A stretch of DNA of 64,000 nt from Nitrospirota bacterium (GCA_963790025.1 CAWBMP010000002.1:480001-544000), one strand, 5' to 3'; positions 1-64,000 are shown, counted from the stretch's first letter. A program made the numbers and translations. Notes: generated from the sequence alone by a model not told the origin.

Positions 1-1082
1 GGGAAATTCTCCATATGAGGCCCGCAGACAACAGCCTTTCCCCAGAATGCCGGTTCCAGCGGATTTTGACCCCCATGTTCAATAAAACTGCCACCTATGA
101 CCGCAATATCAGCAGTTCCGTAAACAGAAGAAAGTTCACCCATAACGTCAAGAACAACAACAAAACCCGAAATTTTTTCTTCCCCGCGTCCCAAATCCGA
201 TCTCTTAACATATTCCAGCCCCTTTTTCATTACCAGTTCCTCTACTGCCTTGAAACGCTCGGGGTGCCTTGGCGCAATAATAAGATTGAGACGGGGAAAG
301 TCGGATTTTAAACGTAGAAAGGCATCGAGAACCACAGCCTCTTCGGTTTCGTGCGTACTTCCTGCAATTATGACAGGGCCGCAAAGTACTCCAGTCCATT
401 CCGGCACAGCGGAAGATGGCCGTGTATCGAATTTCAAGCTGCCGATGACCTTTATCCGTCCAGGTTCCGCGCCAAGGCTCCTGAATCGTTCAGCATAAAT
501 GTCATCCTGTACACAGAGAAGACTGATGTCATGGAGGACCTCTCTGATAAAGAAAACCACTTTTTTATACCTCTTATATGAACGTTCGGATAGTCTGCCG
601 TTCATAAGCACCACAGGAACATTACTTTCTTTCAAAATCCTGATAATATGGGGCCACAATTCGGTCTCCATTATAATAAATGCAGAAGGCCTTATATGAT
701 GCAACGCATTTGTAACGGCAAAAGGCAGGTCGAAAGGTACGTAAATAATTTGGGCATAGGCCCCGACCCGGTCCCTCGCAACCTTCTGCCCTGTGTCAGT
801 CACCGTTGAAATAATAATATCCAGAGACGGATATCTCTGTTTTATATTTTTTATCAGGGAAACCGATGCAATAACCTCACCGACTGAAACTGCATGGATC
901 CAGACAGGACCCTTTAAAGTGTTGGAGGATTGAGGGTTAAGGTTGGGGTTTTCTTTATTGTATATGCCGAAACGTTCCCGCAGCCATCGTTTCCTCAGTT
1001 TCCCCGCCCGTTTTAAATATTCAAAGGGCAGGAGAAACACCAGTGCCAAAGTATAAACCGCGCTGTATAACATATATGTCAT
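1..1082 (-). CDS. waaA: Kdo transferase WaaA/KdtA, 3' end outside window
   Basis: Absent from the ORF track because no stop lies in the window. Manual translation from ATG 1082 gives VWIHAVSVGEVIAS...ISTVTDTG and, near the left edge, IGGSFIEHGGQNPLEPAFWG, both KdtA motifs. Follows lpxB. Confidence 0.93.
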   Translation of the reverse strand, partial: MTYMLYSAVYTLALVFLLPFEYLKRAGKLRKRWLRERFGIYNKENPNLNPQSSNTLKGPVWIHAVSVGEVIASVSLIKNIKQRYPSLDIIISTVTDTGQKVARDRVGAYAQIIYVPFDLPFAVTNALHHIRPSAFIIMETELWPHIIRILKESNVPVVLMNGRLSERSYKRYKKVVFFIREVLHDISLLCVQDDIYAERFRSLGAEPGRIKVIGSLKFDTRPSSAVPEWTGVLCGPVIIAGSTHETEEAVVLDAFLRLKSDFPRLNLIIAPRHPERFKAVEELVMKKGLEYVKRSDLGRGEEKISGFVVVLDVMGELSSVYGTADIAVIGGSFIEHGGQNPLEPAFWGKAVVCGPHMENF

Positions 1083-1137
1083 TTAGCCGCTTAAAGCCTG
1101 AGGATTGAGGTCTGAAGCGTCCTCTAACCTCAATCCT

Positions 1138-2316
1138 CTAACCTCCAACCAGTTTCTCCACCATTTCAGCAACTCGCAGCGATGCGTTCCTGTTCAGGAA
1201 AAGCGACCGGACTTTTTGCATTTGTAAAAGCATTGCAGACCTGTATTCATGATCGTCCGATATGCGGATAAGCTCTTCCATAATGTTTTTTTTATTCGCC
1301 TCCCCCTGCAGCAATTCCCTGATCCTGAGCCCTGAGTCATCCGGGACCGATTTATCGAGCAGGATATTTGCAAGAGAAACATGGCTGACTTTGACAACAA
1401 GCCTGCCTACCAAGTAGGTAAAAGGCGATAGTTTGTAGACAACGGCCATGGGCACCCCCAAAAGCGCCGCCTGGAGGGTAGCTGTGCCGGACGCAATAAG
1501 GGCGCTGTCAGCTGAAAGAAGCGCCTTGATAGCGTCATCGGTAATGACCAATGAGTGATCAGTCAATTCCATTAACTCATTTCTAATTGCCGATAACGCA
1601 TCACTGCTCAAGTTAGGCGCAACTGGAAGCACAAACTGATATTCAGCGGACCGCTTTTTCAGTGCTGCAGCAACAGCGGACATTACCGGCAGGAGTTTTT
1701 TCACCTCGTGAGGCCTGCTGCCCGGCATTAATACCATAACCGGCCGGTCAGGTTGCAGGCCCAAATCTCTTTTGATTTCGAGAGGGGAAACGCCTCCTGT
1801 GTTGGCGACCACCTCTGCAATCTCATCCATTATCGGGTGGCCCACGAACTCGCAGTGAATGCCGGAGCTACGGTACAGCTCAGTCTCGAAAGGGAGTATT
1901 ACCGCCATTGCATCTACCAGTTTGCCGATAGTCGTAATCCTCTTCGTTCTCCAGGCCCAAACCTGAGGGCTAACATAATAAAGCACTTTTATACCACGTT
2001 TTTTAGCTTCCCGGGCAACAGGTATGTTGAAATCGGGATAATCTATAAGCACGATAACCTGAGGGTCAAATGACGTGAATGCCGAAACAATTTTTTGGAA
2101 CGTTTTTTTGATTTTACCGAAAGTCCTTACCGCTTCAATCAGACCAAAAGAACTCGCTATTGCCGATATAAGTTCCACCCCTGCCGATTTCATTCTTTCT
2201 CCGCCTACACCGGCAATGCGCAAAGAGGGATTATGTGACTTGAGTGCTTTGGCAAGGAGGGCGCCGTAGAGTTCACCGGAACTCTCGCCGGCGATTATCA
2301 TCAGTCTTTCAAGCAT
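1138..2316 (-). CDS. lpxB: Lipid-A-disaccharide synthase
   Basis: IAGESSGELYG, LIDYPDFN, YVSPQVWAWR, FVGHP, PGSRPHE, ASGTATL motifs. Confidence 0.96.
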   Translation of the reverse strand: MLERLMIIAGESSGELYGALLAKALKSHNPSLRIAGVGGERMKSAGVELISAIASSFGLIEAVRTFGKIKKTFQKIVSAFTSFDPQVIVLIDYPDFNIPVAREAKKRGIKVLYYVSPQVWAWRTKRITTIGKLVDAMAVILPFETELYRSSGIHCEFVGHPIMDEIAEVVANTGGVSPLEIKRDLGLQPDRPVMVLMPGSRPHEVKKLLPVMSAVAAALKKRSAEYQFVLPVAPNLSSDALSAIRNELMELTDHSLVITDDAIKALLSADSALIASGTATLQAALLGVPMAVVYKLSPFTYLVGRLVVKVSHVSLANILLDKSVPDDSGLRIRELLQGEANKKNIMEELIRISDDHEYRSAMLLQMQKVRSLFLNRNASLRVAEMVEKLVGG

Positions 2317-3398
2317 GCCCGGATAGCATCAGCGATACATTGTATATCTGCGGCCTCAAGCTCGGGATACATAGGCAGCGAGAGCACTTCCTTTGAAACC
2401 TGCTCCGTCACCGGGAAACTTCCTTCTTCACAGCCCAGATATTCCAGGGCCTTCTGCATATGGAGAGGTATGGGGTAATAAACGACCGACGCTATGCCCT
2501 GCTCCTTCAACCGCTGCTGGATATAATCCCGTCTGGAACTCCTGATAGTATACTGGTGATAGACATGAAACGCGCCTGGCCGCTCTACCGGGCAGATAAC
2601 GCTGCCTGCAAGCAGCCGGTTATACAGATGGGCGTTCTCGCGCCTTCTGCCGTTGTACTCATCGATCCTCCTGAATTTGACCAGAAGAATCCCCGCCTGT
2701 ATTTCGTCAAGCCTGCTGTTATAGCCGATACACTCATGCCGGTAGCCGCCTCTGGAGCCGTGATTCCTCAACATTTTTATTGCAGCGGCAGCCTCCAGGT
2801 CGTTAAGCAGGATCATCCCCCCGTCACCGCAGGCCCCTAGATTTTTGCTCGGGTAAAAGCTGAAACATCCGGCATCACCGAAGCTTCCCGTTTTCCTCCC
2901 TTGCAACGACGCTCCGAAAGACTGCGCGCAATCTTCCACCACCTTCAGGCCGCTGACAGCGGCAATATCCATAATGTTTTCCATGTCGGCAGGATGTCCG
3001 AAAATATGGACCGGGAGGATTGCCTTCGTATGTTTTGTTATCTTTTTCTCTATGAGCGTCGGGTCAATATTGCATGTTTCATGGTCGATATCGACAAAGA
3101 CCGGTTTGGCGCCGGTATATAAAATCGCCTCAACAGTGGCAAAAAAAGTGAAGGGACTTGTAATAACCTCATCTCCTGTCCCTATGCCGAAAGACTTCAA
3201 TGCCAGGTGAAGGGCATCAGTGCCGGAAGCAACTCCAATTGCCTCCTTCACTACATGATAGTCCCTGATGTCCGCTTCAAGCTCCGAAACTTTTTTACCG
3301 AGGACGTATTGTGAGCTTTCGAGTATTTCATTTACGACATGCAGGATCTCATCCTTAATCCCAGCGTACTGTTTTTTTAAATCTATCATAGGTTTCAT
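2301..3398 (-). CDS. DegT/DnrJ/EryC1/StrS PLP aminotransferase, GnnB-like (UDP-3-keto-GlcNAc aminotransferase)
   Basis: ASGTDALHLAL, EDCAQSFG, SFYPSKNLG motifs. Start moved to ATG 3398 (MKPMIDLK). Lies between an oxidoreductase and lpxB. Confidence 0.88.
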   Translation of the reverse strand: MKPMIDLKKQYAGIKDEILHVVNEILESSQYVLGKKVSELEADIRDYHVVKEAIGVASGTDALHLALKSFGIGTGDEVITSPFTFFATVEAILYTGAKPVFVDIDHETCNIDPTLIEKKITKHTKAILPVHIFGHPADMENIMDIAAVSGLKVVEDCAQSFGASLQGRKTGSFGDAGCFSFYPSKNLGACGDGGMILLNDLEAAAAIKMLRNHGSRGGYRHECIGYNSRLDEIQAGILLVKFRRIDEYNGRRRENAHLYNRLLAGSVICPVERPGAFHVYHQYTIRSSRRDYIQQRLKEQGIASVVYYPIPLHMQKALEYLGCEEGSFPVTEQVSKEVLSLPMYPELEAADIQCIADAIRACLKD

Positions 3399-4321
3399 TA
3401 TAGTCCCCACCCCTGTTTTATATGTGACCCTGCCTGAAGAGCAATTTTCAATGCGTTGCGGCCCCTTATCGCGCACACAACCGGCCTGCTTCTGCTGCCG
3501 ACGCATTTGACAAAACCTTTCAGTTCCTCTTTAAGAGGTTCTTTTCTTTCAACCAGGATGGATTCGCTGACAATCCCGTCTCCCCGCCTGAAAAATTTTA
3601 TTATTTCCATCCGCTGGTAGTCCATAACAAGATATGAATCCTTTTGAAAAACGGTGAGCTTTCTCGATTTATCAGATGCTATCCTGCTCGCCGCAAGGAG
3701 CGCATGAGTCCCATTGTCAAACTCAAGCCACACTTTCGCGACGTCGATGGTATCGGTCATCACTTTTGAGCCCGCAGCTTTCACATCACTTACCACCATT
3801 CCGTCCATTATAGAAAGCACAATCTCGATGTCATGGATCATGAGGTCAAGAGTGATATCAACGTCAACCCCTCTCCCCTGAAATGGGGACAGGCGCTCTG
3901 CCTCGATAAACGTGGGAGCATTCAGTAAGGGATACAATGCCGACACAACCGGATTAAACTGCTCCAGATGGCCTATCTGTATAAGCGTGCCTGCCTCATC
4001 GGAGGCCGCAATGAGCCGGTCTGCTTCCTCTATTGTGACAGTAATGGGCTTTTCGATCAGTATATCCTTGCCTGCCCGTATACAATCCATAGCTACGGAA
4101 TAATGGAAAGTCGTCGGAGTGACTATGCTCACGGCATCCACTTCATTTAGAAGTTCATGATAATCGGTATACGCTTTGCACCCGTATTTTGCGGCTATCT
4201 CACCGGCACGGTTTCCGTCTGTATCAGCAACAGCAAACATCCTGACATCATCGAGTTCTGAAAAAATGCGGGCATGGTGCTGCCCAAGGTACCCGACTCC
4301 GATTACTCCAACATTCAACAT
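3398..4321 (-). CDS. Gfo/Idh/MocA oxidoreductase, GnnA-like (UDP-GlcNAc 3-dehydrogenase)
   Basis: GVGYLGQHHAR, IEKP, DLMIHDI motifs; gnnA-gnnB-lpxB order. Confidence 0.85.
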   Translation of the reverse strand: MLNVGVIGVGYLGQHHARIFSELDDVRMFAVADTDGNRAGEIAAKYGCKAYTDYHELLNEVDAVSIVTPTTFHYSVAMDCIRAGKDILIEKPITVTIEEADRLIAASDEAGTLIQIGHLEQFNPVVSALYPLLNAPTFIEAERLSPFQGRGVDVDITLDLMIHDIEIVLSIMDGMVVSDVKAAGSKVMTDTIDVAKVWLEFDNGTHALLAASRIASDKSRKLTVFQKDSYLVMDYQRMEIIKFFRRGDGIVSESILVERKEPLKEELKGFVKCVGSRSRPVVCAIRGRNALKIALQAGSHIKQGWGL

Positions 4322-4950
4322 TTCGCCGCCCCTAGTATTTTCAACACTTTGCTTTTTGCCTTTCTGACACCTTCTTTTCTGAAAGTTTCAATCGTTTCGG
4401 GTGCAGCGATTTCTTTTATGACCCGTTTTCTCGTCCGCTCGTCTGCAATATCTCTTAACGCATTCTTCCTCTGTTTCCCCAGAAAATCGACAAATGCACC
4501 GAACTTGTTATTGTACAGTAGTTCCAGTTCCTTTCTGATGCTTTTTGCCAAAGCAGGGCTGGCGCCCGACGTAGATACGGCAAGTGCCAGAGGTCCCTTT
4601 TTTATGACTGAAGGGACAATAAAGTTGGCAAGTTCAGGCGCGTCGACTACATTTAAAAGACACGGAGCATCAAGGGAAACTTCCCGGTTGACCCGCTCAT
4701 CCGATGTGGCAGCAATAACAAGAAAGGCATTTTCGAGATCACCCTTCCTGTATTTCCTTTTTATATATGTTATCCGCTTTCTGCCGGCATATTTCGCAAC
4801 CATACCGGTCACAGACGGACTTATTACCGTAACTTTTGCCCCGGAACGAAGCAGCGCAGCGACTTTTCTCTCAGCTATTTTCCCACCGCCGATAACAATG
4901 CATGGCCTTTCTCTCAGGTCTATGAAGGCAGGATAGTAATGATAATTCAC
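4315..4950 (-). CDS. Precorrin-2 dehydrogenase/sirohydrochlorin ferrochelatase (SirC/Met8/CysG N-terminal-like)
   Basis: YYPAFIDL, IGGGKIAERK, NVVDAPELANFIVPS, STSGASPALAK. Probable GTG start at 4950. Confidence 0.88.
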   Translation of the reverse strand: MNYHYYPAFIDLRERPCIVIGGGKIAERKVAALLRSGAKVTVISPSVTGMVAKYAGRKRITYIKRKYRKGDLENAFLVIAATSDERVNREVSLDAPCLLNVVDAPELANFIVPSVIKKGPLALAVSTSGASPALAKSIRKELELLYNNKFGAFVDFLGKQRKNALRDIADERTRKRVIKEIAAPETIETFRKEGVRKAKSKVLKILGAAKC

Positions 4951-4957
4951 TGTACTG

Positions 4958-5713
4958 CTAACCCTGAACACCCTTCCTGGCTTCTTTAACAAACTCGCTA
5001 GCAGGATACTTTTCGATGAGCGTTTGAAATGCCTCCCGGGCCTTGTCAGTCATTTTAAGTGCTTTATATGATTTGCCGAGCAGCAGCAAAGTATGATCAG
5101 CGCCCTGATAGTCGGGGAATTGCGTGAGCAGTGCCTCGAACCTGCTTATTGCAGCGCGATATGATTCTTTCTTATAGTAGAATTGTCCAACATAAAATTC
5201 GCCGTCTGCAATTATGTTCTTGCACTTCTCCGTCCTGAGCGTGATGATCTCCCGATAAGGGTTTCGCGGATAAAGCTCTTTTAAACGAGTAAATTCCTGC
5301 TGGGCTTTTCGTGCAGCGCCGAGCCCCCTGTCGGAACCTTCTATCTGCGAGAAGTAAGCCATTGCAATCTGGTACTGAACATATGACGCCTGCTGGTTGT
5401 CTGGATAGAGTTCAAGAAATTTTCTGTATTCCTCGATTCCATGATCAGGGTCACCATCTTTTATATAGGAATCCGCAATCCTCAACTGTGCAAGCGGGGC
5501 ATACTTCTTCGATGTGTCCCTGTTCTTTACCTCGAGCAGGACCTTTCGTGCCTCATCGTACTGGTTATCATCAATGAGTTTGGCGGCCCTGGCAAGAAAT
5601 TTTTCAGAATCAAAGTCCTCATCCTTCTTGACCTGCTTCCCGCTGCATCCGCCAAACACCGCAACAAGCGCAATAAGAAGAATTAAAGCAGCTAACATCC
5701 TGATTTTTCTCAT
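4958..5713 (-). CDS. bamD: Outer membrane protein assembly lipoprotein BamD
   Basis: Lipobox FGGC, TPR repeats, AQLRIADSY, YPRNPY, EFYVGQFYYKK...AAISRF. Confidence 0.88.
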   Translation of the reverse strand: MRKIRMLAALILLIALVAVFGGCSGKQVKKDEDFDSEKFLARAAKLIDDNQYDEARKVLLEVKNRDTSKKYAPLAQLRIADSYIKDGDPDHGIEEYRKFLELYPDNQQASYVQYQIAMAYFSQIEGSDRGLGAARKAQQEFTRLKELYPRNPYREIITLRTEKCKNIIADGEFYVGQFYYKKESYRAAISRFEALLTQFPDYQGADHTLLLLGKSYKALKMTDKAREAFQTLIEKYPASEFVKEARKGVQG

Positions 5714-5744
5714 ACTAGATATTTAAACCTTTACCGCCTTCTTA

Positions 5745-5784
5745 AGTCAAGACTTTGACTTCTCAGCAGCCTATATTTTAAACT
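5745..5784. promoter_or_regulatory. Back-to-back -35-like TTGACT hexamers in the divergent bamD / FG-GAP intergenic region
   Basis: AGTCAA-gact-TTGACT at 5745-5760; the plus-strand TTGACT is followed 18 nt later by TAAACT. Confidence 0.35.
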
Positions 5785-5859
5785 GTTTAATACCTAAATG
5801 TATGATGAAAAAAAAGCATCCCTAAGTGTAATCCAGCAAAAATCCGGAGGATTAATTCA

Positions 5860-7575
5860 ATGCTCCAAAAAATAGGAGTTAGTACGCTCTTCTCGTGTTT
5901 ACTTTTGCTATGTTTTGCACAGCGGGGTTTTTCCGAGCAACCCGCCGTTCAAAACGACGCAGCGGCCGCTCTAAAATCATTGAAGGACGAAACACTCTCT
6001 TACTTCGAACCTGTAGCTGGGACAGTTACCTATGTTGAAGGCAACTCAGTGAAAATCCAGCCCGGGTCGCAAGGGTCCTTGAAAACAGGCATGCGGCTTA
6101 CGGCCTACAAAGAGGGAGCATCCTTTATTCATCCTGTTACAAAAGAGCCCCTCGGGAAGATAGAACTCCCTATCGGGTCAATTGAAGTCACCTCGGTTGC
6201 TCAGCAAAATGTGACTGGAGTTATTGTTAAAGGAAAACCGGAACATTTTGCTGAAGCAAGGCTTAAGATCCCCTCTACCAAAGTCAAAGTGCTGTTTTAC
6301 CAGGGCGATATCGATTGGTTTCTCGGCGACGCGTACTATCAGATGCTTAAGAAGACGGATCGTTTTGAGCTCATCGACACGGGCCTCGAAACAAATGATA
6401 TTTCCAGGATTCTGACCGACGCAAAGGCCAAGGGCGCTGACGCAGCTTTAATACTGCGTTCCGAGACTTCTGCCGAACGTGTAGACCTCAAACAGGACCT
6501 TTTCTGGGTAGGAGACGAAAAGGCATTTTCAGAAAAATCGGTTTCGGCTGACAAGATCAGCGTTAAAGAATTGAGATTCAATGCAGGCCTTTTTATACCC
6601 AGCGAGGGAGAGATATTGCTGACCTTCCACCTGCCTTATAAGGCGAACCGTATAGCGGCAGGCGATCTCGAAGGCAACGGGAATATGGAGATATTGCTGG
6701 CTTACGGCAATAAGATAAGAACATACAAGCCTGGAACCGATCTTAAGGCAACGGAAGAGTTCACTTTACCCGTAAACGAGATTCTCTGGATAGATGCAAC
6801 CGATCTTAACAGGGACGGCAAGGACCAGATACTTATTACTGCCATGCAGGGAGACGAGGTGATCTCATATGTCTATGAATTACAGAATTCAAAATTTGTC
6901 CAGCTGCTAAAGATGAAAGACTGGTTTTTAAGGAAGCTCGATAATAAGACAATCTCACAGGAATTCAGCAAACGAGAGGGCTATGAAGGGCCTGTATACT
7001 TCTTTAACTTTACAAATGGCACCTTCAAAAAGGGAGAGACCCTCAAGCTGCCTGCCGGCGTAAATATTTATGACTTCCAGCGTTTCACTTCACCCGGAGG
7101 GAAGCAGTCGATCGCAGCATGGGACGAAAACGGCTTTCTGAGCGTTTATAATGATAAAGGCCTGCGCTTGTGGATGAGCAAAGAAGACTTCGGCGGCTTC
7201 CCGATATCCTTCAGCAAAGAGGCCGGAATGTTTGTCGACCGGGGGAAGTGGTCGATAAAAGACAGGCTGCTGGTATCAAACAACGAACTGCTTGCACCCA
7301 GACGCAAACCGCTCATCGGTTCTTTCAGTGCGTTTAAAGTGCTCGGATTAGGATATGGGTCATCATCGATAAAGGGTTTATGGTGGAATGGCTCTGCTAT
7401 TGAAGAGAGAGATTTTATAAAAAATGCAGGAGGGGAAATACTCGATTACTATATGCTGGGTGACCGGATGGCTATACTTACAAAAGGGTCCGTCACCACC
7501 AGGGCGATAAATATATTTAAGGGAGAAAGCCCTTTCGGTTCCACTCTGTATATATATTCACTGAAGGGGAGATGA
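5860..7575 (+). CDS. Secreted hypothetical protein with FG-GAP/VCBS-like repeats
   Basis: Signal peptide; GDLEGNGNMEI and DLNRDGKDQI Ca-blade motifs; HPVTKEPLG motif; GGAGG RBS. Confidence 0.75.
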   Translation: MLQKIGVSTLFSCLLLLCFAQRGFSEQPAVQNDAAAALKSLKDETLSYFEPVAGTVTYVEGNSVKIQPGSQGSLKTGMRLTAYKEGASFIHPVTKEPLGKIELPIGSIEVTSVAQQNVTGVIVKGKPEHFAEARLKIPSTKVKVLFYQGDIDWFLGDAYYQMLKKTDRFELIDTGLETNDISRILTDAKAKGADAALILRSETSAERVDLKQDLFWVGDEKAFSEKSVSADKISVKELRFNAGLFIPSEGEILLTFHLPYKANRIAAGDLEGNGNMEILLAYGNKIRTYKPGTDLKATEEFTLPVNEILWIDATDLNRDGKDQILITAMQGDEVISYVYELQNSKFVQLLKMKDWFLRKLDNKTISQEFSKREGYEGPVYFFNFTNGTFKKGETLKLPAGVNIYDFQRFTSPGGKQSIAAWDENGFLSVYNDKGLRLWMSKEDFGGFPISFSKEAGMFVDRGKWSIKDRLLVSNNELLAPRRKPLIGSFSAFKVLGLGYGSSSIKGLWWNGSAIEERDFIKNAGGEILDYYMLGDRMAILTKGSVTTRAINIFKGESPFGSTLYIYSLKGR

Positions 7576-7580
7576 TTTTA

Positions 7581-7650
7581 GTGTCTGTGTCAGTAATAAG
7601 TGTCAGTTTAAGGATTCCTTCACTGGCACTGACACTAGACGCTGACACTT
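7581..7650. repeat. Short palindromic dispersed repeat (GTGTCA-type arms, TTTAAGGATTCCT core), copy 1
   Basis: Arms AGTGTCAG / CTGACACT; related copy at 45538-45596. Confidence 0.7.
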
Positions 7651-7662
7651 AGAGAACACGTT

Positions 7663-8418
7663 ATGGAAGAAAGAAACATACCCAAACATATAGGCATCAT
7701 TATGGACGGTAACGGCAGATGGGCAGAGTTGAGAGGATTGCCGCGGTCTGAAGGCCACAAGCGCGGCGTGGAAAGGGTGCATGAAATAGTGGAGGCTGTG
7801 AAAGAAGTGCGGGTGGAGGTCCTTTCTCTCTATGCCTTTTCCATAGAGAACTGGATGCGGCCCGAGGAAGAGATTGAGGTCATTATGGAGCTCCTCGAGT
7901 CCACTCTCAAAAAAGAGTTCGAAAATTTCATGAAAGAAGGTATCCGGTTCAGGATTATCGGTAACAGGGAAAAACTGCATGATAATATCAGGGCCGTTAT
8001 AGAGATAGCGGAACATGAGACCAGAAATAACAGCAATCTTCTTTTTCAGTGCGCACTCAGCTATGGGGGAAGGGACGAGATAATCAGGGCAGTCAAAAAA
8101 GCAATTGCAATGGGTGCCGGACCTGACGATATCACCGAAAACTATATAGCGGGCTTGCTTGACACTGCCGGGATCCCTGATCCTGACCTCATCATAAGGA
8201 CCAGCGGAGAACAGCGGCTCAGCAACTTTCTCCTTTGGCAATCGGCGTATTCGGAATTCTATTTCACGACTACATTGTGGCCAGACTTCACGAGAGAAGA
8301 ACTGCTCGATGCCATTCACGAATACCGGACCAGGAGCAGGCGTTTTGGCAGAGTTGACGGCCCCCGGAATCCTTTTGTTGAAGGATTTCCCGGGATCCCC
8401 GACAAGTGGGGTGTTTAA
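7663..8418 (+). CDS. uppS: Undecaprenyl diphosphate synthase
   Basis: HIGIIMDGNGRWA, YAFSIENWMRP, PDLIIRTSGEQRLSNFLLWQ. Confidence 0.97.
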   Translation: MEERNIPKHIGIIMDGNGRWAELRGLPRSEGHKRGVERVHEIVEAVKEVRVEVLSLYAFSIENWMRPEEEIEVIMELLESTLKKEFENFMKEGIRFRIIGNREKLHDNIRAVIEIAEHETRNNSNLLFQCALSYGGRDEIIRAVKKAIAMGAGPDDITENYIAGLLDTAGIPDPDLIIRTSGEQRLSNFLLWQSAYSEFYFTTTLWPDFTREELLDAIHEYRTRSRRFGRVDGPRNPFVEGFPGIPDKWGV

Positions 8419-8422
8419 CACC

Positions 8423-9232
8423 ATGCACTTGAAAAGAGTCATTGTCGCTCTCATTGCACTGCCCCTGTTCTACTTCTATATTGCAAAACTTTCGCCCCTT
8501 TACTTTCTTTTCCTCCTGCTCCTTGTCAGCTCGATTGCGCAGGCCGAATTCTATTCCATGTACAAAACCGACAGATTGCTCTCTTTGATCGGAATATTAA
8601 GCGGCATTTTCATTCTCTGTACTCCCTTTTTAGTGATGCGCTTCCCCCGCCTCCAGTCCCACTTCAGAGGCTTACAAACGTTTTTCCTTATACTCTCGTT
8701 TATGCTGATTGCACTGGCCAGGCTCTTTGCGAAAAAAGGCCCTCTTGCGTCTTTGAAAGACATTGCACCAGCTGTTGTCGGCATCTTTTATATTCCCAAC
8801 CTGTTAATCGCCCAATGGTATCTGAGACTGGAAGGATACGAATGGATTTTGTTTTTATACGGCTGCGTCTATACTGCCGATAGCATGGCTTATTACATCG
8901 GCAAGGGCATAGGGAAGAGAAAGCTCTATTGCGCAGTGAGCCCGAACAAGACCGTTGCAGGGGCTGTGGGTTCGCTGGCGGGAGGCGTGATTGCATCGCT
9001 TATTCTTGGCTCTGTGCTGCTTAAACATAGGGGCGTGCCTGATCTTTTTGTATTCGGCGGAGTTATCGGCGCTATAACAATTGCCGGAGACCTTGTCGAA
9101 TCCATGTTTAAGCGTGACGCAAACATTAAAGATTCCGGCTCTTTTATTCCAGGTCACGGAGGGGTACTTGATAAAATAGACGGGGCGCTCTTCGCAGGGC
9201 CTGTCTTATACTGGGTAACACTCTGGCTATGA
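8423..9232 (+). CDS. cdsA: Phosphatidate cytidylyltransferase
   Basis: VSPNKT, GDLVESMFKRDANIKDSG..IPGHGGVLD signature; start ATG 8423. Confidence 0.95.
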   Translation: MHLKRVIVALIALPLFYFYIAKLSPLYFLFLLLLVSSIAQAEFYSMYKTDRLLSLIGILSGIFILCTPFLVMRFPRLQSHFRGLQTFFLILSFMLIALARLFAKKGPLASLKDIAPAVVGIFYIPNLLIAQWYLRLEGYEWILFLYGCVYTADSMAYYIGKGIGKRKLYCAVSPNKTVAGAVGSLAGGVIASLILGSVLLKHRGVPDLFVFGGVIGAITIAGDLVESMFKRDANIKDSGSFIPGHGGVLDKIDGALFAGPVLYWVTLWL

Positions 9233-10398
9233 AAAAAATTGTAATACTGGGTTCCACTGGTTCGATAGGGAAAAGTACCCTGGATGTGGTCGCAAAGTTT
9301 CCCGACCGTTTCAAGGTCGCCGGCCTGACCGCCGGTAATAATGTGTCGCTTCTCATGGAACAAATTCAGCGCTTTCATCCTGAAACAGTTGCCGTTTCCA
9401 ATGAGAAAACCTATCGTGTCCTCCGCGATCTGTTTGCGCAGTATACCGCTCCCTACACTCCGGAAATACGCTTCGGTGTTGACGGCATTTGCAGTACGGC
9501 GTCAATGACCGGGGCAGATATTGTAATATCCGCAATTGTTGGTGCGGCGGGCCTCCTGCCCACGCTCTCTGCCATAAGGGAAGGGAAGACAGTGGGGATA
9601 GCAAACAAGGAAACTCTGGTGATGGCGGGAGAACTTGCTCTTTCAGAGGTCCGCCTCCACGGTACAACGTTATTGCCTGTTGACAGCGAACACAGCGCTA
9701 TTTTCCAATGCATGCATGGTTACGATAAAACGTCTGTGGAAAAAATAATACTTACCGCATCCGGCGGACCCTTCATCGGGAAGACGGCGGCGGAACTTGA
9801 AACCGTTTCCCCCGGCAGCGCGCTTAAACACCCGAACTGGAGTATGGGTCAGAAAATATCTATAGACTCAGCCACGCTGATGAACAAAGGGCTTGAAGTG
9901 ATCGAAGCCTATTACCTTTTCGGTCTGCCCCTCGATAAAATAGATGTGCTCATCCATCCTCAAAGCATTATACATTCCATCATAGAGTTTAAAGACGGCA
10001 GTTACATGGCACAGCTTTCTCAACCCGATATGAGGGGGCCCATTGCCTATGCCCTGTCTTATCCTGCAAGACTCGGCGAGGTGCTGAAACCCCTCGCATG
10101 GGAGAGTCTGCCCGGTCTTACCTTTCAAAAACCAGATACCACCGCGTTCCCGTGTTTATCCTTCGCTTATGCAGCTCTGAAAGAAGGGGGGACGTTACCG
10201 GCAGTGCTCAATGCCTCTAATGAGATCGCTGTCAGGGCCTTCCTGGACGGTATTATTGGTTTTAATAAAATACCTGTTATAATAAAAAAAGTAATGGAAT
10301 CGCATACAACACAGCCTGCCTGTGACATTGCCATTATCCTTGAAACTGACAGATGGGCGCGGGAAGAAACCAGAAAGCTCATAGCTCATAGCTCATAG
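9229..10398 (+). CDS. dxr: 1-deoxy-D-xylulose-5-phosphate reductoisomerase
   Basis: LGSTGSIG, ANKETLV, PVDSEHSAIFQ, HPNWSMGQKISIDSATLMNKGLE. Confidence 0.98.
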   Translation: MKKIVILGSTGSIGKSTLDVVAKFPDRFKVAGLTAGNNVSLLMEQIQRFHPETVAVSNEKTYRVLRDLFAQYTAPYTPEIRFGVDGICSTASMTGADIVISAIVGAAGLLPTLSAIREGKTVGIANKETLVMAGELALSEVRLHGTTLLPVDSEHSAIFQCMHGYDKTSVEKIILTASGGPFIGKTAAELETVSPGSALKHPNWSMGQKISIDSATLMNKGLEVIEAYYLFGLPLDKIDVLIHPQSIIHSIIEFKDGSYMAQLSQPDMRGPIAYALSYPARLGEVLKPLAWESLPGLTFQKPDTTAFPCLSFAYAALKEGGTLPAVLNASNEIAVRAFLDGIIGFNKIPVIIKKVMESHTTQPACDIAIILETDRWAREETRKLIAHSS

Positions 10399-10418
10399 CT
10401 ATCCCGGAGGAATCGGAG

Positions 10419-11501
10419 TTGAGTATAATATCTGCGATTTTATTGTTCGGCTTTCTCATCTTTATCCATGAACTGGGCCACTTTCTGTTTGCAAAGATAA
10501 GCGGGGTAAAAGTTCTCAAGTTTTCGCTCGGTTTTGGGCCGACGGTCATCGGAAAAAAGTTCTGTGAAACTGAATATGTGATCTCTGCCGTGCCTCTAGG
10601 GGGCTATGTGAAGATGCTCGGACAGGAGGACATCGGAGAGATTGAAAATGAATCGGAGACTGCTGAGAGGGAGCGGTCGTTCCGCTACCAGCCTGCGTAT
10701 AAGAGGGTGTTGATTATCCTGGCAGGGCCCGTGTTCAACCTTCTTACCGCTGTCGTTATCTTCTTTTTTGTTTTTCTTGCCGGCGTCCCCACGCTGCTCC
10801 CCACAATTGGAGAGGTAATGCCGGACACACCGGCTGCAAAGGTCATGCTGCAAAAGGGCGATAAGATTACGGCCATCAACGGCGCCCCTATTAAACAGTG
10901 GGCTGAGATGACCGATATTATACACAGCAGCCCCGGCAAGCGTTTGGAACTGACAGTGGAAAGAAATGGTGCACTCCTCAACGTCTCAGTGACTCCCGAA
11001 AGCAAAAAGATGAAAGACCTGTTCGGGGAAGAACGGGAAGTGGGCCTCATAGGCTTGAAGCCCTCGGGAGAAACATTTACTGTAAAGGAAAACCTGCCAG
11101 GAGCCATCAACAGTGCAGTCCTGAAAACATGGGACATCTCCGCTTTAACCGTACTCGGAATGATAAAACTTATACAGAGAATTGTTCCTGTTGAAACCAT
11201 AGGCGGCCCTATTCTGATATTCCAACTTGCCGAAAAGCAGGCCACAGCCGGGGCCTTAAGCTATTTCATTTTTGCTGCAGTAATAAGCATAAACCTGGGT
11301 ATATTAAATCTTCTGCCTATTCCTGTTCTGGACGGCGGGCACATCTTTTTCCTCGGTCTTGAGGCTATACGGAAGAAACCCCTGAGCGAGCGGAGCCTTT
11401 TGATTGCACAACGGGTGGGACTGGCCTTGCTGGTTATGCTGATGATGTTCGCAATGTATAACGATATTTTCAGGATCATCAGTGGAAAACCGTTGCCATG
11501 A
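10419..11501 (+). CDS. rseP: RIP metalloprotease RseP
   Basis: HELGH, PDZ domain, [12 protein letters not shown]. Confidence 0.96.
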
Positions 11502-11977
11502 AAGAGGAAGTCCCAAAAATACTTTTACAGGATGAACTTAAAAAAATCGTTGCAAGACTCAAGTCTCAAGGCAAAAAAATAGTTTTTACTAACGGCTGTT
11601 TTGACCTGCTTCATGTCGGGCACGTCCGCTACTTGAAAGATGCTAAGAAACTTGGAGATATACTAATCATAGGACTGAATTCAGATACTTCGGTCAAGCG
11701 ATTGAAGCCTCAAAGGCCCATCAATGAGGAGTCAATGAGAGCAGAGGTCCTCGCATCACTCGAAGCGGTCGATTATGTGACCATTTTCTCCGAAGATACT
11801 CCCTATGAACTTATAAAATCGCTCAGGCCGGATGTCCTTGTGAAAGGCGGCGACTGGAAGAAAGAGGACATTGTGGGCTCGGATATCGTGGCTGAAGTAT
11901 ACAGTTTGCCCTACGTCGCAGGGATTTCGACCACTGAAACCATCGAAAAAATACTTAATACAAAGAAGAGCCGGTAG
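11498..11977 (+). CDS. rfaE2: D-glycero-beta-D-manno-heptose 1-phosphate adenylyltransferase
   Basis: [30 protein letters not shown]. Confidence 0.93.
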
Positions 11978-12001
11978 GCGCTTACTTCTTGGTAAAGGAG
12001 A

Positions 12002-12673
12002 GTGCGTATGTCCAGAAAAAGTTTCTATGTGTCGCTGCTGCTCACCGTTATTATTTCTTTCGGTCTTTGCTTTGCTGGTGCTCAAAAAAGTGACGATGCC
12101 TTAAGCAAGCTCGTTGACGGCAACAAGAGGTTCGTTTCGGGGAATCTGCAGTTAAAAGACCTAAGCGGTGAAAGGCGTAAAGAACTCTCAAAAGGGCAGC
12201 ACCCTTCTGCAATAGTAGTTGCCTGTTCGGACTCGAGGGTGCCGCCTGAAATCATCTTTGACCAGGGTCTGGGTGATGTCTTCGTCATCAGGGTCGCCGG
12301 CAACGTGCTCGATCCCGTCTCCGTGGGCAGCATCGACTACGCTGCCGAACATCTCCATGCACCCCTTATCATTGTCCTTGGACATGATAATTGCGGGGCT
12401 GTGAAGGCCGCTCTCGAAGCAAAAGAGAAAACCGCGGACAATATTGGGGCAGTGATTAGGAAAATACTGCCTGCTGTAAAAAAGGCAACTGAAAGGGGAG
12501 GCTCCAAAGAGGATATCCTAAATAATGCAATCAGGGAGAACGTGATGGTACAGCAGAAATACCTGCTCAGGAAAAGCGCTATCGTGAGAAACCTGATCGC
12601 GTCAGGAAATCTTAAGATTGTTACCGGCATATACCACATCGAGAGTGGGGAGATCGAGCTGTTCGACAAGTAG
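12002..12673 (+). CDS. Beta-class carbonic anhydrase with signal peptide
   Basis: GNKRF, CSDSRVPPE, RVAGN, HDNCGAV zinc ligands; hydrophobic N-terminus. Confidence 0.92.
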   Translation: MRMSRKSFYVSLLLTVIISFGLCFAGAQKSDDALSKLVDGNKRFVSGNLQLKDLSGERRKELSKGQHPSAIVVACSDSRVPPEIIFDQGLGDVFVIRVAGNVLDPVSVGSIDYAAEHLHAPLIIVLGHDNCGAVKAALEAKEKTADNIGAVIRKILPAVKKATERGGSKEDILNNAIRENVMVQQKYLLRKSAIVRNLIASGNLKIVTGIYHIESGEIELFDK

Positions 12674-12761
12674 TAAAAAAGTAAGCACTAGGCAGTAAGG
12701 AGTGAGCAGTAAAGTCTCTTTTCCCCTTGCTACTTACTACCTGTTAGTTTATGATATTTCG

Positions 12762-13700
12762 ATGAAACATATCTTTTTCATCATTTTTATGTTCGTCCTT
12801 TTATTGCTCTCTCTTCCTTCGTTATCCCTTGCAACGCCGGAATTTGCCCAGAAGACGGGACTGGAATGTACTGAATGCCATATTAACCCTGCCGGGGGAA
12901 GACCACTCAATGAAAGGGGGAACGCATACTTAAAAGAACTACAGGCAAAACAACACTATAAACCGCTTACATCGGCACAAAAAATAGTACGCCTGCTCAT
13001 CGGATATCTCCATATGATGGCTGCTATCACCTGGTTCGGGGCCATAATTTACGTCCATCTGCTCCTCAAACCGTCATATGCAGCAAAAGGTCTCCCGCGC
13101 GGCGAGCTCCGTCTGGGCTGGATATCCATGGTTATAGTCCTCATAACGGGCACCCTGCTCACTATCGCCAGAATGTCTTCATGGCAAGCTTTTTATACTT
13201 CACGGTTCGGCATTCTGCTCAGTATCAAAATATTGCTGTTTGCCATTATGTTCCTGAGCGCTCTCATTGTGACCGTTTTCATAGGACCCAGATTGCGCGC
13301 TGAGAGAAAAAATGGGACGCTTCTAATTTCCGAGCTGAAAAAATTAGAAGCGTCCCATTTTTTCTCTCAGGACGAACTTGCCATGTTTGACGGAAAAGAA
13401 GGAAGGCCGGCCTATGTCGCATATAAAGGTGTGGTTTACGATGTCTCGCAGAGCCGGCTCTGGAAAGACGGTTCTCATTTGAGAAAACATAATGCGGGGC
13501 TGGATATGACCGATATCCTGAAAACAGCGCCCCACACCGAGGAAAAGATCCTTGCAATGCCTGTGGCAGGAAACCTTATATTGACAGCCGAAAAACCACT
13601 GCTGCCGTTTCATGTGCGGCTATTCTACTTTTTTGCCAGGATGAACCTGGTGTTTACCTTTATAATAGTATTCATAGTTGCTCTCTGGCGGTGGTGGTAG
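12762..13700 (+). CDS. Membrane protein: monoheme cytochrome c domain + CopD-like TM bundle + cytochrome b5-like domain
   Basis: Signal peptide, CTECH, four TM helices, then ELAMFDGKEGRPAYVAYKGVVYDVS...HNAG.D.T...APH, then a final TM. Start ATG 12762. Confidence 0.8.
   Translation: MKHIFFIIFMFVLLLLSLPSLSLATPEFAQKTGLECTECHINPAGGRPLNERGNAYLKELQAKQHYKPLTSAQKIVRLLIGYLHMMAAITWFGAIIYVHLLLKPSYAAKGLPRGELRLGWISMVIVLITGTLLTIARMSSWQAFYTSRFGILLSIKILLFAIMFLSALIVTVFIGPRLRAERKNGTLLISELKKLEASHFFSQDELAMFDGKEGRPAYVAYKGVVYDVSQSRLWKDGSHLRKHNAGLDMTDILKTAPHTEEKILAMPVAGNLILTAEKPLLPFHVRLFYFFARMNLVFTFIIVFIVALWRWW
13300..13370. repeat. Perfect 30-bp inverted repeat (REP-like palindrome) inside a CDS
   Basis: CTGAGAGAAAAAATGGGACGCTTCTAATTT (13300-13329), 11-nt loop, AAATTAGAAGCGTCCCATTTTTTCTCTCAG (13341-13370). 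Confidence 0.93.
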
Positions 13701-13732
13701 GTAGTTTATAGTATAATTAAATCATATATAGC

Positions 13733-16700
13733 ATGCCAATCCTGTATCAACACTTGATAAATCATGTCACGGAACTTCTCCAGCAGCTAAAATCCGATCC
13801 TGGGGGGAGGATTTATAACCTCTCGGTCCCTCATTTGGCATTACTTCTTTTGTTCGATATCAGCCCGTTTGTTGTAATCGAGGATTCCACCGAATCAGCC
13901 GCTGCGCTCTATAATGATCTTCAGTTTTTCAGGCAACTTGTACCGGGCAGTGACAGGACCATAAGTCTCTTCCCGCCTGGCTCGAGCCCTGAGTTGATAG
14001 GTAAAAGGGCATCGGTACTTCTGGCAGGCATCACCGAAGAGAATATCGGAATCATTACTTCTCCTGAGGCTTGCATGACAGGATTCTCTCTTTCCCGGAT
14101 AATGGATACGGTCACAATTGTGAGAAAGGGAGCATCCCTTGAGCGCGACAAATTGAATACTATACTAGCGGGCCTCGGTTACAAAAAGGTGAGTATCGTA
14201 GTGGAAAAAGGTGAATATAGCCAGAGGGAATGGCTGTTTGATATTTACCCCGCCACCGAAGATATGCCGGTTAGAGTAGAGTTTTTCGGGGACGAAATAG
14301 AAGTAATGCGAGCGTTCGATGTAGAAACTCAGCGTTCAATAAGAGAGGTCCAGGAACTGGTAATTTTCCCGGCCGGCGAGGACAAACCCGGCAATACCAT
14401 AATCCACGAGCTGGCACAAAGTATAAACCCTGATGTGTTCGTTATCGGTGACGCCAGCTTGTCAGTTTGTTCGCTTGACAGCCGACCGCATTGCCGGCTT
14501 TACTCTGTGTCACATCTGCCGTTCGCCGGAGAAGGAATCGATGCAATGGAGCGTTCAATCAAAGGCATGGGAATTTTACCTGAAGAGCGCAAAGAACTCG
14601 GTGACATACCTGCGGCGCTTAAGTTGGCCGGTTCCGACATCCTGATAGTCCTTCCATCTGAAGCCCAGGCCGAGCGTCTGAAAGATATCGTCTTTGACGG
14701 AGGGGTAATAGCTCCGATAATCAGGAGCAAAGACCTGGAGTCATATGAGGGCGGGATCAGCATCACAAACGGCACACTTTCATCTGGCATGCGGATACAG
14801 AACGTACTGATCCTGACCGACAGGGAACTCTTCGGAGAGCGACCCGCTTACCGGCCTCTGAGGCGATCAAAGGCTTCCAGACTTCTCTTCACTATAGACG
14901 ATCTGAAAATCGGTGACCTTGTCGTGCACAAGGACCACGGAATAGGAAGATTCACGGGACTGCAGCGGCAAAGGACTGAAAACTGCGAAGAGGACTTGAT
15001 TACCCTTGAATATGCTCAAGGCGACAGGCTGTATATCCCGTTTTACAGCATAGATAAATTACAGAAATACAGCGCCGGAGAAGGGCATACTGCGCCTATT
15101 GACCGGCTTGGAAGCAAGAAATGGAATAAAACAAAACAACGGGCCAGGGAAAAAATAAGGGAAATGGCCGACAAACTCGTTAAGTTGTATGCCGAGAGAA
15201 AGGTTTCCCGTGGATTCGTATTTAGTGAAGATACAACCCTGCACCGGGAATTTGATGATTTTTTTCCTTATGACGAGACACCTGATCAGATAAAGGCTTT
15301 TGAGGAGATTCAAAAGTACATGCACTCGGAAACCCCTATGGACATGCTGCTTTGCGGCGATGTCGGTTACGGCAAAACCGAGGTTGCGATAAAGGCTGCA
15401 TTCAGGGCCGTGTTTGACGGCAAACAGGTGGCTGTCCTTGTGCCGACAACGCTGCTTGCAGAACAGCATTACAGGACCTTTAAAACACGGTTTTCAGGAT
15501 TCCCGGTGAAAATCGACTACCTGAGCAGGTTTAAGAGCAAAGAGAATATCCAACAGGCAATCAAGGCCCTGGCTGACGGTGAAACCGATGTCATAATCGG
15601 CACACATATGCTCCTGAACAAAAAGCTCCGGTTTCCCGACCTCGGGCTGCTTATTATTGACGAAGAGCACCGTTTCGGTGTTGCCCAGAAAGAACGGCTT
15701 AAAGAACTCAAGAAGGGTGTAGATATTCTTACGCTTACGGCAACTCCTATTCCAAGAACACTGCATATGTCGCTGTCAGGTATAAGGGAAATCGCTACTA
15801 TTGAAACCCCGCCTGAAGAAAGGCTCGCAGTCAGGAGTATTGTCACACCTTTTAACGATAAAACAATAAAGGAAGCGGTCGAGAGAGAACTGAAAAGGGG
15901 CGGCCAGGTGTTTTTCGTCCATAACAGGGTCCGGGACATAGAAAAAGCGGCTGAATATTTACGAAAACTGGTGCCTAATGCGCGGCTTGCCATAGCGCAC
16001 GGGCAGATGCCGGAGGTCGAGCTGGAAAAAATTATGCTGCGGTTCCTGAACGCCGACATCAATACGCTTGTGTGCAGCGCAATTATCGGCTCGGGCCTCG
16101 ATATCCCCATTGCAAATACCATTATACTGGACAGAGCAGATACGTTCGGACTGGCTGATCTTTATCAACTCAGGGGACGGGTCGGCAGAGGCAATGTGCA
16201 GGCCTACGCGTACTTTCTGATACCCCGCGAAGACAGCCTCACCGATGAGGCAAAAAAACGCTTGCAGGCCATACAGGAAATGAGCTATCTGGGGGCGGGA
16301 TTCAGGCTTGCACTGAAAGACCTTGATATTCGCGGCGCCGGCAACCTTCTCGGGGCCGAACAATCAGGGTATATCGAGGGGGTCGGGTTTGATATGTATA
16401 TTGAAATGCTCGAAAAAGCCGTTGCCGAGTTGAAGGGACAGGTGGTGGTGGAAGAGATCGAACCGTCAATAAAGCTGCGCCTTTCGGCATTCATTCCTGA
16501 TAATTACATCTCCGATATCACTCTCAGGCTCAACATCTATAAACGCATATCATCGCTAAAGTCCATCGAGGCCCTAGCGGACCTGGGGGATGAACTCTCC
16601 GACAGGTTCGGCATACTGCCCGAAGAAGCGTTAAACCTTATGCATGTTATAAAAATCAAGCTGCTTTCAAAACAGCTGTATATAACAAAGGTCACCGATA

Positions 16701-16954
16701 TTGACGGAAGGTACCGTTTTTCCTTTCTCATTGATCCGGATAATACCTATAAGATTCCTGAGGATTTCTTTGACCGTCTTATGAAAGCCCTTTTTCCCCT
16801 TTTTTCCGGCATGTCCATCAGGTTTCTTCCCGATGGGTTTGAGTTGGACGCTCATAATATGGTCCTGTCCGAGGCCATAGACAAGGTGGAAAAAACACTG
16901 CAGAGACTAGTCGAACAAATAAATACAGTAGGCAGTAAAGGTAGTAAAGTGTAA
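13733..16954 (+). CDS. mfd: Transcription-repair coupling factor
   Basis: GDLVVHKDHGIG RID, CGDVGYGKTEVA, DEEHRFG, LTATPIPRT, QLRGRVGR, TRCF C-terminal domain. Confidence 0.98.
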   Translation: MPILYQHLINHVTELLQQLKSDPGGRIYNLSVPHLALLLLFDISPFVVIEDSTESAAALYNDLQFFRQLVPGSDRTISLFPPGSSPELIGKRASVLLAGITEENIGIITSPEACMTGFSLSRIMDTVTIVRKGASLERDKLNTILAGLGYKKVSIVVEKGEYSQREWLFDIYPATEDMPVRVEFFGDEIEVMRAFDVETQRSIREVQELVIFPAGEDKPGNTIIHELAQSINPDVFVIGDASLSVCSLDSRPHCRLYSVSHLPFAGEGIDAMERSIKGMGILPEERKELGDIPAALKLAGSDILIVLPSEAQAERLKDIVFDGGVIAPIIRSKDLESYEGGISITNGTLSSGMRIQNVLILTDRELFGERPAYRPLRRSKASRLLFTIDDLKIGDLVVHKDHGIGRFTGLQRQRTENCEEDLITLEYAQGDRLYIPFYSIDKLQKYSAGEGHTAPIDRLGSKKWNKTKQRAREKIREMADKLVKLYAERKVSRGFVFSEDTTLHREFDDFFPYDETPDQIKAFEEIQKYMHSETPMDMLLCGDVGYGKTEVAIKAAFRAVFDGKQVAVLVPTTLLAEQHYRTFKTRFSGFPVKIDYLSRFKSKENIQQAIKALADGETDVIIGTHMLLNKKLRFPDLGLLIIDEEHRFGVAQKERLKELKKGVDILTLTATPIPRTLHMSLSGIREIATIETPPEERLAVRSIVTPFNDKTIKEAVERELKRGGQVFFVHNRVRDIEKAAEYLRKLVPNARLAIAHGQMPEVELEKIMLRFLNADINTLVCSAIIGSGLDIPIANTIILDRADTFGLADLYQLRGRVGRGNVQAYAYFLIPREDSLTDEAKKRLQAIQEMSYLGAGFRLALKDLDIRGAGNLLGAEQSGYIEGVGFDMYIEMLEKAVAELKGQVVVEEIEPSIKLRLSAFIPDNYISDITLRLNIYKRISSLKSIEALADLGDELSDRFGILPEEALNLMHVIKIKLLSKQLYITKVTDIDGRYRFSFLIDPDNTYKIPEDFFDRLMKALFPLFSGMSIRFLPDGFELDAHNMVLSEAIDKVEKTLQRLVEQINTVGSKGSKV

Positions 16955-17069
16955 ACAGCAGGCAGAAAAGAGACTGTCATCCGCAACCATAAAGTACAGT
17001 GCTTTATGCAATCACAATCTTGTCGCTGCATACTAGCTTTACTTCCCAGGAATGATTTAAACTGAACTC

Positions 17070-17852
17070 ATGCGAAAGATTTCCACTTACTCCGCACGTC
17101 CTCCTGCCTATCATTTTATGCTGCCCGCTGCTTACTGCCTGACAGGTACTTTTTTGGTGCTTACTGCCTGCTGCCTGCTGTTTACTTTTTTTGTCAGTTG
17201 TACAACGTTCGGGGATGAGCAGAAGGAAGCAGATTTTCACTATAAAATGGGGATTGCCTCTTTGAGTGAGGGGAATTTACAGGCCGCCTTTGTCGAACTC
17301 CAAAAGACTTTGCGGCTTGATCCCCGCAACAAGGATGCCCTTTTCAGACTCGGATATGTCTATTTGCAGTTTGAAGATTTTGGAAAAGCAAAAGAACTCT
17401 TTATGAGGGCTGTTTCCCTCGATCCCGAATTCTCCGAAGCTTACACCTACCTTGGCATAATTCATATCAGGATGCGTCAATGGAAGGAAGCGGTAGTGCC
17501 GCTTAAAAAGGCATTGTCAAATGTGCTATATGATACTCCCTGGAAGGCCTTTTATTATCTTGGTATTGCCTATTACCGGATCGGACAGTTTGATCTTTCC
17601 ATGGACGCATATAAAGACACGCTAAAACGCTCGCCGTCATTTACAGAGGCATATTACGGTCTCTCCCTGACTTATAATAAAATCGGCAGATACGGCGATG
17701 CAGCCGCTATCCTTGAGCGCGCCATAGAAATTGACCCCGTTTTTAAAGGCGATAAAACAAAATTCATAAGCGAGATGAGGGAAAGGCTGTTAACAGCAAA
17801 GCGAGAAGATGAGGCAGATGCGCGAGACTATCTTGAAATAATGAAATACTAA
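17070..17852 (+). CDS. TPR lipoprotein, PilF/PilW pilotin-like
   Basis: Lipobox-like FVSC, multiple TPRs, LSNVLYDTP motif. Start position uncertain. Confidence 0.75.
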   Translation: MRKISTYSARPPAYHFMLPAAYCLTGTFLVLTACCLLFTFFVSCTTFGDEQKEADFHYKMGIASLSEGNLQAAFVELQKTLRLDPRNKDALFRLGYVYLQFEDFGKAKELFMRAVSLDPEFSEAYTYLGIIHIRMRQWKEAVVPLKKALSNVLYDTPWKAFYYLGIAYYRIGQFDLSMDAYKDTLKRSPSFTEAYYGLSLTYNKIGRYGDAAAILERAIEIDPVFKGDKTKFISEMRERLLTAKREDEADARDYLEIMKY

Positions 17853-17988
17853 TGATGGCAGCCTCATAAAAAGTTCATATGCTGCGTTGCACTGCGCGCT
17901 TCGTCACTGCGGCGTATGAAAAAGTACGCCTCATTCCTCAGGATTTGTGCGCCTTGCCCCTGGAGCTTTTTACGAGGCCGCCATCATT
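17851..17988. mobile_element. ~138-bp MITE/REP-like palindromic element
   Basis: 26-bp imperfect terminal inverted repeats AATGATGGCAGCCTCATAAAAAGTTC / GAGCTTTTTACGAGGCCGCCATCATT (3 mismatches); internal hairpin GGCGTA-N8-TACGCC; no transposase. Confidence 0.75.
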
Positions 17989-18375
17989 TTTTACACTTCC
18001 TTTATATTGTATAGTGATTTCGTATGCTACGCTGGCATGGTCAGCAGCCAGACCGTCATTCTTTCCTTCACAGGCAAGTTTCCCCTTCCCGGTTTTTTTT
18101 CGATCTTTTACCATCCTTGTTATAATAGAAGTTAAATCAAACCCGCCATTGAGACAATCCCTTATCATGCAATCCATATTAAAATACGCATAGGTGGTAG
18201 GTAAAACATTTACAGTACGCACCATAAGGATGGGATTCAAGCTTTTCTGATAATAGGTCAGATTAATTACAATACTGTCCACCTTAGGAAACCGTTCGGA
18301 TACCAGGCCCGCTGCAAGCTTATTTTGCTTGTTCAGTTCCGCCTTAGCTGAGTGGTACTGCTTGTTTGACATCAT
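17938..18375 (-). CDS. Hypothetical protein with Cx4C..GGFDL...C motif; C-terminus lies inside the palindromic element
   Basis: 145-aa ORF with AAGG just upstream of the ATGs, co-oriented downstream of the csp gene. Confidence 0.65.
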   Translation of the reverse strand: MMSNKQYHSAKAELNKQNKLAAGLVSERFPKVDSIVINLTYYQKSLNPILMVRTVNVLPTTYAYFNMDCMIRDCLNGGFDLTSIITRMVKDRKKTGKGKLACEGKNDGLAADHASVAYEITIQYKGSVKNDGGLVKSSRGKAHKS

Positions 18376-18400
18376 CCTTTATAGAAGAATCCCTATGTCG

Positions 18401-18601
18401 TCATATCTTGACCACATTGATTGCTTTTGGACCTTTGGGGCCCTTTTCGACATCAAAGCTGACTTTATCACCCTCGGCGAGTGTTTTAAAACCGTCGCCC
18501 TGAATGGACGAATAATGGACAAAGACATCACTGCCGTCTTCGCTGGTGATAAAACCAAACCCTTTCGACTCATTGAACCATTTCACTTTCCCTTGCGCCA
18601 T
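18401..18601 (-). CDS. Cold-shock protein (CspA family)
   Basis: [18 protein letters not shown]...DVFVHYS RNP1/RNP2; AGGAGG RBS; ATG 18601. Confidence 0.97.
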
Positions 18602-18655
18602 ACAATTATCCTCCTGACGTTTAAGTCCGGTTGTGGTCTCATGTTTTTGCCTGCT

Positions 18656-18688
18656 AACAAAAAACCACAAAGCAAAGAGTCTTTGTGG
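18656..18688 (-). terminator. Intrinsic terminator-like hairpin between tRNA-Cys and the csp gene
   Basis: Minus strand CCACAAAG-actctttg-CTTTGTGG-TTTTTTGTT. Confidence 0.65.
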
Positions 18689-18774
18689 CAACATGCATCA
18701 AAAAAGTTCTTTATCTTCAGCAGATTTTTGCATATCCTGAATTTAAAAGTCAATATGTCTTCTGCTTTAATTAA

Positions 18775-18849
18775 TGGAGGCGACGAGCGGATTCGAACCG
18801 CTGGATAAAGGTTTTGCAGACCTCTCCCTTGCCACTTGGGTACGTCGCC
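18775..18849 (-). tRNA. tRNA-Cys(GCA)
   Basis: GGCGACG...GAGGTCT-GCA-AAACCTT...GGTTCGAATCC...CGTCGCCTCCA with encoded CCA. Confidence 0.97.
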
Positions 18850-18851
18850 GG

Positions 18852-18942
18852 AAATAAAGGTAAAGGAAGAGGTAAAGGTTAAGGCAGAGCCAGGGGTCTC
18901 CTTTTTATTTTCTTTACCTCAACCTTTACCTCTACCTATTTT
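18852..18942. repeat. Inverted arrays of (A/G)AGGT-type hexamers in the tRNA spacer
   Basis: AAAGGTAAAGGAAGAGGTAAAGGTTAAGG ... TTTACCTCAACCTTTACCTCTACCT. Confidence 0.7.
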
Positions 18943-18946
18943 TTAA

Positions 18947-19022
18947 TGGAGCGGGCGACGGGATTCGGACCCGCGACCCCAACCTTGGCAAGGTTGTGCT
19001 CTACCAGCTGAGCTACACCCGC
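18947..19022 (-). tRNA. tRNA-Gly(GCC)
   Basis: GCGGGTGTAGCTCAGCTGGTAGAGCACAACCTT-GCC-AAGGTTG...CGCCCGCTCCA; T-loop reads TCCGAAT. Confidence 0.95.
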
Positions 19023-19053
19023 AATTTACAACATGAAAAAACTTTATCCTAAA

Positions 19054-19083
19054 AATTTATCATAATTTTAATGTTTCTGTCAA
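19054..19083 (-). promoter_or_regulatory. Probable sigma70 promoter of the tRNA pair
   Basis: Perfect TTGACA (19078-19083), then TG-A-TAAATT after an 18-nt spacer. Confidence 0.6.
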
Positions 19084-19111
19084 TTATGGGGCAGTGGAAC
19101 TGAGGGATTTA

Positions 19112-20566
19112 TTAATATGCTCCCTCTTTATTCAGCACAACCCTCACCGTTTTAAATAGTATCACAATATCAAACCACAATGACCAATTCAGAACATACC
19201 ACGTATCAAGCTTGACTCTAAAATCATAGTTCATGTCATTCCTCCCGCTTGTCTGCCACAGACCTGTCATTCCCGGCTTCACCATAAAATAGTAGTCTGC
19301 ATACTCTTTATAATAATTATCTATTTCCTCCTGTAACACAGGGCGCGGCCCTACCAGGCTCATATTGCCCTTCAGTATATTTATGATCTGAGGCAGTTCG
19401 TCAAGAGAGGTTTCTCGCAACCACTTCCCAATCCTTGTCACTCTCGGATCATTCTTCAGTTTAAAAAAAGTTTCCCACTCCGCCCTGGCTAATGGGTCCC
19501 TTTCCAGAAATTCATTCAACTTTTCCCGGGCATCCAGGTACATGGTCCTTATTTTATAAACCCTTATCGATTTCCCTTTCTGCCCAATACGAATATGCGA
19601 ATAGAATACAGGGCCGGCCGAATCAATCTTAACGATAAGGCCGATCACTCCCACGATCAGCAAAAAAAAGGGGAAAAAAAGGAACGCCACAGTGAGATCA
19701 AAACTCCTCTTAACAAACCTGTTGAACAAGGACTTCAAGTTATTATTTATCTTCAGAAGAAAGAGCTGCTGCATGAAAAGATGATATAATTCGGTATTAA
19801 GAAGCGCTATGCCTTTAAGGTCCGGAACGAGCAGAACGCTCTTCGTGTATCGTTGAACAGCACTGGTAATCTCCGTCATTTTCTGAAGCGAAAGTGAAGG
19901 GATCGCAATAATAACTGTCGATATATCCAGCAGGTTCACAAATTTACTGAAATACCTGGTCTTTCCAAAAACTTTATATGCCGTATTATCAATGACGACC
20001 TCTGTACCCTTCTTTTGTTCATCATCATCGAGAAATCCGATAATCTTATAGCCGAGATGGTCTTCCCTGATAATTCCCCTGGCTGTTTCAACACCGGCAT
20101 TTCCCGCGCCGATGATTATGGCGTTTTCCCGCCAGAGGCCGGTTGCCGAGAGAATTTTCTTCCCGAATAATCTGAACAAAGGGAACAGCAGCAGGCTGTA
20201 AAACCACAAGAATAAAATTACCAAACGGGAAATGATATTGCTTAACTTTCCCAGAGATACGATGGCAAAAACAATTACTACCGATACTGTTACCGCCTTT
20301 ATTATTTCCCTCGTCTCATCCCAAAACGAGAGCCTCTTCATATACAGCATTTCATATGCAATGGCAATGATAAATATCAGAGGTACCCACAAAAACCGGA
20401 AAAAATGGACCAGCGGAAGATCAAATGATATAATGCCGGTAAACAAGGTATCAAGCAATTTTCGGGTAAAATAAGCGGAAACAAGCGCCCCATAAAACGC
20501 CAGCAAATCGGTCAGAACAAGTGCGGAGACACATGCCAATTCTTTATTTCTGTTACCATATCTCAT
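19112..20566 (-). CDS. wbaP: Undecaprenyl-phosphate galactose phosphotransferase
   Basis: N-terminal TMs, Rossmann-like IIGAG domain, KRSFD, KLKNDPRVT, SLDELPQ..N.LKGNMSLVGPRP. Confidence 0.9.
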   Translation of the reverse strand: MRYGNRNKELACVSALVLTDLLAFYGALVSAYFTRKLLDTLFTGIISFDLPLVHFFRFLWVPLIFIIAIAYEMLYMKRLSFWDETREIIKAVTVSVVIVFAIVSLGKLSNIISRLVILFLWFYSLLLFPLFRLFGKKILSATGLWRENAIIIGAGNAGVETARGIIREDHLGYKIIGFLDDDEQKKGTEVVIDNTAYKVFGKTRYFSKFVNLLDISTVIIAIPSLSLQKMTEITSAVQRYTKSVLLVPDLKGIALLNTELYHLFMQQLFLLKINNNLKSLFNRFVKRSFDLTVAFLFFPFFLLIVGVIGLIVKIDSAGPVFYSHIRIGQKGKSIRVYKIRTMYLDAREKLNEFLERDPLARAEWETFFKLKNDPRVTRIGKWLRETSLDELPQIINILKGNMSLVGPRPVLQEEIDNYYKEYADYYFMVKPGMTGLWQTSGRNDMNYDFRVKLDTWYVLNWSLWFDIVILFKTVRVVLNKEGAY

Positions 20567-21525
20567 ATTTTCATCTTTTTCCCCTCAACCCATGCCATGT
20601 TTTCTATATACCACTGCACTGTAGCTCTTATCCCCTTTTCAAAAGAGACCTTCTTTTTCCATCCAAGCTGTTTTTTGATTTTGGCAGAATCGAGTGAATA
20701 GCGGTAGTCATGGCCGGGCCTGTCTTTTACAAATTCTATCAGTTTTTCCGATCTCCCCATCAGGCGAAGAATCTCTCTGACGACTTCAATATTCTGTTTC
20801 TCCTCGCCGCTGCCCACATTATAAACATCGCCGGGACTGCCATGCTCCAAAACAGCAAATGCCGCATTAACGCAGTCAGAGACAAACAGCCATTCCCTTA
20901 TATTTTCTCCTCTGCCATAAACAGGGATTTTCTCGTTATTCATAGCTTTCAATATGACCACGGGGATCAGCTTTTCAGGGTATTGCCACGGGCCATAATT
21001 ATTTGAAGGCCTTACTGTTATTACCGGCAGGCCGTAGGTCCTGAAATATGCCCTCCCGAGCATATCGGCAGATGCCTTGCTGACCGAATACGGAGAGTTC
21101 GGGTTCAGAGGAGTGGCCTCATAAAAGCGCCCGTCAGCCTCAAGCTCTCCGTATACCTCATCCGTCGATATATTGACAAATCGTTTTATCCCGTATTGCC
21201 GTGATGCCTCAAGCAAACGTTGGGTCCCCTTGACATTAGTTTCCAGGAACGGGCCTGCATCCAGAATACTTCTGTCCACATGACTTTCCGCAGCCCAGTG
21301 AATAACGGCATCAGGCCTCTCGGTCTTGAAAATCTGTCGTATAAAATCCACATTACCGATATCAGCCTTATAAGAAGTGACTTTCTTTGCAACTTTCTGT
21401 ATTCTTGCCATGTCGCCGGCATAGCTGAGCGCATCAATAACACCGACAGAATACCCCCGCTTCACAGCCTGTCTTACAAATTCGCTCCCAATAAATCCTG
21501 CCCCACCGGTAATTAAAAGCTTCAC
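20563..21525 (-). CDS. rfbB: dTDP-glucose 4,6-dehydratase
   Basis: TGGAGFIGS, AAESHVDRSI, STDEVYG, YSVSK, DRPGHD. Confidence 0.96.
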   Translation of the reverse strand: MKLLITGGAGFIGSEFVRQAVKRGYSVGVIDALSYAGDMARIQKVAKKVTSYKADIGNVDFIRQIFKTERPDAVIHWAAESHVDRSILDAGPFLETNVKGTQRLLEASRQYGIKRFVNISTDEVYGELEADGRFYEATPLNPNSPYSVSKASADMLGRAYFRTYGLPVITVRPSNNYGPWQYPEKLIPVVILKAMNNEKIPVYGRGENIREWLFVSDCVNAAFAVLEHGSPGDVYNVGSGEEKQNIEVVREILRLMGRSEKLIEFVKDRPGHDYRYSLDSAKIKKQLGWKKKVSFEKGIRATVQWYIENMAWVEGKKMKI

Positions 21526-21567
21526 AATACCTCCTTAACATATTGCATTAATGTGAAAAAAAATAAT

Positions 21568-22416
21568 TCAAAAATCACATTTCTTTATGTATCTATCAAT
21601 AGCATTCTTCCAGTCAGGTATCTCCACACCCAGGTCTTTTGACACTTTTGCATTCGACATCGCGGAAAAGTAGGGACGCCTCGCGGCCTCGGTAAAGAAA
21701 TGCGAATCTACAGGCAATACCGTTCTCTTGAGTCCAAGTTTTGCAATATAATAGCGCGCAACCTCATACCGTGAGCCATATCCGCCGTTAGTCAAATGAT
21801 AAACACCCCTCAACCCTTTATCGAGAGCAGCAAGCGTATATTTAACGATATCCTCTGTATAGGTCGGCACAGAGACCTGATTGCATACGATCTTCAGGAT
21901 ATCCCTTTCCTTGGCCCACTCAGAAAGTTTATAAAGAAAGTTTGCCGTCCCGTGACCGAATACCCAGCTTACCCTGAAAAGCAGAAAGTCATCTGTCTCC
22001 CCTGCTATCAACCGCTCGCCTGACAGCTTGCTTTCGCCATATACATTTAACGGATAAGTGCTGTCCGTCTCAGTATAAAAATTTTCTTTAGCTCCGTCAA
22101 AAACATAATCGGTGCTGTAATGGACCAAAAATGCATTATTTTGGTTGCACACAGCCGCAAGATTTTTCACTCCGGTGGCATTCACACAAAAAGCGGCATC
22201 CCTGTCCTCCTCCGCTCTGTCCACAAGATTGTATGCGGAGCAGTTTATGACAACCGCAGGTTTGTTGTCTGAGATCGCTTCACAAACTGATTGATAATCA
22301 GACACATCGAGTTCTTTTTTGCTTAACGCAGTAATCTGGTAAGTTCCAGAGCGTTTGCAGTATCTCTGAAATTCCATGGCAAGCTGACCGTTTGCGCCGG
22401 TTATAAGTAATTTCAT
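21568..22416 (-). CDS. rfbD: dTDP-4-dehydrorhamnose reductase
   Basis: TGANGQLA, STDYVFDG, YGESK, RRPYFSAM. Confidence 0.95.
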   Translation of the reverse strand: MKLLITGANGQLAMEFQRYCKRSGTYQITALSKKELDVSDYQSVCEAISDNKPAVVINCSAYNLVDRAEEDRDAAFCVNATGVKNLAAVCNQNNAFLVHYSTDYVFDGAKENFYTETDSTYPLNVYGESKLSGERLIAGETDDFLLFRVSWVFGHGTANFLYKLSEWAKERDILKIVCNQVSVPTYTEDIVKYTLAALDKGLRGVYHLTNGGYGSRYEVARYYIAKLGLKRTVLPVDSHFFTEAARRPYFSAMSNAKVSKDLGVEIPDWKNAIDRYIKKCDF

Positions 22417-22425
22417 CCTCTCACT

Positions 22426-22977
22426 CTACTCAAAATTATTGTCCGCGTCTTTGAGGAAAGGGAGCACCCTGTCTTTTTCCGAAAGTATCGGGGCCCTTAC
22501 CGGCCAATCAATATTGATGGCTGGATCATTCCAGATTATTCCCCTGTCGTATTCTGGAGAGTATTCCTGAGTGCACTTATAAATGATTTCCGCTGTGACG
22601 CTTAAAGTCACGAACCCGTGGGCAAAAGACGGCGGGATATAAAGCAGCTGCCTGTTATCTTCGGACAGTTCAATGCCGGCCCATTTGCCATATGTCGGAG
22701 ATCCTTTGCGCATATCGACAGCAACGTCAAAGATCCTGCCCTTTAAACATCGCACCAGTTTACCCTGCGCCATAGGGTCCTTCTGGTAATGCAATCCTCT
22801 TAACACGTATTGTGCCGACTTCGAATGATTATCCTGAACAAAATATTCCGCTATGCCTTCCCGGGCAAAATCCGAATGCTTGTACGCCTCCATAAAAAAA
22901 CCCCGGGCATCACCGAAAATCGCCGGTGTGACCAATACTAGCTCATGCAGGGAAAGTCTTTTGAAAGTAAAAGGCAT
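22426..22977 (-). CDS. rfbC: dTDP-4-dehydrorhamnose 3,5-epimerase
   Basis: DARGFF, QDNHS, LRGLHYQ, FAHGF, WNDP. Confidence 0.96.
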   Translation of the reverse strand: MPFTFKRLSLHELVLVTPAIFGDARGFFMEAYKHSDFAREGIAEYFVQDNHSKSAQYVLRGLHYQKDPMAQGKLVRCLKGRIFDVAVDMRKGSPTYGKWAGIELSEDNRQLLYIPPSFAHGFVTLSVTAEIIYKCTQEYSPEYDRGIIWNDPAINIDWPVRAPILSEKDRVLPFLKDADNNFE

Positions 22978-22986
22978 CTTAACTCC

Positions 22987-23604
22987 TTATTGTGCTAATT
23001 TATACCACAGTGCCTTTTCAAATTCCAGCAGGACTATTTTCGCACTCTGACGGTCTTTCCACCAGCCCTTGAGTGTTACACTGGAATCCTGCGCAGGGAA
23101 TACATACATGGTCATACCATTTTTCCTGGCAAGACCGCTATAAACACGCCTTGCACGCGCAGTATGATAATCAGAGGTGACTAAAATAAATGACTTTGCA
23201 CCCAACTTTCTTAGCAGCTTGACATTAACCTGCGATTCGCCCTCCGTGCTCATCTGGACAAGCCTTTCATCAGACCAGGCGGCAAACTCAGGCCCAATGC
23301 CGCTTGCTTTTAATTGCCGCAAAAACAGTTCTGCATTGGTTATCTTCCAGTAAACAGGACCGCCCCAAAACACTATTTTTTTTCCGTATCCACCCTTAAA
23401 CAGACTGATCGCCGTCATAAGACGGTCGCCGGTATAATCTCCCTGCAGTACAACGATAGCGTCGCAAGGTTTAATATCATCTTTATATACAAGTTGATTT
23501 GCCAGATAATTTAAAACAGGTTCGTGTACAAGAGCAAGAATAAATAAAAGGACGGCACATAAAACAATTATATTGGTTTTAGATATTAATTTTCTTTTGG
23601 GCAT
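22987..23604 (-). CDS. YdcF/DUF218 family protein
   Basis: N-terminal TM, DAIVVL, LVTSDYHTARA, WW...E.EK. Confidence 0.8.
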   Translation of the reverse strand: MPKRKLISKTNIIVLCAVLLFILALVHEPVLNYLANQLVYKDDIKPCDAIVVLQGDYTGDRLMTAISLFKGGYGKKIVFWGGPVYWKITNAELFLRQLKASGIGPEFAAWSDERLVQMSTEGESQVNVKLLRKLGAKSFILVTSDYHTARARRVYSGLARKNGMTMYVFPAQDSSVTLKGWWKDRQSAKIVLLEFEKALWYKLAQ

Positions 23605-23621
23605 ATTCCATCAGACATTAT

Positions 23622-24503
23622 TCAACATTCAGCTTTCAACATTCTTAATAGGTACTGACCGTACCCGTTCTTTTTAAGAGGTCCGGCAAGTTTTAAAACC
23701 TGTTCCTTATCGATATATCCTAGAGAGTATGAAATTTCTTCGATACATGCAATCTTCAGACCCTGCCTTCTTTCTATAGTAGCAATAAACTCACCAGCCT
23801 CAAGCAGGCTTTCGTGGGTCCCCGTGTCAAGCCATGCATAACCCCTTCCCATGAGTTCAACCCTCAATTTTCCCTCTTTCAGGTACTCCTTGTTTACATC
23901 CGTTATCTCCAGTTCGCCGCGGCCGGACGGCTTAATATTTTTGGAAATTTCAATCACGTTGTTATCATAAAAATAGAGCCCCGTTACAGCATAATTCGAT
24001 TTAGGCTCTTTGGGCTTTTCCTCGATGGAAAGTACCTTGCCGCTATTGTCGAATTCTACTACGCCATATCGCTCCGGATCGTTCACGTAGTAACCAAACA
24101 CTGTAGCACCGTCCCCAGCTGCAATATCACCCATGGCTTTCTTCAGCAAAGCCGTAAAACCATGACCGTAAAAGATATTATCGCCCAGAACCAGGCATAC
24201 GCTATCGCTTCCGACAAACTTTTCCCCCAGCAAAAAGGCCTCGGCAATGCCTTTCGGCTCTAATTGCTCCATATACGAAAAACTTAATCCCAATTGTGAG
24301 CCGGTATTGAAAACTTCCCTGAACCTCGGTAAATCCTGGGGTGTTGAAATAATCAGGATCTCCCGAATGCCCGCAAGCATCAACACAGAGAGCGGATAGT
24401 AAATCATTGGCTTATCATATACAGGGAGGAGTTGCTTGCAAACCGACAGGGTCACAGGATACAGCCGTGTGCCGCTCCCTCCCGCAAGTATTATACCCTT
24501 CAT
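23622..24503 (-). CDS. rfbA: Glucose-1-phosphate thymidylyltransferase
   Basis: [40 protein letters not shown]; start ATG 24503. Confidence 0.97.
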
Positions 24504-25429
24504 GCGTCCTTCCTTTTGAGTGGTCCGTTCCACCAGTAATTATGCATGCTCATTTTCTTCGATATACTCTTTGGAATGGTTGTATAATGTTTTCCGAGAA
24601 AATAACCCATGTATTTTAAACCATTTCGCAAAAAAAATTCAGGCACCAGGCAGTACTTCCTCCTTGCCGCCAAATAACGGAATTCAGACTTGAGGTATTG
24701 AATTCCTTCACCCTCTGCTTTGCCGAACTTTTCCAGCAGCCATTCTTCCGACCTGTGAAATACCCCTGTATCGAAATATCTTTTAAAATCCTCGGTCACG
24801 GTATAGTTGTGCGAATGATAAACGATTGCATCCGCCGCATAGGCCAGACTGTAACCGGAAAGCAATATGCGGGCGCCCGCATGCATATCTTCGCCCATTA
24901 TTAGGTCCTCCTTGAAATAACCAATTTTACTCAGAACGTTCCGCCGGTATGCTGCAAACGAGTTCGAAATAAAAGCGGCCCTGATTCCCTTGGTCCCGTC
25001 ATTCAGCGAACGCACATGTGAAACATCGGAATAATTGAAGAACCTGATATGCTCGGCAAATGTTGTAGCTTCGGGATACGGCAACTGCCTTCCATATGCC
25101 GCTCCAATTCCGGGGTCTGCAGAAAACGGCTTTAGCAGCTTCTCAATTGCGTCACTCCGCGCAGGCAAGGCGTCATGCGTGAGGAAAATAATAATGTCTC
25201 CTTTGCTGCGCCGCACCCCGAGATTTCTTGTTTTGCCGTGGCCGAATTCCTCTCTTGCAATGTTGACTACAACAGCGCCGAATTTTTCGGCAATGGCCGG
25301 CGTATTGTCTGTTGAGGCGGAATCGACAACGATTATCTCCTCCGCCAAAACCGTCTGCGCCAGTATACTTTCAAGCAGAGCCGGCAGATAGAGCGCAGAA
25401 TTGATGGTGGGAATGACAATGCTAACCAT
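24500..25429 (-). CDS. GT2 rhamnosyltransferase, WbaN/RfbN-like
   Basis: [33 protein letters not shown] motifs. Confidence 0.75.
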
Positions 25430-26426
25430 AAAAAAGTTTTCGCGCCTTTGATCTCAATATCTCTCTGCTCCAAACAGGCGTCATTACTTCCGCCAAATAT
25501 TTATCCGACATCTTTTTATTCTTCATGATTTGCTTTCTCTCCCGTAACATCTCCGGCAGCATGCGAAGGGCGTCCCTCTTTGCTTTGAAAAACATCTTGG
25601 CTTTTCCGTATTTAACAGCAAAGTACATAAATTCCGCTATCGAGCCCAGAATAAATTCAGGGAGGCAGCGCATCAACAAATTAAAAGGAACATTCTTAAT
25701 CCTGACAAATTCACTATTTCTCAGGGTATAGTATACAGCCATATCACTCATATGTCCTATTGAGGACCTGACCTTGTGGCCTACGACGGCTGTAGGAACA
25801 TACACAACTTTCCAGCCATATAACTGCGCCCTGAAATTTAGGTCGGTATCTTCGTGAATAAGAAAGAAATTCTCATCGAGAAAGCCTATATCCTCTATCA
25901 TACTCCTCCGGTACAGAGCTGCACCGGCGCAAGCTCCAAATACGTATTTCTGCACGCTGTAGCGTTCCGCCTCTTCTCCTTCTCCATGTTTAAATCCCTT
26001 TAGCAAGGTTGAAAATCCGTCACCGGCACTATCTATAATGCCTGTACCATAGACGAGCATCTTCGAAGCGCATATGCCGGCTTCGGGGTGTGTATTCATA
26101 GCCTTTACAAGTTCCTCAAGCCATAGCCGGTCCGGCTCGGTATCGTTATTTAAAAGAGCAATATACTCTCCCCTAGCATATTTCATCCCTTCTATATTCC
26201 CTCCTGAAAAACCTGTATTGGATTTCAGGGGGATTAACTTAGCCGCTGTGGAAGAAGAGCTCAGGGCGAGGAATTCCTGAATTGCGCGCAATGAATCATC
26301 CGAAGAACCGTTGTCAATTACGATAATCTCAAAGTCCCTGAAAGTCTGAAACATCAATGCCCGAAGGCACTCTTGAGTAAGATTCCCCCCATTGTAATTC
26401 AATATGAGTATGCTTACTTTAGGCAT
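25422..26426 (-). CDS. GT2 glycosyltransferase
   Basis: IDNGSSD, LLNND, ACAGAALYR, EDTDL. Confidence 0.88.
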   Translation of the reverse strand: MPKVSILILNYNGGNLTQECLRALMFQTFRDFEIIVIDNGSSDDSLRAIQEFLALSSSSTAAKLIPLKSNTGFSGGNIEGMKYARGEYIALLNNDTEPDRLWLEELVKAMNTHPEAGICASKMLVYGTGIIDSAGDGFSTLLKGFKHGEGEEAERYSVQKYVFGACAGAALYRRSMIEDIGFLDENFFLIHEDTDLNFRAQLYGWKVVYVPTAVVGHKVRSSIGHMSDMAVYYTLRNSEFVRIKNVPFNLLMRCLPEFILGSIAEFMYFAVKYGKAKMFFKAKRDALRMLPEMLRERKQIMKNKKMSDKYLAEVMTPVWSREILRSKARKLFYG

Positions 26427-26466
26427 GTATACATAGGCCGCAATTCTGAAGATGCCCAGACTATTC

Positions 26467-28992
26467 TCATATCGGTACGCCGCCGCGAAAACGGCGCCAG
26501 GGGATCAGACAACAAAAAATTGACGCGATGGAAACCCCGGTCCCATAGAAAAAAGACCTCGGCTTATACTCAAGAACGATTTCCTTATCCCCTTTTTCGA
26601 GGAATATACCCCTGAAGGCCCCATCAGCCTCATAAATGGGACGCGCATCACCATCGACTTTTGCCACCCAGCCGGGATAATATGTATCGGTAATCACCAA
26701 CATCCGGCCTTTTTGCGGATTCTCAATCGCAAGCACGATTTTCTGCGCGCTCATCTCTCTTATCTTCACTTCTGTAGGAGAAAGGCCCCTGCCCGGATTA
26801 TTTACTTTAAAACCACTCTCTTTTGATGTGATGACCGCCTGGTCCCTTAAGTCAAGTGTTCCCATCATGTCGAGAGCGTCTTTAGTGCTCCCTGAGACTT
26901 TGACATCAGAAACCACGAAAGCACGCGGATATGCCGCGGCATTCTCCCAGATCTGGGCCTCATTATTGTATATCCGGACCATTCCGCTGTCATTTAAACC
27001 CTTTTCCGGAGAGGTGACAATATATCGTGCGCCAATAAGGTCATAATATTTCTTATATGTCAACAATGCTTCTCTTGCACTGCCTCCGGTCCGGAAGCCG
27101 TTATCACCGTCGAAGAAAACAGGATTGGCATGGGGATCGAGGTATCTTTTAGCGAACTCATTAACATTTCCGGGAACAAGTGCTTCGCAGACATTAAGAC
27201 CATAAATTCCAAAGGCGGAGTGGAAGTTGCCGGTCAGGAATCCATCCAGAGAGAACGCTCTCTCGTAATTATTCAGCTGCCTTTCCTTCAGAAATGTGAT
27301 AAAAGATGATCCCCTAAAAAGATCTCTGTTCACTGGCGGTCCTTTTTTTGAGATAATAAAACTTGCAGACATCGCAGTAATAGACACAATAACAAGAAGT
27401 CCGGCTGCAAGGCGTTTTCCTTCGGAAGCAATGATAACTCCTGATGATAAAATGAAAACAGAGGCGATTCGTAATAATTCGACACCCGGCTTCAACCCAA
27501 ACTGTGTAAGGACCATCAACTCTGCTGAAAGGAGAATGATTACTGCAAAAGCCTCCCGGCCTGTATTTTGTCTTACTATTAAAAACCAGAGCAATCCCAT
27601 GAAGATAGTTGTTATTGCAAGTGACCCCAGCACCAATGTGTTGAGCTTCGCTGTAATCAGCCCTGTAACTGGCGATAACAGTATGGCAATGAGGATAAGG
27701 GTAGCAATAAACGCCCTTTGCCTAACCTCTGTATTGGTATTCGTCAGTATCTCCTGGGTTCCCACAGCCGCAACGGTAGCGAAAGACATAGTCAAAGCAG
27801 CGCCGCTGTATCGGGTAATCCAAAAATGTTTCAGAACAGGCAACGCCCCCAACCACTGTAATGGCGGGAACCCGTAGATTTTCATCAATAATATCCCTGC
27901 AGCGATCATCATAAATTTTGAAATATCATTAAAAGCTTTCTCTCCCCTTGAAAGAATGCCGAGAATAACGAGATAGGCCCCTATAACTCCTGTGTATCCT
28001 CCGATATAGTTCCATGAGAAAATTGCTTTGGCGCCCGGAGATATATAATGGCCGGCATGTCCCAACAATTGAGGAATGACCTGAAATACCATAATTCTGG
28101 CGTTAAGGTACATCTTTCCCAATCCGGCCCTGCCTGGATCGGTATTCTGGAAATACTCCCAGACAGACATTAAGAGCGGCATCGCCATTAAAATACCCAT
28201 CGGATACATGGTAAGCGGGCCGAAAGCCTCTCCTTTTTTGCAGCCTTCTGCATGTTTCTGCCACCCCCTGAAAAATGAGTAGCTTCCTGCAAACAAGGCA
28301 TTGATTATTGATATTTCCGGTTGCCCCGAAACAACCAAAAAACTAAAGGAAAGGGCCGCCCAAAGAAGATTTTTCCGAGACCAACTGCCATATAATCTTT
28401 CAAAAAAATACAGGACAACAGGGAGCATGATATCGCTGTTAAATGCAGGTTCAAGCCTGAAATAAAGTACTACGGAACCTGAAAGCACATAGAGGAGAGC
28501 GCCCGAAACAGCAGCCAGAGGTTGGAGCCCAACGCGTCGCAAAAAAAGAAAAGTAAAAGATCCCGCAGCGAAAAATCTCACCATATACATGACGCTCCAC
28601 ATATATGAGGGCATAATATCCTGCAGGGTTTGCAGTGGAAAAAGAAATGCAGACTGAATATTCGCCAGGAAAGGAATGCCTGTGAGACTATAGGGATTCC
28701 ACAGCGGTATGTTCCCTTTCTTCAAGGCATCACCAGCCATTTTATCCCATGGCAATATTTGCAGCGAACCACCGGGATCAATCGAAAGGTCTCCTGCCGG
28801 AGAACGGACAGGTTCATGGTAAAAGCCAGACGGGAATACACTCGGGGTCGGATAGGAGGGCAGCAGACTATATCCCAGAATTATCGGTAACCCAAATACA
28901 ATAAAAATCACTGCAAACAAGAAAAATACCGGCAGTGATTTTTCGTTTTCACGCAACCGGCTTAAAAAGGCCATCACCCCAGCCCTCTGCAT
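26467..28992 (-). CDS. YfhO-like multi-TM GT-C family protein
   Basis: PLWNPYSLTG.P.LAN.QS, many TMs, YPRAF, DTYYPGW.A.VDG C-terminal motif. Confidence 0.8.
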   Translation of the reverse strand: MQRAGVMAFLSRLRENEKSLPVFFLFAVIFIVFGLPIILGYSLLPSYPTPSVFPSGFYHEPVRSPAGDLSIDPGGSLQILPWDKMAGDALKKGNIPLWNPYSLTGIPFLANIQSAFLFPLQTLQDIMPSYMWSVMYMVRFFAAGSFTFLFLRRVGLQPLAAVSGALLYVLSGSVVLYFRLEPAFNSDIMLPVVLYFFERLYGSWSRKNLLWAALSFSFLVVSGQPEISIINALFAGSYSFFRGWQKHAEGCKKGEAFGPLTMYPMGILMAMPLLMSVWEYFQNTDPGRAGLGKMYLNARIMVFQVIPQLLGHAGHYISPGAKAIFSWNYIGGYTGVIGAYLVILGILSRGEKAFNDISKFMMIAAGILLMKIYGFPPLQWLGALPVLKHFWITRYSGAALTMSFATVAAVGTQEILTNTNTEVRQRAFIATLILIAILLSPVTGLITAKLNTLVLGSLAITTIFMGLLWFLIVRQNTGREAFAVIILLSAELMVLTQFGLKPGVELLRIASVFILSSGVIIASEGKRLAAGLLVIVSITAMSASFIISKKGPPVNRDLFRGSSFITFLKERQLNNYERAFSLDGFLTGNFHSAFGIYGLNVCEALVPGNVNEFAKRYLDPHANPVFFDGDNGFRTGGSAREALLTYKKYYDLIGARYIVTSPEKGLNDSGMVRIYNNEAQIWENAAAYPRAFVVSDVKVSGSTKDALDMMGTLDLRDQAVITSKESGFKVNNPGRGLSPTEVKIREMSAQKIVLAIENPQKGRMLVITDTYYPGWVAKVDGDARPIYEADGAFRGIFLEKGDKEIVLEYKPRSFFYGTGVSIASIFCCLIPWRRFRGGVPI

Positions 28993-28995
28993 GCC

Positions 28996-31900
28996 TCAAC
29001 GAACACCTTTCATCCTTATGGAAAAATCTTCCCTTACCAGTGTAAGGTTAGGGCTGTAGTACGGATCTCCTCTTTCCAGTACATGCTTCCATTTTTGTTG
29101 AAATAATTCTATCTCACCTTTAAACCTTTTCTGCTTTTCGGGTGTATCCTCATAGCCTCTCGACTTCGACTCATAATGGTATAGCTCGGCATGGGGAGTG
29201 AAGACTATAAGATATCCTCTTTCCCGTATTCTCAGACATAAGTCAACGTCGTTAAACGCATGAGAATACTTCTCATCAAATCCACCGATCTCTTTGAAGA
29301 CCGTTCTGCGCATCATCAGGCACGCCGCTGTGACGGCGCTCAGGTTCTGCACAATTTTGGGTCTGTAACAATATCCGTTTGAATCTCGCGCAAAATGCTT
29401 GTGAGAATGCCCGGCAACTCCCCCGAGACCAAGAATTACTCCGGCATGCTGAATAGTATCGTCGGGATAGTACAGTTTAGCGCCAACTGCCCCTATCTCA
29501 TGCCTTAGAGCATGTCCCAGCAACTCCTCCATCCAGTCAGGACTAATCACCTCAATGTCATTATTAAGGAAAAGAAGCACTTCTCCTGACGTAAAAGGTA
29601 CCGCATAATTATTGATTGCCGCATAGTTAAAAGGCTTTTGCCACCGGACAACCTGTATATTGTCTTTTTTTGTCAGCTCTTCATAAAGCTCGAATACTTC
29701 CTTCTCCTGACTGCCGTTCTCAACAATGGTAATGATAAAATTCCTGTAGGTAGATGTTTCAATCGATGAAATACATCGCTTCAAATCCTCAGCATGATCT
29801 CTGTTGGGAATTACGATGGAGACTAAAGGGGTCGATTTGCAGGCGTACTTTATTCTGTATGTGCAGGTAGAAGAGTCGAAATGTGCTTCTCCATCCGTAC
29901 CGGTCCTTTTAAGGTGATCATTCAAAGCCCTTTTCGCTGCCTCATAAGCATACGTTTTAGCAGAAGTGTTCCCAGCTGCCGACGAGGAAGAAACCCTCCA
30001 GTGATAAAGGATTTTAGGCAAATGAACGACCCTGACTGCTTTCTCTAAAGTGCGCAGGAAGAGGTCATAATCCTGACTTCCGTCAAATCCATACCTAAAC
30101 CACCCTACCGCCTCGCCGAGACACCTTCTTATAACAGACAGATGACATATATAATTGTAGCTTCTGAGTGTATCAGGCGCATAGTCAGGTTTAAAGTGAG
30201 GATCGCACCTGCAATTGCCATCTTCCGATATTTTGTCCTCATCAGAGTAAATGAAATCCGCTTCCGGATTTTCGTTTATAGCCTTTACTACTTCAAAAAG
30301 CGCAAATGGGGCCAAAAGATCATCATGATCGAGCAGCGCGATAAAATCGCCCGTCGCGAGCGATATAGCCCCATTGGAATTGCCTGCGATACCTTTATTG
30401 CCATCCAAAAACCGGACCTTGATCCGTTCGTCTTTCAGCGCATAAGAGGTCAAAATATCTTTTAAATACGGCCCCCGACTGCCCCCATCAGCAATACATA
30501 ACTCCCATTTATTGTAAGTTTGGGAGAGTACCGATTCTATCATCTCGATTAAAAACTCGCGGGGGGTATTAAAAGTCGGGACCGCAATGCTTATCTTCGG
30601 CTCTATAGTAAATCCCGTTTTTCTCTGCATATTGAGTTCCCGTTGTGAAGGCTCGTGCTGCGCGATCCATGCATCATAATTATTGCTGTAAGCAATGCCT
30701 TTAACAGTGACTGGCCCGTTGTTCGATATCTCTTCCCTTACTTTATTTATAAAGCCCTTTAGTCCCTGATTTTTTATGCACCCTACTGATTTTCTGATAT
30801 TGGAACCGTTAAAAAGTTTTAACGGCTCTTTTATCCGCTGGTAATAATTTCTCATTTTCCAGAATTTGCTGTTTTCCATTGCGGCAATGGTATCATTTGA
30901 ATATTGCAGTGAGGCATGGGCCTTTTGCAATTCAGAATGGGTCCTATGCATTTCAGCACGAATCTTATGCAATTCAGCACGACTTGGATTCATCTCTGCC
31001 TGGGCCTGAGACAATTTGACGAACAAATCAGCGGTCTTATTCTGAAAGCACTGCAGTCGTTCGGATTCGTATTGACTCATACTCAATAACATGTTGTTCC
31101 CCGAAACTCTGGGACGTTCAGAGGCAACCGCAGGCTTTAATATATCGTGATAGTCATTTACCATATCCGTCAGGCTTCGGTGCGATGAATCTTTCAGACG
31201 CCTTACAACATTCGACAGGAGTTGCCGCTGTACGGATAATTCCCTCAATTTAGTGATAACCGCATCTTTATCAGGTTCGACAAGAAACCCGTTGACTCCA
31301 TCCGTGATCCTGTCCTCGAAACTGCCCACTTTCATTGCCAACACCGGAATATCCAAAAGCATGAGCTCACTGAGCGTATAGCTGAACGTTTCCGGCCATA
31401 TCGACAGCAGGAGGCCCATATCCGGTGATATTTGCCTGATAATTTTGGGCAAATCTGAGATTGAGTATTCTTCGGCCACAATATTAATGCCCTGGATTCC
31501 GCCAAATACCCGCCCTTGATCGCCGCATCCCAGGAGAAAGATATCTGCAATGTCGAGAATCTCCTTATATATTTCGTTCAGAAAATCCAGTCCTTTGTGA
31601 AACACCAGCCGGCCCAATATAAGGACCTTTAACTTTGCAGTCTCCCCCGCTCCCTGGTCAGGTTCAACATTGTCCTCCGCCACCTTTGCTCCCTGAGTTT
31701 CATCAGTAAGTTCAACATGGTCCTCCGGGAATTCCGCCCCATGAGGAATTATCCGGAAATCCACATCCTTAAAAGCAGGCTCAAGCCTGATCAAATGCCG
31801 TCGGACTGAATCTGAAGGGGCCACTAACATTATATGATAGTGCTGGATCAACTCCAGAAAACTCCTCCGTACCGGCACCCATTCACATCCCGATGCCAGA

Positions 31901-32400
31901 CGGAAAAAACGATTATACCTGTTGCCATCGAAACAACGTTCTAAATCACCAATCCCACACTCACTGCAGATTCTGTCAAAATAGATATTGATAGCAGGAC
32001 AAAAAGGATAGTAGTCATGGCAAATAATGGCCGTACCAAGACCTGTATCAAGAATATCCAGTGAATGGCCGATGAGAGAAGATACCAGTATTGAACTCAC
32101 CTTATAATTGCTGATGATTTCATCCAGGACCCTGCGGTAACCCGCATGTGTAACGGCAATAGCATGGATAGAGGGCATAAGGTCCCACGTATGGATGGGT
32201 TCGTCAGCATTTATATCCGTATACAAGGCCAATCTTTGACCGCTGAATAGCGGCACTCCGGAAGACTTTAAGACCATATTGTTGCATATGGTATCCGCAT
32301 GCATATAATCCCGTACCCAACGTTCCACGCCTCCGCCCCAACTATGCAATACGTGAAGTTGCACCGGTTTTCCGTTTGATGCCATTCCAGCAGCCTCCAT
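28996..32400 (-). CDS. Multidomain glycosyltransferase: GT4-like domain, coiled coil, two GT2 domains
   Basis: GGGVE, HDYY, WPETFSYTLSE (GT-B); heptad-rich helix ending SKFWK; LDHDD/YSDED/GSQDYD (GT2a); LNND/FNDVD/HYESKSRG (GT2b). Confidence 0.88.
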   Translation of the reverse strand: MEAAGMASNGKPVQLHVLHSWGGGVERWVRDYMHADTICNNMVLKSSGVPLFSGQRLALYTDINADEPIHTWDLMPSIHAIAVTHAGYRRVLDEIISNYKVSSILVSSLIGHSLDILDTGLGTAIICHDYYPFCPAINIYFDRICSECGIGDLERCFDGNRYNRFFRLASGCEWVPVRRSFLELIQHYHIMLVAPSDSVRRHLIRLEPAFKDVDFRIIPHGAEFPEDHVELTDETQGAKVAEDNVEPDQGAGETAKLKVLILGRLVFHKGLDFLNEIYKEILDIADIFLLGCGDQGRVFGGIQGINIVAEEYSISDLPKIIRQISPDMGLLLSIWPETFSYTLSELMLLDIPVLAMKVGSFEDRITDGVNGFLVEPDKDAVITKLRELSVQRQLLSNVVRRLKDSSHRSLTDMVNDYHDILKPAVASERPRVSGNNMLLSMSQYESERLQCFQNKTADLFVKLSQAQAEMNPSRAELHKIRAEMHRTHSELQKAHASLQYSNDTIAAMENSKFWKMRNYYQRIKEPLKLFNGSNIRKSVGCIKNQGLKGFINKVREEISNNGPVTVKGIAYSNNYDAWIAQHEPSQRELNMQRKTGFTIEPKISIAVPTFNTPREFLIEMIESVLSQTYNKWELCIADGGSRGPYLKDILTSYALKDERIKVRFLDGNKGIAGNSNGAISLATGDFIALLDHDDLLAPFALFEVVKAINENPEADFIYSDEDKISEDGNCRCDPHFKPDYAPDTLRSYNYICHLSVIRRCLGEAVGWFRYGFDGSQDYDLFLRTLEKAVRVVHLPKILYHWRVSSSSAAGNTSAKTYAYEAAKRALNDHLKRTGTDGEAHFDSSTCTYRIKYACKSTPLVSIVIPNRDHAEDLKRCISSIETSTYRNFIITIVENGSQEKEVFELYEELTKKDNIQVVRWQKPFNYAAINNYAVPFTSGEVLLFLNNDIEVISPDWMEELLGHALRHEIGAVGAKLYYPDDTIQHAGVILGLGGVAGHSHKHFARDSNGYCYRPKIVQNLSAVTAACLMMRRTVFKEIGGFDEKYSHAFNDVDLCLRIRERGYLIVFTPHAELYHYESKSRGYEDTPEKQKRFKGEIELFQQKWKHVLERGDPYYSPNLTLVREDFSIRMKGVR

Positions 32401-32406
32401 TACACT

Positions 32407-34191
32407 TTATAGTGAACCAACATACTCGGCAACAATAGAATCAGGCGCCCCTATTTTTTTTAAAACGTGGTCCTCTATCAACGCGGCCCTATCGCATATC
32501 CTTTTCACTTCTTCCATGGAATGCGTGACAAAAACAATCGTGACCCCCTGCCGCTTGAAATACGCCATCCTTTCATGACATTTTTTCTGAAATCTGATAT
32601 CGCCTACAGCGAGGATTTCATCTATCAGCAATATCTCCGGGTCCAACGATGCCACAATTGAAAAACCAAGTCTGGCGAGCATGCCGCTGGAGTACATTCG
32701 AATGGGCTGTCGAATAAACTCTCCGAGTTCGGAAAAGTCGATTATCTCTTCCAGCTTGTCCGCCACTTCTCTCCTCGTCAGACCTAGAAGCACACCATTC
32801 ATCATGATGTTCTCCTTTCCGGTCAGTTCGGGATGAAAACCCGCACCCAGTTCGAGCAGGGGCGACACCCTTCCATTCACCGTTACCCTGCCCCCTGAAG
32901 GCCTCAGCACCCCTGCCATAAGTCCCAGCAGTGTACTCTTTCCTGCACCATTCCTTCCAATAAGACCAAACGTTTCCCCTCTGAATATCTCAAAGGTAAT
33001 CCCTCTGAGCGCCTCGTATCTCGAATTCTTCATTTCGTCCACGGCATGAGGCAGGTCGAATAAAAACTTCTTGAATCCACCTGTAATATGATGATAGAGC
33101 GGATAGCTCTTGCTTACGCGGTCAAAAATCACCGCTTTCTCCCTACGCAATGGTGCTTCCGTGCAAGCACTGGAAGAGAGGGAAGCGGGGCTGTCGGTGA
33201 TAATGTCACGTTCAGGCAGATCAGTCGAAAGTTTGCTGTCTTTAGCAGCAACTAGAGCGACTTTTGAATGCTGCAGTTCAGCATGAGTCTCATGCAATTC
33301 AACCCGCGCCTCATGCAACATGGCATTCACTTTGGCAAATTCCAAATCGATCTTATACGGGTGGTAACGCAATCGCTCGGATTCTGACTGATTCATCATT
33401 AGTAACATTCTGTCCCTGGATGGACCGGAATCTTCACTGGCAATAGCAGGTTTCACTATATCGTGATACTCGTTCACCATATCTCTCAGCCTTTTGTCCG
33501 GCCACTCCGTTTCGTGAGGAATTATCCTGAAATCAAAGTCCCTGAAAACACCCTCGAGTCTGATCAAATTGCGCCGCACAGAGTCGGAAGGAGCTGTCAG
33601 CGTTATATTATAGTGTCTGATGAGATCCAGGAAACTCCTCCGCAGCACCACCCATTCATGTACCGACGCAAGTGGGAAAGAACGATTTTGCTTGTTGCCG
33701 GAGAAGCAGCGCTCCAAATCACCAATTCCGCACTCACTGCAAATTCTGTCAAAATAAATATCGATAGCAGGGCAAAAAGGATAGTAGTCATGGCAAGCAA
33801 TGGCCGTACGAAGACCCGTATTGAGGATGTCCAGTGAATGGCCGATAAAAGATGATATCAACATAGAACTCACCTTATAATTGCCGATGATTTCATCCAG
33901 GACGCTGCGGTAACCCTCGTGAGTAATGGAAGTGGCATGGATAGGGGGCATAAGATCCCATGTACGCAAGGGCTCATCAGCATTCAAGCCGGAATACAAG
34001 GCCAATCTTTGACCGGTGAGTCCAGGTATTCCCAAAGACTTTAAAACCATATTGTTCCACACGGCATCAGCGTGTATATAATCCATCAGCCACAGTTCCA
34101 CGCCTCCTCCCCAACTATGCATTATGTGGAGTTGCACAGGTTTTTCGTTTGATGTCAATACAGTGGTATTCACTCCGGCGCTCGTGCTCAT
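32407..34191 (-). CDS. wzt: Polysaccharide ABC transporter ATPase Wzt with N-terminal GT-derived extension
   Basis: GRNGAGKST, YSSGMLARLGF, IDEILAVGD in the last ~245 aa; N-terminal part paralogous to 28996-32400. Confidence 0.9.
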   Translation of the reverse strand: MSTSAGVNTTVLTSNEKPVQLHIMHSWGGGVELWLMDYIHADAVWNNMVLKSLGIPGLTGQRLALYSGLNADEPLRTWDLMPPIHATSITHEGYRSVLDEIIGNYKVSSMLISSFIGHSLDILNTGLRTAIACHDYYPFCPAIDIYFDRICSECGIGDLERCFSGNKQNRSFPLASVHEWVVLRRSFLDLIRHYNITLTAPSDSVRRNLIRLEGVFRDFDFRIIPHETEWPDKRLRDMVNEYHDIVKPAIASEDSGPSRDRMLLMMNQSESERLRYHPYKIDLEFAKVNAMLHEARVELHETHAELQHSKVALVAAKDSKLSTDLPERDIITDSPASLSSSACTEAPLRREKAVIFDRVSKSYPLYHHITGGFKKFLFDLPHAVDEMKNSRYEALRGITFEIFRGETFGLIGRNGAGKSTLLGLMAGVLRPSGGRVTVNGRVSPLLELGAGFHPELTGKENIMMNGVLLGLTRREVADKLEEIIDFSELGEFIRQPIRMYSSGMLARLGFSIVASLDPEILLIDEILAVGDIRFQKKCHERMAYFKRQGVTIVFVTHSMEEVKRICDRAALIEDHVLKKIGAPDSIVAEYVGSL

Positions 34192-34952
34192 AAGACCTCT
34201 GCAAATTTACAGGAGAGTTTATTATATAGCATAAGGCCCAAGCCTATAAAAAAAGTCCCGTAGACAAGACTGACGAGCAAACTCCTTATATCAAAATCCC
34301 CCGAGAGAAAAAGATTCCTCCAGCTTACCATCAGGGGGGCGAGCGGATTAAGATTGACCAGATACCTGAATCTTTCAGGTATCATAGCTTCGGAATAAAT
34401 AACAGGGGTAAAATAAAAGAGCAGTGTCGTACATATTGTAATAATCCGTTCGAGATCTCTGAAGAATAAATTAACCGATGAGATAATCAGGGCCAATCCG
34501 TATGTCAAGAGAAATTGGGCGACCAGCAACAATGGTATACCGTATATCCAGGCAGCACTGATAGAATGTCCATAAATGAACATGAACAGCACGATAACCG
34601 GTATCGCAAGGATAAAGTGGATCATGTCCAGAAGCACCGCTGAAAGCGGCAGCACCTGACGTGAAAAGTTAACTTTTTTGATTATCGATGCATTGGACAA
34701 AAAAACTAAAGGCGCACTATTAATTGAGTTGGCAAACCATTGCCACGGGAATAAACCTGTTATCAGGAATAAGGCATAGTCTTTCATCTGGATCTTCATA
34801 ACAACTTTGAAGGCTATAAAAAAGACAAAAGCAAAAGCAAGCGGATGTCCTACGGACCAGAGATATCCCAAAAAACTGCTTTTATACTTGACTTTCATGT
34901 CCTTCTGTATGATCACAAGTATTAAATCTATATAATGAGCGGCTGTTTTCAT
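34188..34952 (-). CDS. wzm: Polysaccharide ABC transporter permease Wzm
   Basis: KYKSSFLGYLW, IIKKVNF, FRDL, TPVIY, NPL. Confidence 0.93.
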   Translation of the reverse strand: MKTAAHYIDLILVIIQKDMKVKYKSSFLGYLWSVGHPLAFAFVFFIAFKVVMKIQMKDYALFLITGLFPWQWFANSINSAPLVFLSNASIIKKVNFSRQVLPLSAVLLDMIHFILAIPVIVLFMFIYGHSISAAWIYGIPLLLVAQFLLTYGLALIISSVNLFFRDLERIITICTTLLFYFTPVIYSEAMIPERFRYLVNLNPLAPLMVSWRNLFLSGDFDIRSLLVSLVYGTFFIGLGLMLYNKLSCKFAEVL

Positions 34953-34969
34953 ACTGATTCGGACTCCAA

Positions 34970-35842
34970 TTAAGTGGTTTGCTCACACTGCATTGCATTT
35001 GCCAGGACCCGATTTATCATGGCAAAACATTCGGACAGTTCCTGCAGCCCTGAATTCCTGGATTCGATAGTGATATTGATTTTGTTCCCGCCGATCAACC
35101 GGGCGTAATCCCTGATGATCATATGCTGAATGCTGTCTGAATGAAGGATAAGATGATCGTCTAAACCGGCGTTGTTTTCCGAAAGGTGAATTTCCAGAAT
35201 CCTGTCAGCATACCGTTCAAACAGCAACGCTGTCGCATCGAGATAATTGAAGCCCAGGAGTCTCGAGGAAATCTTAAGATGGCCGAGGTCCAGTAAGAGA
35301 TACATATCAGTAAAGGCATCCATCATTGAAACAATCTCGTCGATATGCACCATAAAGCAGCATTCTCTGTTATACAGATTTTCAAGCGCTATCTTTTTGT
35401 CCGGGAACTCACTTGCGAACCACGCGAGGTTCTCCTCTATATCCTCAAGCGCAAAGAGCCTGGTATCTCCGGATTTAAACAGCACTTCATTATTCAACAT
35501 AAATTTTCTTTTGAAACCTGCGTGTATCGAGTAGTAATCAATGTCCAGTGCGCCGATAAAACGCATGGTTTCCTTTATAAAAGACCTTGTCTTTCTCCCC
35601 GTATCGGCAAAGTTTAAAACAAAATGTTCTTGCGGGGGAGGAAAATAACTGTGGAGCAGAAAATTTATCCCTTTTTGCCGCCTGATTTCCATGAGCCGCT
35701 CAAGCAGGCCTTCATCATGCAGACAACCGCCTGAAAGTTCAATATTTTCAGTAATGCCCGACAATTGCCTGCTGGCTTCGATACAGTCATCAGTCCTTAC
35801 AGATGATGTAGAAATATAGAGTAATGGGGAATCAGTGTTCAA
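34970..35842 (-). CDS. Xylose-isomerase-like/AP-endonuclease-2 TIM-barrel protein
   Basis: SIHAG, ALENL, LLDLGH, EIHLSEN..DDH, IES metal-ligand pattern. Confidence 0.75.
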   Translation of the reverse strand: MNTDSPLLYISTSSVRTDDCIEASRQLSGITENIELSGGCLHDEGLLERLMEIRRQKGINFLLHSYFPPPQEHFVLNFADTGRKTRSFIKETMRFIGALDIDYYSIHAGFKRKFMLNNEVLFKSGDTRLFALEDIEENLAWFASEFPDKKIALENLYNRECCFMVHIDEIVSMMDAFTDMYLLLDLGHLKISSRLLGFNYLDATALLFERYADRILEIHLSENNAGLDDHLILHSDSIQHMIIRDYARLIGGNKINITIESRNSGLQELSECFAMINRVLANAMQCEQTT

Positions 35843-37292
35843 GCAGCTTTCTTCTTAATCTGGTTTTTGTCAATTCGATGATATGTCCTTTAACGCCGGC
35901 TCCGAACTTCTTTTCAAGCATGTTCAGGTAGTCTGCATTTTCGTAATAGCTGTGAAAGGCCTTGTCCCTGAACCTGAGAACTTCCTCAGCGCTGATATAT
36001 TTTGTCGGTAAGGGGAGCATTTCATAGGAGTGCTGTGAAAAACCGTGCCATTCCTTCGGAAGTTCCCATCCCTCTTTAATGGCAATATCATACAGCTGCG
36101 ACCCTGGATACGCCATGGCGCAATAAAAATTCGCGAATTCACAGTTCAGGTCCATTGCCATGTCAAGGGTCTCCTGCATGGTCTCCACTGTGTCATCCGG
36201 CAAACCGAATATATAATTCCCTATTACTCTTATGCCGGCGTCCTGAATTGTCCCTACAACATTTTTCACATCTTTTGTCTTCATTCTTTTTTCAGCGCCG
36301 TCTCTCACATCCGGGTTTGCCGATTCGATCCCCAGGGCAAGCCAGTTGATCCCTGCCTTTTTCATCTTTTTCAGATTACCAGGCTTCACTGTGTCAACCC
36401 TCGCATAAGCCCAAAGGTTCAAATCATAGCCCTTTTTTATCAGCAGGTCAACGATAGTCATATAATGCTTGTCACTCAGTACGAACAATTCATCGATTAT
36501 TTTAATATTCTTTACTCCGTAATCATTTACTAATACACCGATCTCTTTCACAACAAGCTCGGGGCTGCGGTAACGTATACCGGACTTTCCAAAAGGAGCA
36601 TTGATACAACAAAAGACACATGAATATGGACATCCCAGGCTGGTATATATAGCGCCATAGGGCATCCTGTTTTCGATAGAGTCAAAGCAGTGCCAGTTAT
36701 GCGCCCTGTATAACTGCATAGGAAGCAAATCCCATGCGGCAACTGGTAATACTTCATCAAGGTCTTTAATAAGTGCTGCTCTCGGATTGTTTTTAACGGC
36801 GCCGTCTTCGTAATACCAGAGGCCGGGGACCGCTGAATAATCGGGACTGCCTGCCCTCAACACCTGCAACAGGCCCGTCAAAGTATATGGTCCCTCACCT
36901 TCTATTACAAAATCAGCACTTTCCTCTTGCAGCGTCCGTCCCGGAAGCGCCGACGGGTGCAAGCCTCCCAGTGCAATTTTTGACGAGGTGGCTTCCTTCA
37001 AAGCTTTGCATATCTTACCTGCAATCGTCATATTTTGCGTCGATGCCGAAGGCTGGGACCCATACACTATCACCGCCGTCAGCAAAGGCTGAAGAAGGTT
37101 GACTTTTGCTGCGGTTTCGTATGGAGAAATGTTCTCGGCATTTACATCGATGATCCCCACGCTAAAACCGTTATTCCTTAGATAAGCAGCGATAACAGCT
37201 ATCCAGAAAGGAGGTTCGATAGCAGTATAGTCTTTGCCCAGGTCCTGAAAAACCTGCCTTCTGTCACCCGGATTGATCAATACAATATCCAT
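35832..37292 (-). CDS. Cobalamin-dependent radical SAM protein
   Basis: N-terminal B12-binding domain (GGLHPS, GEG), CPYSCVFC, GIES, YPGS. Confidence 0.92.
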   Translation of the reverse strand: MDIVLINPGDRRQVFQDLGKDYTAIEPPFWIAVIAAYLRNNGFSVGIIDVNAENISPYETAAKVNLLQPLLTAVIVYGSQPSASTQNMTIAGKICKALKEATSSKIALGGLHPSALPGRTLQEESADFVIEGEGPYTLTGLLQVLRAGSPDYSAVPGLWYYEDGAVKNNPRAALIKDLDEVLPVAAWDLLPMQLYRAHNWHCFDSIENRMPYGAIYTSLGCPYSCVFCCINAPFGKSGIRYRSPELVVKEIGVLVNDYGVKNIKIIDELFVLSDKHYMTIVDLLIKKGYDLNLWAYARVDTVKPGNLKKMKKAGINWLALGIESANPDVRDGAEKRMKTKDVKNVVGTIQDAGIRVIGNYIFGLPDDTVETMQETLDMAMDLNCEFANFYCAMAYPGSQLYDIAIKEGWELPKEWHGFSQHSYEMLPLPTKYISAEEVLRFRDKAFHSYYENADYLNMLEKKFGAGVKGHIIELTKTRLRRKLLEH

Positions 37293-37300
37293 CTCTACTC

Positions 37301-38263
37301 TTATGCAATATTTGCCATACTTTTGATATTTTTTATAATGCTATCTTCATCCATTCCTTTTGATCGATGAAGAGAAGCCCTGCTTCCGATATCAAAGACA
37401 TAGGCATCGTCAAATCCCATCCTCCTCAATCTGATACCCGATTCCCTGCCGGATAAAATGCCTGAGACCATGCTGTCAAGCCCGCCCTTATTTATGAAGG
37501 CCTCTTCGAGAGTCACAACATGCTTATACCTGCTTAATGTCTCGAATAACAGGTCCTCATTAACCGGTTTAATCAGGAAGACATCTACAAGTCCGACGGT
37601 AATGCCGTCCCCTGCCAGCTTCTCGATTGCCTTTAATGCCGTATGCGTCATATATCCCGTTGAAACCAGACAAGCCTCTCCCCCTTTTGCGAGTTCGCAA
37701 AATCCGTCCGTTATATGTACGTCTTGCCTGTTCCCGTAAATATCCGGTAATGGCTTGCCGTCAAATCGTAAGTATTTGGGTCTTTTATTTTCGATTGAAT
37801 AGTCTACAAACTTCTCTGCCAGCACGCAATCGCTTGGGGAGAAGATGCTCATGTTGGGCAGCGTTCTCAGTATGCTTATGTCCTCAACGCTGTGATGTGT
37901 CGGACCGGACACATCATAGCTCAGTCCGGCGCCGACACCGACCAGATTGACATTTACCTCATGGGTATGGGAAAGCAGGCACAGATTATTCCTTATCTGC
38001 TCAAACGCCCTCATGACCAGAAACGGCGCTATGGCGTATGCATAAACAGTATAGCCTTCCAGTGCCAGGCCTGTTGAAACATTTACAAGGTTCTGTTCCG
38101 CTATGCCGACATTTATAAATCTGTCACTGAAGTCTTCCCTGAGCTTGTCCAGTTTGGGTGACCCGAAGTCAGCAGCCAAAAAAAATAAAGAACCGTCATA
38201 GGACATACGATTGTAAATCCGCTCTATGAATACATCTCTCATGGTCCTCTTCTCGATGCTCAT
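37301..38263 (-). CDS. Transketolase-like C-terminal (Pyr/C) subunit
   Basis: NVGIAEQN, RAFEQIR, GPTHHSVED, IKP. Confidence 0.9.
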   Translation of the reverse strand: MSIEKRTMRDVFIERIYNRMSYDGSLFFLAADFGSPKLDKLREDFSDRFINVGIAEQNLVNVSTGLALEGYTVYAYAIAPFLVMRAFEQIRNNLCLLSHTHEVNVNLVGVGAGLSYDVSGPTHHSVEDISILRTLPNMSIFSPSDCVLAEKFVDYSIENKRPKYLRFDGKPLPDIYGNRQDVHITDGFCELAKGGEACLVSTGYMTHTALKAIEKLAGDGITVGLVDVFLIKPVNEDLLFETLSRYKHVVTLEEAFINKGGLDSMVSGILSGRESGIRLRRMGFDDAYVFDIGSRASLHRSKGMDEDSIIKNIKSMANIA

Positions 38264-39087
38264 TTCAACCTCTCTATTGCTTTATCGATTTCTTCAGGCC
38301 GTATGTTTTTTATGTGGCTCAGAGAATCTGTCTCAAGATGCGGCACACCCTTCCCTTTTATCGTGTTTGCGAGAAGCAGCTTCGGCTTGCCGCCCCTATC
38401 AGCCTTCAATCTTTTTAGAGAGGCATACACCCGGCCGACGTCATGTCCGTCTACTGTCTTGACTGCCCACTTAAAGTTCTTGAATTTATTCTCGAGCGGT
38501 TCCAGTTCCAGTATGTTATTGCAGTAATCAAGCATGCAGGCTTTATTGTTGTCAACGACCAATACCAGATTGTCCAGCCTGTGCTCCCCTGCAAACATTA
38601 TCGCCTCCCACACCGAACCCTCATATAATTCGCCATCACCCAGAAGCACGAAAACACTTTCCCCCTTCCCCTTCTTTTTTAAGGCGAGGGACACTCCGCA
38701 GGCAACGCCGAGCCCGTGCCCCAAAGAGCCGTTTATTGTTTCATATCCAGGGATAAGCGCATCAGGAATGCCTCCCAAAAAAGAGCCCTCTTTACAGACC
38801 CTTTTCAGTTCCTGCATATCAAAATAGCCGAGATCAGCGAGTATCGGATAGAATGAAATCGAGCCGTGCCCTTTGCTGATTATAAATCTGTCTCTATTTT
38901 CCCACCGCGTATTCTTCGGATCAAAACTTATGATCTTCCCATAAAACAACGCAACAAATATCTCTACGGCGGAAAGAGATGAGGCAAGTCTCGTCTCCTG
39001 TGCTATTCTGTGTATATTCAGAGTTTCCTTGCGTACCCATAGTGCTTTATCTTTCATGAACTGAATGCTGACGCCAGCTTTTTTCAT
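38260..39087 (-). CDS. Transketolase-like N-terminal (PP) subunit
   Basis: DRFIISKGH, GSLGHGL, GDGE...DNN ThDP motif, TIKGKG. Confidence 0.9.
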   Translation of the reverse strand: MKKAGVSIQFMKDKALWVRKETLNIHRIAQETRLASSLSAVEIFVALFYGKIISFDPKNTRWENRDRFIISKGHGSISFYPILADLGYFDMQELKRVCKEGSFLGGIPDALIPGYETINGSLGHGLGVACGVSLALKKKGKGESVFVLLGDGELYEGSVWEAIMFAGEHRLDNLVLVVDNNKACMLDYCNNILELEPLENKFKNFKWAVKTVDGHDVGRVYASLKRLKADRGGKPKLLLANTIKGKGVPHLETDSLSHIKNIRPEEIDKAIERLK

Positions 39088-40040
39088 TGTAATTCTTCCT
39101 GTTGCTGACTATTCAAATACCATTTATATGTGGCTTCAAGCCCCTGCTCCAGGGTAACCGATGGTTTCCATCCCAGACCCAGGAACCTCGAACTGTCAAA
39201 AAGCTTTCTCTTCGGACCATCAGGCTTCGACGTATCCCATAGGATGTCGCCCTTAAACCCTACAACTTCTGCTATGCGCGTGGCGAGCTCTTTTGTAGTG
39301 CAGTCGATGCCTGTGCCGATATTGTAATGACTGTTCTCAAGCCTGTCAGCGTTCATCATGGCAAAGAGAGACGCATCGGCCACATCCTCGCTGAATATGA
39401 ATTCACGACGGGGAGTCCCACTCCCCCAAAGCACCATTTTGTCCGCTTTCGCCATCTTTGCATCATGAAATTTGGTTATCATCGCGGGTATTACATGATT
39501 GTTTTCATATTCGAAATGATCATTCGGTCCATACATCGAATTCGGAAGCAACGCTACAAATCTCTTTGTCTTGAACTGGTTGTTGTAGGACTTGCAGGCG
39601 ATTATTCCCGCAATTTTTGCTATGGCGTAAGCCTCGCTCGTTTCTTCTATAGCCCCTGTCATAAGATACTCTTCTTTGATCGGTTGCCTGGACTCCTTGG
39701 GATACGTACATGACGAAGCATAATAAAAAAAATGTTTTACCCCATATTTATGGGCCGCCTCGAAGAGGTTGTCCTGTATCGCAAAATTGGTATGCAGGAA
39801 TGTGGCGGGAAAAGTTCTGTTGCCGACAATCCCCCCTGTAAGGGCCGCTGCCATAAAAACATATTCAGGCTGTTCATGCCTGAAAAAGTCGTCGACGGCC
39901 TGCTGCTGAGTCAAATCAAGTTCGCTATGCTTTTTTGTCACAACATTCACGAAGCCCCCTGCCTTCAACTTCTTCATAAGGGCCGAGCCCAAAAGTCCCG
40001 TATGCCCCGCAACGTATATCTTTGAGGATGTCAAGCTCAT
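39084..40040 (-). CDS. GDP-L-fucose synthase-like epimerase/reductase
   Basis: AGHTGLLGSA, SSCTYP, YAIAK, WGSGTPRREF, KPDG. Confidence 0.88.
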   Translation of the reverse strand: MSLTSSKIYVAGHTGLLGSALMKKLKAGGFVNVVTKKHSELDLTQQQAVDDFFRHEQPEYVFMAAALTGGIVGNRTFPATFLHTNFAIQDNLFEAAHKYGVKHFFYYASSCTYPKESRQPIKEEYLMTGAIEETSEAYAIAKIAGIIACKSYNNQFKTKRFVALLPNSMYGPNDHFEYENNHVIPAMITKFHDAKMAKADKMVLWGSGTPRREFIFSEDVADASLFAMMNADRLENSHYNIGTGIDCTTKELATRIAEVVGFKGDILWDTSKPDGPKRKLFDSSRFLGLGWKPSVTLEQGLEATYKWYLNSQQQEELQ

Positions 40041-40063
40041 CTCTTTTTTCTCTCCTTCAATCT

Positions 40064-41005
40064 TTAAACGTTACTGTATTTGCTGTTTGATACTATTTTG
40101 TAGCCTTTTATTAATTCCTTGATACCCATCTCAAGGGAAAAGGCAGGCTTGAAACCCTTCCCTTCGACCTTTTCATTGGATACAATGTAATCTCTTTTGT
40201 CCGGGTCCTCGCCGATGGGTGCCTCGAGATATACAAAGTCCGGGACCTGTTCCTTGATTTTTGCACAAAGCTCTATTTTGGAAAGGTTTGCTTCGGAAAG
40301 GCCGACATTATAGGCTTCGTTCTTCATGGCATCGAAATTGTCCATACCGTGGATGAACGCCCTTGCGACATCGCGAATGTGTATATAATTCCTTTTAAAG
40401 TGACCTTCGAAAACAACAACGAACCTGTCTTTGACCGCTCTATATGTAAAATCATTTACCAGCAGGTCTATTCTCATTCTGGGGGCCATGCCAAAGACGG
40501 TCGCCAGCCTGAAGCTTATTGAGTTTCCCCTGTCAAGGACAATCTTTTCAGCCTCCACTTTGGCCTTCCCATACAGGGAGATCGGATTCAGCGGTGTTTG
40601 TTCAGTGCAGAAGATGCCTTTTTGGCCGATGCCGTAACCGCTGTTCGTGGTCGGTATTATTATCCTCTGCTCTTTCGAAGCGAGCCCTGCCAAAGAGGCG
40701 ATCGCATCCCTGTTAGTGGTAATGGTCCCAATTTTATCTCTTCCGCAAAGCGGAGCGCCAACCAGTGCCGCCAAAGGAATAATATAATCTGCCTTTTTAA
40801 GGAGCCCCTTGAGGATGTCCTCATCCCTGGCATCGCCCCTTACCACATCGAAATTCTCGTTGGCACAACAATCAAGAAGAGAATTCTGAGCAAACATGAA
40901 GGTATCCAGGACGGTCACCTTGTGCCCCAATCTCAACAACTCAGGGACGAGTATCGATCCCAGATAACCAGCGCCGCCCGTAACCAAAACAGTGTTCTTC
41001 ATCAA
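40064..41005 (-). CDS. NAD-dependent sugar epimerase/dehydratase (extended SDR)
   Basis: TGGAGYLGS, YGKAK, RLATVFG, RMRIDLLVN. Confidence 0.88.
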   Translation of the reverse strand: MMKNTVLVTGGAGYLGSILVPELLRLGHKVTVLDTFMFAQNSLLDCCANENFDVVRGDARDEDILKGLLKKADYIIPLAALVGAPLCGRDKIGTITTNRDAIASLAGLASKEQRIIIPTTNSGYGIGQKGIFCTEQTPLNPISLYGKAKVEAEKIVLDRGNSISFRLATVFGMAPRMRIDLLVNDFTYRAVKDRFVVVFEGHFKRNYIHIRDVARAFIHGMDNFDAMKNEAYNVGLSEANLSKIELCAKIKEQVPDFVYLEAPIGEDPDKRDYIVSNEKVEGKGFKPAFSLEMGIKELIKGYKIVSNSKYSNV

Positions 41006-41054
41006 TTATTCCTCCTGGCCTCTTGCCCCGGCGTTGAACTTGCCGACACAAATC

Positions 41055-42065
41055 TCATTTGTTTTTTCCATTTTGATAACCCGGCATGTATACGATAATC
41101 TCAGAGCCGGTGAAGTCAAATTTAAAAGGTATGTGCAGATACCCCTTCAACGCTTTTTTTATCCTGTCTTGATACTCGGGTTCTGCATAAAAAAGCATAA
41201 AACCGCCGCCGCCCGCGCCCAGGAGCTTTCCGCCGAGAGCGCCGTTTTTAATAGCGGCTTCATATATGGCATCGACCTCACTGTTACTGATTTTGTCAGA
41301 CAGCCTTCTCTTTAACGACCATGTTTCACTTAAAAGCCTTCCAAAATCAGACAGGTCATCCCTCCCGGAAATGAGTGTCTTATATGCCTCATTGACCAGC
41401 TCTCTCATAGCAGACAATTCTTTTTTGTTTTTGGGAGTATTTTGTATCTGCTCTTTGGCTATCTCCGATGCATATCTCGCTATCCCGGTAAAAAAGAGCA
41501 TGAACTTGCTTTCAAAATTTCTTAAATGTTTTTCTTTCATTATTATGGGCTCGACAATAATCTCTCCGTTTTGCAAAAATTCAATCGTGTTCAGTCCCCC
41601 GCATGCGGCCCACACCTGGTCCTGCGAGCCCACGTTTTCTTTTATGAGGTTTTGTTCTATATGTATCGCCGTTTTATAAAGTTCTTCCTTTGTAATAATT
41701 TTCCCATCAAGTGCATAGAGGGTTTTAAGGAGCCCTACGGTAAATGCCGAGCTTGAACCCATGCCTGAGCGGGCAGGAATATCCCCGTCGTGATGGACCT
41801 CTATCCCATGCCCGATTTCCAAATACTTCAATGTTTCCCTCGCGGACGGGTGCTGGATTTCATCCAGATGCAATACTGTTTCCACTTTTGAATAGGCAAT
41901 CCTGTGTTTATGCTCAAAAAAAGGCGGAAGTTCCCTGCAAGTTATATAGCAGTATTTATCTATTGCGACTCCCAACACCTTACCCCCATTTTCCAGATAC
42001 CATGAAGGGTAATCCGTTCCTCCCCCGAAAAAAGAGATCCTATGGGGTGTCCTTGAAATAATCAT
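41055..42065 (-). CDS. GHMP sugar kinase, HddA-like
   Basis: RISFFGGGTD, SGMGSSS, GSQDQ, GKLLGAGGGG. Confidence 0.9.
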   Translation of the reverse strand: MIISRTPHRISFFGGGTDYPSWYLENGGKVLGVAIDKYCYITCRELPPFFEHKHRIAYSKVETVLHLDEIQHPSARETLKYLEIGHGIEVHHDGDIPARSGMGSSSAFTVGLLKTLYALDGKIITKEELYKTAIHIEQNLIKENVGSQDQVWAACGGLNTIEFLQNGEIIVEPIIMKEKHLRNFESKFMLFFTGIARYASEIAKEQIQNTPKNKKELSAMRELVNEAYKTLISGRDDLSDFGRLLSETWSLKRRLSDKISNSEVDAIYEAAIKNGALGGKLLGAGGGGFMLFYAEPEYQDRIKKALKGYLHIPFKFDFTGSEIIVYMPGYQNGKNK

Positions 42066-42775
42066 TGTAATGCTCCTTTAACAACATGCTTTAATTCCTG
42101 TTGCGCCCTTTTATAATCTTCGGGGACCCCGATATCAATAAAGTAATTGTCACAAATGAAAGCAAAAGAACTTATTTTCATTACATTATTATATAAAAAA
42201 TCGACCTCAAAAGAAAAAGCGCCTTCACTGCACTCAAAAAAATCTGAAATGGCCTTCCCAATCACAATGACCCCGCCGTTTACGTACCCAAAAGGCTTGA
42301 AAGACTTCTCGTCAAATCCTATTACTCTCTTTTCCTTCACTATCACTGTTCCGTATCTGTCGACATAATGCATGGGTTTTACGGCAAACGTTAATAATGA
42401 GTCATGTTCGATATGAAAATCAACCATTTTTCTAAGGTCAACGTCAAAAAAAGTATCGCCATTCAGCACAACAGCGTTGTCCCCTCTAACTTTCTTCAAG
42501 GCTTCTCTTATGGCGCCGCCTGTTCCGAGCGGTGTCTCTTCAACAATGTACTCTATATCGATTTTTTTATAGTTAGCGCCGAAATAATCCCTGATGACCT
42601 CGTATTTATATCCCACAGAAAGCAAAATCCTGCCTATATCCTGCCCTGACAGGTAGTCCATTACATAAGACAGAAAAGGCCTGCCGTTTATATCAGCCAT
42701 GGGTTTGGGAACGTCTCTCACCACGCTCTGAAGCCGCGTGCCGACCCCCCCGGCCAGGATCACCGCTTCCATCAA
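42062..42775 (-). CDS. Sugar-1-phosphate guanylyltransferase, HddC-like
   Basis: LAGGVGTRL, PKPMA, LGTGGA, NGDTF, FIDIGVPED. Confidence 0.88.
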   Translation of the reverse strand: MMEAVILAGGVGTRLQSVVRDVPKPMADINGRPFLSYVMDYLSGQDIGRILLSVGYKYEVIRDYFGANYKKIDIEYIVEETPLGTGGAIREALKKVRGDNAVVLNGDTFFDVDLRKMVDFHIEHDSLLTFAVKPMHYVDRYGTVIVKEKRVIGFDEKSFKPFGYVNGGVIVIGKAISDFFECSEGAFSFEVDFLYNNVMKISSFAFICDNYFIDIGVPEDYKRAQQELKHVVKGALQ

Positions 42776-43887
42776 TCCATTATGCCCGACACAATGCCGC
42801 TTACCATCCTTGCAATGGCGGGAGACGCTGTCAGTCCCGGCGACTCTATGCCTATAAGGTTGATAAGGCCAGGCAATCCCTTATCCGCTTCATCGGTAAT
42901 TACAAAGTCACTTGCCTTTTCGCCAGGACCGGATAATTTGGGACGAATGCCAGCCATATCCGGAATAAATGCATCTTCTTCGAGACCGGGTATGATCTTT
43001 AATGCCCCCTTGTAAAAGGCTTCTTTACTGGCAGCGTCAACCTTGTAATCGATACGATCGACATATTCGGTGTCAGGCCCGAAGCGCAGCCTTCCCCCAA
43101 GATCGAGCGTTGCATGGACCCCCAAACCTATTAATTCTTGGTGAGGCACAGGGTAGACAAGCATCTTAACTGGCGAGGTGTTTGCGTATGAAAAATATGA
43201 GCCCTTGCAAAACCTGAGTTTATATCCGCTCGCTGTTACGTCTATACCCGCGAGTCCGGCAATATAGTCTGCCGAAAGTCCGGCACAATTTATAACCACC
43301 TTAGACCTGAGCTGATAGTTCTCCTGCTTAATACCGACAATAAAGCCGTCTCTCTCATTGTTAATCTGTACCACTTCGCTGTTAAATGCAAAGATAACTC
43401 CCTTGTCTTCAGCCTTATTGAAGAAATGCTTCATCAAAGAATGTGAATCTACAATCCCGGTATTGGGGGAATAAATGGCTGCTATAGCGTTGGTATTGGG
43501 CTCAATCCTTTTAACCTCTTGCGCATCCAGAAGCGTCAAATCTTTCACCCGGTTCTTTGCACCTTTTTCAAGGAATTCCTCGAGGGACTTCAATTCGGTC
43601 CGGTCCGTAGCGACTATTAGTTTGCCCAATCTTTTGTGAGGGATCGAATATTCCTTACATTCCCTGTATAATAGTTCAGCGCCATTTACACATAACCGCG
43701 CCTTTAAAGAGCCTTCCTGATAATATATGCCTGAATGTATAACCTCGCTGTTGCGGCTGCTCGTCTCCTGACCAAAGCGATCGTGTCTCTCAAGGACTGC
43801 GATATTCTCGAATATCTCCGACAATTCCGCGGCAATCGCAAGGCCGACAACACCGGCCCCAATAATGGTTATCTCAACCTGGTCCAT
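42772..43887 (-). CDS. FAD-dependent oxidoreductase, L-2-hydroxyglutarate oxidase-like
   Basis: IGAGVVG, TSSRNSEVIHSGIYY, GIRPK, GIESPGLT. Confidence 0.88.
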   Translation of the reverse strand: MDQVEITIIGAGVVGLAIAAELSEIFENIAVLERHDRFGQETSSRNSEVIHSGIYYQEGSLKARLCVNGAELLYRECKEYSIPHKRLGKLIVATDRTELKSLEEFLEKGAKNRVKDLTLLDAQEVKRIEPNTNAIAAIYSPNTGIVDSHSLMKHFFNKAEDKGVIFAFNSEVVQINNERDGFIVGIKQENYQLRSKVVINCAGLSADYIAGLAGIDVTASGYKLRFCKGSYFSYANTSPVKMLVYPVPHQELIGLGVHATLDLGGRLRFGPDTEYVDRIDYKVDAASKEAFYKGALKIIPGLEEDAFIPDMAGIRPKLSGPGEKASDFVITDEADKGLPGLINLIGIESPGLTASPAIARMVSGIVSGIMD

Positions 43888-43969
43888 TGTTTCAAGTCCC
43901 TATCGAAGTGTTAATCATTTATTTTTATCGGTCCACCGGCAACCCAAACAGACGTCCCTGACGAATTCC

Positions 43970-44575
43970 CTAATCGGATACGGCAGCGGGAACGGCGGCA
44001 GGATTTCTTGAAATGGCCTTTGTTATGCTGTACCCGTTCGATTCCGGCGAACCATACAGCTTGATTGCCATCCCATAGCCGACCGCCTCGACGTCACCTT
44101 TAATATCCCTTGTCCATCCTTCTGAATTATAAAAAGTAATTGCTGCCGTATGGCCCAGTAAGTCATATTTCTTTATTGCATTACGGATGTATGCTTGATA
44201 GGGAGCAAAAATGAGAACAAAACCGTGCACGCCCCATATCCTTTTGGCAAGATAAAACCCAGTCACCAGCAGCGATATCATTGAAACGGCATAAACCAGC
44301 CTGAAAACCATGACGGGGTCACTAGCGACCATTTCCATGAAAGCGCACATAAATGAAGCGAGCATAGGCCGCCAGATCGCCGGGGAATCGAGTGGTGCGG
44401 CTATATACCCATTACCAAGCAGGAGGTTTTTTCCAATCATTATTTCAAAGACATTCCACTGGATTGTTGGAAGCAATCCGCCAACATGAAAGAAGAAGGC
44501 TGCACCAACAATTGCCCATAGAACCGGATATTCGGCAGCAATTGCTGTCAACATGAATTTGATTCTGGAAATCAT
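43970..44575 (-). pseudogene. Truncated or internally deleted membrane protein, possibly a GT-C remnant
   Basis: ATG 44575 overlaps the stop of the upstream gene (ATGA). TM, then GKNLLLGNGY...WRP.L, then TMs resembles a GT-C N-terminus, but the product is only ~200 aa. Confidence 0.45.
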
Positions 44576-45528
44576 ATATCCTGAGGGATGCCGCCCAATC
44601 TCATGTGGGAATGCAGAAAATAGGGCAATCCTGCGGCAACCGTAAAGAAAAAAGCCCCTGCCTGATATGCAAAAGACAGGGCCAGGGCCCCCTCCTTGGG
44701 CACGCCGAACTGAGACAGCGCCATCCAGAACGCCAGCTGCATAACGCCAAGACCGCCGGGAGTGGATGGAATAAGGAGACCGAGGTTTATAAACAGGAAC
44801 AGTACGGCAGCGGATTCGAATTTCAACCGGACGCCCTGAGAGATAAGCGCAAGGACCCCCCAATAATTGAACATCCAAACAATGAAGCTGAGCACGAGGA
44901 GATGCAGTATTTTGCCTGACTGATTTAACCGTGCCAGTGGAGAGAAAAAATTGTTCATAATGTGCAGGACCCTCTCAGGAATAAACAACATCCGGCCTCT
45001 GAGCGTCCTTAGCCGGTCCACGTTGAGCAGGAAAAACAGCATTATAAAGACCAATAACCCCCATACGGCAATCACTATTCTTGCACCTTTAAACGACAGC
45101 CCGTGGATGCCGTAAAACAAACATGCCATGAGCAGCAGCCCCAGCGATAATACGTCGAAAATGCGCTCGATGAAAACTGTGGAAAGAATATATGTCCTGG
45201 AGGCCCCGGTATGAGAGGCAAGATAGTATGCACGGTACAATTCCCCAGCGCGGAGAGGCAGAATATTGTTGACCATATATCCGACCATTATTCCCCCGAA
45301 AAGTGTTGACAATCTTATGTCGCCCACAGGCGACGTAGTGATGCGCCACATATAAGCCCGCACAACACAACTCGCCCCGAAACAGGCTATGCAAAGCAGC
45401 AGTGCAAAATAATTAATGCCCCTGAATGCGTAAATGAATTCCCTGAAGTTTATTCTATAAAATGCTCCGGCCAGAAATGCAATGCTGATTATCGTCCCAA
45501 GGGCAATTTTTGTGGTTCGTTTAGTCAT
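44572..45528 (-). CDS. Lysylphosphatidylglycerol-synthase TM / flippase-like membrane protein
   Basis: NNILPLRAGE, ERIFD, IPSTPGGLG motifs, ~8 TMs. Confidence 0.85.
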   Translation of the reverse strand: MTKRTTKIALGTIISIAFLAGAFYRINFREFIYAFRGINYFALLLCIACFGASCVVRAYMWRITTSPVGDIRLSTLFGGIMVGYMVNNILPLRAGELYRAYYLASHTGASRTYILSTVFIERIFDVLSLGLLLMACLFYGIHGLSFKGARIVIAVWGLLVFIMLFFLLNVDRLRTLRGRMLFIPERVLHIMNNFFSPLARLNQSGKILHLLVLSFIVWMFNYWGVLALISQGVRLKFESAAVLFLFINLGLLIPSTPGGLGVMQLAFWMALSQFGVPKEGALALSFAYQAGAFFFTVAAGLPYFLHSHMRLGGIPQDI

Positions 45529-45537
45529 CTCGATAAT

Positions 45538-45596
45538 ACAGTGTCAGTGATAGTGTCCGTTTAAGGATTCCTGCATGTACACTGCACTGACACTGT
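45538..45596. repeat. Short palindromic dispersed repeat, copy 2
   Basis: ACAGTGTCAGTG...TTTAAGGATTCCT...CACTGACACTGT with perfect 12-bp arms; same core as 7581-7650. Confidence 0.75.
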
Positions 45597-46306
45597 TATA
45601 TTTCATATCCGGCTGACTGGGCGTCTTTATAAAACATCTTCACCGTATCCAGTGAAAGTTCATCAAGTTCCTTGTCCACCAATGAAAGTTTTTTGAGGAT
45701 ATCATTGGTGACAGTAATAATATGGCAGCCGCATGCTTCAGCGTGGAATATATTGAGAAGCTCCCTGGAGCTTGCCCATAAGAGTTCGGCTTTGAAATTG
45801 GGTTTAAGTATTTCTGCTGATTTCTTCATAATGGGCATAGGATCGCGACCCGTATCAGCAATCCTGCCTGCGAACACGGACACTATGCTGTTCACCTTCG
45901 TCGACAGAACTTCAGACAAAGCCTCGACCTGACCGAGCGTCAGAATCGCGGTTATATTCAATGACAGGCCATCAGCAGAAAGCTTCTTGATGAGCGGTAT
46001 AGAAGACTCACCCTTCGTATTAGTTATAGGAATCTTAATGTTTACGTTTTTCCCCCAGCTGGCTATTTCGCGCGCTTCCCGTTCCATTTTGTCGAACTCA
46101 TCGGAAAACACCTCGAAAGATATGGGATGGTCCTTTATTTCAGCCAGTACTGCCTTTGCAAATGCCTTGTAATCGGTCACCCCTGCCTTTTTCATGAGCG
46201 TAGGATTAGTCGTAAAACCTTTCACTACCCCCCGTTTGTGCGCCTCTTTCATTTCCGCTATGTCGGCTCCGTCCGCAAAAAGCTTGATTTTCAGCATGCT
46301 CTTCAT
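45596..46306 (-). CDS. Small transaldolase-family protein (LmbR-like candidate)
   Basis: FADGA, GFTTNPTLM, ISFEV, IKIP Schiff-base Lys, SVFAGRIAD, LLWAS. Confidence 0.9.
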   Translation of the reverse strand: MKSMLKIKLFADGADIAEMKEAHKRGVVKGFTTNPTLMKKAGVTDYKAFAKAVLAEIKDHPISFEVFSDEFDKMEREAREIASWGKNVNIKIPITNTKGESSIPLIKKLSADGLSLNITAILTLGQVEALSEVLSTKVNSIVSVFAGRIADTGRDPMPIMKKSAEILKPNFKAELLWASSRELLNIFHAEACGCHIITVTNDILKKLSLVDKELDELSLDTVKMFYKDAQSAGYEI

Positions 46307-46899
46307 TTCTCCTCCATGTTTACCGATAAGGTATTATTTATAATATCAACAGCTTCTTTGAGGTCTCCTGCCCTGAACTCCGGTGAACTCTTACCTCTTT
46401 TATTCTTAGAGTGACCCTCGTCGATCAGTATAGTCTTCAAACCGAAAGACTGTCCGCATAAGGTGTCCGAATCCTGATCTCCTATAAACCAGGAATCCGT
46501 AATAGAAAAATCGAAATCCCTTTTAGCCTCTTCCAAAAAAAGCGTGCCCGGTTTGCGGCAGCGGCAAACGCCCGTCAATTCCGAAACAAGACCGTTCGGG
46601 TGATGGTAACAGTAATAATATCGCGCAAAACCAATCCCGTGTTCCAAAAAAATCCTATGGAGTGACTCATGAATGGCTTTGATGTTTTCCATGGATGTTT
46701 TCCCTTTCGCAAAGCTCGGCTGATTGGAAACAAGAAAAAGCAGGTACTCCATTTCCATCAGGGCACGTAATGACGACACTGTCCATGGAAAAAGCTCAAG
46801 GTCAGCTACATTATGGGGAGATTCGTATTCCCCTGTATTCGGATTGAATACCAGCCGGTTTATTACCCCGTCCCTGTCCAGAAATACAGCCTTTGGCAT
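46303..46899 (-). CDS. HAD-IIIA sugar bisphosphate phosphatase, GmhB-like
   Basis: FLDRDGVIN, VSNQ, CYHHP...CRCRKP, IGD. Confidence 0.9.
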   Translation of the reverse strand: MPKAVFLDRDGVINRLVFNPNTGEYESPHNVADLELFPWTVSSLRALMEMEYLLFLVSNQPSFAKGKTSMENIKAIHESLHRIFLEHGIGFARYYYCYHHPNGLVSELTGVCRCRKPGTLFLEEAKRDFDFSITDSWFIGDQDSDTLCGQSFGLKTILIDEGHSKNKRGKSSPEFRAGDLKEAVDIINNTLSVNMEEK

Positions 46900-48219
46900 C
46901 TATTTAACGGATTCCCATTTCATTTCGTATGCCTTGAGTGCGGGATGGGAGACAACCAAATGCCAGATGACTCCCTGAAAGGCTTCGGTATGGGGAGTCA
47001 CGGTTTCGTTGTTCACTGTCGGCACAAGCACGCAGGCATCAGCCACTTTCGCTGTATATCCGCCGTCTCTTCCCACCACACCGATAATACTGGCGCCCGT
47101 TTCTCTTGCATATTTCAAGGCATGGACAAGATTTGCGCTGATATTTTTTTCAGCATTGCCGCCGCCAACTGAGAAGACGAAGATGCAGTCATTGGCAGTT
47201 AGCCGGCTGCCTTTCAGCCAGTTGACAAACACGGTTTCCCATCCATCGTCATTAACGCGGGCTGTCAGTTCCGATACATTATCAGTGGGGGCATAGGACT
47301 CGATACCTGCAATCTTCCTGAAGTCGTTTACGGCATGGGCCGCATTACCAGCTCCTCCGCCGACTCCCAGAATGAAGAGTCTTCCCTTCTTCTCTCTCGT
47401 ATCGAGTAAAACCTTGACGGCTTTCTCTACCGCGTCCCTGTTTATGGAATTTGCAATGGTGACGACTTCAGACAAGTACATGTCTATGTAATCCCTGTAC
47501 CCCACTTTATTCCTCCCTTTTTTCCCATTTTCAAAAAAAATTCGCGTCTCTTCAAGCCCTTCATGAGAACCTATCTCGTAAAAGCGTTCCCTCACTTCGT
47601 AGCCCGCCATCTCTCCCCTGGATATCAAGTCCTTATATAGTTCCGCAAGATCAAAGGCCTCTCCTTCTCTTCTTTCTTCGAATACTTCTCTCTTCAGCAA
47701 AGAAAGACCATAGTCAATATACTCCATGTCAGGAGTTATGTCCTTCTTGTCGTATTTGACAATATTGTCGTTGTGATACACAATGTTGCTTCTGTCCCAC
47801 CGGTCCCTGTTATGCAGAACTGTCATAAGGGCAGGTTTTCCGCTCACCTCGAATTTCCGTTGTATGTCAGAATAGTCGCAATCCAGATATGAATCGCCGT
47901 ACAATACGAAAAAAGCGCTTCCCAGCATGGGCAGGGCTTTTTTCAGCGAACCGCCAGTACCCAGAAGAACGGGACCGTCATATGAATATTCGATTTGCAA
48001 TCCCATTTTGTCGCCGTTGCCGAGAGCGTCACGGACCATCTCACCCAAATAGCCTACGCATAGGACCACCTCCCGTATAGAGTTTCTTTTCAGAAGCTCA
48101 AGCTGATGCACTATGAAAGGCCGTCCGCCTATTTCCACCAGGGCCTTGGGTATTTTTTCCGTAACCGGCCTGAGTCTCGTTGCCAGGCCGCCTGCCAGAA
48201 TTGCAACAGGGAGCATCAC
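46900..48219 (-). CDS. Nucleotidyltransferase fused in frame to an SIS-domain phosphosugar isomerase
   Basis: LAGGLATRL...YGDSY...EIG (NTase); GVGGGAGNAAHAVND, FSVGGG, HTE (SIS). Internal GGAGG + GTG at 47504. Confidence 0.85.
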   Translation of the reverse strand: MMLPVAILAGGLATRLRPVTEKIPKALVEIGGRPFIVHQLELLKRNSIREVVLCVGYLGEMVRDALGNGDKMGLQIEYSYDGPVLLGTGGSLKKALPMLGSAFFVLYGDSYLDCDYSDIQRKFEVSGKPALMTVLHNRDRWDRSNIVYHNDNIVKYDKKDITPDMEYIDYGLSLLKREVFEERREGEAFDLAELYKDLISRGEMAGYEVRERFYEIGSHEGLEETRIFFENGKKGRNKVGYRDYIDMYLSEVVTIANSINRDAVEKAVKVLLDTREKKGRLFILGVGGGAGNAAHAVNDFRKIAGIESYAPTDNVSELTARVNDDGWETVFVNWLKGSRLTANDCIFVFSVGGGNAEKNISANLVHALKYARETGASIIGVVGRDGGYTAKVADACVLVPTVNNETVTPHTEAFQGVIWHLVVSHPALKAYEMKWESVK

Positions 48220-49199
48220 GACTGCGTGACCACCTTGGTCCCCTCAAAATCGAAACGGAAGCGTACTTCGTACATTCCGGCCCCGGCCATGGCATGGCGC
48301 AACCGCCTCTTGTCTTCAGTGTAAAACATTAGGAACCCACCGCCTCCCGCGCCTATGAGTTTTCCTCCAAGAGCGCCGTTTTTCAGCGCCAGATTATACA
48401 GGTCGTCGATATGGGAGTTGCTCATATTGCCGGAGCGTTTCTTTTTATATTCCCAGTGCTCGTTCATTATACGGGCAAATTCGCCAAGATCGCCGGACTC
48501 AAAGGCATCTTTGCTCCTGTACCCCATTTCCTTCACAAAATGCAGATTTGCAATCATTGAGTTGTCTTTCTTCTTACTCTTGTCATCCTGTTCCTTAAGT
48601 ATGGATGATGCGCTCCGGGAATATCCTGTGAAAAAAAGCAGCAGGTTGTCTTCAAGATTGTATAACGTCTCGCTGGATATTTTAAGCGGCCACGCTTCAA
48701 CCTGCCCATCGGTCAGGAATTTAAAACAGGTAATCCCTCCGTAAGCAGCTATATACTGGTCCTGTTTTCCTATGGGCTCCCCCAGTTTTTCTATCTCGAT
48801 ATGACATGCCTGCTCGGCCAACTCCCGGGGATGAACAAGGTTCTTTTTTAAAGTATGCAACGCCTTGAGAAGCGCTGTTGTAAAACTCCCTGATGAACCC
48901 AGGCCTGTACCTGCCGGGATATCAGCCATGCTGGTTATTTCAAGATACGGAGCAGCAATGTCCAATGCCTTCAGGGATTCCCTGATAATAGGGTGCTGGA
49001 CATCATCAATATTAGTAACTTTTTCCATTCTTGAATATTTGATAATTAATTCCTGAAGAAAGGTATGATGCAACGTGATATATACATATTTATCAATAGC
49101 TGCCGCAATGAGAAATCCCGTATGTTCCCGGTAGTAGGAAGGCAAATCGGTGCCACCGCCGCCAAGGGAAATTCTTAAAGGGCTCCTCGTGATAATCAT
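48216..49199 (-). CDS. GHMP sugar kinase, HddA/LmbP-like
   Basis: RISLGGGGTD, GTGLGSS, GKQDQ, GKLIGAGGGG. Confidence 0.9.
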   Translation of the reverse strand: MIITRSPLRISLGGGGTDLPSYYREHTGFLIAAAIDKYVYITLHHTFLQELIIKYSRMEKVTNIDDVQHPIIRESLKALDIAAPYLEITSMADIPAGTGLGSSGSFTTALLKALHTLKKNLVHPRELAEQACHIEIEKLGEPIGKQDQYIAAYGGITCFKFLTDGQVEAWPLKISSETLYNLEDNLLLFFTGYSRSASSILKEQDDKSKKKDNSMIANLHFVKEMGYRSKDAFESGDLGEFARIMNEHWEYKKKRSGNMSNSHIDDLYNLALKNGALGGKLIGAGGGGFLMFYTEDKRRLRHAMAGAGMYEVRFRFDFEGTKVVTQS

Positions 49200-50173
49200 C
49201 TGTATCTTCCCCCATAGAGCTTATGAACAACTTCGAGGGCCGCCTTTGCATCCTCGAGATTTCCAGCAGGCTCAATATCCGTACCGATAGCCTGCACAAA
49301 ATAATCGAATTCAGTCTTCCATGAGTTGTCGGGAAAGGGATATTCCCATATAGTTGTTTCCGGGGGGCCCATCTGGGGAAGCATTCTATAGTAGGTCAAA
49401 CGTTCAACTCCATAACTGCCTCCAAGTCCGTCAATCTGGAGCTTTCCGTTCCTGCCGTATATTTCGAGGCAAAACATGTTTTTCCACTCGGAGCAACTGG
49501 CATGCAACCACGCCATCTGGTCCTTTTTCGTACGCATGGCTATAAAACCGTTATCTTCAACAGGCATGTTCCAGAAATACGTACCGACAAACCCCTCAAC
49601 TACATCGAAATCCCCCATAATCCAGCGGGACAAGTCAATTAAATGGACACCCTGATCCAGGAGTTCCCCACCACCGGCTACATGAGGATCTGCCCTCCAT
49701 TCCCGATCATAGCCGATGCGTCCGCCCTGCCCGTATCTTCCCCGGATAAACATCAATTCACCGAGAACGCCCGAATCGATAATCTTTTTTGCTTTCATCA
49801 TGGCCGGATGGAATCTCAGGTTGAACCCGACTTTTACCTTTCGTCCAAGTGAACGTGCCTTTTCGATGAGAGGCCCTATTTCCTGTGGGGAACGGGCCGC
49901 GGGTTTTTCCACTAAGACGTGCTTGCCATGCTCCACAGCAAACAGGCTGACAGGTGTAAGCCAGTCATTAGTTGTGGCAACAATTACAAGTTCGACTTCA
50001 GGATGGCCGACTGCCGTTCTCCAGTCGGTCGTCGCAACCGCGTTATCTCCGAAGCCGCTGACACACTGCGCCCTTTGGATATTATTGTCTGCAGTTATTA
50101 TCAACTGGTGCCTACCGAGGGCCCTCGCCCTTTTCTCCCCTATCAACCCGCAGCCCACAATCGCAATTTTCAT
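49196..50173 (-). CDS. Gfo/Idh/MocA oxidoreductase
   Basis: GCGLIG, VEKP, GFNLRFHP, GGGELLDQGVHLID. Confidence 0.9.
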   Translation of the reverse strand: MKIAIVGCGLIGEKRARALGRHQLIITADNNIQRAQCVSGFGDNAVATTDWRTAVGHPEVELVIVATTNDWLTPVSLFAVEHGKHVLVEKPAARSPQEIGPLIEKARSLGRKVKVGFNLRFHPAMMKAKKIIDSGVLGELMFIRGRYGQGGRIGYDREWRADPHVAGGGELLDQGVHLIDLSRWIMGDFDVVEGFVGTYFWNMPVEDNGFIAMRTKKDQMAWLHASCSEWKNMFCLEIYGRNGKLQIDGLGGSYGVERLTYYRMLPQMGPPETTIWEYPFPDNSWKTEFDYFVQAIGTDIEPAGNLEDAKAALEVVHKLYGGRYR

Positions 50174-50199
50174 ATAAGCGAACCCACGTCACTTCCCCG

Positions 50200-51016
50200 C
50201 TTCCCGGGAAAATCCTTTTCAAGATGATTTCGTTGCAAATTCCCTGTAATTTTCACGAACGTTATAAGCCTGCCAGATATCCTTATCATTTGCCTTTCCC
50301 GTTGCTGCAGAGAAACTCTAGGTAAGCACATAGAGAGTCCCCGACTTCAGGTGCCGTCCCGCCTGTGTCCTTTTGTTTCAGAGATCTTTCTAAAACTTTC
50401 CCCGGCTTTCCCAGCGCTCTCGATTATTTCCTGCGTCATTCCGGTCCTTACCGCTCCGGGCGCAACAGCGTTGATGCCAAATGCAGACACACGGCACTCT
50501 TCAGAAACTGTTTCGACCAGACGCAGCACGCCTGTCTTCGCCACTCCATAGGCAGAGAAATTAGGACGGGCGTGAGCCGCCACCCGAAAAATGGATGATT
50601 ATGCCGTAACGCTTTTCTTTCATATGGGGAATAATATATTTACATGAATAAAAGATACCGAACAGGTTTATTTCAATGGCCCTTGTCCATTCTGTGCTGT
50701 CCACATCTTCTATTTGTCCCTTGGGGCCGTATACGCCGGCATTATTGACAAATATGTCGATACTATTCAGATCATCAATACTCCTGGCGATGAAACTGTT
50801 CACATCGGACTCAACAGAGACATCGGCTTTTAATGAGATTATCTTCTGGCTTGGTCCAGCCATACACATCAGCCTCTCTCTCGCATTCTCAAGCTTAATA
50901 TCATCTCTAGCGCAAATTACCAGTGATGCTCCTTCTTTCACAAACTCTTCAGCAATTGCCAATCCGAGCCCCTGATTGGCGCCTGTAATAATAGCATTAC
51001 GGTTTTTCAGTCGCAC
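50200..51016 (-). pseudogene. Short-chain dehydrogenase/reductase, frameshifted
   Basis: TGANQGLG, NNAG and SGGG in one frame; RPNFSAYGVAK (YxxxK) and NAVAPG in another after ~50575; 3' end further degraded and its boundary is approximate. Confidence 0.8.
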
Positions 51017-51019
51017 TCA

Positions 51020-52305
51020 CGGGCCGCCACGGTATCATAGATTTATGTTATCCTTAGTCACTAAAAAGGCCCCGAACAAATCCGTTCTCAATGCACAACT
51101 TTACCTTTTAAAGAGCTCACGGATCTCTTGTCTATTTCCCGCAAAGAAGGGTGCTCGGTTGCAACAATAATGCAGCAGCTCCGAGCAGGGCATCTTCAGA
51201 AGATGCCGCAAGGGTAATGATTCCCTTCAAATTGTCGGGCAATTCCTGAACATGCGGGTCAACTGCCGAATAATAGCCCCTTGACTGTTCAGCCACTTAC
51301 ATAATTCAACCGACCAGGACCTCCTGAGAGCGCCGGTCCCGGGCTTATACGTCAGACCCAAAACAGTGATTGCCCTGCCCTTCAAATCCTTTAGGTATTC
51401 CATGCACTTTCTTTTTGCCCAGTCCTTATGGTGTGCGTTACTCTCTCTTACGGCCTCAAACAGATAATTGATACGCTTGTGCTCCTCTCCGATTTTAATA
51501 AGAAAATTTATGTCTCTAGCCAATGTGCCGCCGGCGAAAGCTGACCCCGGCTTAACATATGCCTTTTGTCCGATCCTCTCCTCTGTCTTCAGTCCCCGTT
51601 CCACTTCAAGGGCATCAGCGCCCACTGATTCGCACAACGCAGCTATTTCATCCGCAAAAACAATCGATATTGCAAGGAATGCATTGATTGCATGCTTCGT
51701 GATCTCTGCGGATGCAATTCCCATCCATTCAAGCCGATCGCTTATGGATGAAAAAATTGGACTAATTAATGCAATATCCTGCCTTTTCCGAACACCGATT
51801 ACTATCCTGTCCGGGTTCTCAAATACCTGAATTGCTTTTCCCAGCCGCAGGTTTTCGGGAGAGTAGAGCAAAAATAAAATTACGGTCGAGGAAACGCTCA
51901 CTTGAAGGTATTTTTCAATCCTTTCGGCAAAATGTACGGGCACCTGGGATGATATGATAATCCTGCCTATCCGGCTCCCGCCGAAAATCCGATATGCACC
52001 GTATCTTCCATTCTATGAAGTCAATGTCCGCCAGGTCATCCTCGTCAACCGGGGTATCAAATGCAATCCATACAGCATCGGCATCTTTTAGAGCGGCTGC
52101 AGGATCATCAGTAAAATCAAGACTTCTATCTTCGAGCCCTTGTCGTACTAATTCCTCAAGCCCCGGTTCATATACAGGGAGCTGTCCCTTCTTCAATCCG
52201 GAAATAGTTTCTTTATCATAGTCCAGTCCCGTTACGGCAAGTCCTCTCCGGGCCATACAGGCAGCAATAACGGTCCCAAGATGCCATAGCCCGAAAACAC
52301 AAATA
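51020..52305 (-). pseudogene. UDP-glucose/GDP-mannose dehydrogenase-family protein without the catalytic Cys (LmbL-like candidate), multiply frameshifted
   Basis: NICVFGLWHLG with no start codon, LPVYEPGL, FDTPVD, SPENLRLG, AEITKHAIN, FAGGTLARD, LGLTYKP spread over at least three frames. Confidence 0.8.
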
Positions 52306-53256
52306 TTCTCCTTTCAAACACCCAGGGGTTTTCTTCAGAAATTCCACTGTCCTGATAACAGCGTCCTGTATTGTCAGCCTGGGCCGCCACCCGAGGTTCC
52401 TGATCCTCGAGCAGTCCAGAAAAATAAACGGGCTGTCGCCAATCCATCCCCGCTCTCCGCCTGCATATTTCAGTGCAGGCTTAATCCCCAGATTTTCAGT
52501 AATCCAGGCGATGGAATTATTGACTTCACAGTATTCATCTGTTCCAAGATTTAGAATGTTCACTTTCTCATGGGCCTTATCGGCAGCGAGGAGCATCGCA
52601 TCGATACAATCCTGAACATAAAGGTATGACTTCCGCTGGTGTCCGTTTCCCAGGACGAACAATTCGTTAGGATTTGCCAGCAGCTTATTGTAAAAATCGA
52701 AGACATGCCCGTGAGTGTACCGCTCTCCCAGAATGGAAACGAATCTAAAAATCCACGCCTGGAAGCCGAAGCCTTCACAGTAGGCCGAAATCAAACTTTC
52801 TCCTGCAAGCTTGGAGGCGCCGTAAAGCGATGTCTGGACAGGGAACGGAGCGTTTTCCGGCGTAGGGAAAACATCCGGCTCTCCGTAAACAGAACCCGTT
52901 GAGGAGAAGGCTATCTTTTTAATTCCATTTGCCCTCATCGCCTCAAGGACATTAAATGTTGCAATAGTATTCTGCTCAAGATCTTTACGTGGGTGTTCCG
53001 TCCCAAAACGGACGTCCGCATTGGCTGCAAAGTGAAAAACAAAATCGCAACCCTGCATAGCCGCGTTCAGGGTTTCCGTATTGAGAAGGTCGTCCCTCAC
53101 AAGGATAAACCTCTTCGAACTTCCAGCCAGTTCGATGAACTCTTCGAACCCTGTTGAAAAATTGTCATATCCAACCACATAATGCCCATCCTGCAGAAGC
53201 CGGTCTGTCAGGGAACTTCCGATAAAACCGGCGCATCCCGTTATAAAATAGCGCAT
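52216..53256 (-). CDS. NAD-dependent epimerase (LmbM-like candidate); C-terminus altered by small deletions
   Basis: TGCAGFIGS, AANADV, SSTGSVYG, YGASK, GWIGD; the natural-looking tail NPWVFERR is in another frame at ~52330. Confidence 0.85.
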   Translation of the reverse strand: MRYFITGCAGFIGSSLTDRLLQDGHYVVGYDNFSTGFEEFIELAGSSKRFILVRDDLLNTETLNAAMQGCDFVFHFAANADVRFGTEHPRKDLEQNTIATFNVLEAMRANGIKKIAFSSTGSVYGEPDVFPTPENAPFPVQTSLYGASKLAGESLISAYCEGFGFQAWIFRFVSILGERYTHGHVFDFYNKLLANPNELFVLGNGHQRKSYLYVQDCIDAMLLAADKAHEKVNILNLGTDEYCEVNNSIAWITENLGIKPALKYAGGERGWIGDSPFIFLDCSRIRNLGWRPRLTIQDAVIRTVEFLKKTPGCLKGEYLCFRAMASWDRYCCLYGPERTCRNGTGL

Positions 53257-53265
53257 ATCATATCC

Positions 53266-54672
53266 TCATTTTTCTCCTTTCCTGTCTTCGTACAACGTTC
53301 CAAACCTGAATCTGAACAATGCCCAGATCCATAACAGCGGGTCCTTAATTAAAGAAACTTTTTTCCCTTGCTTGAACGAACGGGAATTATAATTTACAGG
53401 AATTTCCAGCGGCCGGTATCCTTTTCTCAATAATTTTATTACAATTTCCCAGTCAAAATCAAATCTGTTCGCCTTGAATGTCAACCCATAAAGACAATCG
53501 CGCCGGAAGATTTTATACATGGTAAACGGATCTTTCAGCTTTGAACCGCAAAAAAGATTCAAAAGGGAAGTGAAAAAAATCTGCCCAAAATTCATGATCA
53601 GCGACATCTGGGGTTGATCGGTAAAATGGCGCATTTTCCAGCCTTTTGAATGCCGAGACCCGAGAACAAACGCCTTTTGGTATTTCATAAGGGGTTCCAG
53701 CAGTTCATCGTAATCGTTAAGATCATATTCAAGGTCCCCGTCCTGGATCATTATGAAATCCCCGGCAGCGTATTGCAACCCTGTTCGGACCGCATGCCCC
53801 TTCCCTTGAGGCCTGTCCTCGAATACGAGCCTGACTCCCGGGGTGTCTTTGTAGCGCAGTACCTCTTCCCGGGTTCCATCAGTCGAATTGCTTTCCACAA
53901 CGATGACTTCTCTGTCCAGCCCCGGCAGTTCCTTTGCAAGCAGCGTTTCCATGAGTTCCGGAAAGGTTTCCTTTTCGTTGTAAACCGGTAAAATAACAGA
54001 AAGAGCAGGCTTGCTTTTCGCAGGCGACTTCCGGGACATGACAACCATAAACTGCTTGTTGCGGGAAATGCCGACATCGCGGAACCATGTCTTTGCCAGG
54101 GCATTCTGTATTGTCTGGGAATCGAAATAGTGAAGGTAATCGACCGGAACACCACCTCCGTTGCCGGTCACTGAGCTTTTGGGCCCGATATCGCATGAAG
54201 GAGTGGCAATCAAGAGACGGCCATCCGGTTTGAGTGCAGAATGTACCTTGAGCAACAGTTCTATGGGGTCCCGAACATGCCCGATAACATCAAACAAGGC
54301 ACAGACGTCGAACTGGCCGGAAGGCAGGTTTCCATATCCGGAAATATCGATGGACTGTACTTCAAACCCCGCCTCCATCGCCGCCGTGATCAAAGATCCA
54401 TTGCTGGAGCCGATTTCGAGAAGTCTTCCTTTTTCCTGGCCCGAATAATCAAGCAGACTCTTAAGAAATAATGGCACATCATAAAAACGGCTTTCATCAT
54501 GACGCCGCTGCAACCTTTCATCAGCCGGCTGCGGATTAAGGAAAACAAAGCCGCAGTCCTCGCATTGATATACAGCTTTCCCGTTCCTTACAAACGAATA
54601 ATGGATCCGGTTGCTGTCGCAAAGATAACAAGCGGGTTTGAAATTTGTTTCATTTTTAATTAGCAGGATCAA
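53266..54672 (-). CDS. Zn-ribbon/SAM-methyltransferase-like domain fused to a DPM1-like (polyprenyl-P) GT2
   Basis: CYLC...CEDC, LLEIGSSNG, FDVIGHV.DP; then ILPVYNE, GKGHAV, IQDGDLEYD, FVLGSR, FDWE. Confidence 0.82.
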   Translation of the reverse strand: MILLIKNETNFKPACYLCDSNRIHYSFVRNGKAVYQCEDCGFVFLNPQPADERLQRRHDESRFYDVPLFLKSLLDYSGQEKGRLLEIGSSNGSLITAAMEAGFEVQSIDISGYGNLPSGQFDVCALFDVIGHVRDPIELLLKVHSALKPDGRLLIATPSCDIGPKSSVTGNGGGVPVDYLHYFDSQTIQNALAKTWFRDVGISRNKQFMVVMSRKSPAKSKPALSVILPVYNEKETFPELMETLLAKELPGLDREVIVVESNSTDGTREEVLRYKDTPGVRLVFEDRPQGKGHAVRTGLQYAAGDFIMIQDGDLEYDLNDYDELLEPLMKYQKAFVLGSRHSKGWKMRHFTDQPQMSLIMNFGQIFFTSLLNLFCGSKLKDPFTMYKIFRRDCLYGLTFKANRFDFDWEIVIKLLRKGYRPLEIPVNYNSRSFKQGKKVSLIKDPLLWIWALFRFRFGTLYEDRKGEK

Positions 54673-57611
54673 TCTTTGTTTCCGCGAACTTTAAAAAAAA
54701 GAACACAGACCCCTGCAAAGGAGGCAGCCGATATGAAAAGCCCGTACATAAAAGACTTTGGCCGGTATTTAAACTTTATTATATGCGGACCGGCCTCAAG
54801 GGCCACTCCCCTGAACAAATAATCGGCTTTTAATATTTTGGTTTCCCTTCCGTCGACGTCTACCTGCCATCCCGGATAGTTGCTGTCATTAAGCATTAGA
54901 ATCCCGGGCTCTTTCATATCAGCGCTCACCACTACTTCCTGCGATTGATAGGAAAGGATCCTGGCAGGCTCCACTTTTTGAGGAGGCGCCTGACTGATAG
55001 TCCGCACAAGAGATATTTCGCTTTCTTTGCATTGTGAGCAATCGATAATCGCTTTTTCAAATATATTAAAAGACCGGTCCTTCAGCCGCGCCAAAACAGT
55101 ATCTTTATTATCGATCATTTCCGCGCTATAAAAAACAGACGCCCTCGGTAGAACGTCGGGGAATTCATAAATAAACACCTCTTTGTCATAGATCATCCTG
55201 AATGGCGCATTATTGTCATAGATTTTGCTGGATGGCACTTTCCCGCCCGCAAATCCTATGTCTCCCCAACCTGCCCAATCAGCCCTGTTGTCACCCTTCG
55301 GTCCGGGGTCGGTGGAAAAAAGTAAAGTCACATCTTTCCCTGCGTATTTGCTGAGGTCAAGCTCATATGCATGCCACTTTCTTTCAGACACGTTATGTTT
55401 GGGGTCTATGTACTTGTAAAATATTTTTTGAATACCTGCATCGGAAGTTTTGATCTCTATAGTGAACCCGACGCCATCCCCAATCACCTTCCCTTTGTAC
55501 ACATCGGGATGTATGCCGATCGCAAATTTCAGGAGCGCAGTATCCTTATTGATTACGGTCCTGTATGGAAGTCTGAAGGAAGGAGGGTGTTGGAAAAGGA
55601 CGTTTTTCCTGACTCCTGCTATTGCAAAACATTGCGGGCCGTCCCCAATATGGCCTTCCCTCTGATACTTCTCAATAAAATTGGCCTGTTTAAGTTGGGC
55701 AAATATATCACTCGTCATGCCCGTAAAAGTAGGATAAATGCTCAACAGATATTTTACCGAGGAAAGCTGCAGAAACCGCTTTCCATTAACAGTAATAAAA
55801 TCATATCTCTTATCGCCGGTGCCTGTAAACCTGTCTGAAAGATCACTGTTTATTTTGGAAAGATCACCGTTTATCGATGACTTGTCATTTTCGCCAAGAA
55901 AAAAACTCCTGATAAACGATCTATAGGCAGAATAGTACATTGCGTCAAGTGATCGAACATCGTAAAGTCCGAAAACCCCGGCCCAGTTGGGATAAAGCAC
56001 ACCCTCTACGCCAAAAACCCTGGAATAATCCCGATTACTTTTTTTTATAAAACTGATGTAAGGGGCCCCCTGATACGGATTTATGGTACGGTCGGGAAGC
56101 CGGCATAGGGTGTAAAAGGACGGGATAAAGTTCAGCGCTATCTCTATGAGCAGTACTGAAAGCGAGGAAATAATAATCCATTTTTTTTCGGAATATTTCC
56201 CGTACAGGTAGAACAGTATATATCCGTTGGCTAGCAGGACCAGGAATGCGGTGACCAGAAAAGTCACGTTCTTAATCGTGTGGAACTCAGGCTTGAACTT
56301 TAAGGAAAGTGCCCCGACAATAGAGACCGTTAAACAAAAAGCAATCCTTAAATATCGATTCTTAATATTCATGTTTAATGTCGAGAAGCCTATCGCCGCA
56401 AGTACTGCAACCGCAAATGAGAGCATACCCTCCTGGTATTTTGGATACATTATAAACTTCGAAAGGGGAAGATATCCGATCCAGTTGACCGGAGCTACGC
56501 CGAAATGCTTCATGAACATCGAAACAACGGAAACGGCAAAAAACACCACAAGCGTCCCGATCACAGTTGTTTCCTGTTTCCACGGCGGCCTGAAATATAC
56601 CACAATTGCAGTTAAGGCAAAAATAAATGGAGTGATTCCCCAGTAATACTCAGTCTGTGTGGATCCGAAAGCATGAGGTACGAGAAAGAAAAGAGTGTTC
56701 CTGAATTCATCCATCCCATGATGAAGTATACCGTAAATCATTCCGGTATGCTCGAACTGGTGACTATTAAACGAATTTTTCAGGAACTCCAGGAAGGGGA
56801 GCAGAAGAAAGGCCGACAATGAAAAACCGAGCACATTGGCGATGACAAAAACCTTCACCAGGCCCCATTTTTCCCGCGTTAGAGAGTCGTCGGTGAGAAG
56901 CCTGAAAATAAAATACATATACCCGAAATTCAGTACCAGGAAGGTGGATTCAGGCATTCCGCCCATAACAGAAAAGAAAACCGCGGCAGTAATCGCAATA
57001 ATGCTCTTTGGGCCCCCCTTTCTTAAAAGCATCTCAAAAGAGCAGAAGACCGCGGGCAGCATAACATCCACGCTGATATGAGGCATATTCAGATAAGTTA
57101 TATAATATCCTGAGAACATGAATATTATCGAACCCGCAAAGGAGGAAACATCATCTACAAAAAACCTCAGGAAGATATAACAGAACATCCCTGCAACAAA
57201 CAGGCGAAGTATCAGATAAAGATCATAGGTATACTCCGTGGTATGCAAAGCGAGCAGCAATGAAGGCGGATAGAAAGGCTGCGACTGCATGTTAGCAGCC
57301 AAAGGAGTTCCATAGGCGCTGTAAGGGTTCCAGAAGGGGAGGTTTCTTTCCTTCGCAAGCTCATAATTCATGATCTTGAACCAGGGTTCGGACTGCCAGG
57401 CGGGAGCGCCCGGGTCCCTTGTGCGTTCTCCTTTTAGCCCCCGAACATCTCCGTAAGCCCCGTTTGGCATGATACTCGCAGTGTTTCCGATGCCGAGCAT
57501 CAATGACTTATTACCCCAGATAACCGGGAAGAAGGCTGCATTTAGAACAACAATCAGGACCAAACCCGCGCGGAGACATTCGTTTTTCAGTAATTTGCCC
57601 GTAAACTGCAT
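54669..57611 (-). CDS. YfhO-like multi-TM GT-C family protein with an inserted soluble domain
   Basis: PFWNPYSAYGTPLAANMQS, many TMs, LPRA, YPGWQVDVDG; insert LFQHPP...GDGV...DLSKYAG...WAGW. Confidence 0.8.
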   Translation of the reverse strand: MQFTGKLLKNECLRAGLVLIVVLNAAFFPVIWGNKSLMLGIGNTASIMPNGAYGDVRGLKGERTRDPGAPAWQSEPWFKIMNYELAKERNLPFWNPYSAYGTPLAANMQSQPFYPPSLLLALHTTEYTYDLYLILRLFVAGMFCYIFLRFFVDDVSSFAGSIIFMFSGYYITYLNMPHISVDVMLPAVFCSFEMLLRKGGPKSIIAITAAVFFSVMGGMPESTFLVLNFGYMYFIFRLLTDDSLTREKWGLVKVFVIANVLGFSLSAFLLLPFLEFLKNSFNSHQFEHTGMIYGILHHGMDEFRNTLFFLVPHAFGSTQTEYYWGITPFIFALTAIVVYFRPPWKQETTVIGTLVVFFAVSVVSMFMKHFGVAPVNWIGYLPLSKFIMYPKYQEGMLSFAVAVLAAIGFSTLNMNIKNRYLRIAFCLTVSIVGALSLKFKPEFHTIKNVTFLVTAFLVLLANGYILFYLYGKYSEKKWIIISSLSVLLIEIALNFIPSFYTLCRLPDRTINPYQGAPYISFIKKSNRDYSRVFGVEGVLYPNWAGVFGLYDVRSLDAMYYSAYRSFIRSFFLGENDKSSINGDLSKINSDLSDRFTGTGDKRYDFITVNGKRFLQLSSVKYLLSIYPTFTGMTSDIFAQLKQANFIEKYQREGHIGDGPQCFAIAGVRKNVLFQHPPSFRLPYRTVINKDTALLKFAIGIHPDVYKGKVIGDGVGFTIEIKTSDAGIQKIFYKYIDPKHNVSERKWHAYELDLSKYAGKDVTLLFSTDPGPKGDNRADWAGWGDIGFAGGKVPSSKIYDNNAPFRMIYDKEVFIYEFPDVLPRASVFYSAEMIDNKDTVLARLKDRSFNIFEKAIIDCSQCKESEISLVRTISQAPPQKVEPARILSYQSQEVVVSADMKEPGILMLNDSNYPGWQVDVDGRETKILKADYLFRGVALEAGPHIIKFKYRPKSFMYGLFISAASFAGVCVLFFKVRGNKD

Positions 57612-57625
57612 AATTTATAAATGCC

Positions 57626-59290
57626 TCAACACCCAGAGTCAGTTTGCTTCTGTGGAATGGCCCTTGAGTAAGCGATTGCAAAGCACAACCAAAATAAAAA
57701 GTTCAACCTATAGGTCATTAGTAGAGCAATGTCGAATATCTGCATCAGGAGCACCGCGCTTACAGATGTCAGGAGTATCGAATCAAAATCCTGCAATTTC
57801 CAGTAAACTGCTTTTCGTGCGAAACGGTGCAGGGAAACAATTAATACATATAAAAACAGGCATATGATCATCATTGTAAACGGCACACCTATTTCAGCAG
57901 CCAGCTGCAGAAAAATATCGTGAGCATGCGTGCCATATGCCCCATAAAGCCTCTGTGCGCACTCTTCCCTCACCATGCCCAGACCCCATCCCGTTAGAGG
58001 CCGTTCCCTCACAAGCTGCATAGCGCAGGAATATGTCTCCGCCCTGCCCCTGAGAAAATATCGATGGCCCGAATCCCAGAACCTGATCACTGACGGGGAA
58101 ATATCATTCTTGACAAATATAGCAGGCTCACCCCAATTGAACGACGTTATAAGCAATAATACAATTATGCAGCAGGCAACCGCCTTTAACAGCGCCATCG
58201 TTCTTTTATACGGAACAGAACAGAATAAGGCTGTCAGTATGACCGCCACCATTGCATTCCGGGAACCGGCGAATAGTATCAGGAGCAGGGAAAAAAACAG
58301 GCACGCGCCTGAAAAAATAATGCGGCCCCACCGCCATGAAACGGCCTTATCATAAGTTTTAATGTCCCTGATTTCCCTCAAAAGCAAACCTAATGAATCC
58401 ATGAGTATGACCGCCACCATTGCATGCCGCGAACGGAAGAACAGCAGCACGACCGCGGAAAAAAACAGACACGCGCCTGAAAAAATAATGCGGCCCCACC
58501 GCCATGAAACGGCCTTATCATAAGTTTTAATGTCCCTGATTTCCCTCAAAAGCAAACCTAATGAATCCATGAGTATGACCGCCACCATTGCATGCCGCGA
58601 ACGGAAGAACAGCAGCACGACCGCGGAAAAAAACAGACACGCGCCTGAAAAAATAATGCGGCCCCACCGCCATGAAACGGCCTTGTCATAAGTTTTAATG
58701 TCCCTGATTTCCCTCAAAAGCAAACCTAATGAAACAGTAAAAGCGATGACGAGGTAAATTGCGAAAATATTAGGATTGTAAAGCGTCGCGGAGAGCGGCA
58801 GGTTTGGCTCATAAGAGCCGACAAATATGTCAACTATCGGGACATTATTCATAACAAGCTGTACCGATCCGTGCCAATGGTAATATTTCTCCAGGACTCC
58901 TATCAGAAATTGTTGAGGGACAGTCATAAGCAATGCATACGAGAAATGCTCGCATTCGGAGTCAGAAAACGGAACTAGACTCATTACGTAAAAAAATATG
59001 AAGAGCGGCACATAACGGGTAAATGCTACGAAGCCGGGTGAGTATTGCTCAGGCAGCACCTTCTTGTGAAACATCCACAGCGATATGATTAATATGATAA
59101 GACCAATTGCAACTTTCTCCTTATCGAGTCTTATTTCCCGGAATTGCAAAAAAGTTGCCATGGCAGCGGCAGCATAAAACACTATGACAAGTAGAGGGCT
59201 GACAACAAAAAACAATGTCCCCAGGACCAGAAGGAATTCGCGGGATGAAACAGTGTCTTTAGTTATTGCAAAAGACTCAGTTTTTTTCAT
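57626..59290 (-). CDS. O-antigen ligase (WaaL/Wzy_C) family protein with an internal triplication
   Basis: YNPN, SR motif, R...RPLTGWGLG, HAHDIFLQLAAEIG. Confidence 0.82.
   Translation of the reverse strand: MKKTESFAITKDTVSSREFLLVLGTLFFVVSPLLVIVFYAAAAMATFLQFREIRLDKEKVAIGLIILIISLWMFHKKVLPEQYSPGFVAFTRYVPLFIFFYVMSLVPFSDSECEHFSYALLMTVPQQFLIGVLEKYYHWHGSVQLVMNNVPIVDIFVGSYEPNLPLSATLYNPNIFAIYLVIAFTVSLGLLLREIRDIKTYDKAVSWRWGRIIFSGACLFFSAVVLLFFRSRHAMVAVILMDSLGLLLREIRDIKTYDKAVSWRWGRIIFSGACLFFSAVVLLFFRSRHAMVAVILMDSLGLLLREIRDIKTYDKAVSWRWGRIIFSGACLFFSLLLILFAGSRNAMVAVILTALFCSVPYKRTMALLKAVACCIIVLLLITSFNWGEPAIFVKNDISPSVIRFWDSGHRYFLRGRAETYSCAMQLVRERPLTGWGLGMVREECAQRLYGAYGTHAHDIFLQLAAEIGVPFTMMIICLFLYVLIVSLHRFARKAVYWKLQDFDSILLTSVSAVLLMQIFDIALLMTYRLNFLFWLCFAIAYSRAIPQKQTDSGC
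58236..58733. repeat. ~3 x 168-bp (56-aa) intragenic tandem repeat
   Basis: CCGCCATGAAACGG recurs at 58331, 58499 and 58667 (period 168). Confidence 0.95.
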
Positions 59291-61199
59291 GATAGTGAGG
59301 AACGTATTTCCTCAGCATTTCTTTGACTGCGTGGCCATTGTCAAATTGGCTCCCATCAAGAAAAACCTTGAACACATCCAATATCCGTTCTACGCCTTCG
59401 ACGCTTTCGGTACTTGTATTTTTTGATATGAATATTTTCTCATGTTTGCTCGCCGATGTGCCTTCCTCAGCGGTGAGTATTTCTTCAAAAAGCTTTTCCC
59501 CAGGCCTGAGACCAATGAATTTTATGTCGATGTCCTTATACGGCTCCAGCCCGTGAATTCTGATCAGCTCTTCTGCAAGCTCCAGAATTTTGACCGGCTC
59601 GCCCATATCCAGCACAAGCACCTCGCCGCCCTTCCCAGTTACAGAAGCCTGCAGCACAAGAGAAACAGCTTCAGGTATTGTCATAAAATACCTTTGCATC
59701 TCTTTGTGTGTTACAGTAAGCGGGCCTCCATAGCGAAGCTGTTCGAGAAACAAAGGCAGGACACTTCCCCGGCTGCCAAGCACATTCCCGAATCTGACCG
59801 ATACAAACGCGGTCTTCCCCTGAGTATTGAAAGCCTTGCAGATATTTTCAGCCATCCTTTTCGTCGCACCCATTATGCTCGTCGGCAGTACCGCCTTGTC
59901 AGTGGAAATCATGATGAACTTCTTTACACCTGCGTTAATCGCGGCCCTGGCGACGGTATAAGTACCGAACATGTTTACCTTCACCGCCTCTTTCGGATTA
60001 TTCTCCATCATGGGCACATGCTTATATGCGGCAGCATGAAAAACGATCTCAGGATAAAATGCAGCCATAACTTCCCTGACCCTGCTTTCATCCTTTATGT
60101 CTCCTGCAATAAAATACGCTCTTTCTGTTAAATTCGGGAAATGCCTCTTCATTCCAAGCTGCATTGTATGCAGCGCCGTTTCGTCAATGTCGAAAAGAAT
60201 AATCTTCCGGGGGTAAAACGCGCATACCTGTCTGACGATCTCGGAGCCTATTGAGCCGCCGGCCCCGGTGACAAGAACTGTTTTATCATCCAAAAATTGC
60301 TCAATCTCCTGATAATCTATCGAAACAGCCTGGCGACCAATAAGATCTTCAACGCTTATCTCTTCAAGACTTCTCAGGTTTATATCAGGCTTATGGAAAT
60401 CGTAAATCCGGGGCACAATCTTGATTGCAGCCACTTTGGACTCTTTTGCCGCATTGTAGATATTCCTGAGACTCTTATGGTTCAAAGAAGGAATGGCTAT
60501 AATAACGGCCTCTGCATTATATCTTGCCACAGCCTTCTTCAGTTCATTGGTTGTACCGAATACCTTGACTCCATGCATGTAGGCCCCGACTTTAGCCATA
60601 TCGTCATCGAGCAATGCGACCGGGCAGAAATCTGAAAACCTCTGTTTGACCATGTCCCTCAATATTAATTCCCCTGTATTTCCGGCCCCGACTATAACAG
60701 TCCTCTTTCCATCACTCGAAAACCTTTTCTTGCCTATTACCTCATAAAAAAACCTTTTGGAAATCCTCAATGTCGAGAGGAGAAGGACCGATATGATCCC
60801 ATCGGTAAGAAAAATGCCCCTTGGAAAAGTAATCGTAAAGATCGGGGCTGCTAAATGCAAAACATGAGGCGCCGGAAACAGGATCATTGCCATAAGCACA
60901 GAACTGGAGACTACAACTGCACAGACAATATTAAAGAGATCATCAATGCTGACATATCTCCATGTAATCTTGTACATCCTGAATATGGAAAATGAAAGCA
61001 ATTTCATAATAAGAAACAAAGGCAGCACATTTAAAATCAGGTGCTTATATCCACTGCTCAGGACAAAATCAAAACGAAGCAAAAAGGAAATATATAGAGA
61101 AACCATAATGATCAAAATATCACCCAGCATGAAGAAGAAGAATCTCTTGAAATTGTTGGGCGCCAGAAGTCTTTGTAATGTATCACTCATTTTTGTCAA
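59277..61199 (-). CDS. Membrane-bound UDP-GlcNAc 4,6-dehydratase (PglF/CapD/WbpM family)
   Basis: Four TMs, VGAG, TGAGGSIGSE, HAAAYKHVP, STDKAV, MGATK, RFGNVLGSRGSV. Confidence 0.93.
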   Translation of the reverse strand: MTKMSDTLQRLLAPNNFKRFFFFMLGDILIIMVSLYISFLLRFDFVLSSGYKHLILNVLPLFLIMKLLSFSIFRMYKITWRYVSIDDLFNIVCAVVVSSSVLMAMILFPAPHVLHLAAPIFTITFPRGIFLTDGIISVLLLSTLRISKRFFYEVIGKKRFSSDGKRTVIVGAGNTGELILRDMVKQRFSDFCPVALLDDDMAKVGAYMHGVKVFGTTNELKKAVARYNAEAVIIAIPSLNHKSLRNIYNAAKESKVAAIKIVPRIYDFHKPDINLRSLEEISVEDLIGRQAVSIDYQEIEQFLDDKTVLVTGAGGSIGSEIVRQVCAFYPRKIILFDIDETALHTMQLGMKRHFPNLTERAYFIAGDIKDESRVREVMAAFYPEIVFHAAAYKHVPMMENNPKEAVKVNMFGTYTVARAAINAGVKKFIMISTDKAVLPTSIMGATKRMAENICKAFNTQGKTAFVSVRFGNVLGSRGSVLPLFLEQLRYGGPLTVTHKEMQRYFMTIPEAVSLVLQASVTGKGGEVLVLDMGEPVKILELAEELIRIHGLEPYKDIDIKFIGLRPGEKLFEEILTAEEGTSASKHEKIFISKNTSTESVEGVERILDVFKVFLDGSQFDNGHAVKEMLRKYVPHYHEKN

Positions 61200-61759
61200 T
61201 GCTGCACCCCCTCGCTGAGGGCGACTTTAAAAAAGGTCATCCATAAAATCTTGAGGTCAAACAGAAAAGACCTGTGCATGAGATAATAATAGTCATGCTC
61301 GACCTTCACTGGTATCGGCAGCTCGTCTCTGCCGTTTATCTGTGCCCACCCTGTAAGTCCGGGAGGTATTTTATGGATACCTTTATCAGTCCTGAGCGCA
61401 ATCAAATCATGCTGATTGAACAAGGCCGGCCTCGGCCCCACAAAACTCATATCGCCCCTGAGAATACTGAACAATTGCGGCAATTCATCCAGGCTTGTCT
61501 TCCTCAGCAGCTTACCTATCGGCGTTACGTACTGCCACGGGTTCTCAAGAAGATGAGTAGCCACAGGAGGCGTATTTATATTCATAGTGCGAAACTTCGG
61601 CATTTTAAAAATTCTATTATGCACCCCTGTTCTATCAGACCAGTAAAGGACCGGGCCCTTTGAAGTCAGTTTCACCGCCAATGCAATAATCGCAACAGGT
61701 ATCAGTAAAATGATCAAAAGGACCGAGGCAAGAATAATATCAAAAATCCTTTTAGACAA
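61196..61759 (-). CDS. Small bacterial sugar transferase (initiating phosphoglycosyltransferase)
   Basis: KRIFD, KFRTM, SLDELPQL, VGPRP, GLTGWAQINGR; probable TTG start at 61759. Confidence 0.88.
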   Translation of the reverse strand: MSKRIFDIILASVLLIILLIPVAIIALAVKLTSKGPVLYWSDRTGVHNRIFKMPKFRTMNINTPPVATHLLENPWQYVTPIGKLLRKTSLDELPQLFSILRGDMSFVGPRPALFNQHDLIALRTDKGIHKIPPGLTGWAQINGRDELPIPVKVEHDYYYLMHRSFLFDLKILWMTFFKVALSEGVQH

Positions 61760-62737
61760 CGTTATTTTCCAGGAAATCCGAAACCATCGCCTTAATGCCC
61801 ATATCAATAGTCTCCGGCGGCCGCCAGCACATAACTGTTCGAAACTTAGAGCTGTCAACAACCAAAGATCCCGTCAAACGCTCAAATACCGGCCTTAGAG
61901 AAGGAACCATTTTTGACGCAAGGCCAAAAACCGGTTCAGGAACATGCAGCAATCTTGGCTTCCGCCGCATTGCAGCCGCTATTTTCCGGATCAAATCCGG
62001 TGTCAGATGTCCTGACCGTCGCTAATAAGAAAAGTTTGGACAGACGTTTCGCCTCTTTGGGCTGCCAGAATAAGCGCGTCGGTCAGGTTCGCCAGACCGA
62101 TCAGGCTCCTCCTGTTGTGAATACTGCCAAACGGCAACGGCCAGCCTCTATTTATGTACCGCATCAGCTTCAAAATGTTTCCCTTGACCCCGGGGCCATA
62201 TATAAGAGGGGGTCTGAGAATAATAACATTAAGTCTCTCTTCTTCGGAAACCTTTTTCAAGACCTGTTCAGCCTCCCATTTGGAAACAGCATATGGGTCC
62301 ATGGGATTAGGTTCAGCCGACTCCCGAAACGGCCTTTCAAAAGTGATTTCGCCGTTAACTTTTACAGAACTGACATATACAAACCGGCATACCCCGGCTT
62401 GTGCCGCCATGCGTGCAAGACGCTCTGTCCCGGCAGCGTTCACCTTCCGGAAAGCATCGAGCGGATTGTCGGATGTTTCTTTCATTACATGAACGCGTGC
62501 GGCAAGGTGTACTACCGTGTCTATTCCGGAGAGCGCTCCGGACCAGTCGGTCTCTGCACTTATTTCAGCTACAGCCACTTTTTCGGACACCGGCACATCT
62601 GCCCCGTAATCGCGCACTGCCCCGCGCACGTGATAACCGAAAGCAACAAGGGCTTTACATAAAGCCCTGCCGACAAAACCGCTTGCGCCCGTCACCAAGA
62701 TTCGCCTATTTGAAGTATGCGCATCCATATGAACCAA
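61752..62737 (-). pseudogene. NAD-dependent epimerase/4-reductase (WbpV/WbpK-like), single frameshift
   Basis: TGASGFVG, HLAARVH, SSVKV, YAVSK. At ~62005 GAC ATC TG ACA CCG appears to lack one base (expected DIS-TPDLIRKIA), and the C-terminus continues in ORF 61752-61994. Confidence 0.8.
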
Positions 62738-63871
62738 TCAACCACTGCGGAGAAGGCCCTGCTCGTAAACTGCCATTGTTTCGGAGACGACCTTTTTTTC
62801 TGAAAACTCGTTAAGGACAATCTCACGGCCCCTGCCTCCCATTCTCATGCGTAACTCGTGATCAACTATCAGGTGTTCCAATGAAGAGGCAAGGGCTTCC
62901 GCGTCATATGGTGGGACAAGGAAACCGTTATCGCCGCCTCTGACGATTTCCCGGCATCCCGGCACATCAGTGGCAACAATAGGCCGCCCGCACGAGGCAG
63001 CCTCCAGAAGAACCTTGGGTAACCCCTCGCGATAGGATGGAAGGGTAATAACATGAGCCTGTGTATATATCTCCGGCATATGCTCACGGTGGCCCCACCA
63101 CTCGACAATACCACTCTTTTGCCAGCCATCCAGAACAGGGACCGGGATGGACGCCGGATTATCAGGGTCTGTCTTGCCGACCAGGACAAACCGGGCCTGG
63201 ATGCCCCGTGCCCGTATAAGTTTTGCCGCATCGACAAACTCACCAATGCCTTTGTCCCATAGCATTCGCGAGACAAGCATGACAACGGGAATGCCGGCCT
63301 GCTCAGGGATGCAGGCAAAACGCTCCGTATCGACCCCTGAGCCCCGGATGATGATGATCTGTTCCTTGTTGATAAGTCCTTTTTCGACAAACAATCTGTA
63401 ATCATCAGGATTCTGGAGAATCAGCCTGCTTCCCGGGGTGTTCAGAGCGACGCGCAGGAGTGGTTTGATCAGGGCCCGCAAGACAACAGCCGGCAATTCT
63501 GAAGATATAAAGACGTACCCCATACCCGCCAGGGCATTTACCGTTAAATGGATTTTTGTCAGTCGGGAGCAGATGGAACCGTAGAGGACAGGTTTCATGG
63601 CAACATGATGGACTATGTCAGGTCGTTCCTTCCTGTAGATGTCTAACAATTCAATGATGGACAGGAGTTCCCGAAACGGGTTCCTGCTTTTTCGCCGCAA
63701 CTGGATCGGAATCAGCTTAAACCCTTCCGTACGTATCAATTCCCCGTGGTCCTGTGTGTGTGTCGCAATAATCACTTCGAATCCGCTATCCCGGGCAGCG
63801 CGGGCAAGAGGCAGTCGATGAGACCAGAAATACCAGTCTTCAGTGATCAGGAACAAGATTTTCGGTCTCAT
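62738..63871 (-). CDS. GT4 glycosyltransferase (CapM-like)
   Basis: ITEDWYFWSHR, QNPDD, GSGVD, RMLWDKG, REGLPKVLLEA; ATG 63871. Confidence 0.9.
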   Translation of the reverse strand: MRPKILFLITEDWYFWSHRLPLARAARDSGFEVIIATHTQDHGELIRTEGFKLIPIQLRRKSRNPFRELLSIIELLDIYRKERPDIVHHVAMKPVLYGSICSRLTKIHLTVNALAGMGYVFISSELPAVVLRALIKPLLRVALNTPGSRLILQNPDDYRLFVEKGLINKEQIIIIRGSGVDTERFACIPEQAGIPVVMLVSRMLWDKGIGEFVDAAKLIRARGIQARFVLVGKTDPDNPASIPVPVLDGWQKSGIVEWWGHREHMPEIYTQAHVITLPSYREGLPKVLLEAASCGRPIVATDVPGCREIVRGGDNGFLVPPYDAEALASSLEHLIVDHELRMRMGGRGREIVLNEFSEKKVVSETMAVYEQGLLRSG

Positions 63872-64000
63872 TGTGCTTCCAGCCATTGCTGGAACATGAG
63901 GATCGTCCAAGATCATACTGCCAGTTTCTTTTTCCCGAAAGATGCTCCTGCCACTTCAGGCGTATAGTCTCCGGGTTAAAGAAACCTTCCCTCCTCAGAC
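63868..64000 (-). CDS. C-terminus of an asparagine-synthase-like amidotransferase (partial; 1-bp frameshift near 63909)
   Basis: REGFFNP...WQEHLSGKRNWQYD, then WTILMFQQWLEAQ* in the shifted frame; the stop overlaps the GT4 ATG. Confidence 0.7.

Follow-up and report, generated by a model that had tools for sequence, protein, structure and literature searches.

The minus-strand genes between 45596 and 53256 of the window (the whole 64,000-nucleotide stretch of Nitrospirota bacterium DNA analysed here) constitute a dedicated and conserved cassette, which starts with its own transaldolase and would probably deliver an activated seven- or eight-carbon sugar to the cell surface. Every coordinate and family call was confirmed, and the contiguous run of eight families given in the preliminary description stands for position, family and order, but that description did not mention that two members of the run, the SDR and the UGD-like gene, are disrupted. 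The run opens with an extended-SDR NAD epimerase/dehydratase-family protein (EPI, 52216..53256; Pfam Epimerase, PF01370, 5.7e-47), followed by pseudogenes of a UGD-family protein without the catalytic cysteine (UGD*, 51013..52313) and of a classical SDR (50170..51016), the 3' limits of both being approximate. The genes beyond are intact: a Gfo/Idh/MocA oxidoreductase (Gfo, 49196..50173; Pfam GFO_IDH_MocA N and C domains), an HddA-like GHMP anomeric sugar-phosphate kinase (48216..49199; Pfam GHMP_kinases_N/C), a fusion of NTP_transferase and SIS_2 (46900..48219; both domains found by Pfam) in which the sugar-1-phosphate nucleotidyltransferase occupies residues 1-230 and the SIS ketose-phosphate isomerase residues 240-439, a GmhB-like HAD-IIIA sugar-bisphosphate phosphatase (46303..46899; Pfam Hydrolase_like) and finally the transaldolase (TAL, 45596..46306; 236 aa; Pfam TAL_FSA, 2.6e-45), which is of the Staphylococcus/Coxiella type.

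Complete cassettes with the same order as in the window, EPI-UGD-SDR-GFO-GHMP-NTP-SIS-HAD-TAL, are found in L006, L013 and Rhizobium jaguaris (L028); the arrangement is therefore not due to chance, and intact copies do exist elsewhere. All cassette genes are also present, in rearranged order, in Lawsonia intracellularis (L027), and a 5.6-kb contig (L019) holds a partial UGD*-SDR-GFO-HAD-TAL-SIS cassette, so that copies span R. jaguaris, L. intracellularis and three metagenome genomes. In a comparison set of 25 related genome loci from many phyla, 10 of them on contigs shorter than 10 kb, 23 have one or more of SIS, HAD, GHMP and NTP no further than 10 kb from TAL, the partners near TAL being SIS (18 loci), HAD (21), NTP (13) and GHMP (12). 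"Short" cassettes without UGD*, SDR and GFO appear complete in L001, L003 and L015. Natural fusions, as read from the protein sequences, tie the steps of the cassette together: TAL-SIS in both orders (P0285, TAL first; P0347, SIS first), HAD-SIS in 29 of 120 SIS relatives, NTP-SIS in L004 and 9 of the 120 as well as in the window, and SDR with UGD*, again in both orders (SDR-UGD* in P0367 and P0382, UGD*-SDR in P0400 and P0410). Myxococcota and Acidobacteriota have the cassette too, HAD-SIS fusions included.

The SIS, GHMP, HAD and NTP families are those of the GDP-D-glycero-alpha-D-manno-heptose pathway (GmhA, HddA, GmhB, HddC), with the reactions presumably following one another in the same way, and enzymes of that pathway also provide the nearest structures: solved heptose kinases for the GHMP kinase (3k85, 2.7e-50, then 4usk and 4n3o) and GmhA for the SIS domain (E 5e-9). 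The cassette departs from that pathway in its built-in and sometimes fused transaldolase, in changed SIS motifs and in scores below the equivalog cut-offs. On the NCBIfam models, the SIS domain reaches 50.5 bits for gmhA (cut-off 209.45), the kinase 178.3 for HddA (cut-off 600), the phosphatase 101.9 for GmhB (PRK08942; cut-off 178) and the NTP domain 101.1 for HddC (cut-off 300). By these curated cut-offs, all far from being reached, the four proteins are not equivalogs of GmhA, HddA, GmhB and HddC, in agreement with the earlier view that they are not canonical heptose enzymes. GDP as the activating nucleotide, also proposed earlier, finds no support here; the NTP domain scores higher on the MurU model (130.8 bits) than on HddC, both values being below cut-off. 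In alignments to 2i22 and 1tk9 the SIS domain reads GVGGGAGNAAHAVND and SVGGGNAEKNIS where GmhA has GNGGS..DA.H...E and STSGNS, residues which we take to hold the catalytic roles; the motifs GVGGGAGNAAH and FSVGGG previously pointed out are thus present and do differ from those of E. coli and C. jejuni GmhA. Among 120 SIS relatives, H..[ND]D is found in all and S[VI]GGG in 118, and the phosphate loop exceeds that of GmhA by 6 residues.

TAL scores 350.9 bits on TIGR02134, above the cut-off of 281.95 (413.4 bits for the TAL of the Coxiellaceae locus L007), and shares 56-73% identity with its counterparts in 24 of the 25 related loci, the exception being L024 (43%). This family also takes in transaldolases whose surroundings are sugar-catabolic or unrelated (in Lactobacillus, next to a PTS; in Treponema; on a Streptomyces plasmid). 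In trees such non-cassette TALs nest among the cassette TALs, and the hypothesis that the six TALs without a nearby cassette form one clade was rejected (p-AU 0.008); TAL therefore bears no sign of a special acceptor.

UGD* resembles the UDP-glucose/GDP-mannose 6-dehydrogenase family in its three domains and in the TIGR03026 score of its intact orthologues (291 bits against a cut-off of 189.8), but differs in the missing cysteine, GGTLARD or GGNLERD standing for GGSC(F/L)PKD (GGTLARD versus GGSCFPKD in solved UGDs). The position is Thr or Asn in all nine cassette-linked sequences (Thr in the window, L006, L013, L019, L027 and L028; Asn in L007, L008 and L010), and in the best 150 cluster representatives it is Thr in 121, Asn in 16, His in 3, Ala in 1, Cys in 1 and unmatched in 8. 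The UGDH mechanism, a four-electron oxidation to a uronic acid, relies on the catalytic cysteine. Since the UGD-like protein has none, it would not be expected to perform this four-electron oxidation, nor to act as a uronic-acid-forming dehydrogenase. Gfo shares 58% identity with its L006 and L013 orthologues (318-322 residues aligned) and has sugar 3-oxidoreductases (DgpA, 7xr9; 6a3f) as best solved relatives. For EPI, identity to the L006 orthologue is 70% across residues 1-315, and the best solved relative is 3ehe (GalE-1, 8.7e-85). The suggested pairing of Gfo with the UGD-like protein is not, to judge by the sequenced loci, an obligate one: Gfo is intact here beside a dead UGD* and a dead SDR, and in L016 it adjoins core genes without these two, on a contig that begins inside EPI (GFO is present in L005 as well, on a contig that begins inside GFO). 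In the best 150 representatives UGD* is fused with SDR and never with Gfo.

What sugar might such a cassette make? The reading we lean to, tentatively and at somewhat short of even confidence, is that the cassette is self-contained and would provide a nucleotide-activated higher-carbon sugar for the O-antigen-type glycan of a diderm bacterium by an octose-type route. Its steps are proposed from family membership and from gene or domain linkage. TAL would shift a C3 unit from fructose-6-phosphate or sedoheptulose-7-phosphate to an aldose phosphate, most likely ribose-5-phosphate, giving octulose-8-phosphate as LmbR does (PMC5854111). The SIS domain would convert the ketose phosphate to an aldose phosphate, the GHMP kinase would place a phosphate on C1, the HAD phosphatase would remove the terminal phosphate, and the nucleotidyltransferase domain would form an NDP-sugar, its base left unspecified, that the extended SDR may epimerise. 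In complete cassettes the cysteine-less UGD* could then carry out a two-electron oxidation and the fused or adjacent classical SDR reduce the resulting ketone, with Gfo perhaps adding a further redox step.

The model for this octose-type route is the lincomycin/celesticetin GDP-octose pathway, whose LmbR/N/P/K/O/M/L/Z families are listed in tables of PMC12945683 and PMC4351081. There, LmbR is the transaldolase, LmbN the isomerase, LmbP the kinase, LmbK the phosphatase, LmbO the guanylyltransferase, LmbM the epimerase, LmbL the dehydrogenase, LmbZ/CcbZ the oxidoreductase and LmbS the aminotransferase. As previously claimed, the match to these lists is one for one: compared by family alone (Pfam against the Lmb/Ccb tables), all eight, including the dedicated transaldolase and the pair of dehydrogenase-family and Gfo-family proteins, are in the window run, two as pseudogenes. 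CcbL (436 aa), CcbP (323), CcbO (232), CcbN (202) and CcbK (185) match the cassette proteins or domains in size. For several Ccb enzymes, the nearest non-lincosamide relatives come from phyla with this cassette, being Sorangium proteins for CcbN and CcbP (that of CcbN annotated "sugar phosphatase") and acidobacterial proteins for CcbK, CcbO and CcbZ; no Lmb or Ccb protein was found among solved chains or among the 120 proteins closest to a Streptomyces TAL. There are also differences. The cassette lies among O-antigen/glycan genes and not in an antibiotic cluster, and in place of an aminotransferase (LmbS/CcbS) it has a classical SDR that is often fused to the UGD-like protein. Pfam found no DegT-type gene in 45596-53256, and the only DegT-like genes among the loci, in L001 and L003, are at least 4.6 kb from TAL. 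LmbL and CcbZ are jointly assigned to the conversion of the GDP-octose, whereas the Gfo of the cassette also occurs without an intact UGD-like partner. Lastly, the window TAL, a 236-aa protein of general TIGR02134 type, is apparently unlike the 222-aa CcbR, whose nearest relative is a Cellulomonas transaldolase. The lincosamide-like octose reading thus fits the family set, which is not to say that it is proven.

A serious rival, which we hold to be possible but rather doubtful, is a modified heptose: TAL would only raise the supply of sedoheptulose-7-phosphate, a divergent GmhA/HddA/GmhB/HddC set would yield NDP-D-glycero-D-manno-heptose, and UGD* would oxidise the secondary C6 hydroxyl for the SDR to re-reduce, resulting in C6 epimerisation or a related change. 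The closest characterised relatives of the kinase, phosphatase and SIS isomerase are indeed heptose enzymes, as are the top NCBIfam names (GmhB, HddA); sedoheptulose-7-phosphate is the textbook product of a general transaldolase, and this TAL is a general enzyme not set apart from non-cassette ones; and a cysteine-less UGD* would suit secondary-alcohol oxidation no less for a heptose than for an octose. However, sedoheptulose-7-phosphate is a common metabolite and, to our knowledge, characterised heptose loci have no transaldolase, yet TAL and SIS are here fused in both orders, and TAL has been kept in the cassette across many phyla, Rhizobium and Myxococcota included. That all four enzymes fall so far under the heptose cut-offs also argues against a heptose.

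The Coxiella burnetii region CBU0674-CBU0678 bears on both readings. A partly similar set had been suggested for the Coxiella LPS locus, and the Coxiellaceae loci L007, L008 and L018 do carry TAL-SIS-HAD with two extended SDRs beside them (TAL 56-60% and SIS 57-58% identical to the window), L007 and L008 also having Gfo and a cysteine-less UGD-like gene. In contrast to the window, activation there involves a reversed HldE-type PfkB kinase plus cytidylyltransferase-like protein instead of GHMP and NTP_transferase, UGD* has Asn instead of Thr, and there is no classical SDR. PMC5843353 lists CBU0674 as an isomerase (annotated phosphoheptose isomerase), CBU0676 and CBU0677 as epimerases and CBU0678 as a kinase/adenylyltransferase of unknown role. 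The passages considered on Coxiella LPS name heptose, mannose, virenose, dihydrohydroxystreptose and Kdo as its sugars and do not name an octose; the reported D-glycero-D-manno-heptose and the annotation of CBU0674 favour the heptose. On the other side, according to PMC5843353, truncation of cbu0678 abolishes phase I LPS despite an intact CBU1655, the canonical HldE; the product of the cassette-type activating enzyme is therefore not replaced by ADP-heptose synthesis, which speaks against the heptose.

In this genome, UGD* and the SDR are pseudogenes among intact neighbours. The Pfam UDPG_MGDP_dh N and central domains of UGD* lie on separate ORFs (51915-52313 and 51227-52012), the frame changes relative to intact orthologues after residues ~116 and ~363, two more C-terminal pieces are in other frames, and no ATG, GTG or TTG opens the correct frame before 52256; at least 4 frameshifts are present. 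The SDR has at least 3: its Pfam adh_short match (50561-51016) is limited to profile positions 2-135 of 195, and the tblastn match to the L006 and L013 SDRs is spread over three frames, with jumps at about residues 150, 210 and 245. The breaks are not at homopolymers, 50174-52313 having a single run of 6 or more bases (0.47 per kb, versus 2.39 per kb in the window). In the EPI ORF, the orthologue match stops at residue 315 (52312), beyond which read-through adds a tail of 31 residues. The at least 7 frameshifts within 2.1 kb, the lost UGD* start and the read-through epimerase stop could be the first visible stage in the decay of a whole cassette already inactive in this genome, which we consider improbable: six neighbours are full length, with 55-74% identity to their best orthologues, and the apparently complete short cassettes indicate that the core need not fail when the tailoring pair is lost. 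The idea of an SDR acting on the UGD-like product is consistent with the UGD-SDR fusions, but both genes are dead here, and the neutral 8-deoxy-octose proposed earlier can thus not be made in this genome.

A DAO-family FAD oxidoreductase (42772..43887, minus strand; Pfam DAO, 1.4e-63), a possible accessory, is two genes away from TAL in the window and directly follows it, at 46-49% identity, in L001 and L003. That TAL uses another acceptor (e.g. a hexose-6-phosphate, or the phosphate of a deoxy or amino sugar), giving neither a plain heptose nor a lincosamide-type octose, seems very improbable. In its favour, the acceptor is not fixed by any sequence feature, the 6-residue insert sets the SIS phosphate loop apart from that of GmhA and the DAO flavoenzyme has no counterpart in either known pathway, but positive evidence is nil and the sole characterised precedent for a transaldolase feeding a SIS/kinase/phosphatase/nucleotidyltransferase set is LmbR with ribose-5-phosphate (PMC5854111).

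The surface-glycan setting first proposed for these genes is borne out by an O-antigen locus with waaA, lpxB, rmlABCD, Wzm/Wzt, Wzy_C and glycosyltransferases around the dedicated cassette. Upstream of the epimerase, a methyltransferase-GT2 fusion (53266..54672, minus strand; Pfam Methyltransf_23 and Glycos_transf_2) has below-cut-off NCBIfam matches to AglJ, ArnC-type and PpgS, and its GT2 part shares 58% identity with the Lawsonia GT2 adjoining EPI; by these similarities, it is a probable polyprenyl-phosphate sugar transferase for the cassette product. TAL is adjoined by a flippase-like membrane protein (LPG_synthase_TM; 44572..45528, minus strand; Pfam 3.2e-43; NCBIfam TIGR00374), a probable accessory whose family also follows TAL on Lawsonia plasmid 3; among the loci examined, GT2 and flippase neighbours are common to the window and Lawsonia only. 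Three-component extracytoplasmic glycosylation combines a GT2 polyprenyl-phosphate transferase, a small flippase and a YfhO-type transferase (CsbB/GtcA/YfhO). The cassette is likewise flanked by a GT2 (below cut-off), a flippase-like and a YfhO-family protein, but the GT2 has an N-terminal methyltransferase, the flippase-like protein is an LPG_synthase_TM and the host is a diderm. This bacterium would thus make the core sugar only, at most epimerised or modified by Gfo, and probably hand it on via the adjacent GT2, flippase-like and YfhO-like proteins.

The cassette very probably produces a higher-carbon, nucleotide-activated sugar destined for a surface glycan, as its gene linkage, fusions and context suggest. 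It occupies 45596-53256 of the minus strand as nine ORFs or ORF fragments lying head to tail, and ORF calls and Pfam families bear out the gene list and coordinates of the preliminary description. In transcription order, these are an NAD epimerase/dehydratase (EPI, 52216-53256), a UDP-glucose/GDP-mannose dehydrogenase in pieces (the UGD-like gene, 51227-52313), a short-chain dehydrogenase in pieces (SDR, 50347-51016), a Gfo/Idh/MocA oxidoreductase (Gfo, 49196-50173), a GHMP kinase (48216-49199), an NTP_transferase domain fused to SIS_2, i.e. a nucleotidyltransferase joined to a ketose-phosphate isomerase (NTP-SIS, 46900-48219), a HAD-IIIA phosphatase (46303-46899) and, last, a TAL_FSA transaldolase (TAL, 45596-46306). 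The proposed surface-glycan setting is confirmed as an O-antigen-type locus in a diderm: 3-5713 contains waaA, lpxB and a BamD-like gene, 20563-24533 contains rmlABCD, and the locus also carries an ABC-2 permease and ATPase, large glycosyltransferases, two YfhO-family proteins, a Wzy_C ligase-family protein, a PglF-like dehydratase and two initiating sugar transferases. Every gene between 19112 and 61861 is on one strand.

A second sugar-nucleotide gene set (34970-43887, minus strand) lies directly downstream of the cassette. It contains an HddC-like nucleotidyltransferase (251.8 bits, cut-off 300), an Fcl-like reductase (391.5 bits, cut-off 500), a DAO flavoenzyme, a second GHMP kinase, an extended SDR, a transketolase split into N and C subunits, a B12-radical SAM enzyme and a xylose-isomerase-like TIM barrel, and may be a route to a branched or C-methylated sugar. 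TPP enzymes also occur in Coxiellaceae loci (transketolase N and C in L008, E1_dh in L007). Four minus-strand genes (53266-57611, 44572-45528 and 26467-28992) resemble a three-component extracytoplasmic glycosylation set, here in a diderm: a methyltransferase-GT2 fusion (below-cut-off matches to polyprenyl-phosphate sugar transferases), a 980-aa YfhO-family protein, a flippase-like LPG_synthase_TM protein and a second YfhO-family protein of 841 aa. An ORF at 43970-44878 (minus) matches no family. From the listed TTG start, it shares 300 bases with the flippase-like gene; it seems likelier that translation begins at an internal Met and gives a shorter, hydrophobic protein. Flanked by lpxB and a sirohaem-synthase-like gene, 2301-4321 (minus) encodes a DegT aminotransferase together with a Gfo/Idh/MocA oxidoreductase, a pair resembling GnnA/GnnB, makers of the GlcN3N lipid A backbone.

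The cassette enzymes stand apart from GmhA, HddA, GmhB and HddC of canonical GDP-heptose synthesis, as had been expected, all four comparisons falling under the curated NCBIfam cut-offs: the isomerase scores 50.5 with gmhA (cut-off 209.45), the kinase 178.3 with HddA (600), the phosphatase 101.9 with GmhB (178) and the nucleotidyltransferase 101.1 with HddC (300). The nucleotidyltransferase scores 130.8 with MurU (cut-off 250) and, being below both cut-offs, does not allow the nucleotide to be named; 'GDP' is thus an assumption. The transaldolase matches the curated model TIGR02134 at 350.9 bits (cut-off 281.95). The isomerase motifs first quoted are present in the window. Alignments place HAVND where the E. 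coli and C. jejuni GmhA have HFAEE, and SVGGGNAEKNIS in place of STSGNS, in a loop six residues longer. The HAVND-type motif and the longer loop are kept in 118-120 of 120 family members. A search of the ESM Atlas with the SIS domain gave nothing but unnamed SIS clusters.

The UGD-like protein aligns over its full length with solved UGDs, with GGTLARD replacing GGSCFPKD. The cysteine position is occupied by Thr in the window and in five other loci (L006, L013, L019, L027, L028) and by Asn in three (L007, L008, L010); the sole canonical Cys among the loci is that of L002, in an unlinked UGD on the opposite strand. Among the best 150 cluster representatives of the UGD-like profile this residue is Thr in 121, Asn in 16, His in three, Ala in one and Cys in one, a tandem protein (eight did not match the pattern). 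In UGDH, the cysteine forms the thiohemiacetal required for the second oxidation, and we infer from its absence that the family stops at a two-electron oxidation. Four of these 150 representatives are fused to a classical SDR, two in each order (P0367, P0382, P0400, P0410), two have tandem UGD domains (P0362 and P0467, one of which keeps the canonical GGGCLPKD motif), and none is fused to Gfo. Joint folding of the UGD-like protein (alignment A1) and Gfo (A2) scored 0.00 in both runs, which argues neither for nor against binding. Fusions also involve the isomerase: the best 120 relatives of a SIS protein comprise 80 with SIS alone, 29 HAD-SIS, nine NTP-SIS with the same architecture as in the window, one TAL-SIS (P0285) and one SIS-TAL (P0347), the last two confirmed by pairwise alignment and NCBIfam.

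A TAL scan of one genome per species yielded 25 loci from at least ten phyla, which were compared with the window's proteins by tblastn. In 23 of them TAL has at least one of SIS, HAD, GHMP and NTP no more than 10 kb away, the two others (L020 and L022) both being Bacteroidota. HAD is found near TAL in 21 loci, SIS in 18, an extended SDR in 16, NTP in 13, GHMP in 12, Gfo in 11, the UGD-like gene in seven and a classical SDR in three, all lower bounds because 10 of the 25 contigs fall short of 10 kb. Copies of the cassette do exist in other genomes. The order EPI-UGD-SDR-GFO-GHMP-NTP-SIS-HAD-TAL is found in L013 (a proteobacterial MAG) and in L006 (Omnitrophota, without SIS within reach), and a 5.6-kb Saccharimonadota contig (L019) reads UGD-SDR-GFO-HAD-TAL-SIS. 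A protein search of a plasmid collection (35 records) added pRCCGE525c of Rhizobium jaguaris CCGE525 (L028), with the full cassette in the window's order, and plasmid 3 of Lawsonia intracellularis (L027), with all cassette genes, the same flippase-like gene after TAL and, beside EPI, a GT2 58% identical to that of the window. Five 'short' cassettes (L001, L003, L015, L017, L021) are without UGD, SDR and Gfo and carry a different type of epimerase, with about 40% identity (51-70% in loci with Gfo or UGD). The cassette is thus modular, with a core of TAL, SIS, HAD, GHMP and NTP (plus EPI), an accessory UGD-SDR pair, and Gfo varying separately. In E. coli genomes there was no DNA match to TAL-HAD-NTP/SIS, so no structurally solved E. 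coli O-antigen is usable for comparison. A full-text literature search, with most subscription journals outside its scope, found no prior description of such a cassette. In an alphaproteobacterial MAG (L023, 11803-14053) the NTP-SIS gene is split; between the two parts is an opposite-strand 431-aa ORF (12249-13544), which may be an insertion. Flavin amine-oxidase/NAD_binding_8 proteins, the family type of sugar pyranose-furanose mutases, are encoded at most 3 kb downstream of two cassettes (L013, 11679-13088; L002, 13441-14724).

The transaldolase itself does not appear to be specialised. TIGR02134 proteins occur in unrelated settings, namely Lactobacillaceae plasmids, Treponema saccharophilum (beside GH88 and ABC sugar transporters) and a plasmid of Streptomyces sp. 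3211 (beside arabinonolactone oxidase and HxpB, not within an lmb-like cluster). In trees, non-cassette TALs nest among cassette TALs, and the AU test rejected a single clade of six TALs without a cassette nearby (p 0.008; L032 and L024 were left out, and the group was named from gene context after the first tree); a specialised cassette-only clade is rejected. On the Lactobacillaceae plasmids (L030, 5992-9304; L031, 5992-9323), TAL comes first after a LacI regulator and is followed by a mannose-family PTS, which suggests a catabolic role.

Tailoring of the lincosamide sugar involves 6-epimerisation, 6,8-dehydration, 4-epimerisation and 6-transamination. Passages on the Lmb/Ccb enzymes (PMC12945683, PMC4351081) assign R to the transaldolase, N to the isomerase, P to the kinase, K to the phosphatase, O to the nucleotidyltransferase, M to the epimerase, L to the dehydrogenase, Z to the oxidoreductase and S to the aminotransferase, and a passage on LmbR names fructose-6-P or sedoheptulose-7-P as donors and ribose-5-P as acceptor (PMC5854111). 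According to the supplement of PMC4351081, a list as of 2015, the nearest non-lincosamide relatives are from Sorangium for CcbN (a 'sugar phosphatase', 39%) and CcbP (37%), Solibacter for CcbK (49%), Acidobacterium for CcbO (38%), an uncultured acidobacterium for CcbZ (40%), Thermodesulfatator for CcbL (33%) and Cellulomonas for CcbR (222 aa; a transaldolase, 47%). The cassette families include six Myxococcota loci (L011, L012, L014, L015, L017, L021) and a Bryobacteraceae protein (P0338). One of these loci, L015 of Polyangiaceae, encodes a HAD-SIS fusion in a 422-aa ORF, and such a fusion would explain the 'phosphatase' label on the match of the CcbN isomerase. This circumstantial evidence suggests that the cassette's families include the isomerase and kinase of the lincosamide route, while its transaldolase would be a separate recruitment. 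No Lmb or Ccb chain came up when six cassette proteins were searched against the PDB, the 120 relatives listed for the Streptomyces sp. 3211 TAL (at least 61% identity) included no named lincosamide producer, and no Sorangium entry was among the matches listed for the Polyangiaceae HAD-SIS protein.

A partial likeness to the Coxiella LPS locus, suggested in the preliminary description, holds against the passages of Beare et al. 2018 on these genes. Coxiellaceae MAG loci carry TAL-SIS-HAD alongside a divergent gene block, which in L007 contains two extended SDRs, a reversed HldE-type kinase/nucleotidyltransferase, Gfo, a cysteine-less UGD, a reductase-like SDR, a methyltransferase and a TPP enzyme. 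The gene kinds match those of CBU0674-CBU0678, described in these passages as a phosphoheptose isomerase (CBU0674), epimerases (CBU0676 and CBU0677) and a protein with reversed domains and unknown function (CBU0678) (PMC5843353). There, truncation of cbu0678 abolishes phase I LPS despite a full-length CBU1655, the canonical HldE (PMC5843353); the cassette-type enzyme therefore seems to make something that ADP-heptose synthesis does not replace. Passages of a review and a preprint, both from 2026, describe the role of CBU0678 as still unclear, and those literature passages that treat the sugar composition of Coxiella LPS list no octose.

The predicted product may be an octose, a reading to which we give slightly less than an even chance. 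It draws on the following: (i), the cassette retains a TAL, in some cases as a fusion, even though sedoheptulose-7-P is widely present in metabolism; (ii), the families match one for one those of the only characterised pathway beginning with a transaldolase; (iii), the enzymes are distant from canonical heptose enzymes and, (iv), the cbu0678 genetics, as the passages report them, point the same way. Against an octose, TAL is ordinary, the nearest characterised relatives are heptose enzymes and Gfo is loosely coupled to the UGD-like gene; a modified heptose is a credible product, at clearly less than an even chance. In the octose reading, the cysteine-less UGD-like enzyme coupled to the SDR would perform redox tailoring of the side chain.

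Such tailoring is not possible in this genome, and neither is the 8-deoxy sugar put forward in the preliminary description, the UGD-like gene and the SDR being pseudogenes. Intact orthologues are 316-317 aa long for EPI, 442 aa for the UGD-like protein, 287-292 aa for the SDR and 329-331 aa for Gfo. The window's UGD-like gene matches residues 9-116 in one frame and 122-363 in another, with two more C-terminal pieces in other frames, and its correct frame has no start codon before 52256. The SDR match is spread over three frames, and the epimerase ORF matches its orthologues to residue 315, followed by a 31-residue read-through. Between 50170 and 52313 at least seven frameshifts are counted. 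Sequencing error is unlikely: the breaks lie outside homopolymers and the other 60 kb of the window has long intact ORFs. We therefore take both as probable real pseudogenes. That the whole cassette is decaying here, a question separate from product identity, we consider improbable.

A product other than an octose or a modified heptose is very improbable. Taken as a whole, and tentatively, the octose reading would describe a widespread, hitherto undescribed NDP-octose pathway feeding straight-chain, eight-carbon sugars into the surface glycans of many diderms, among them Rhizobium, Lawsonia, Myxococcota, Acidobacteriota, candidate phyla and, with HldE-type activation, Coxiellaceae. Tailoring would be by the cysteine-less UGD and SDR, and in evolution the cassette would be the source of the lincosamide sugar genes. 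Whichever sugar is made, the cassette defines a SIS isomerase family automatically annotated as sedoheptulose-7-P isomerase and a large UGD-like family without the catalytic cysteine (at least 141 clusters at 50% identity among the best 150), and provides a concrete hypothesis for the unassigned LPS genes adjoining CBU0678. The harmless, culturable carrier Rhizobium jaguaris CCGE525 makes the product question directly testable. Should the product prove to be an octose, straight-chain eight-carbon aldoses would extend beyond one antibiotic family and rank among the common building blocks of surface glycans in bacteria, and an ancestry could be assigned to the lincosamide sugar genes.
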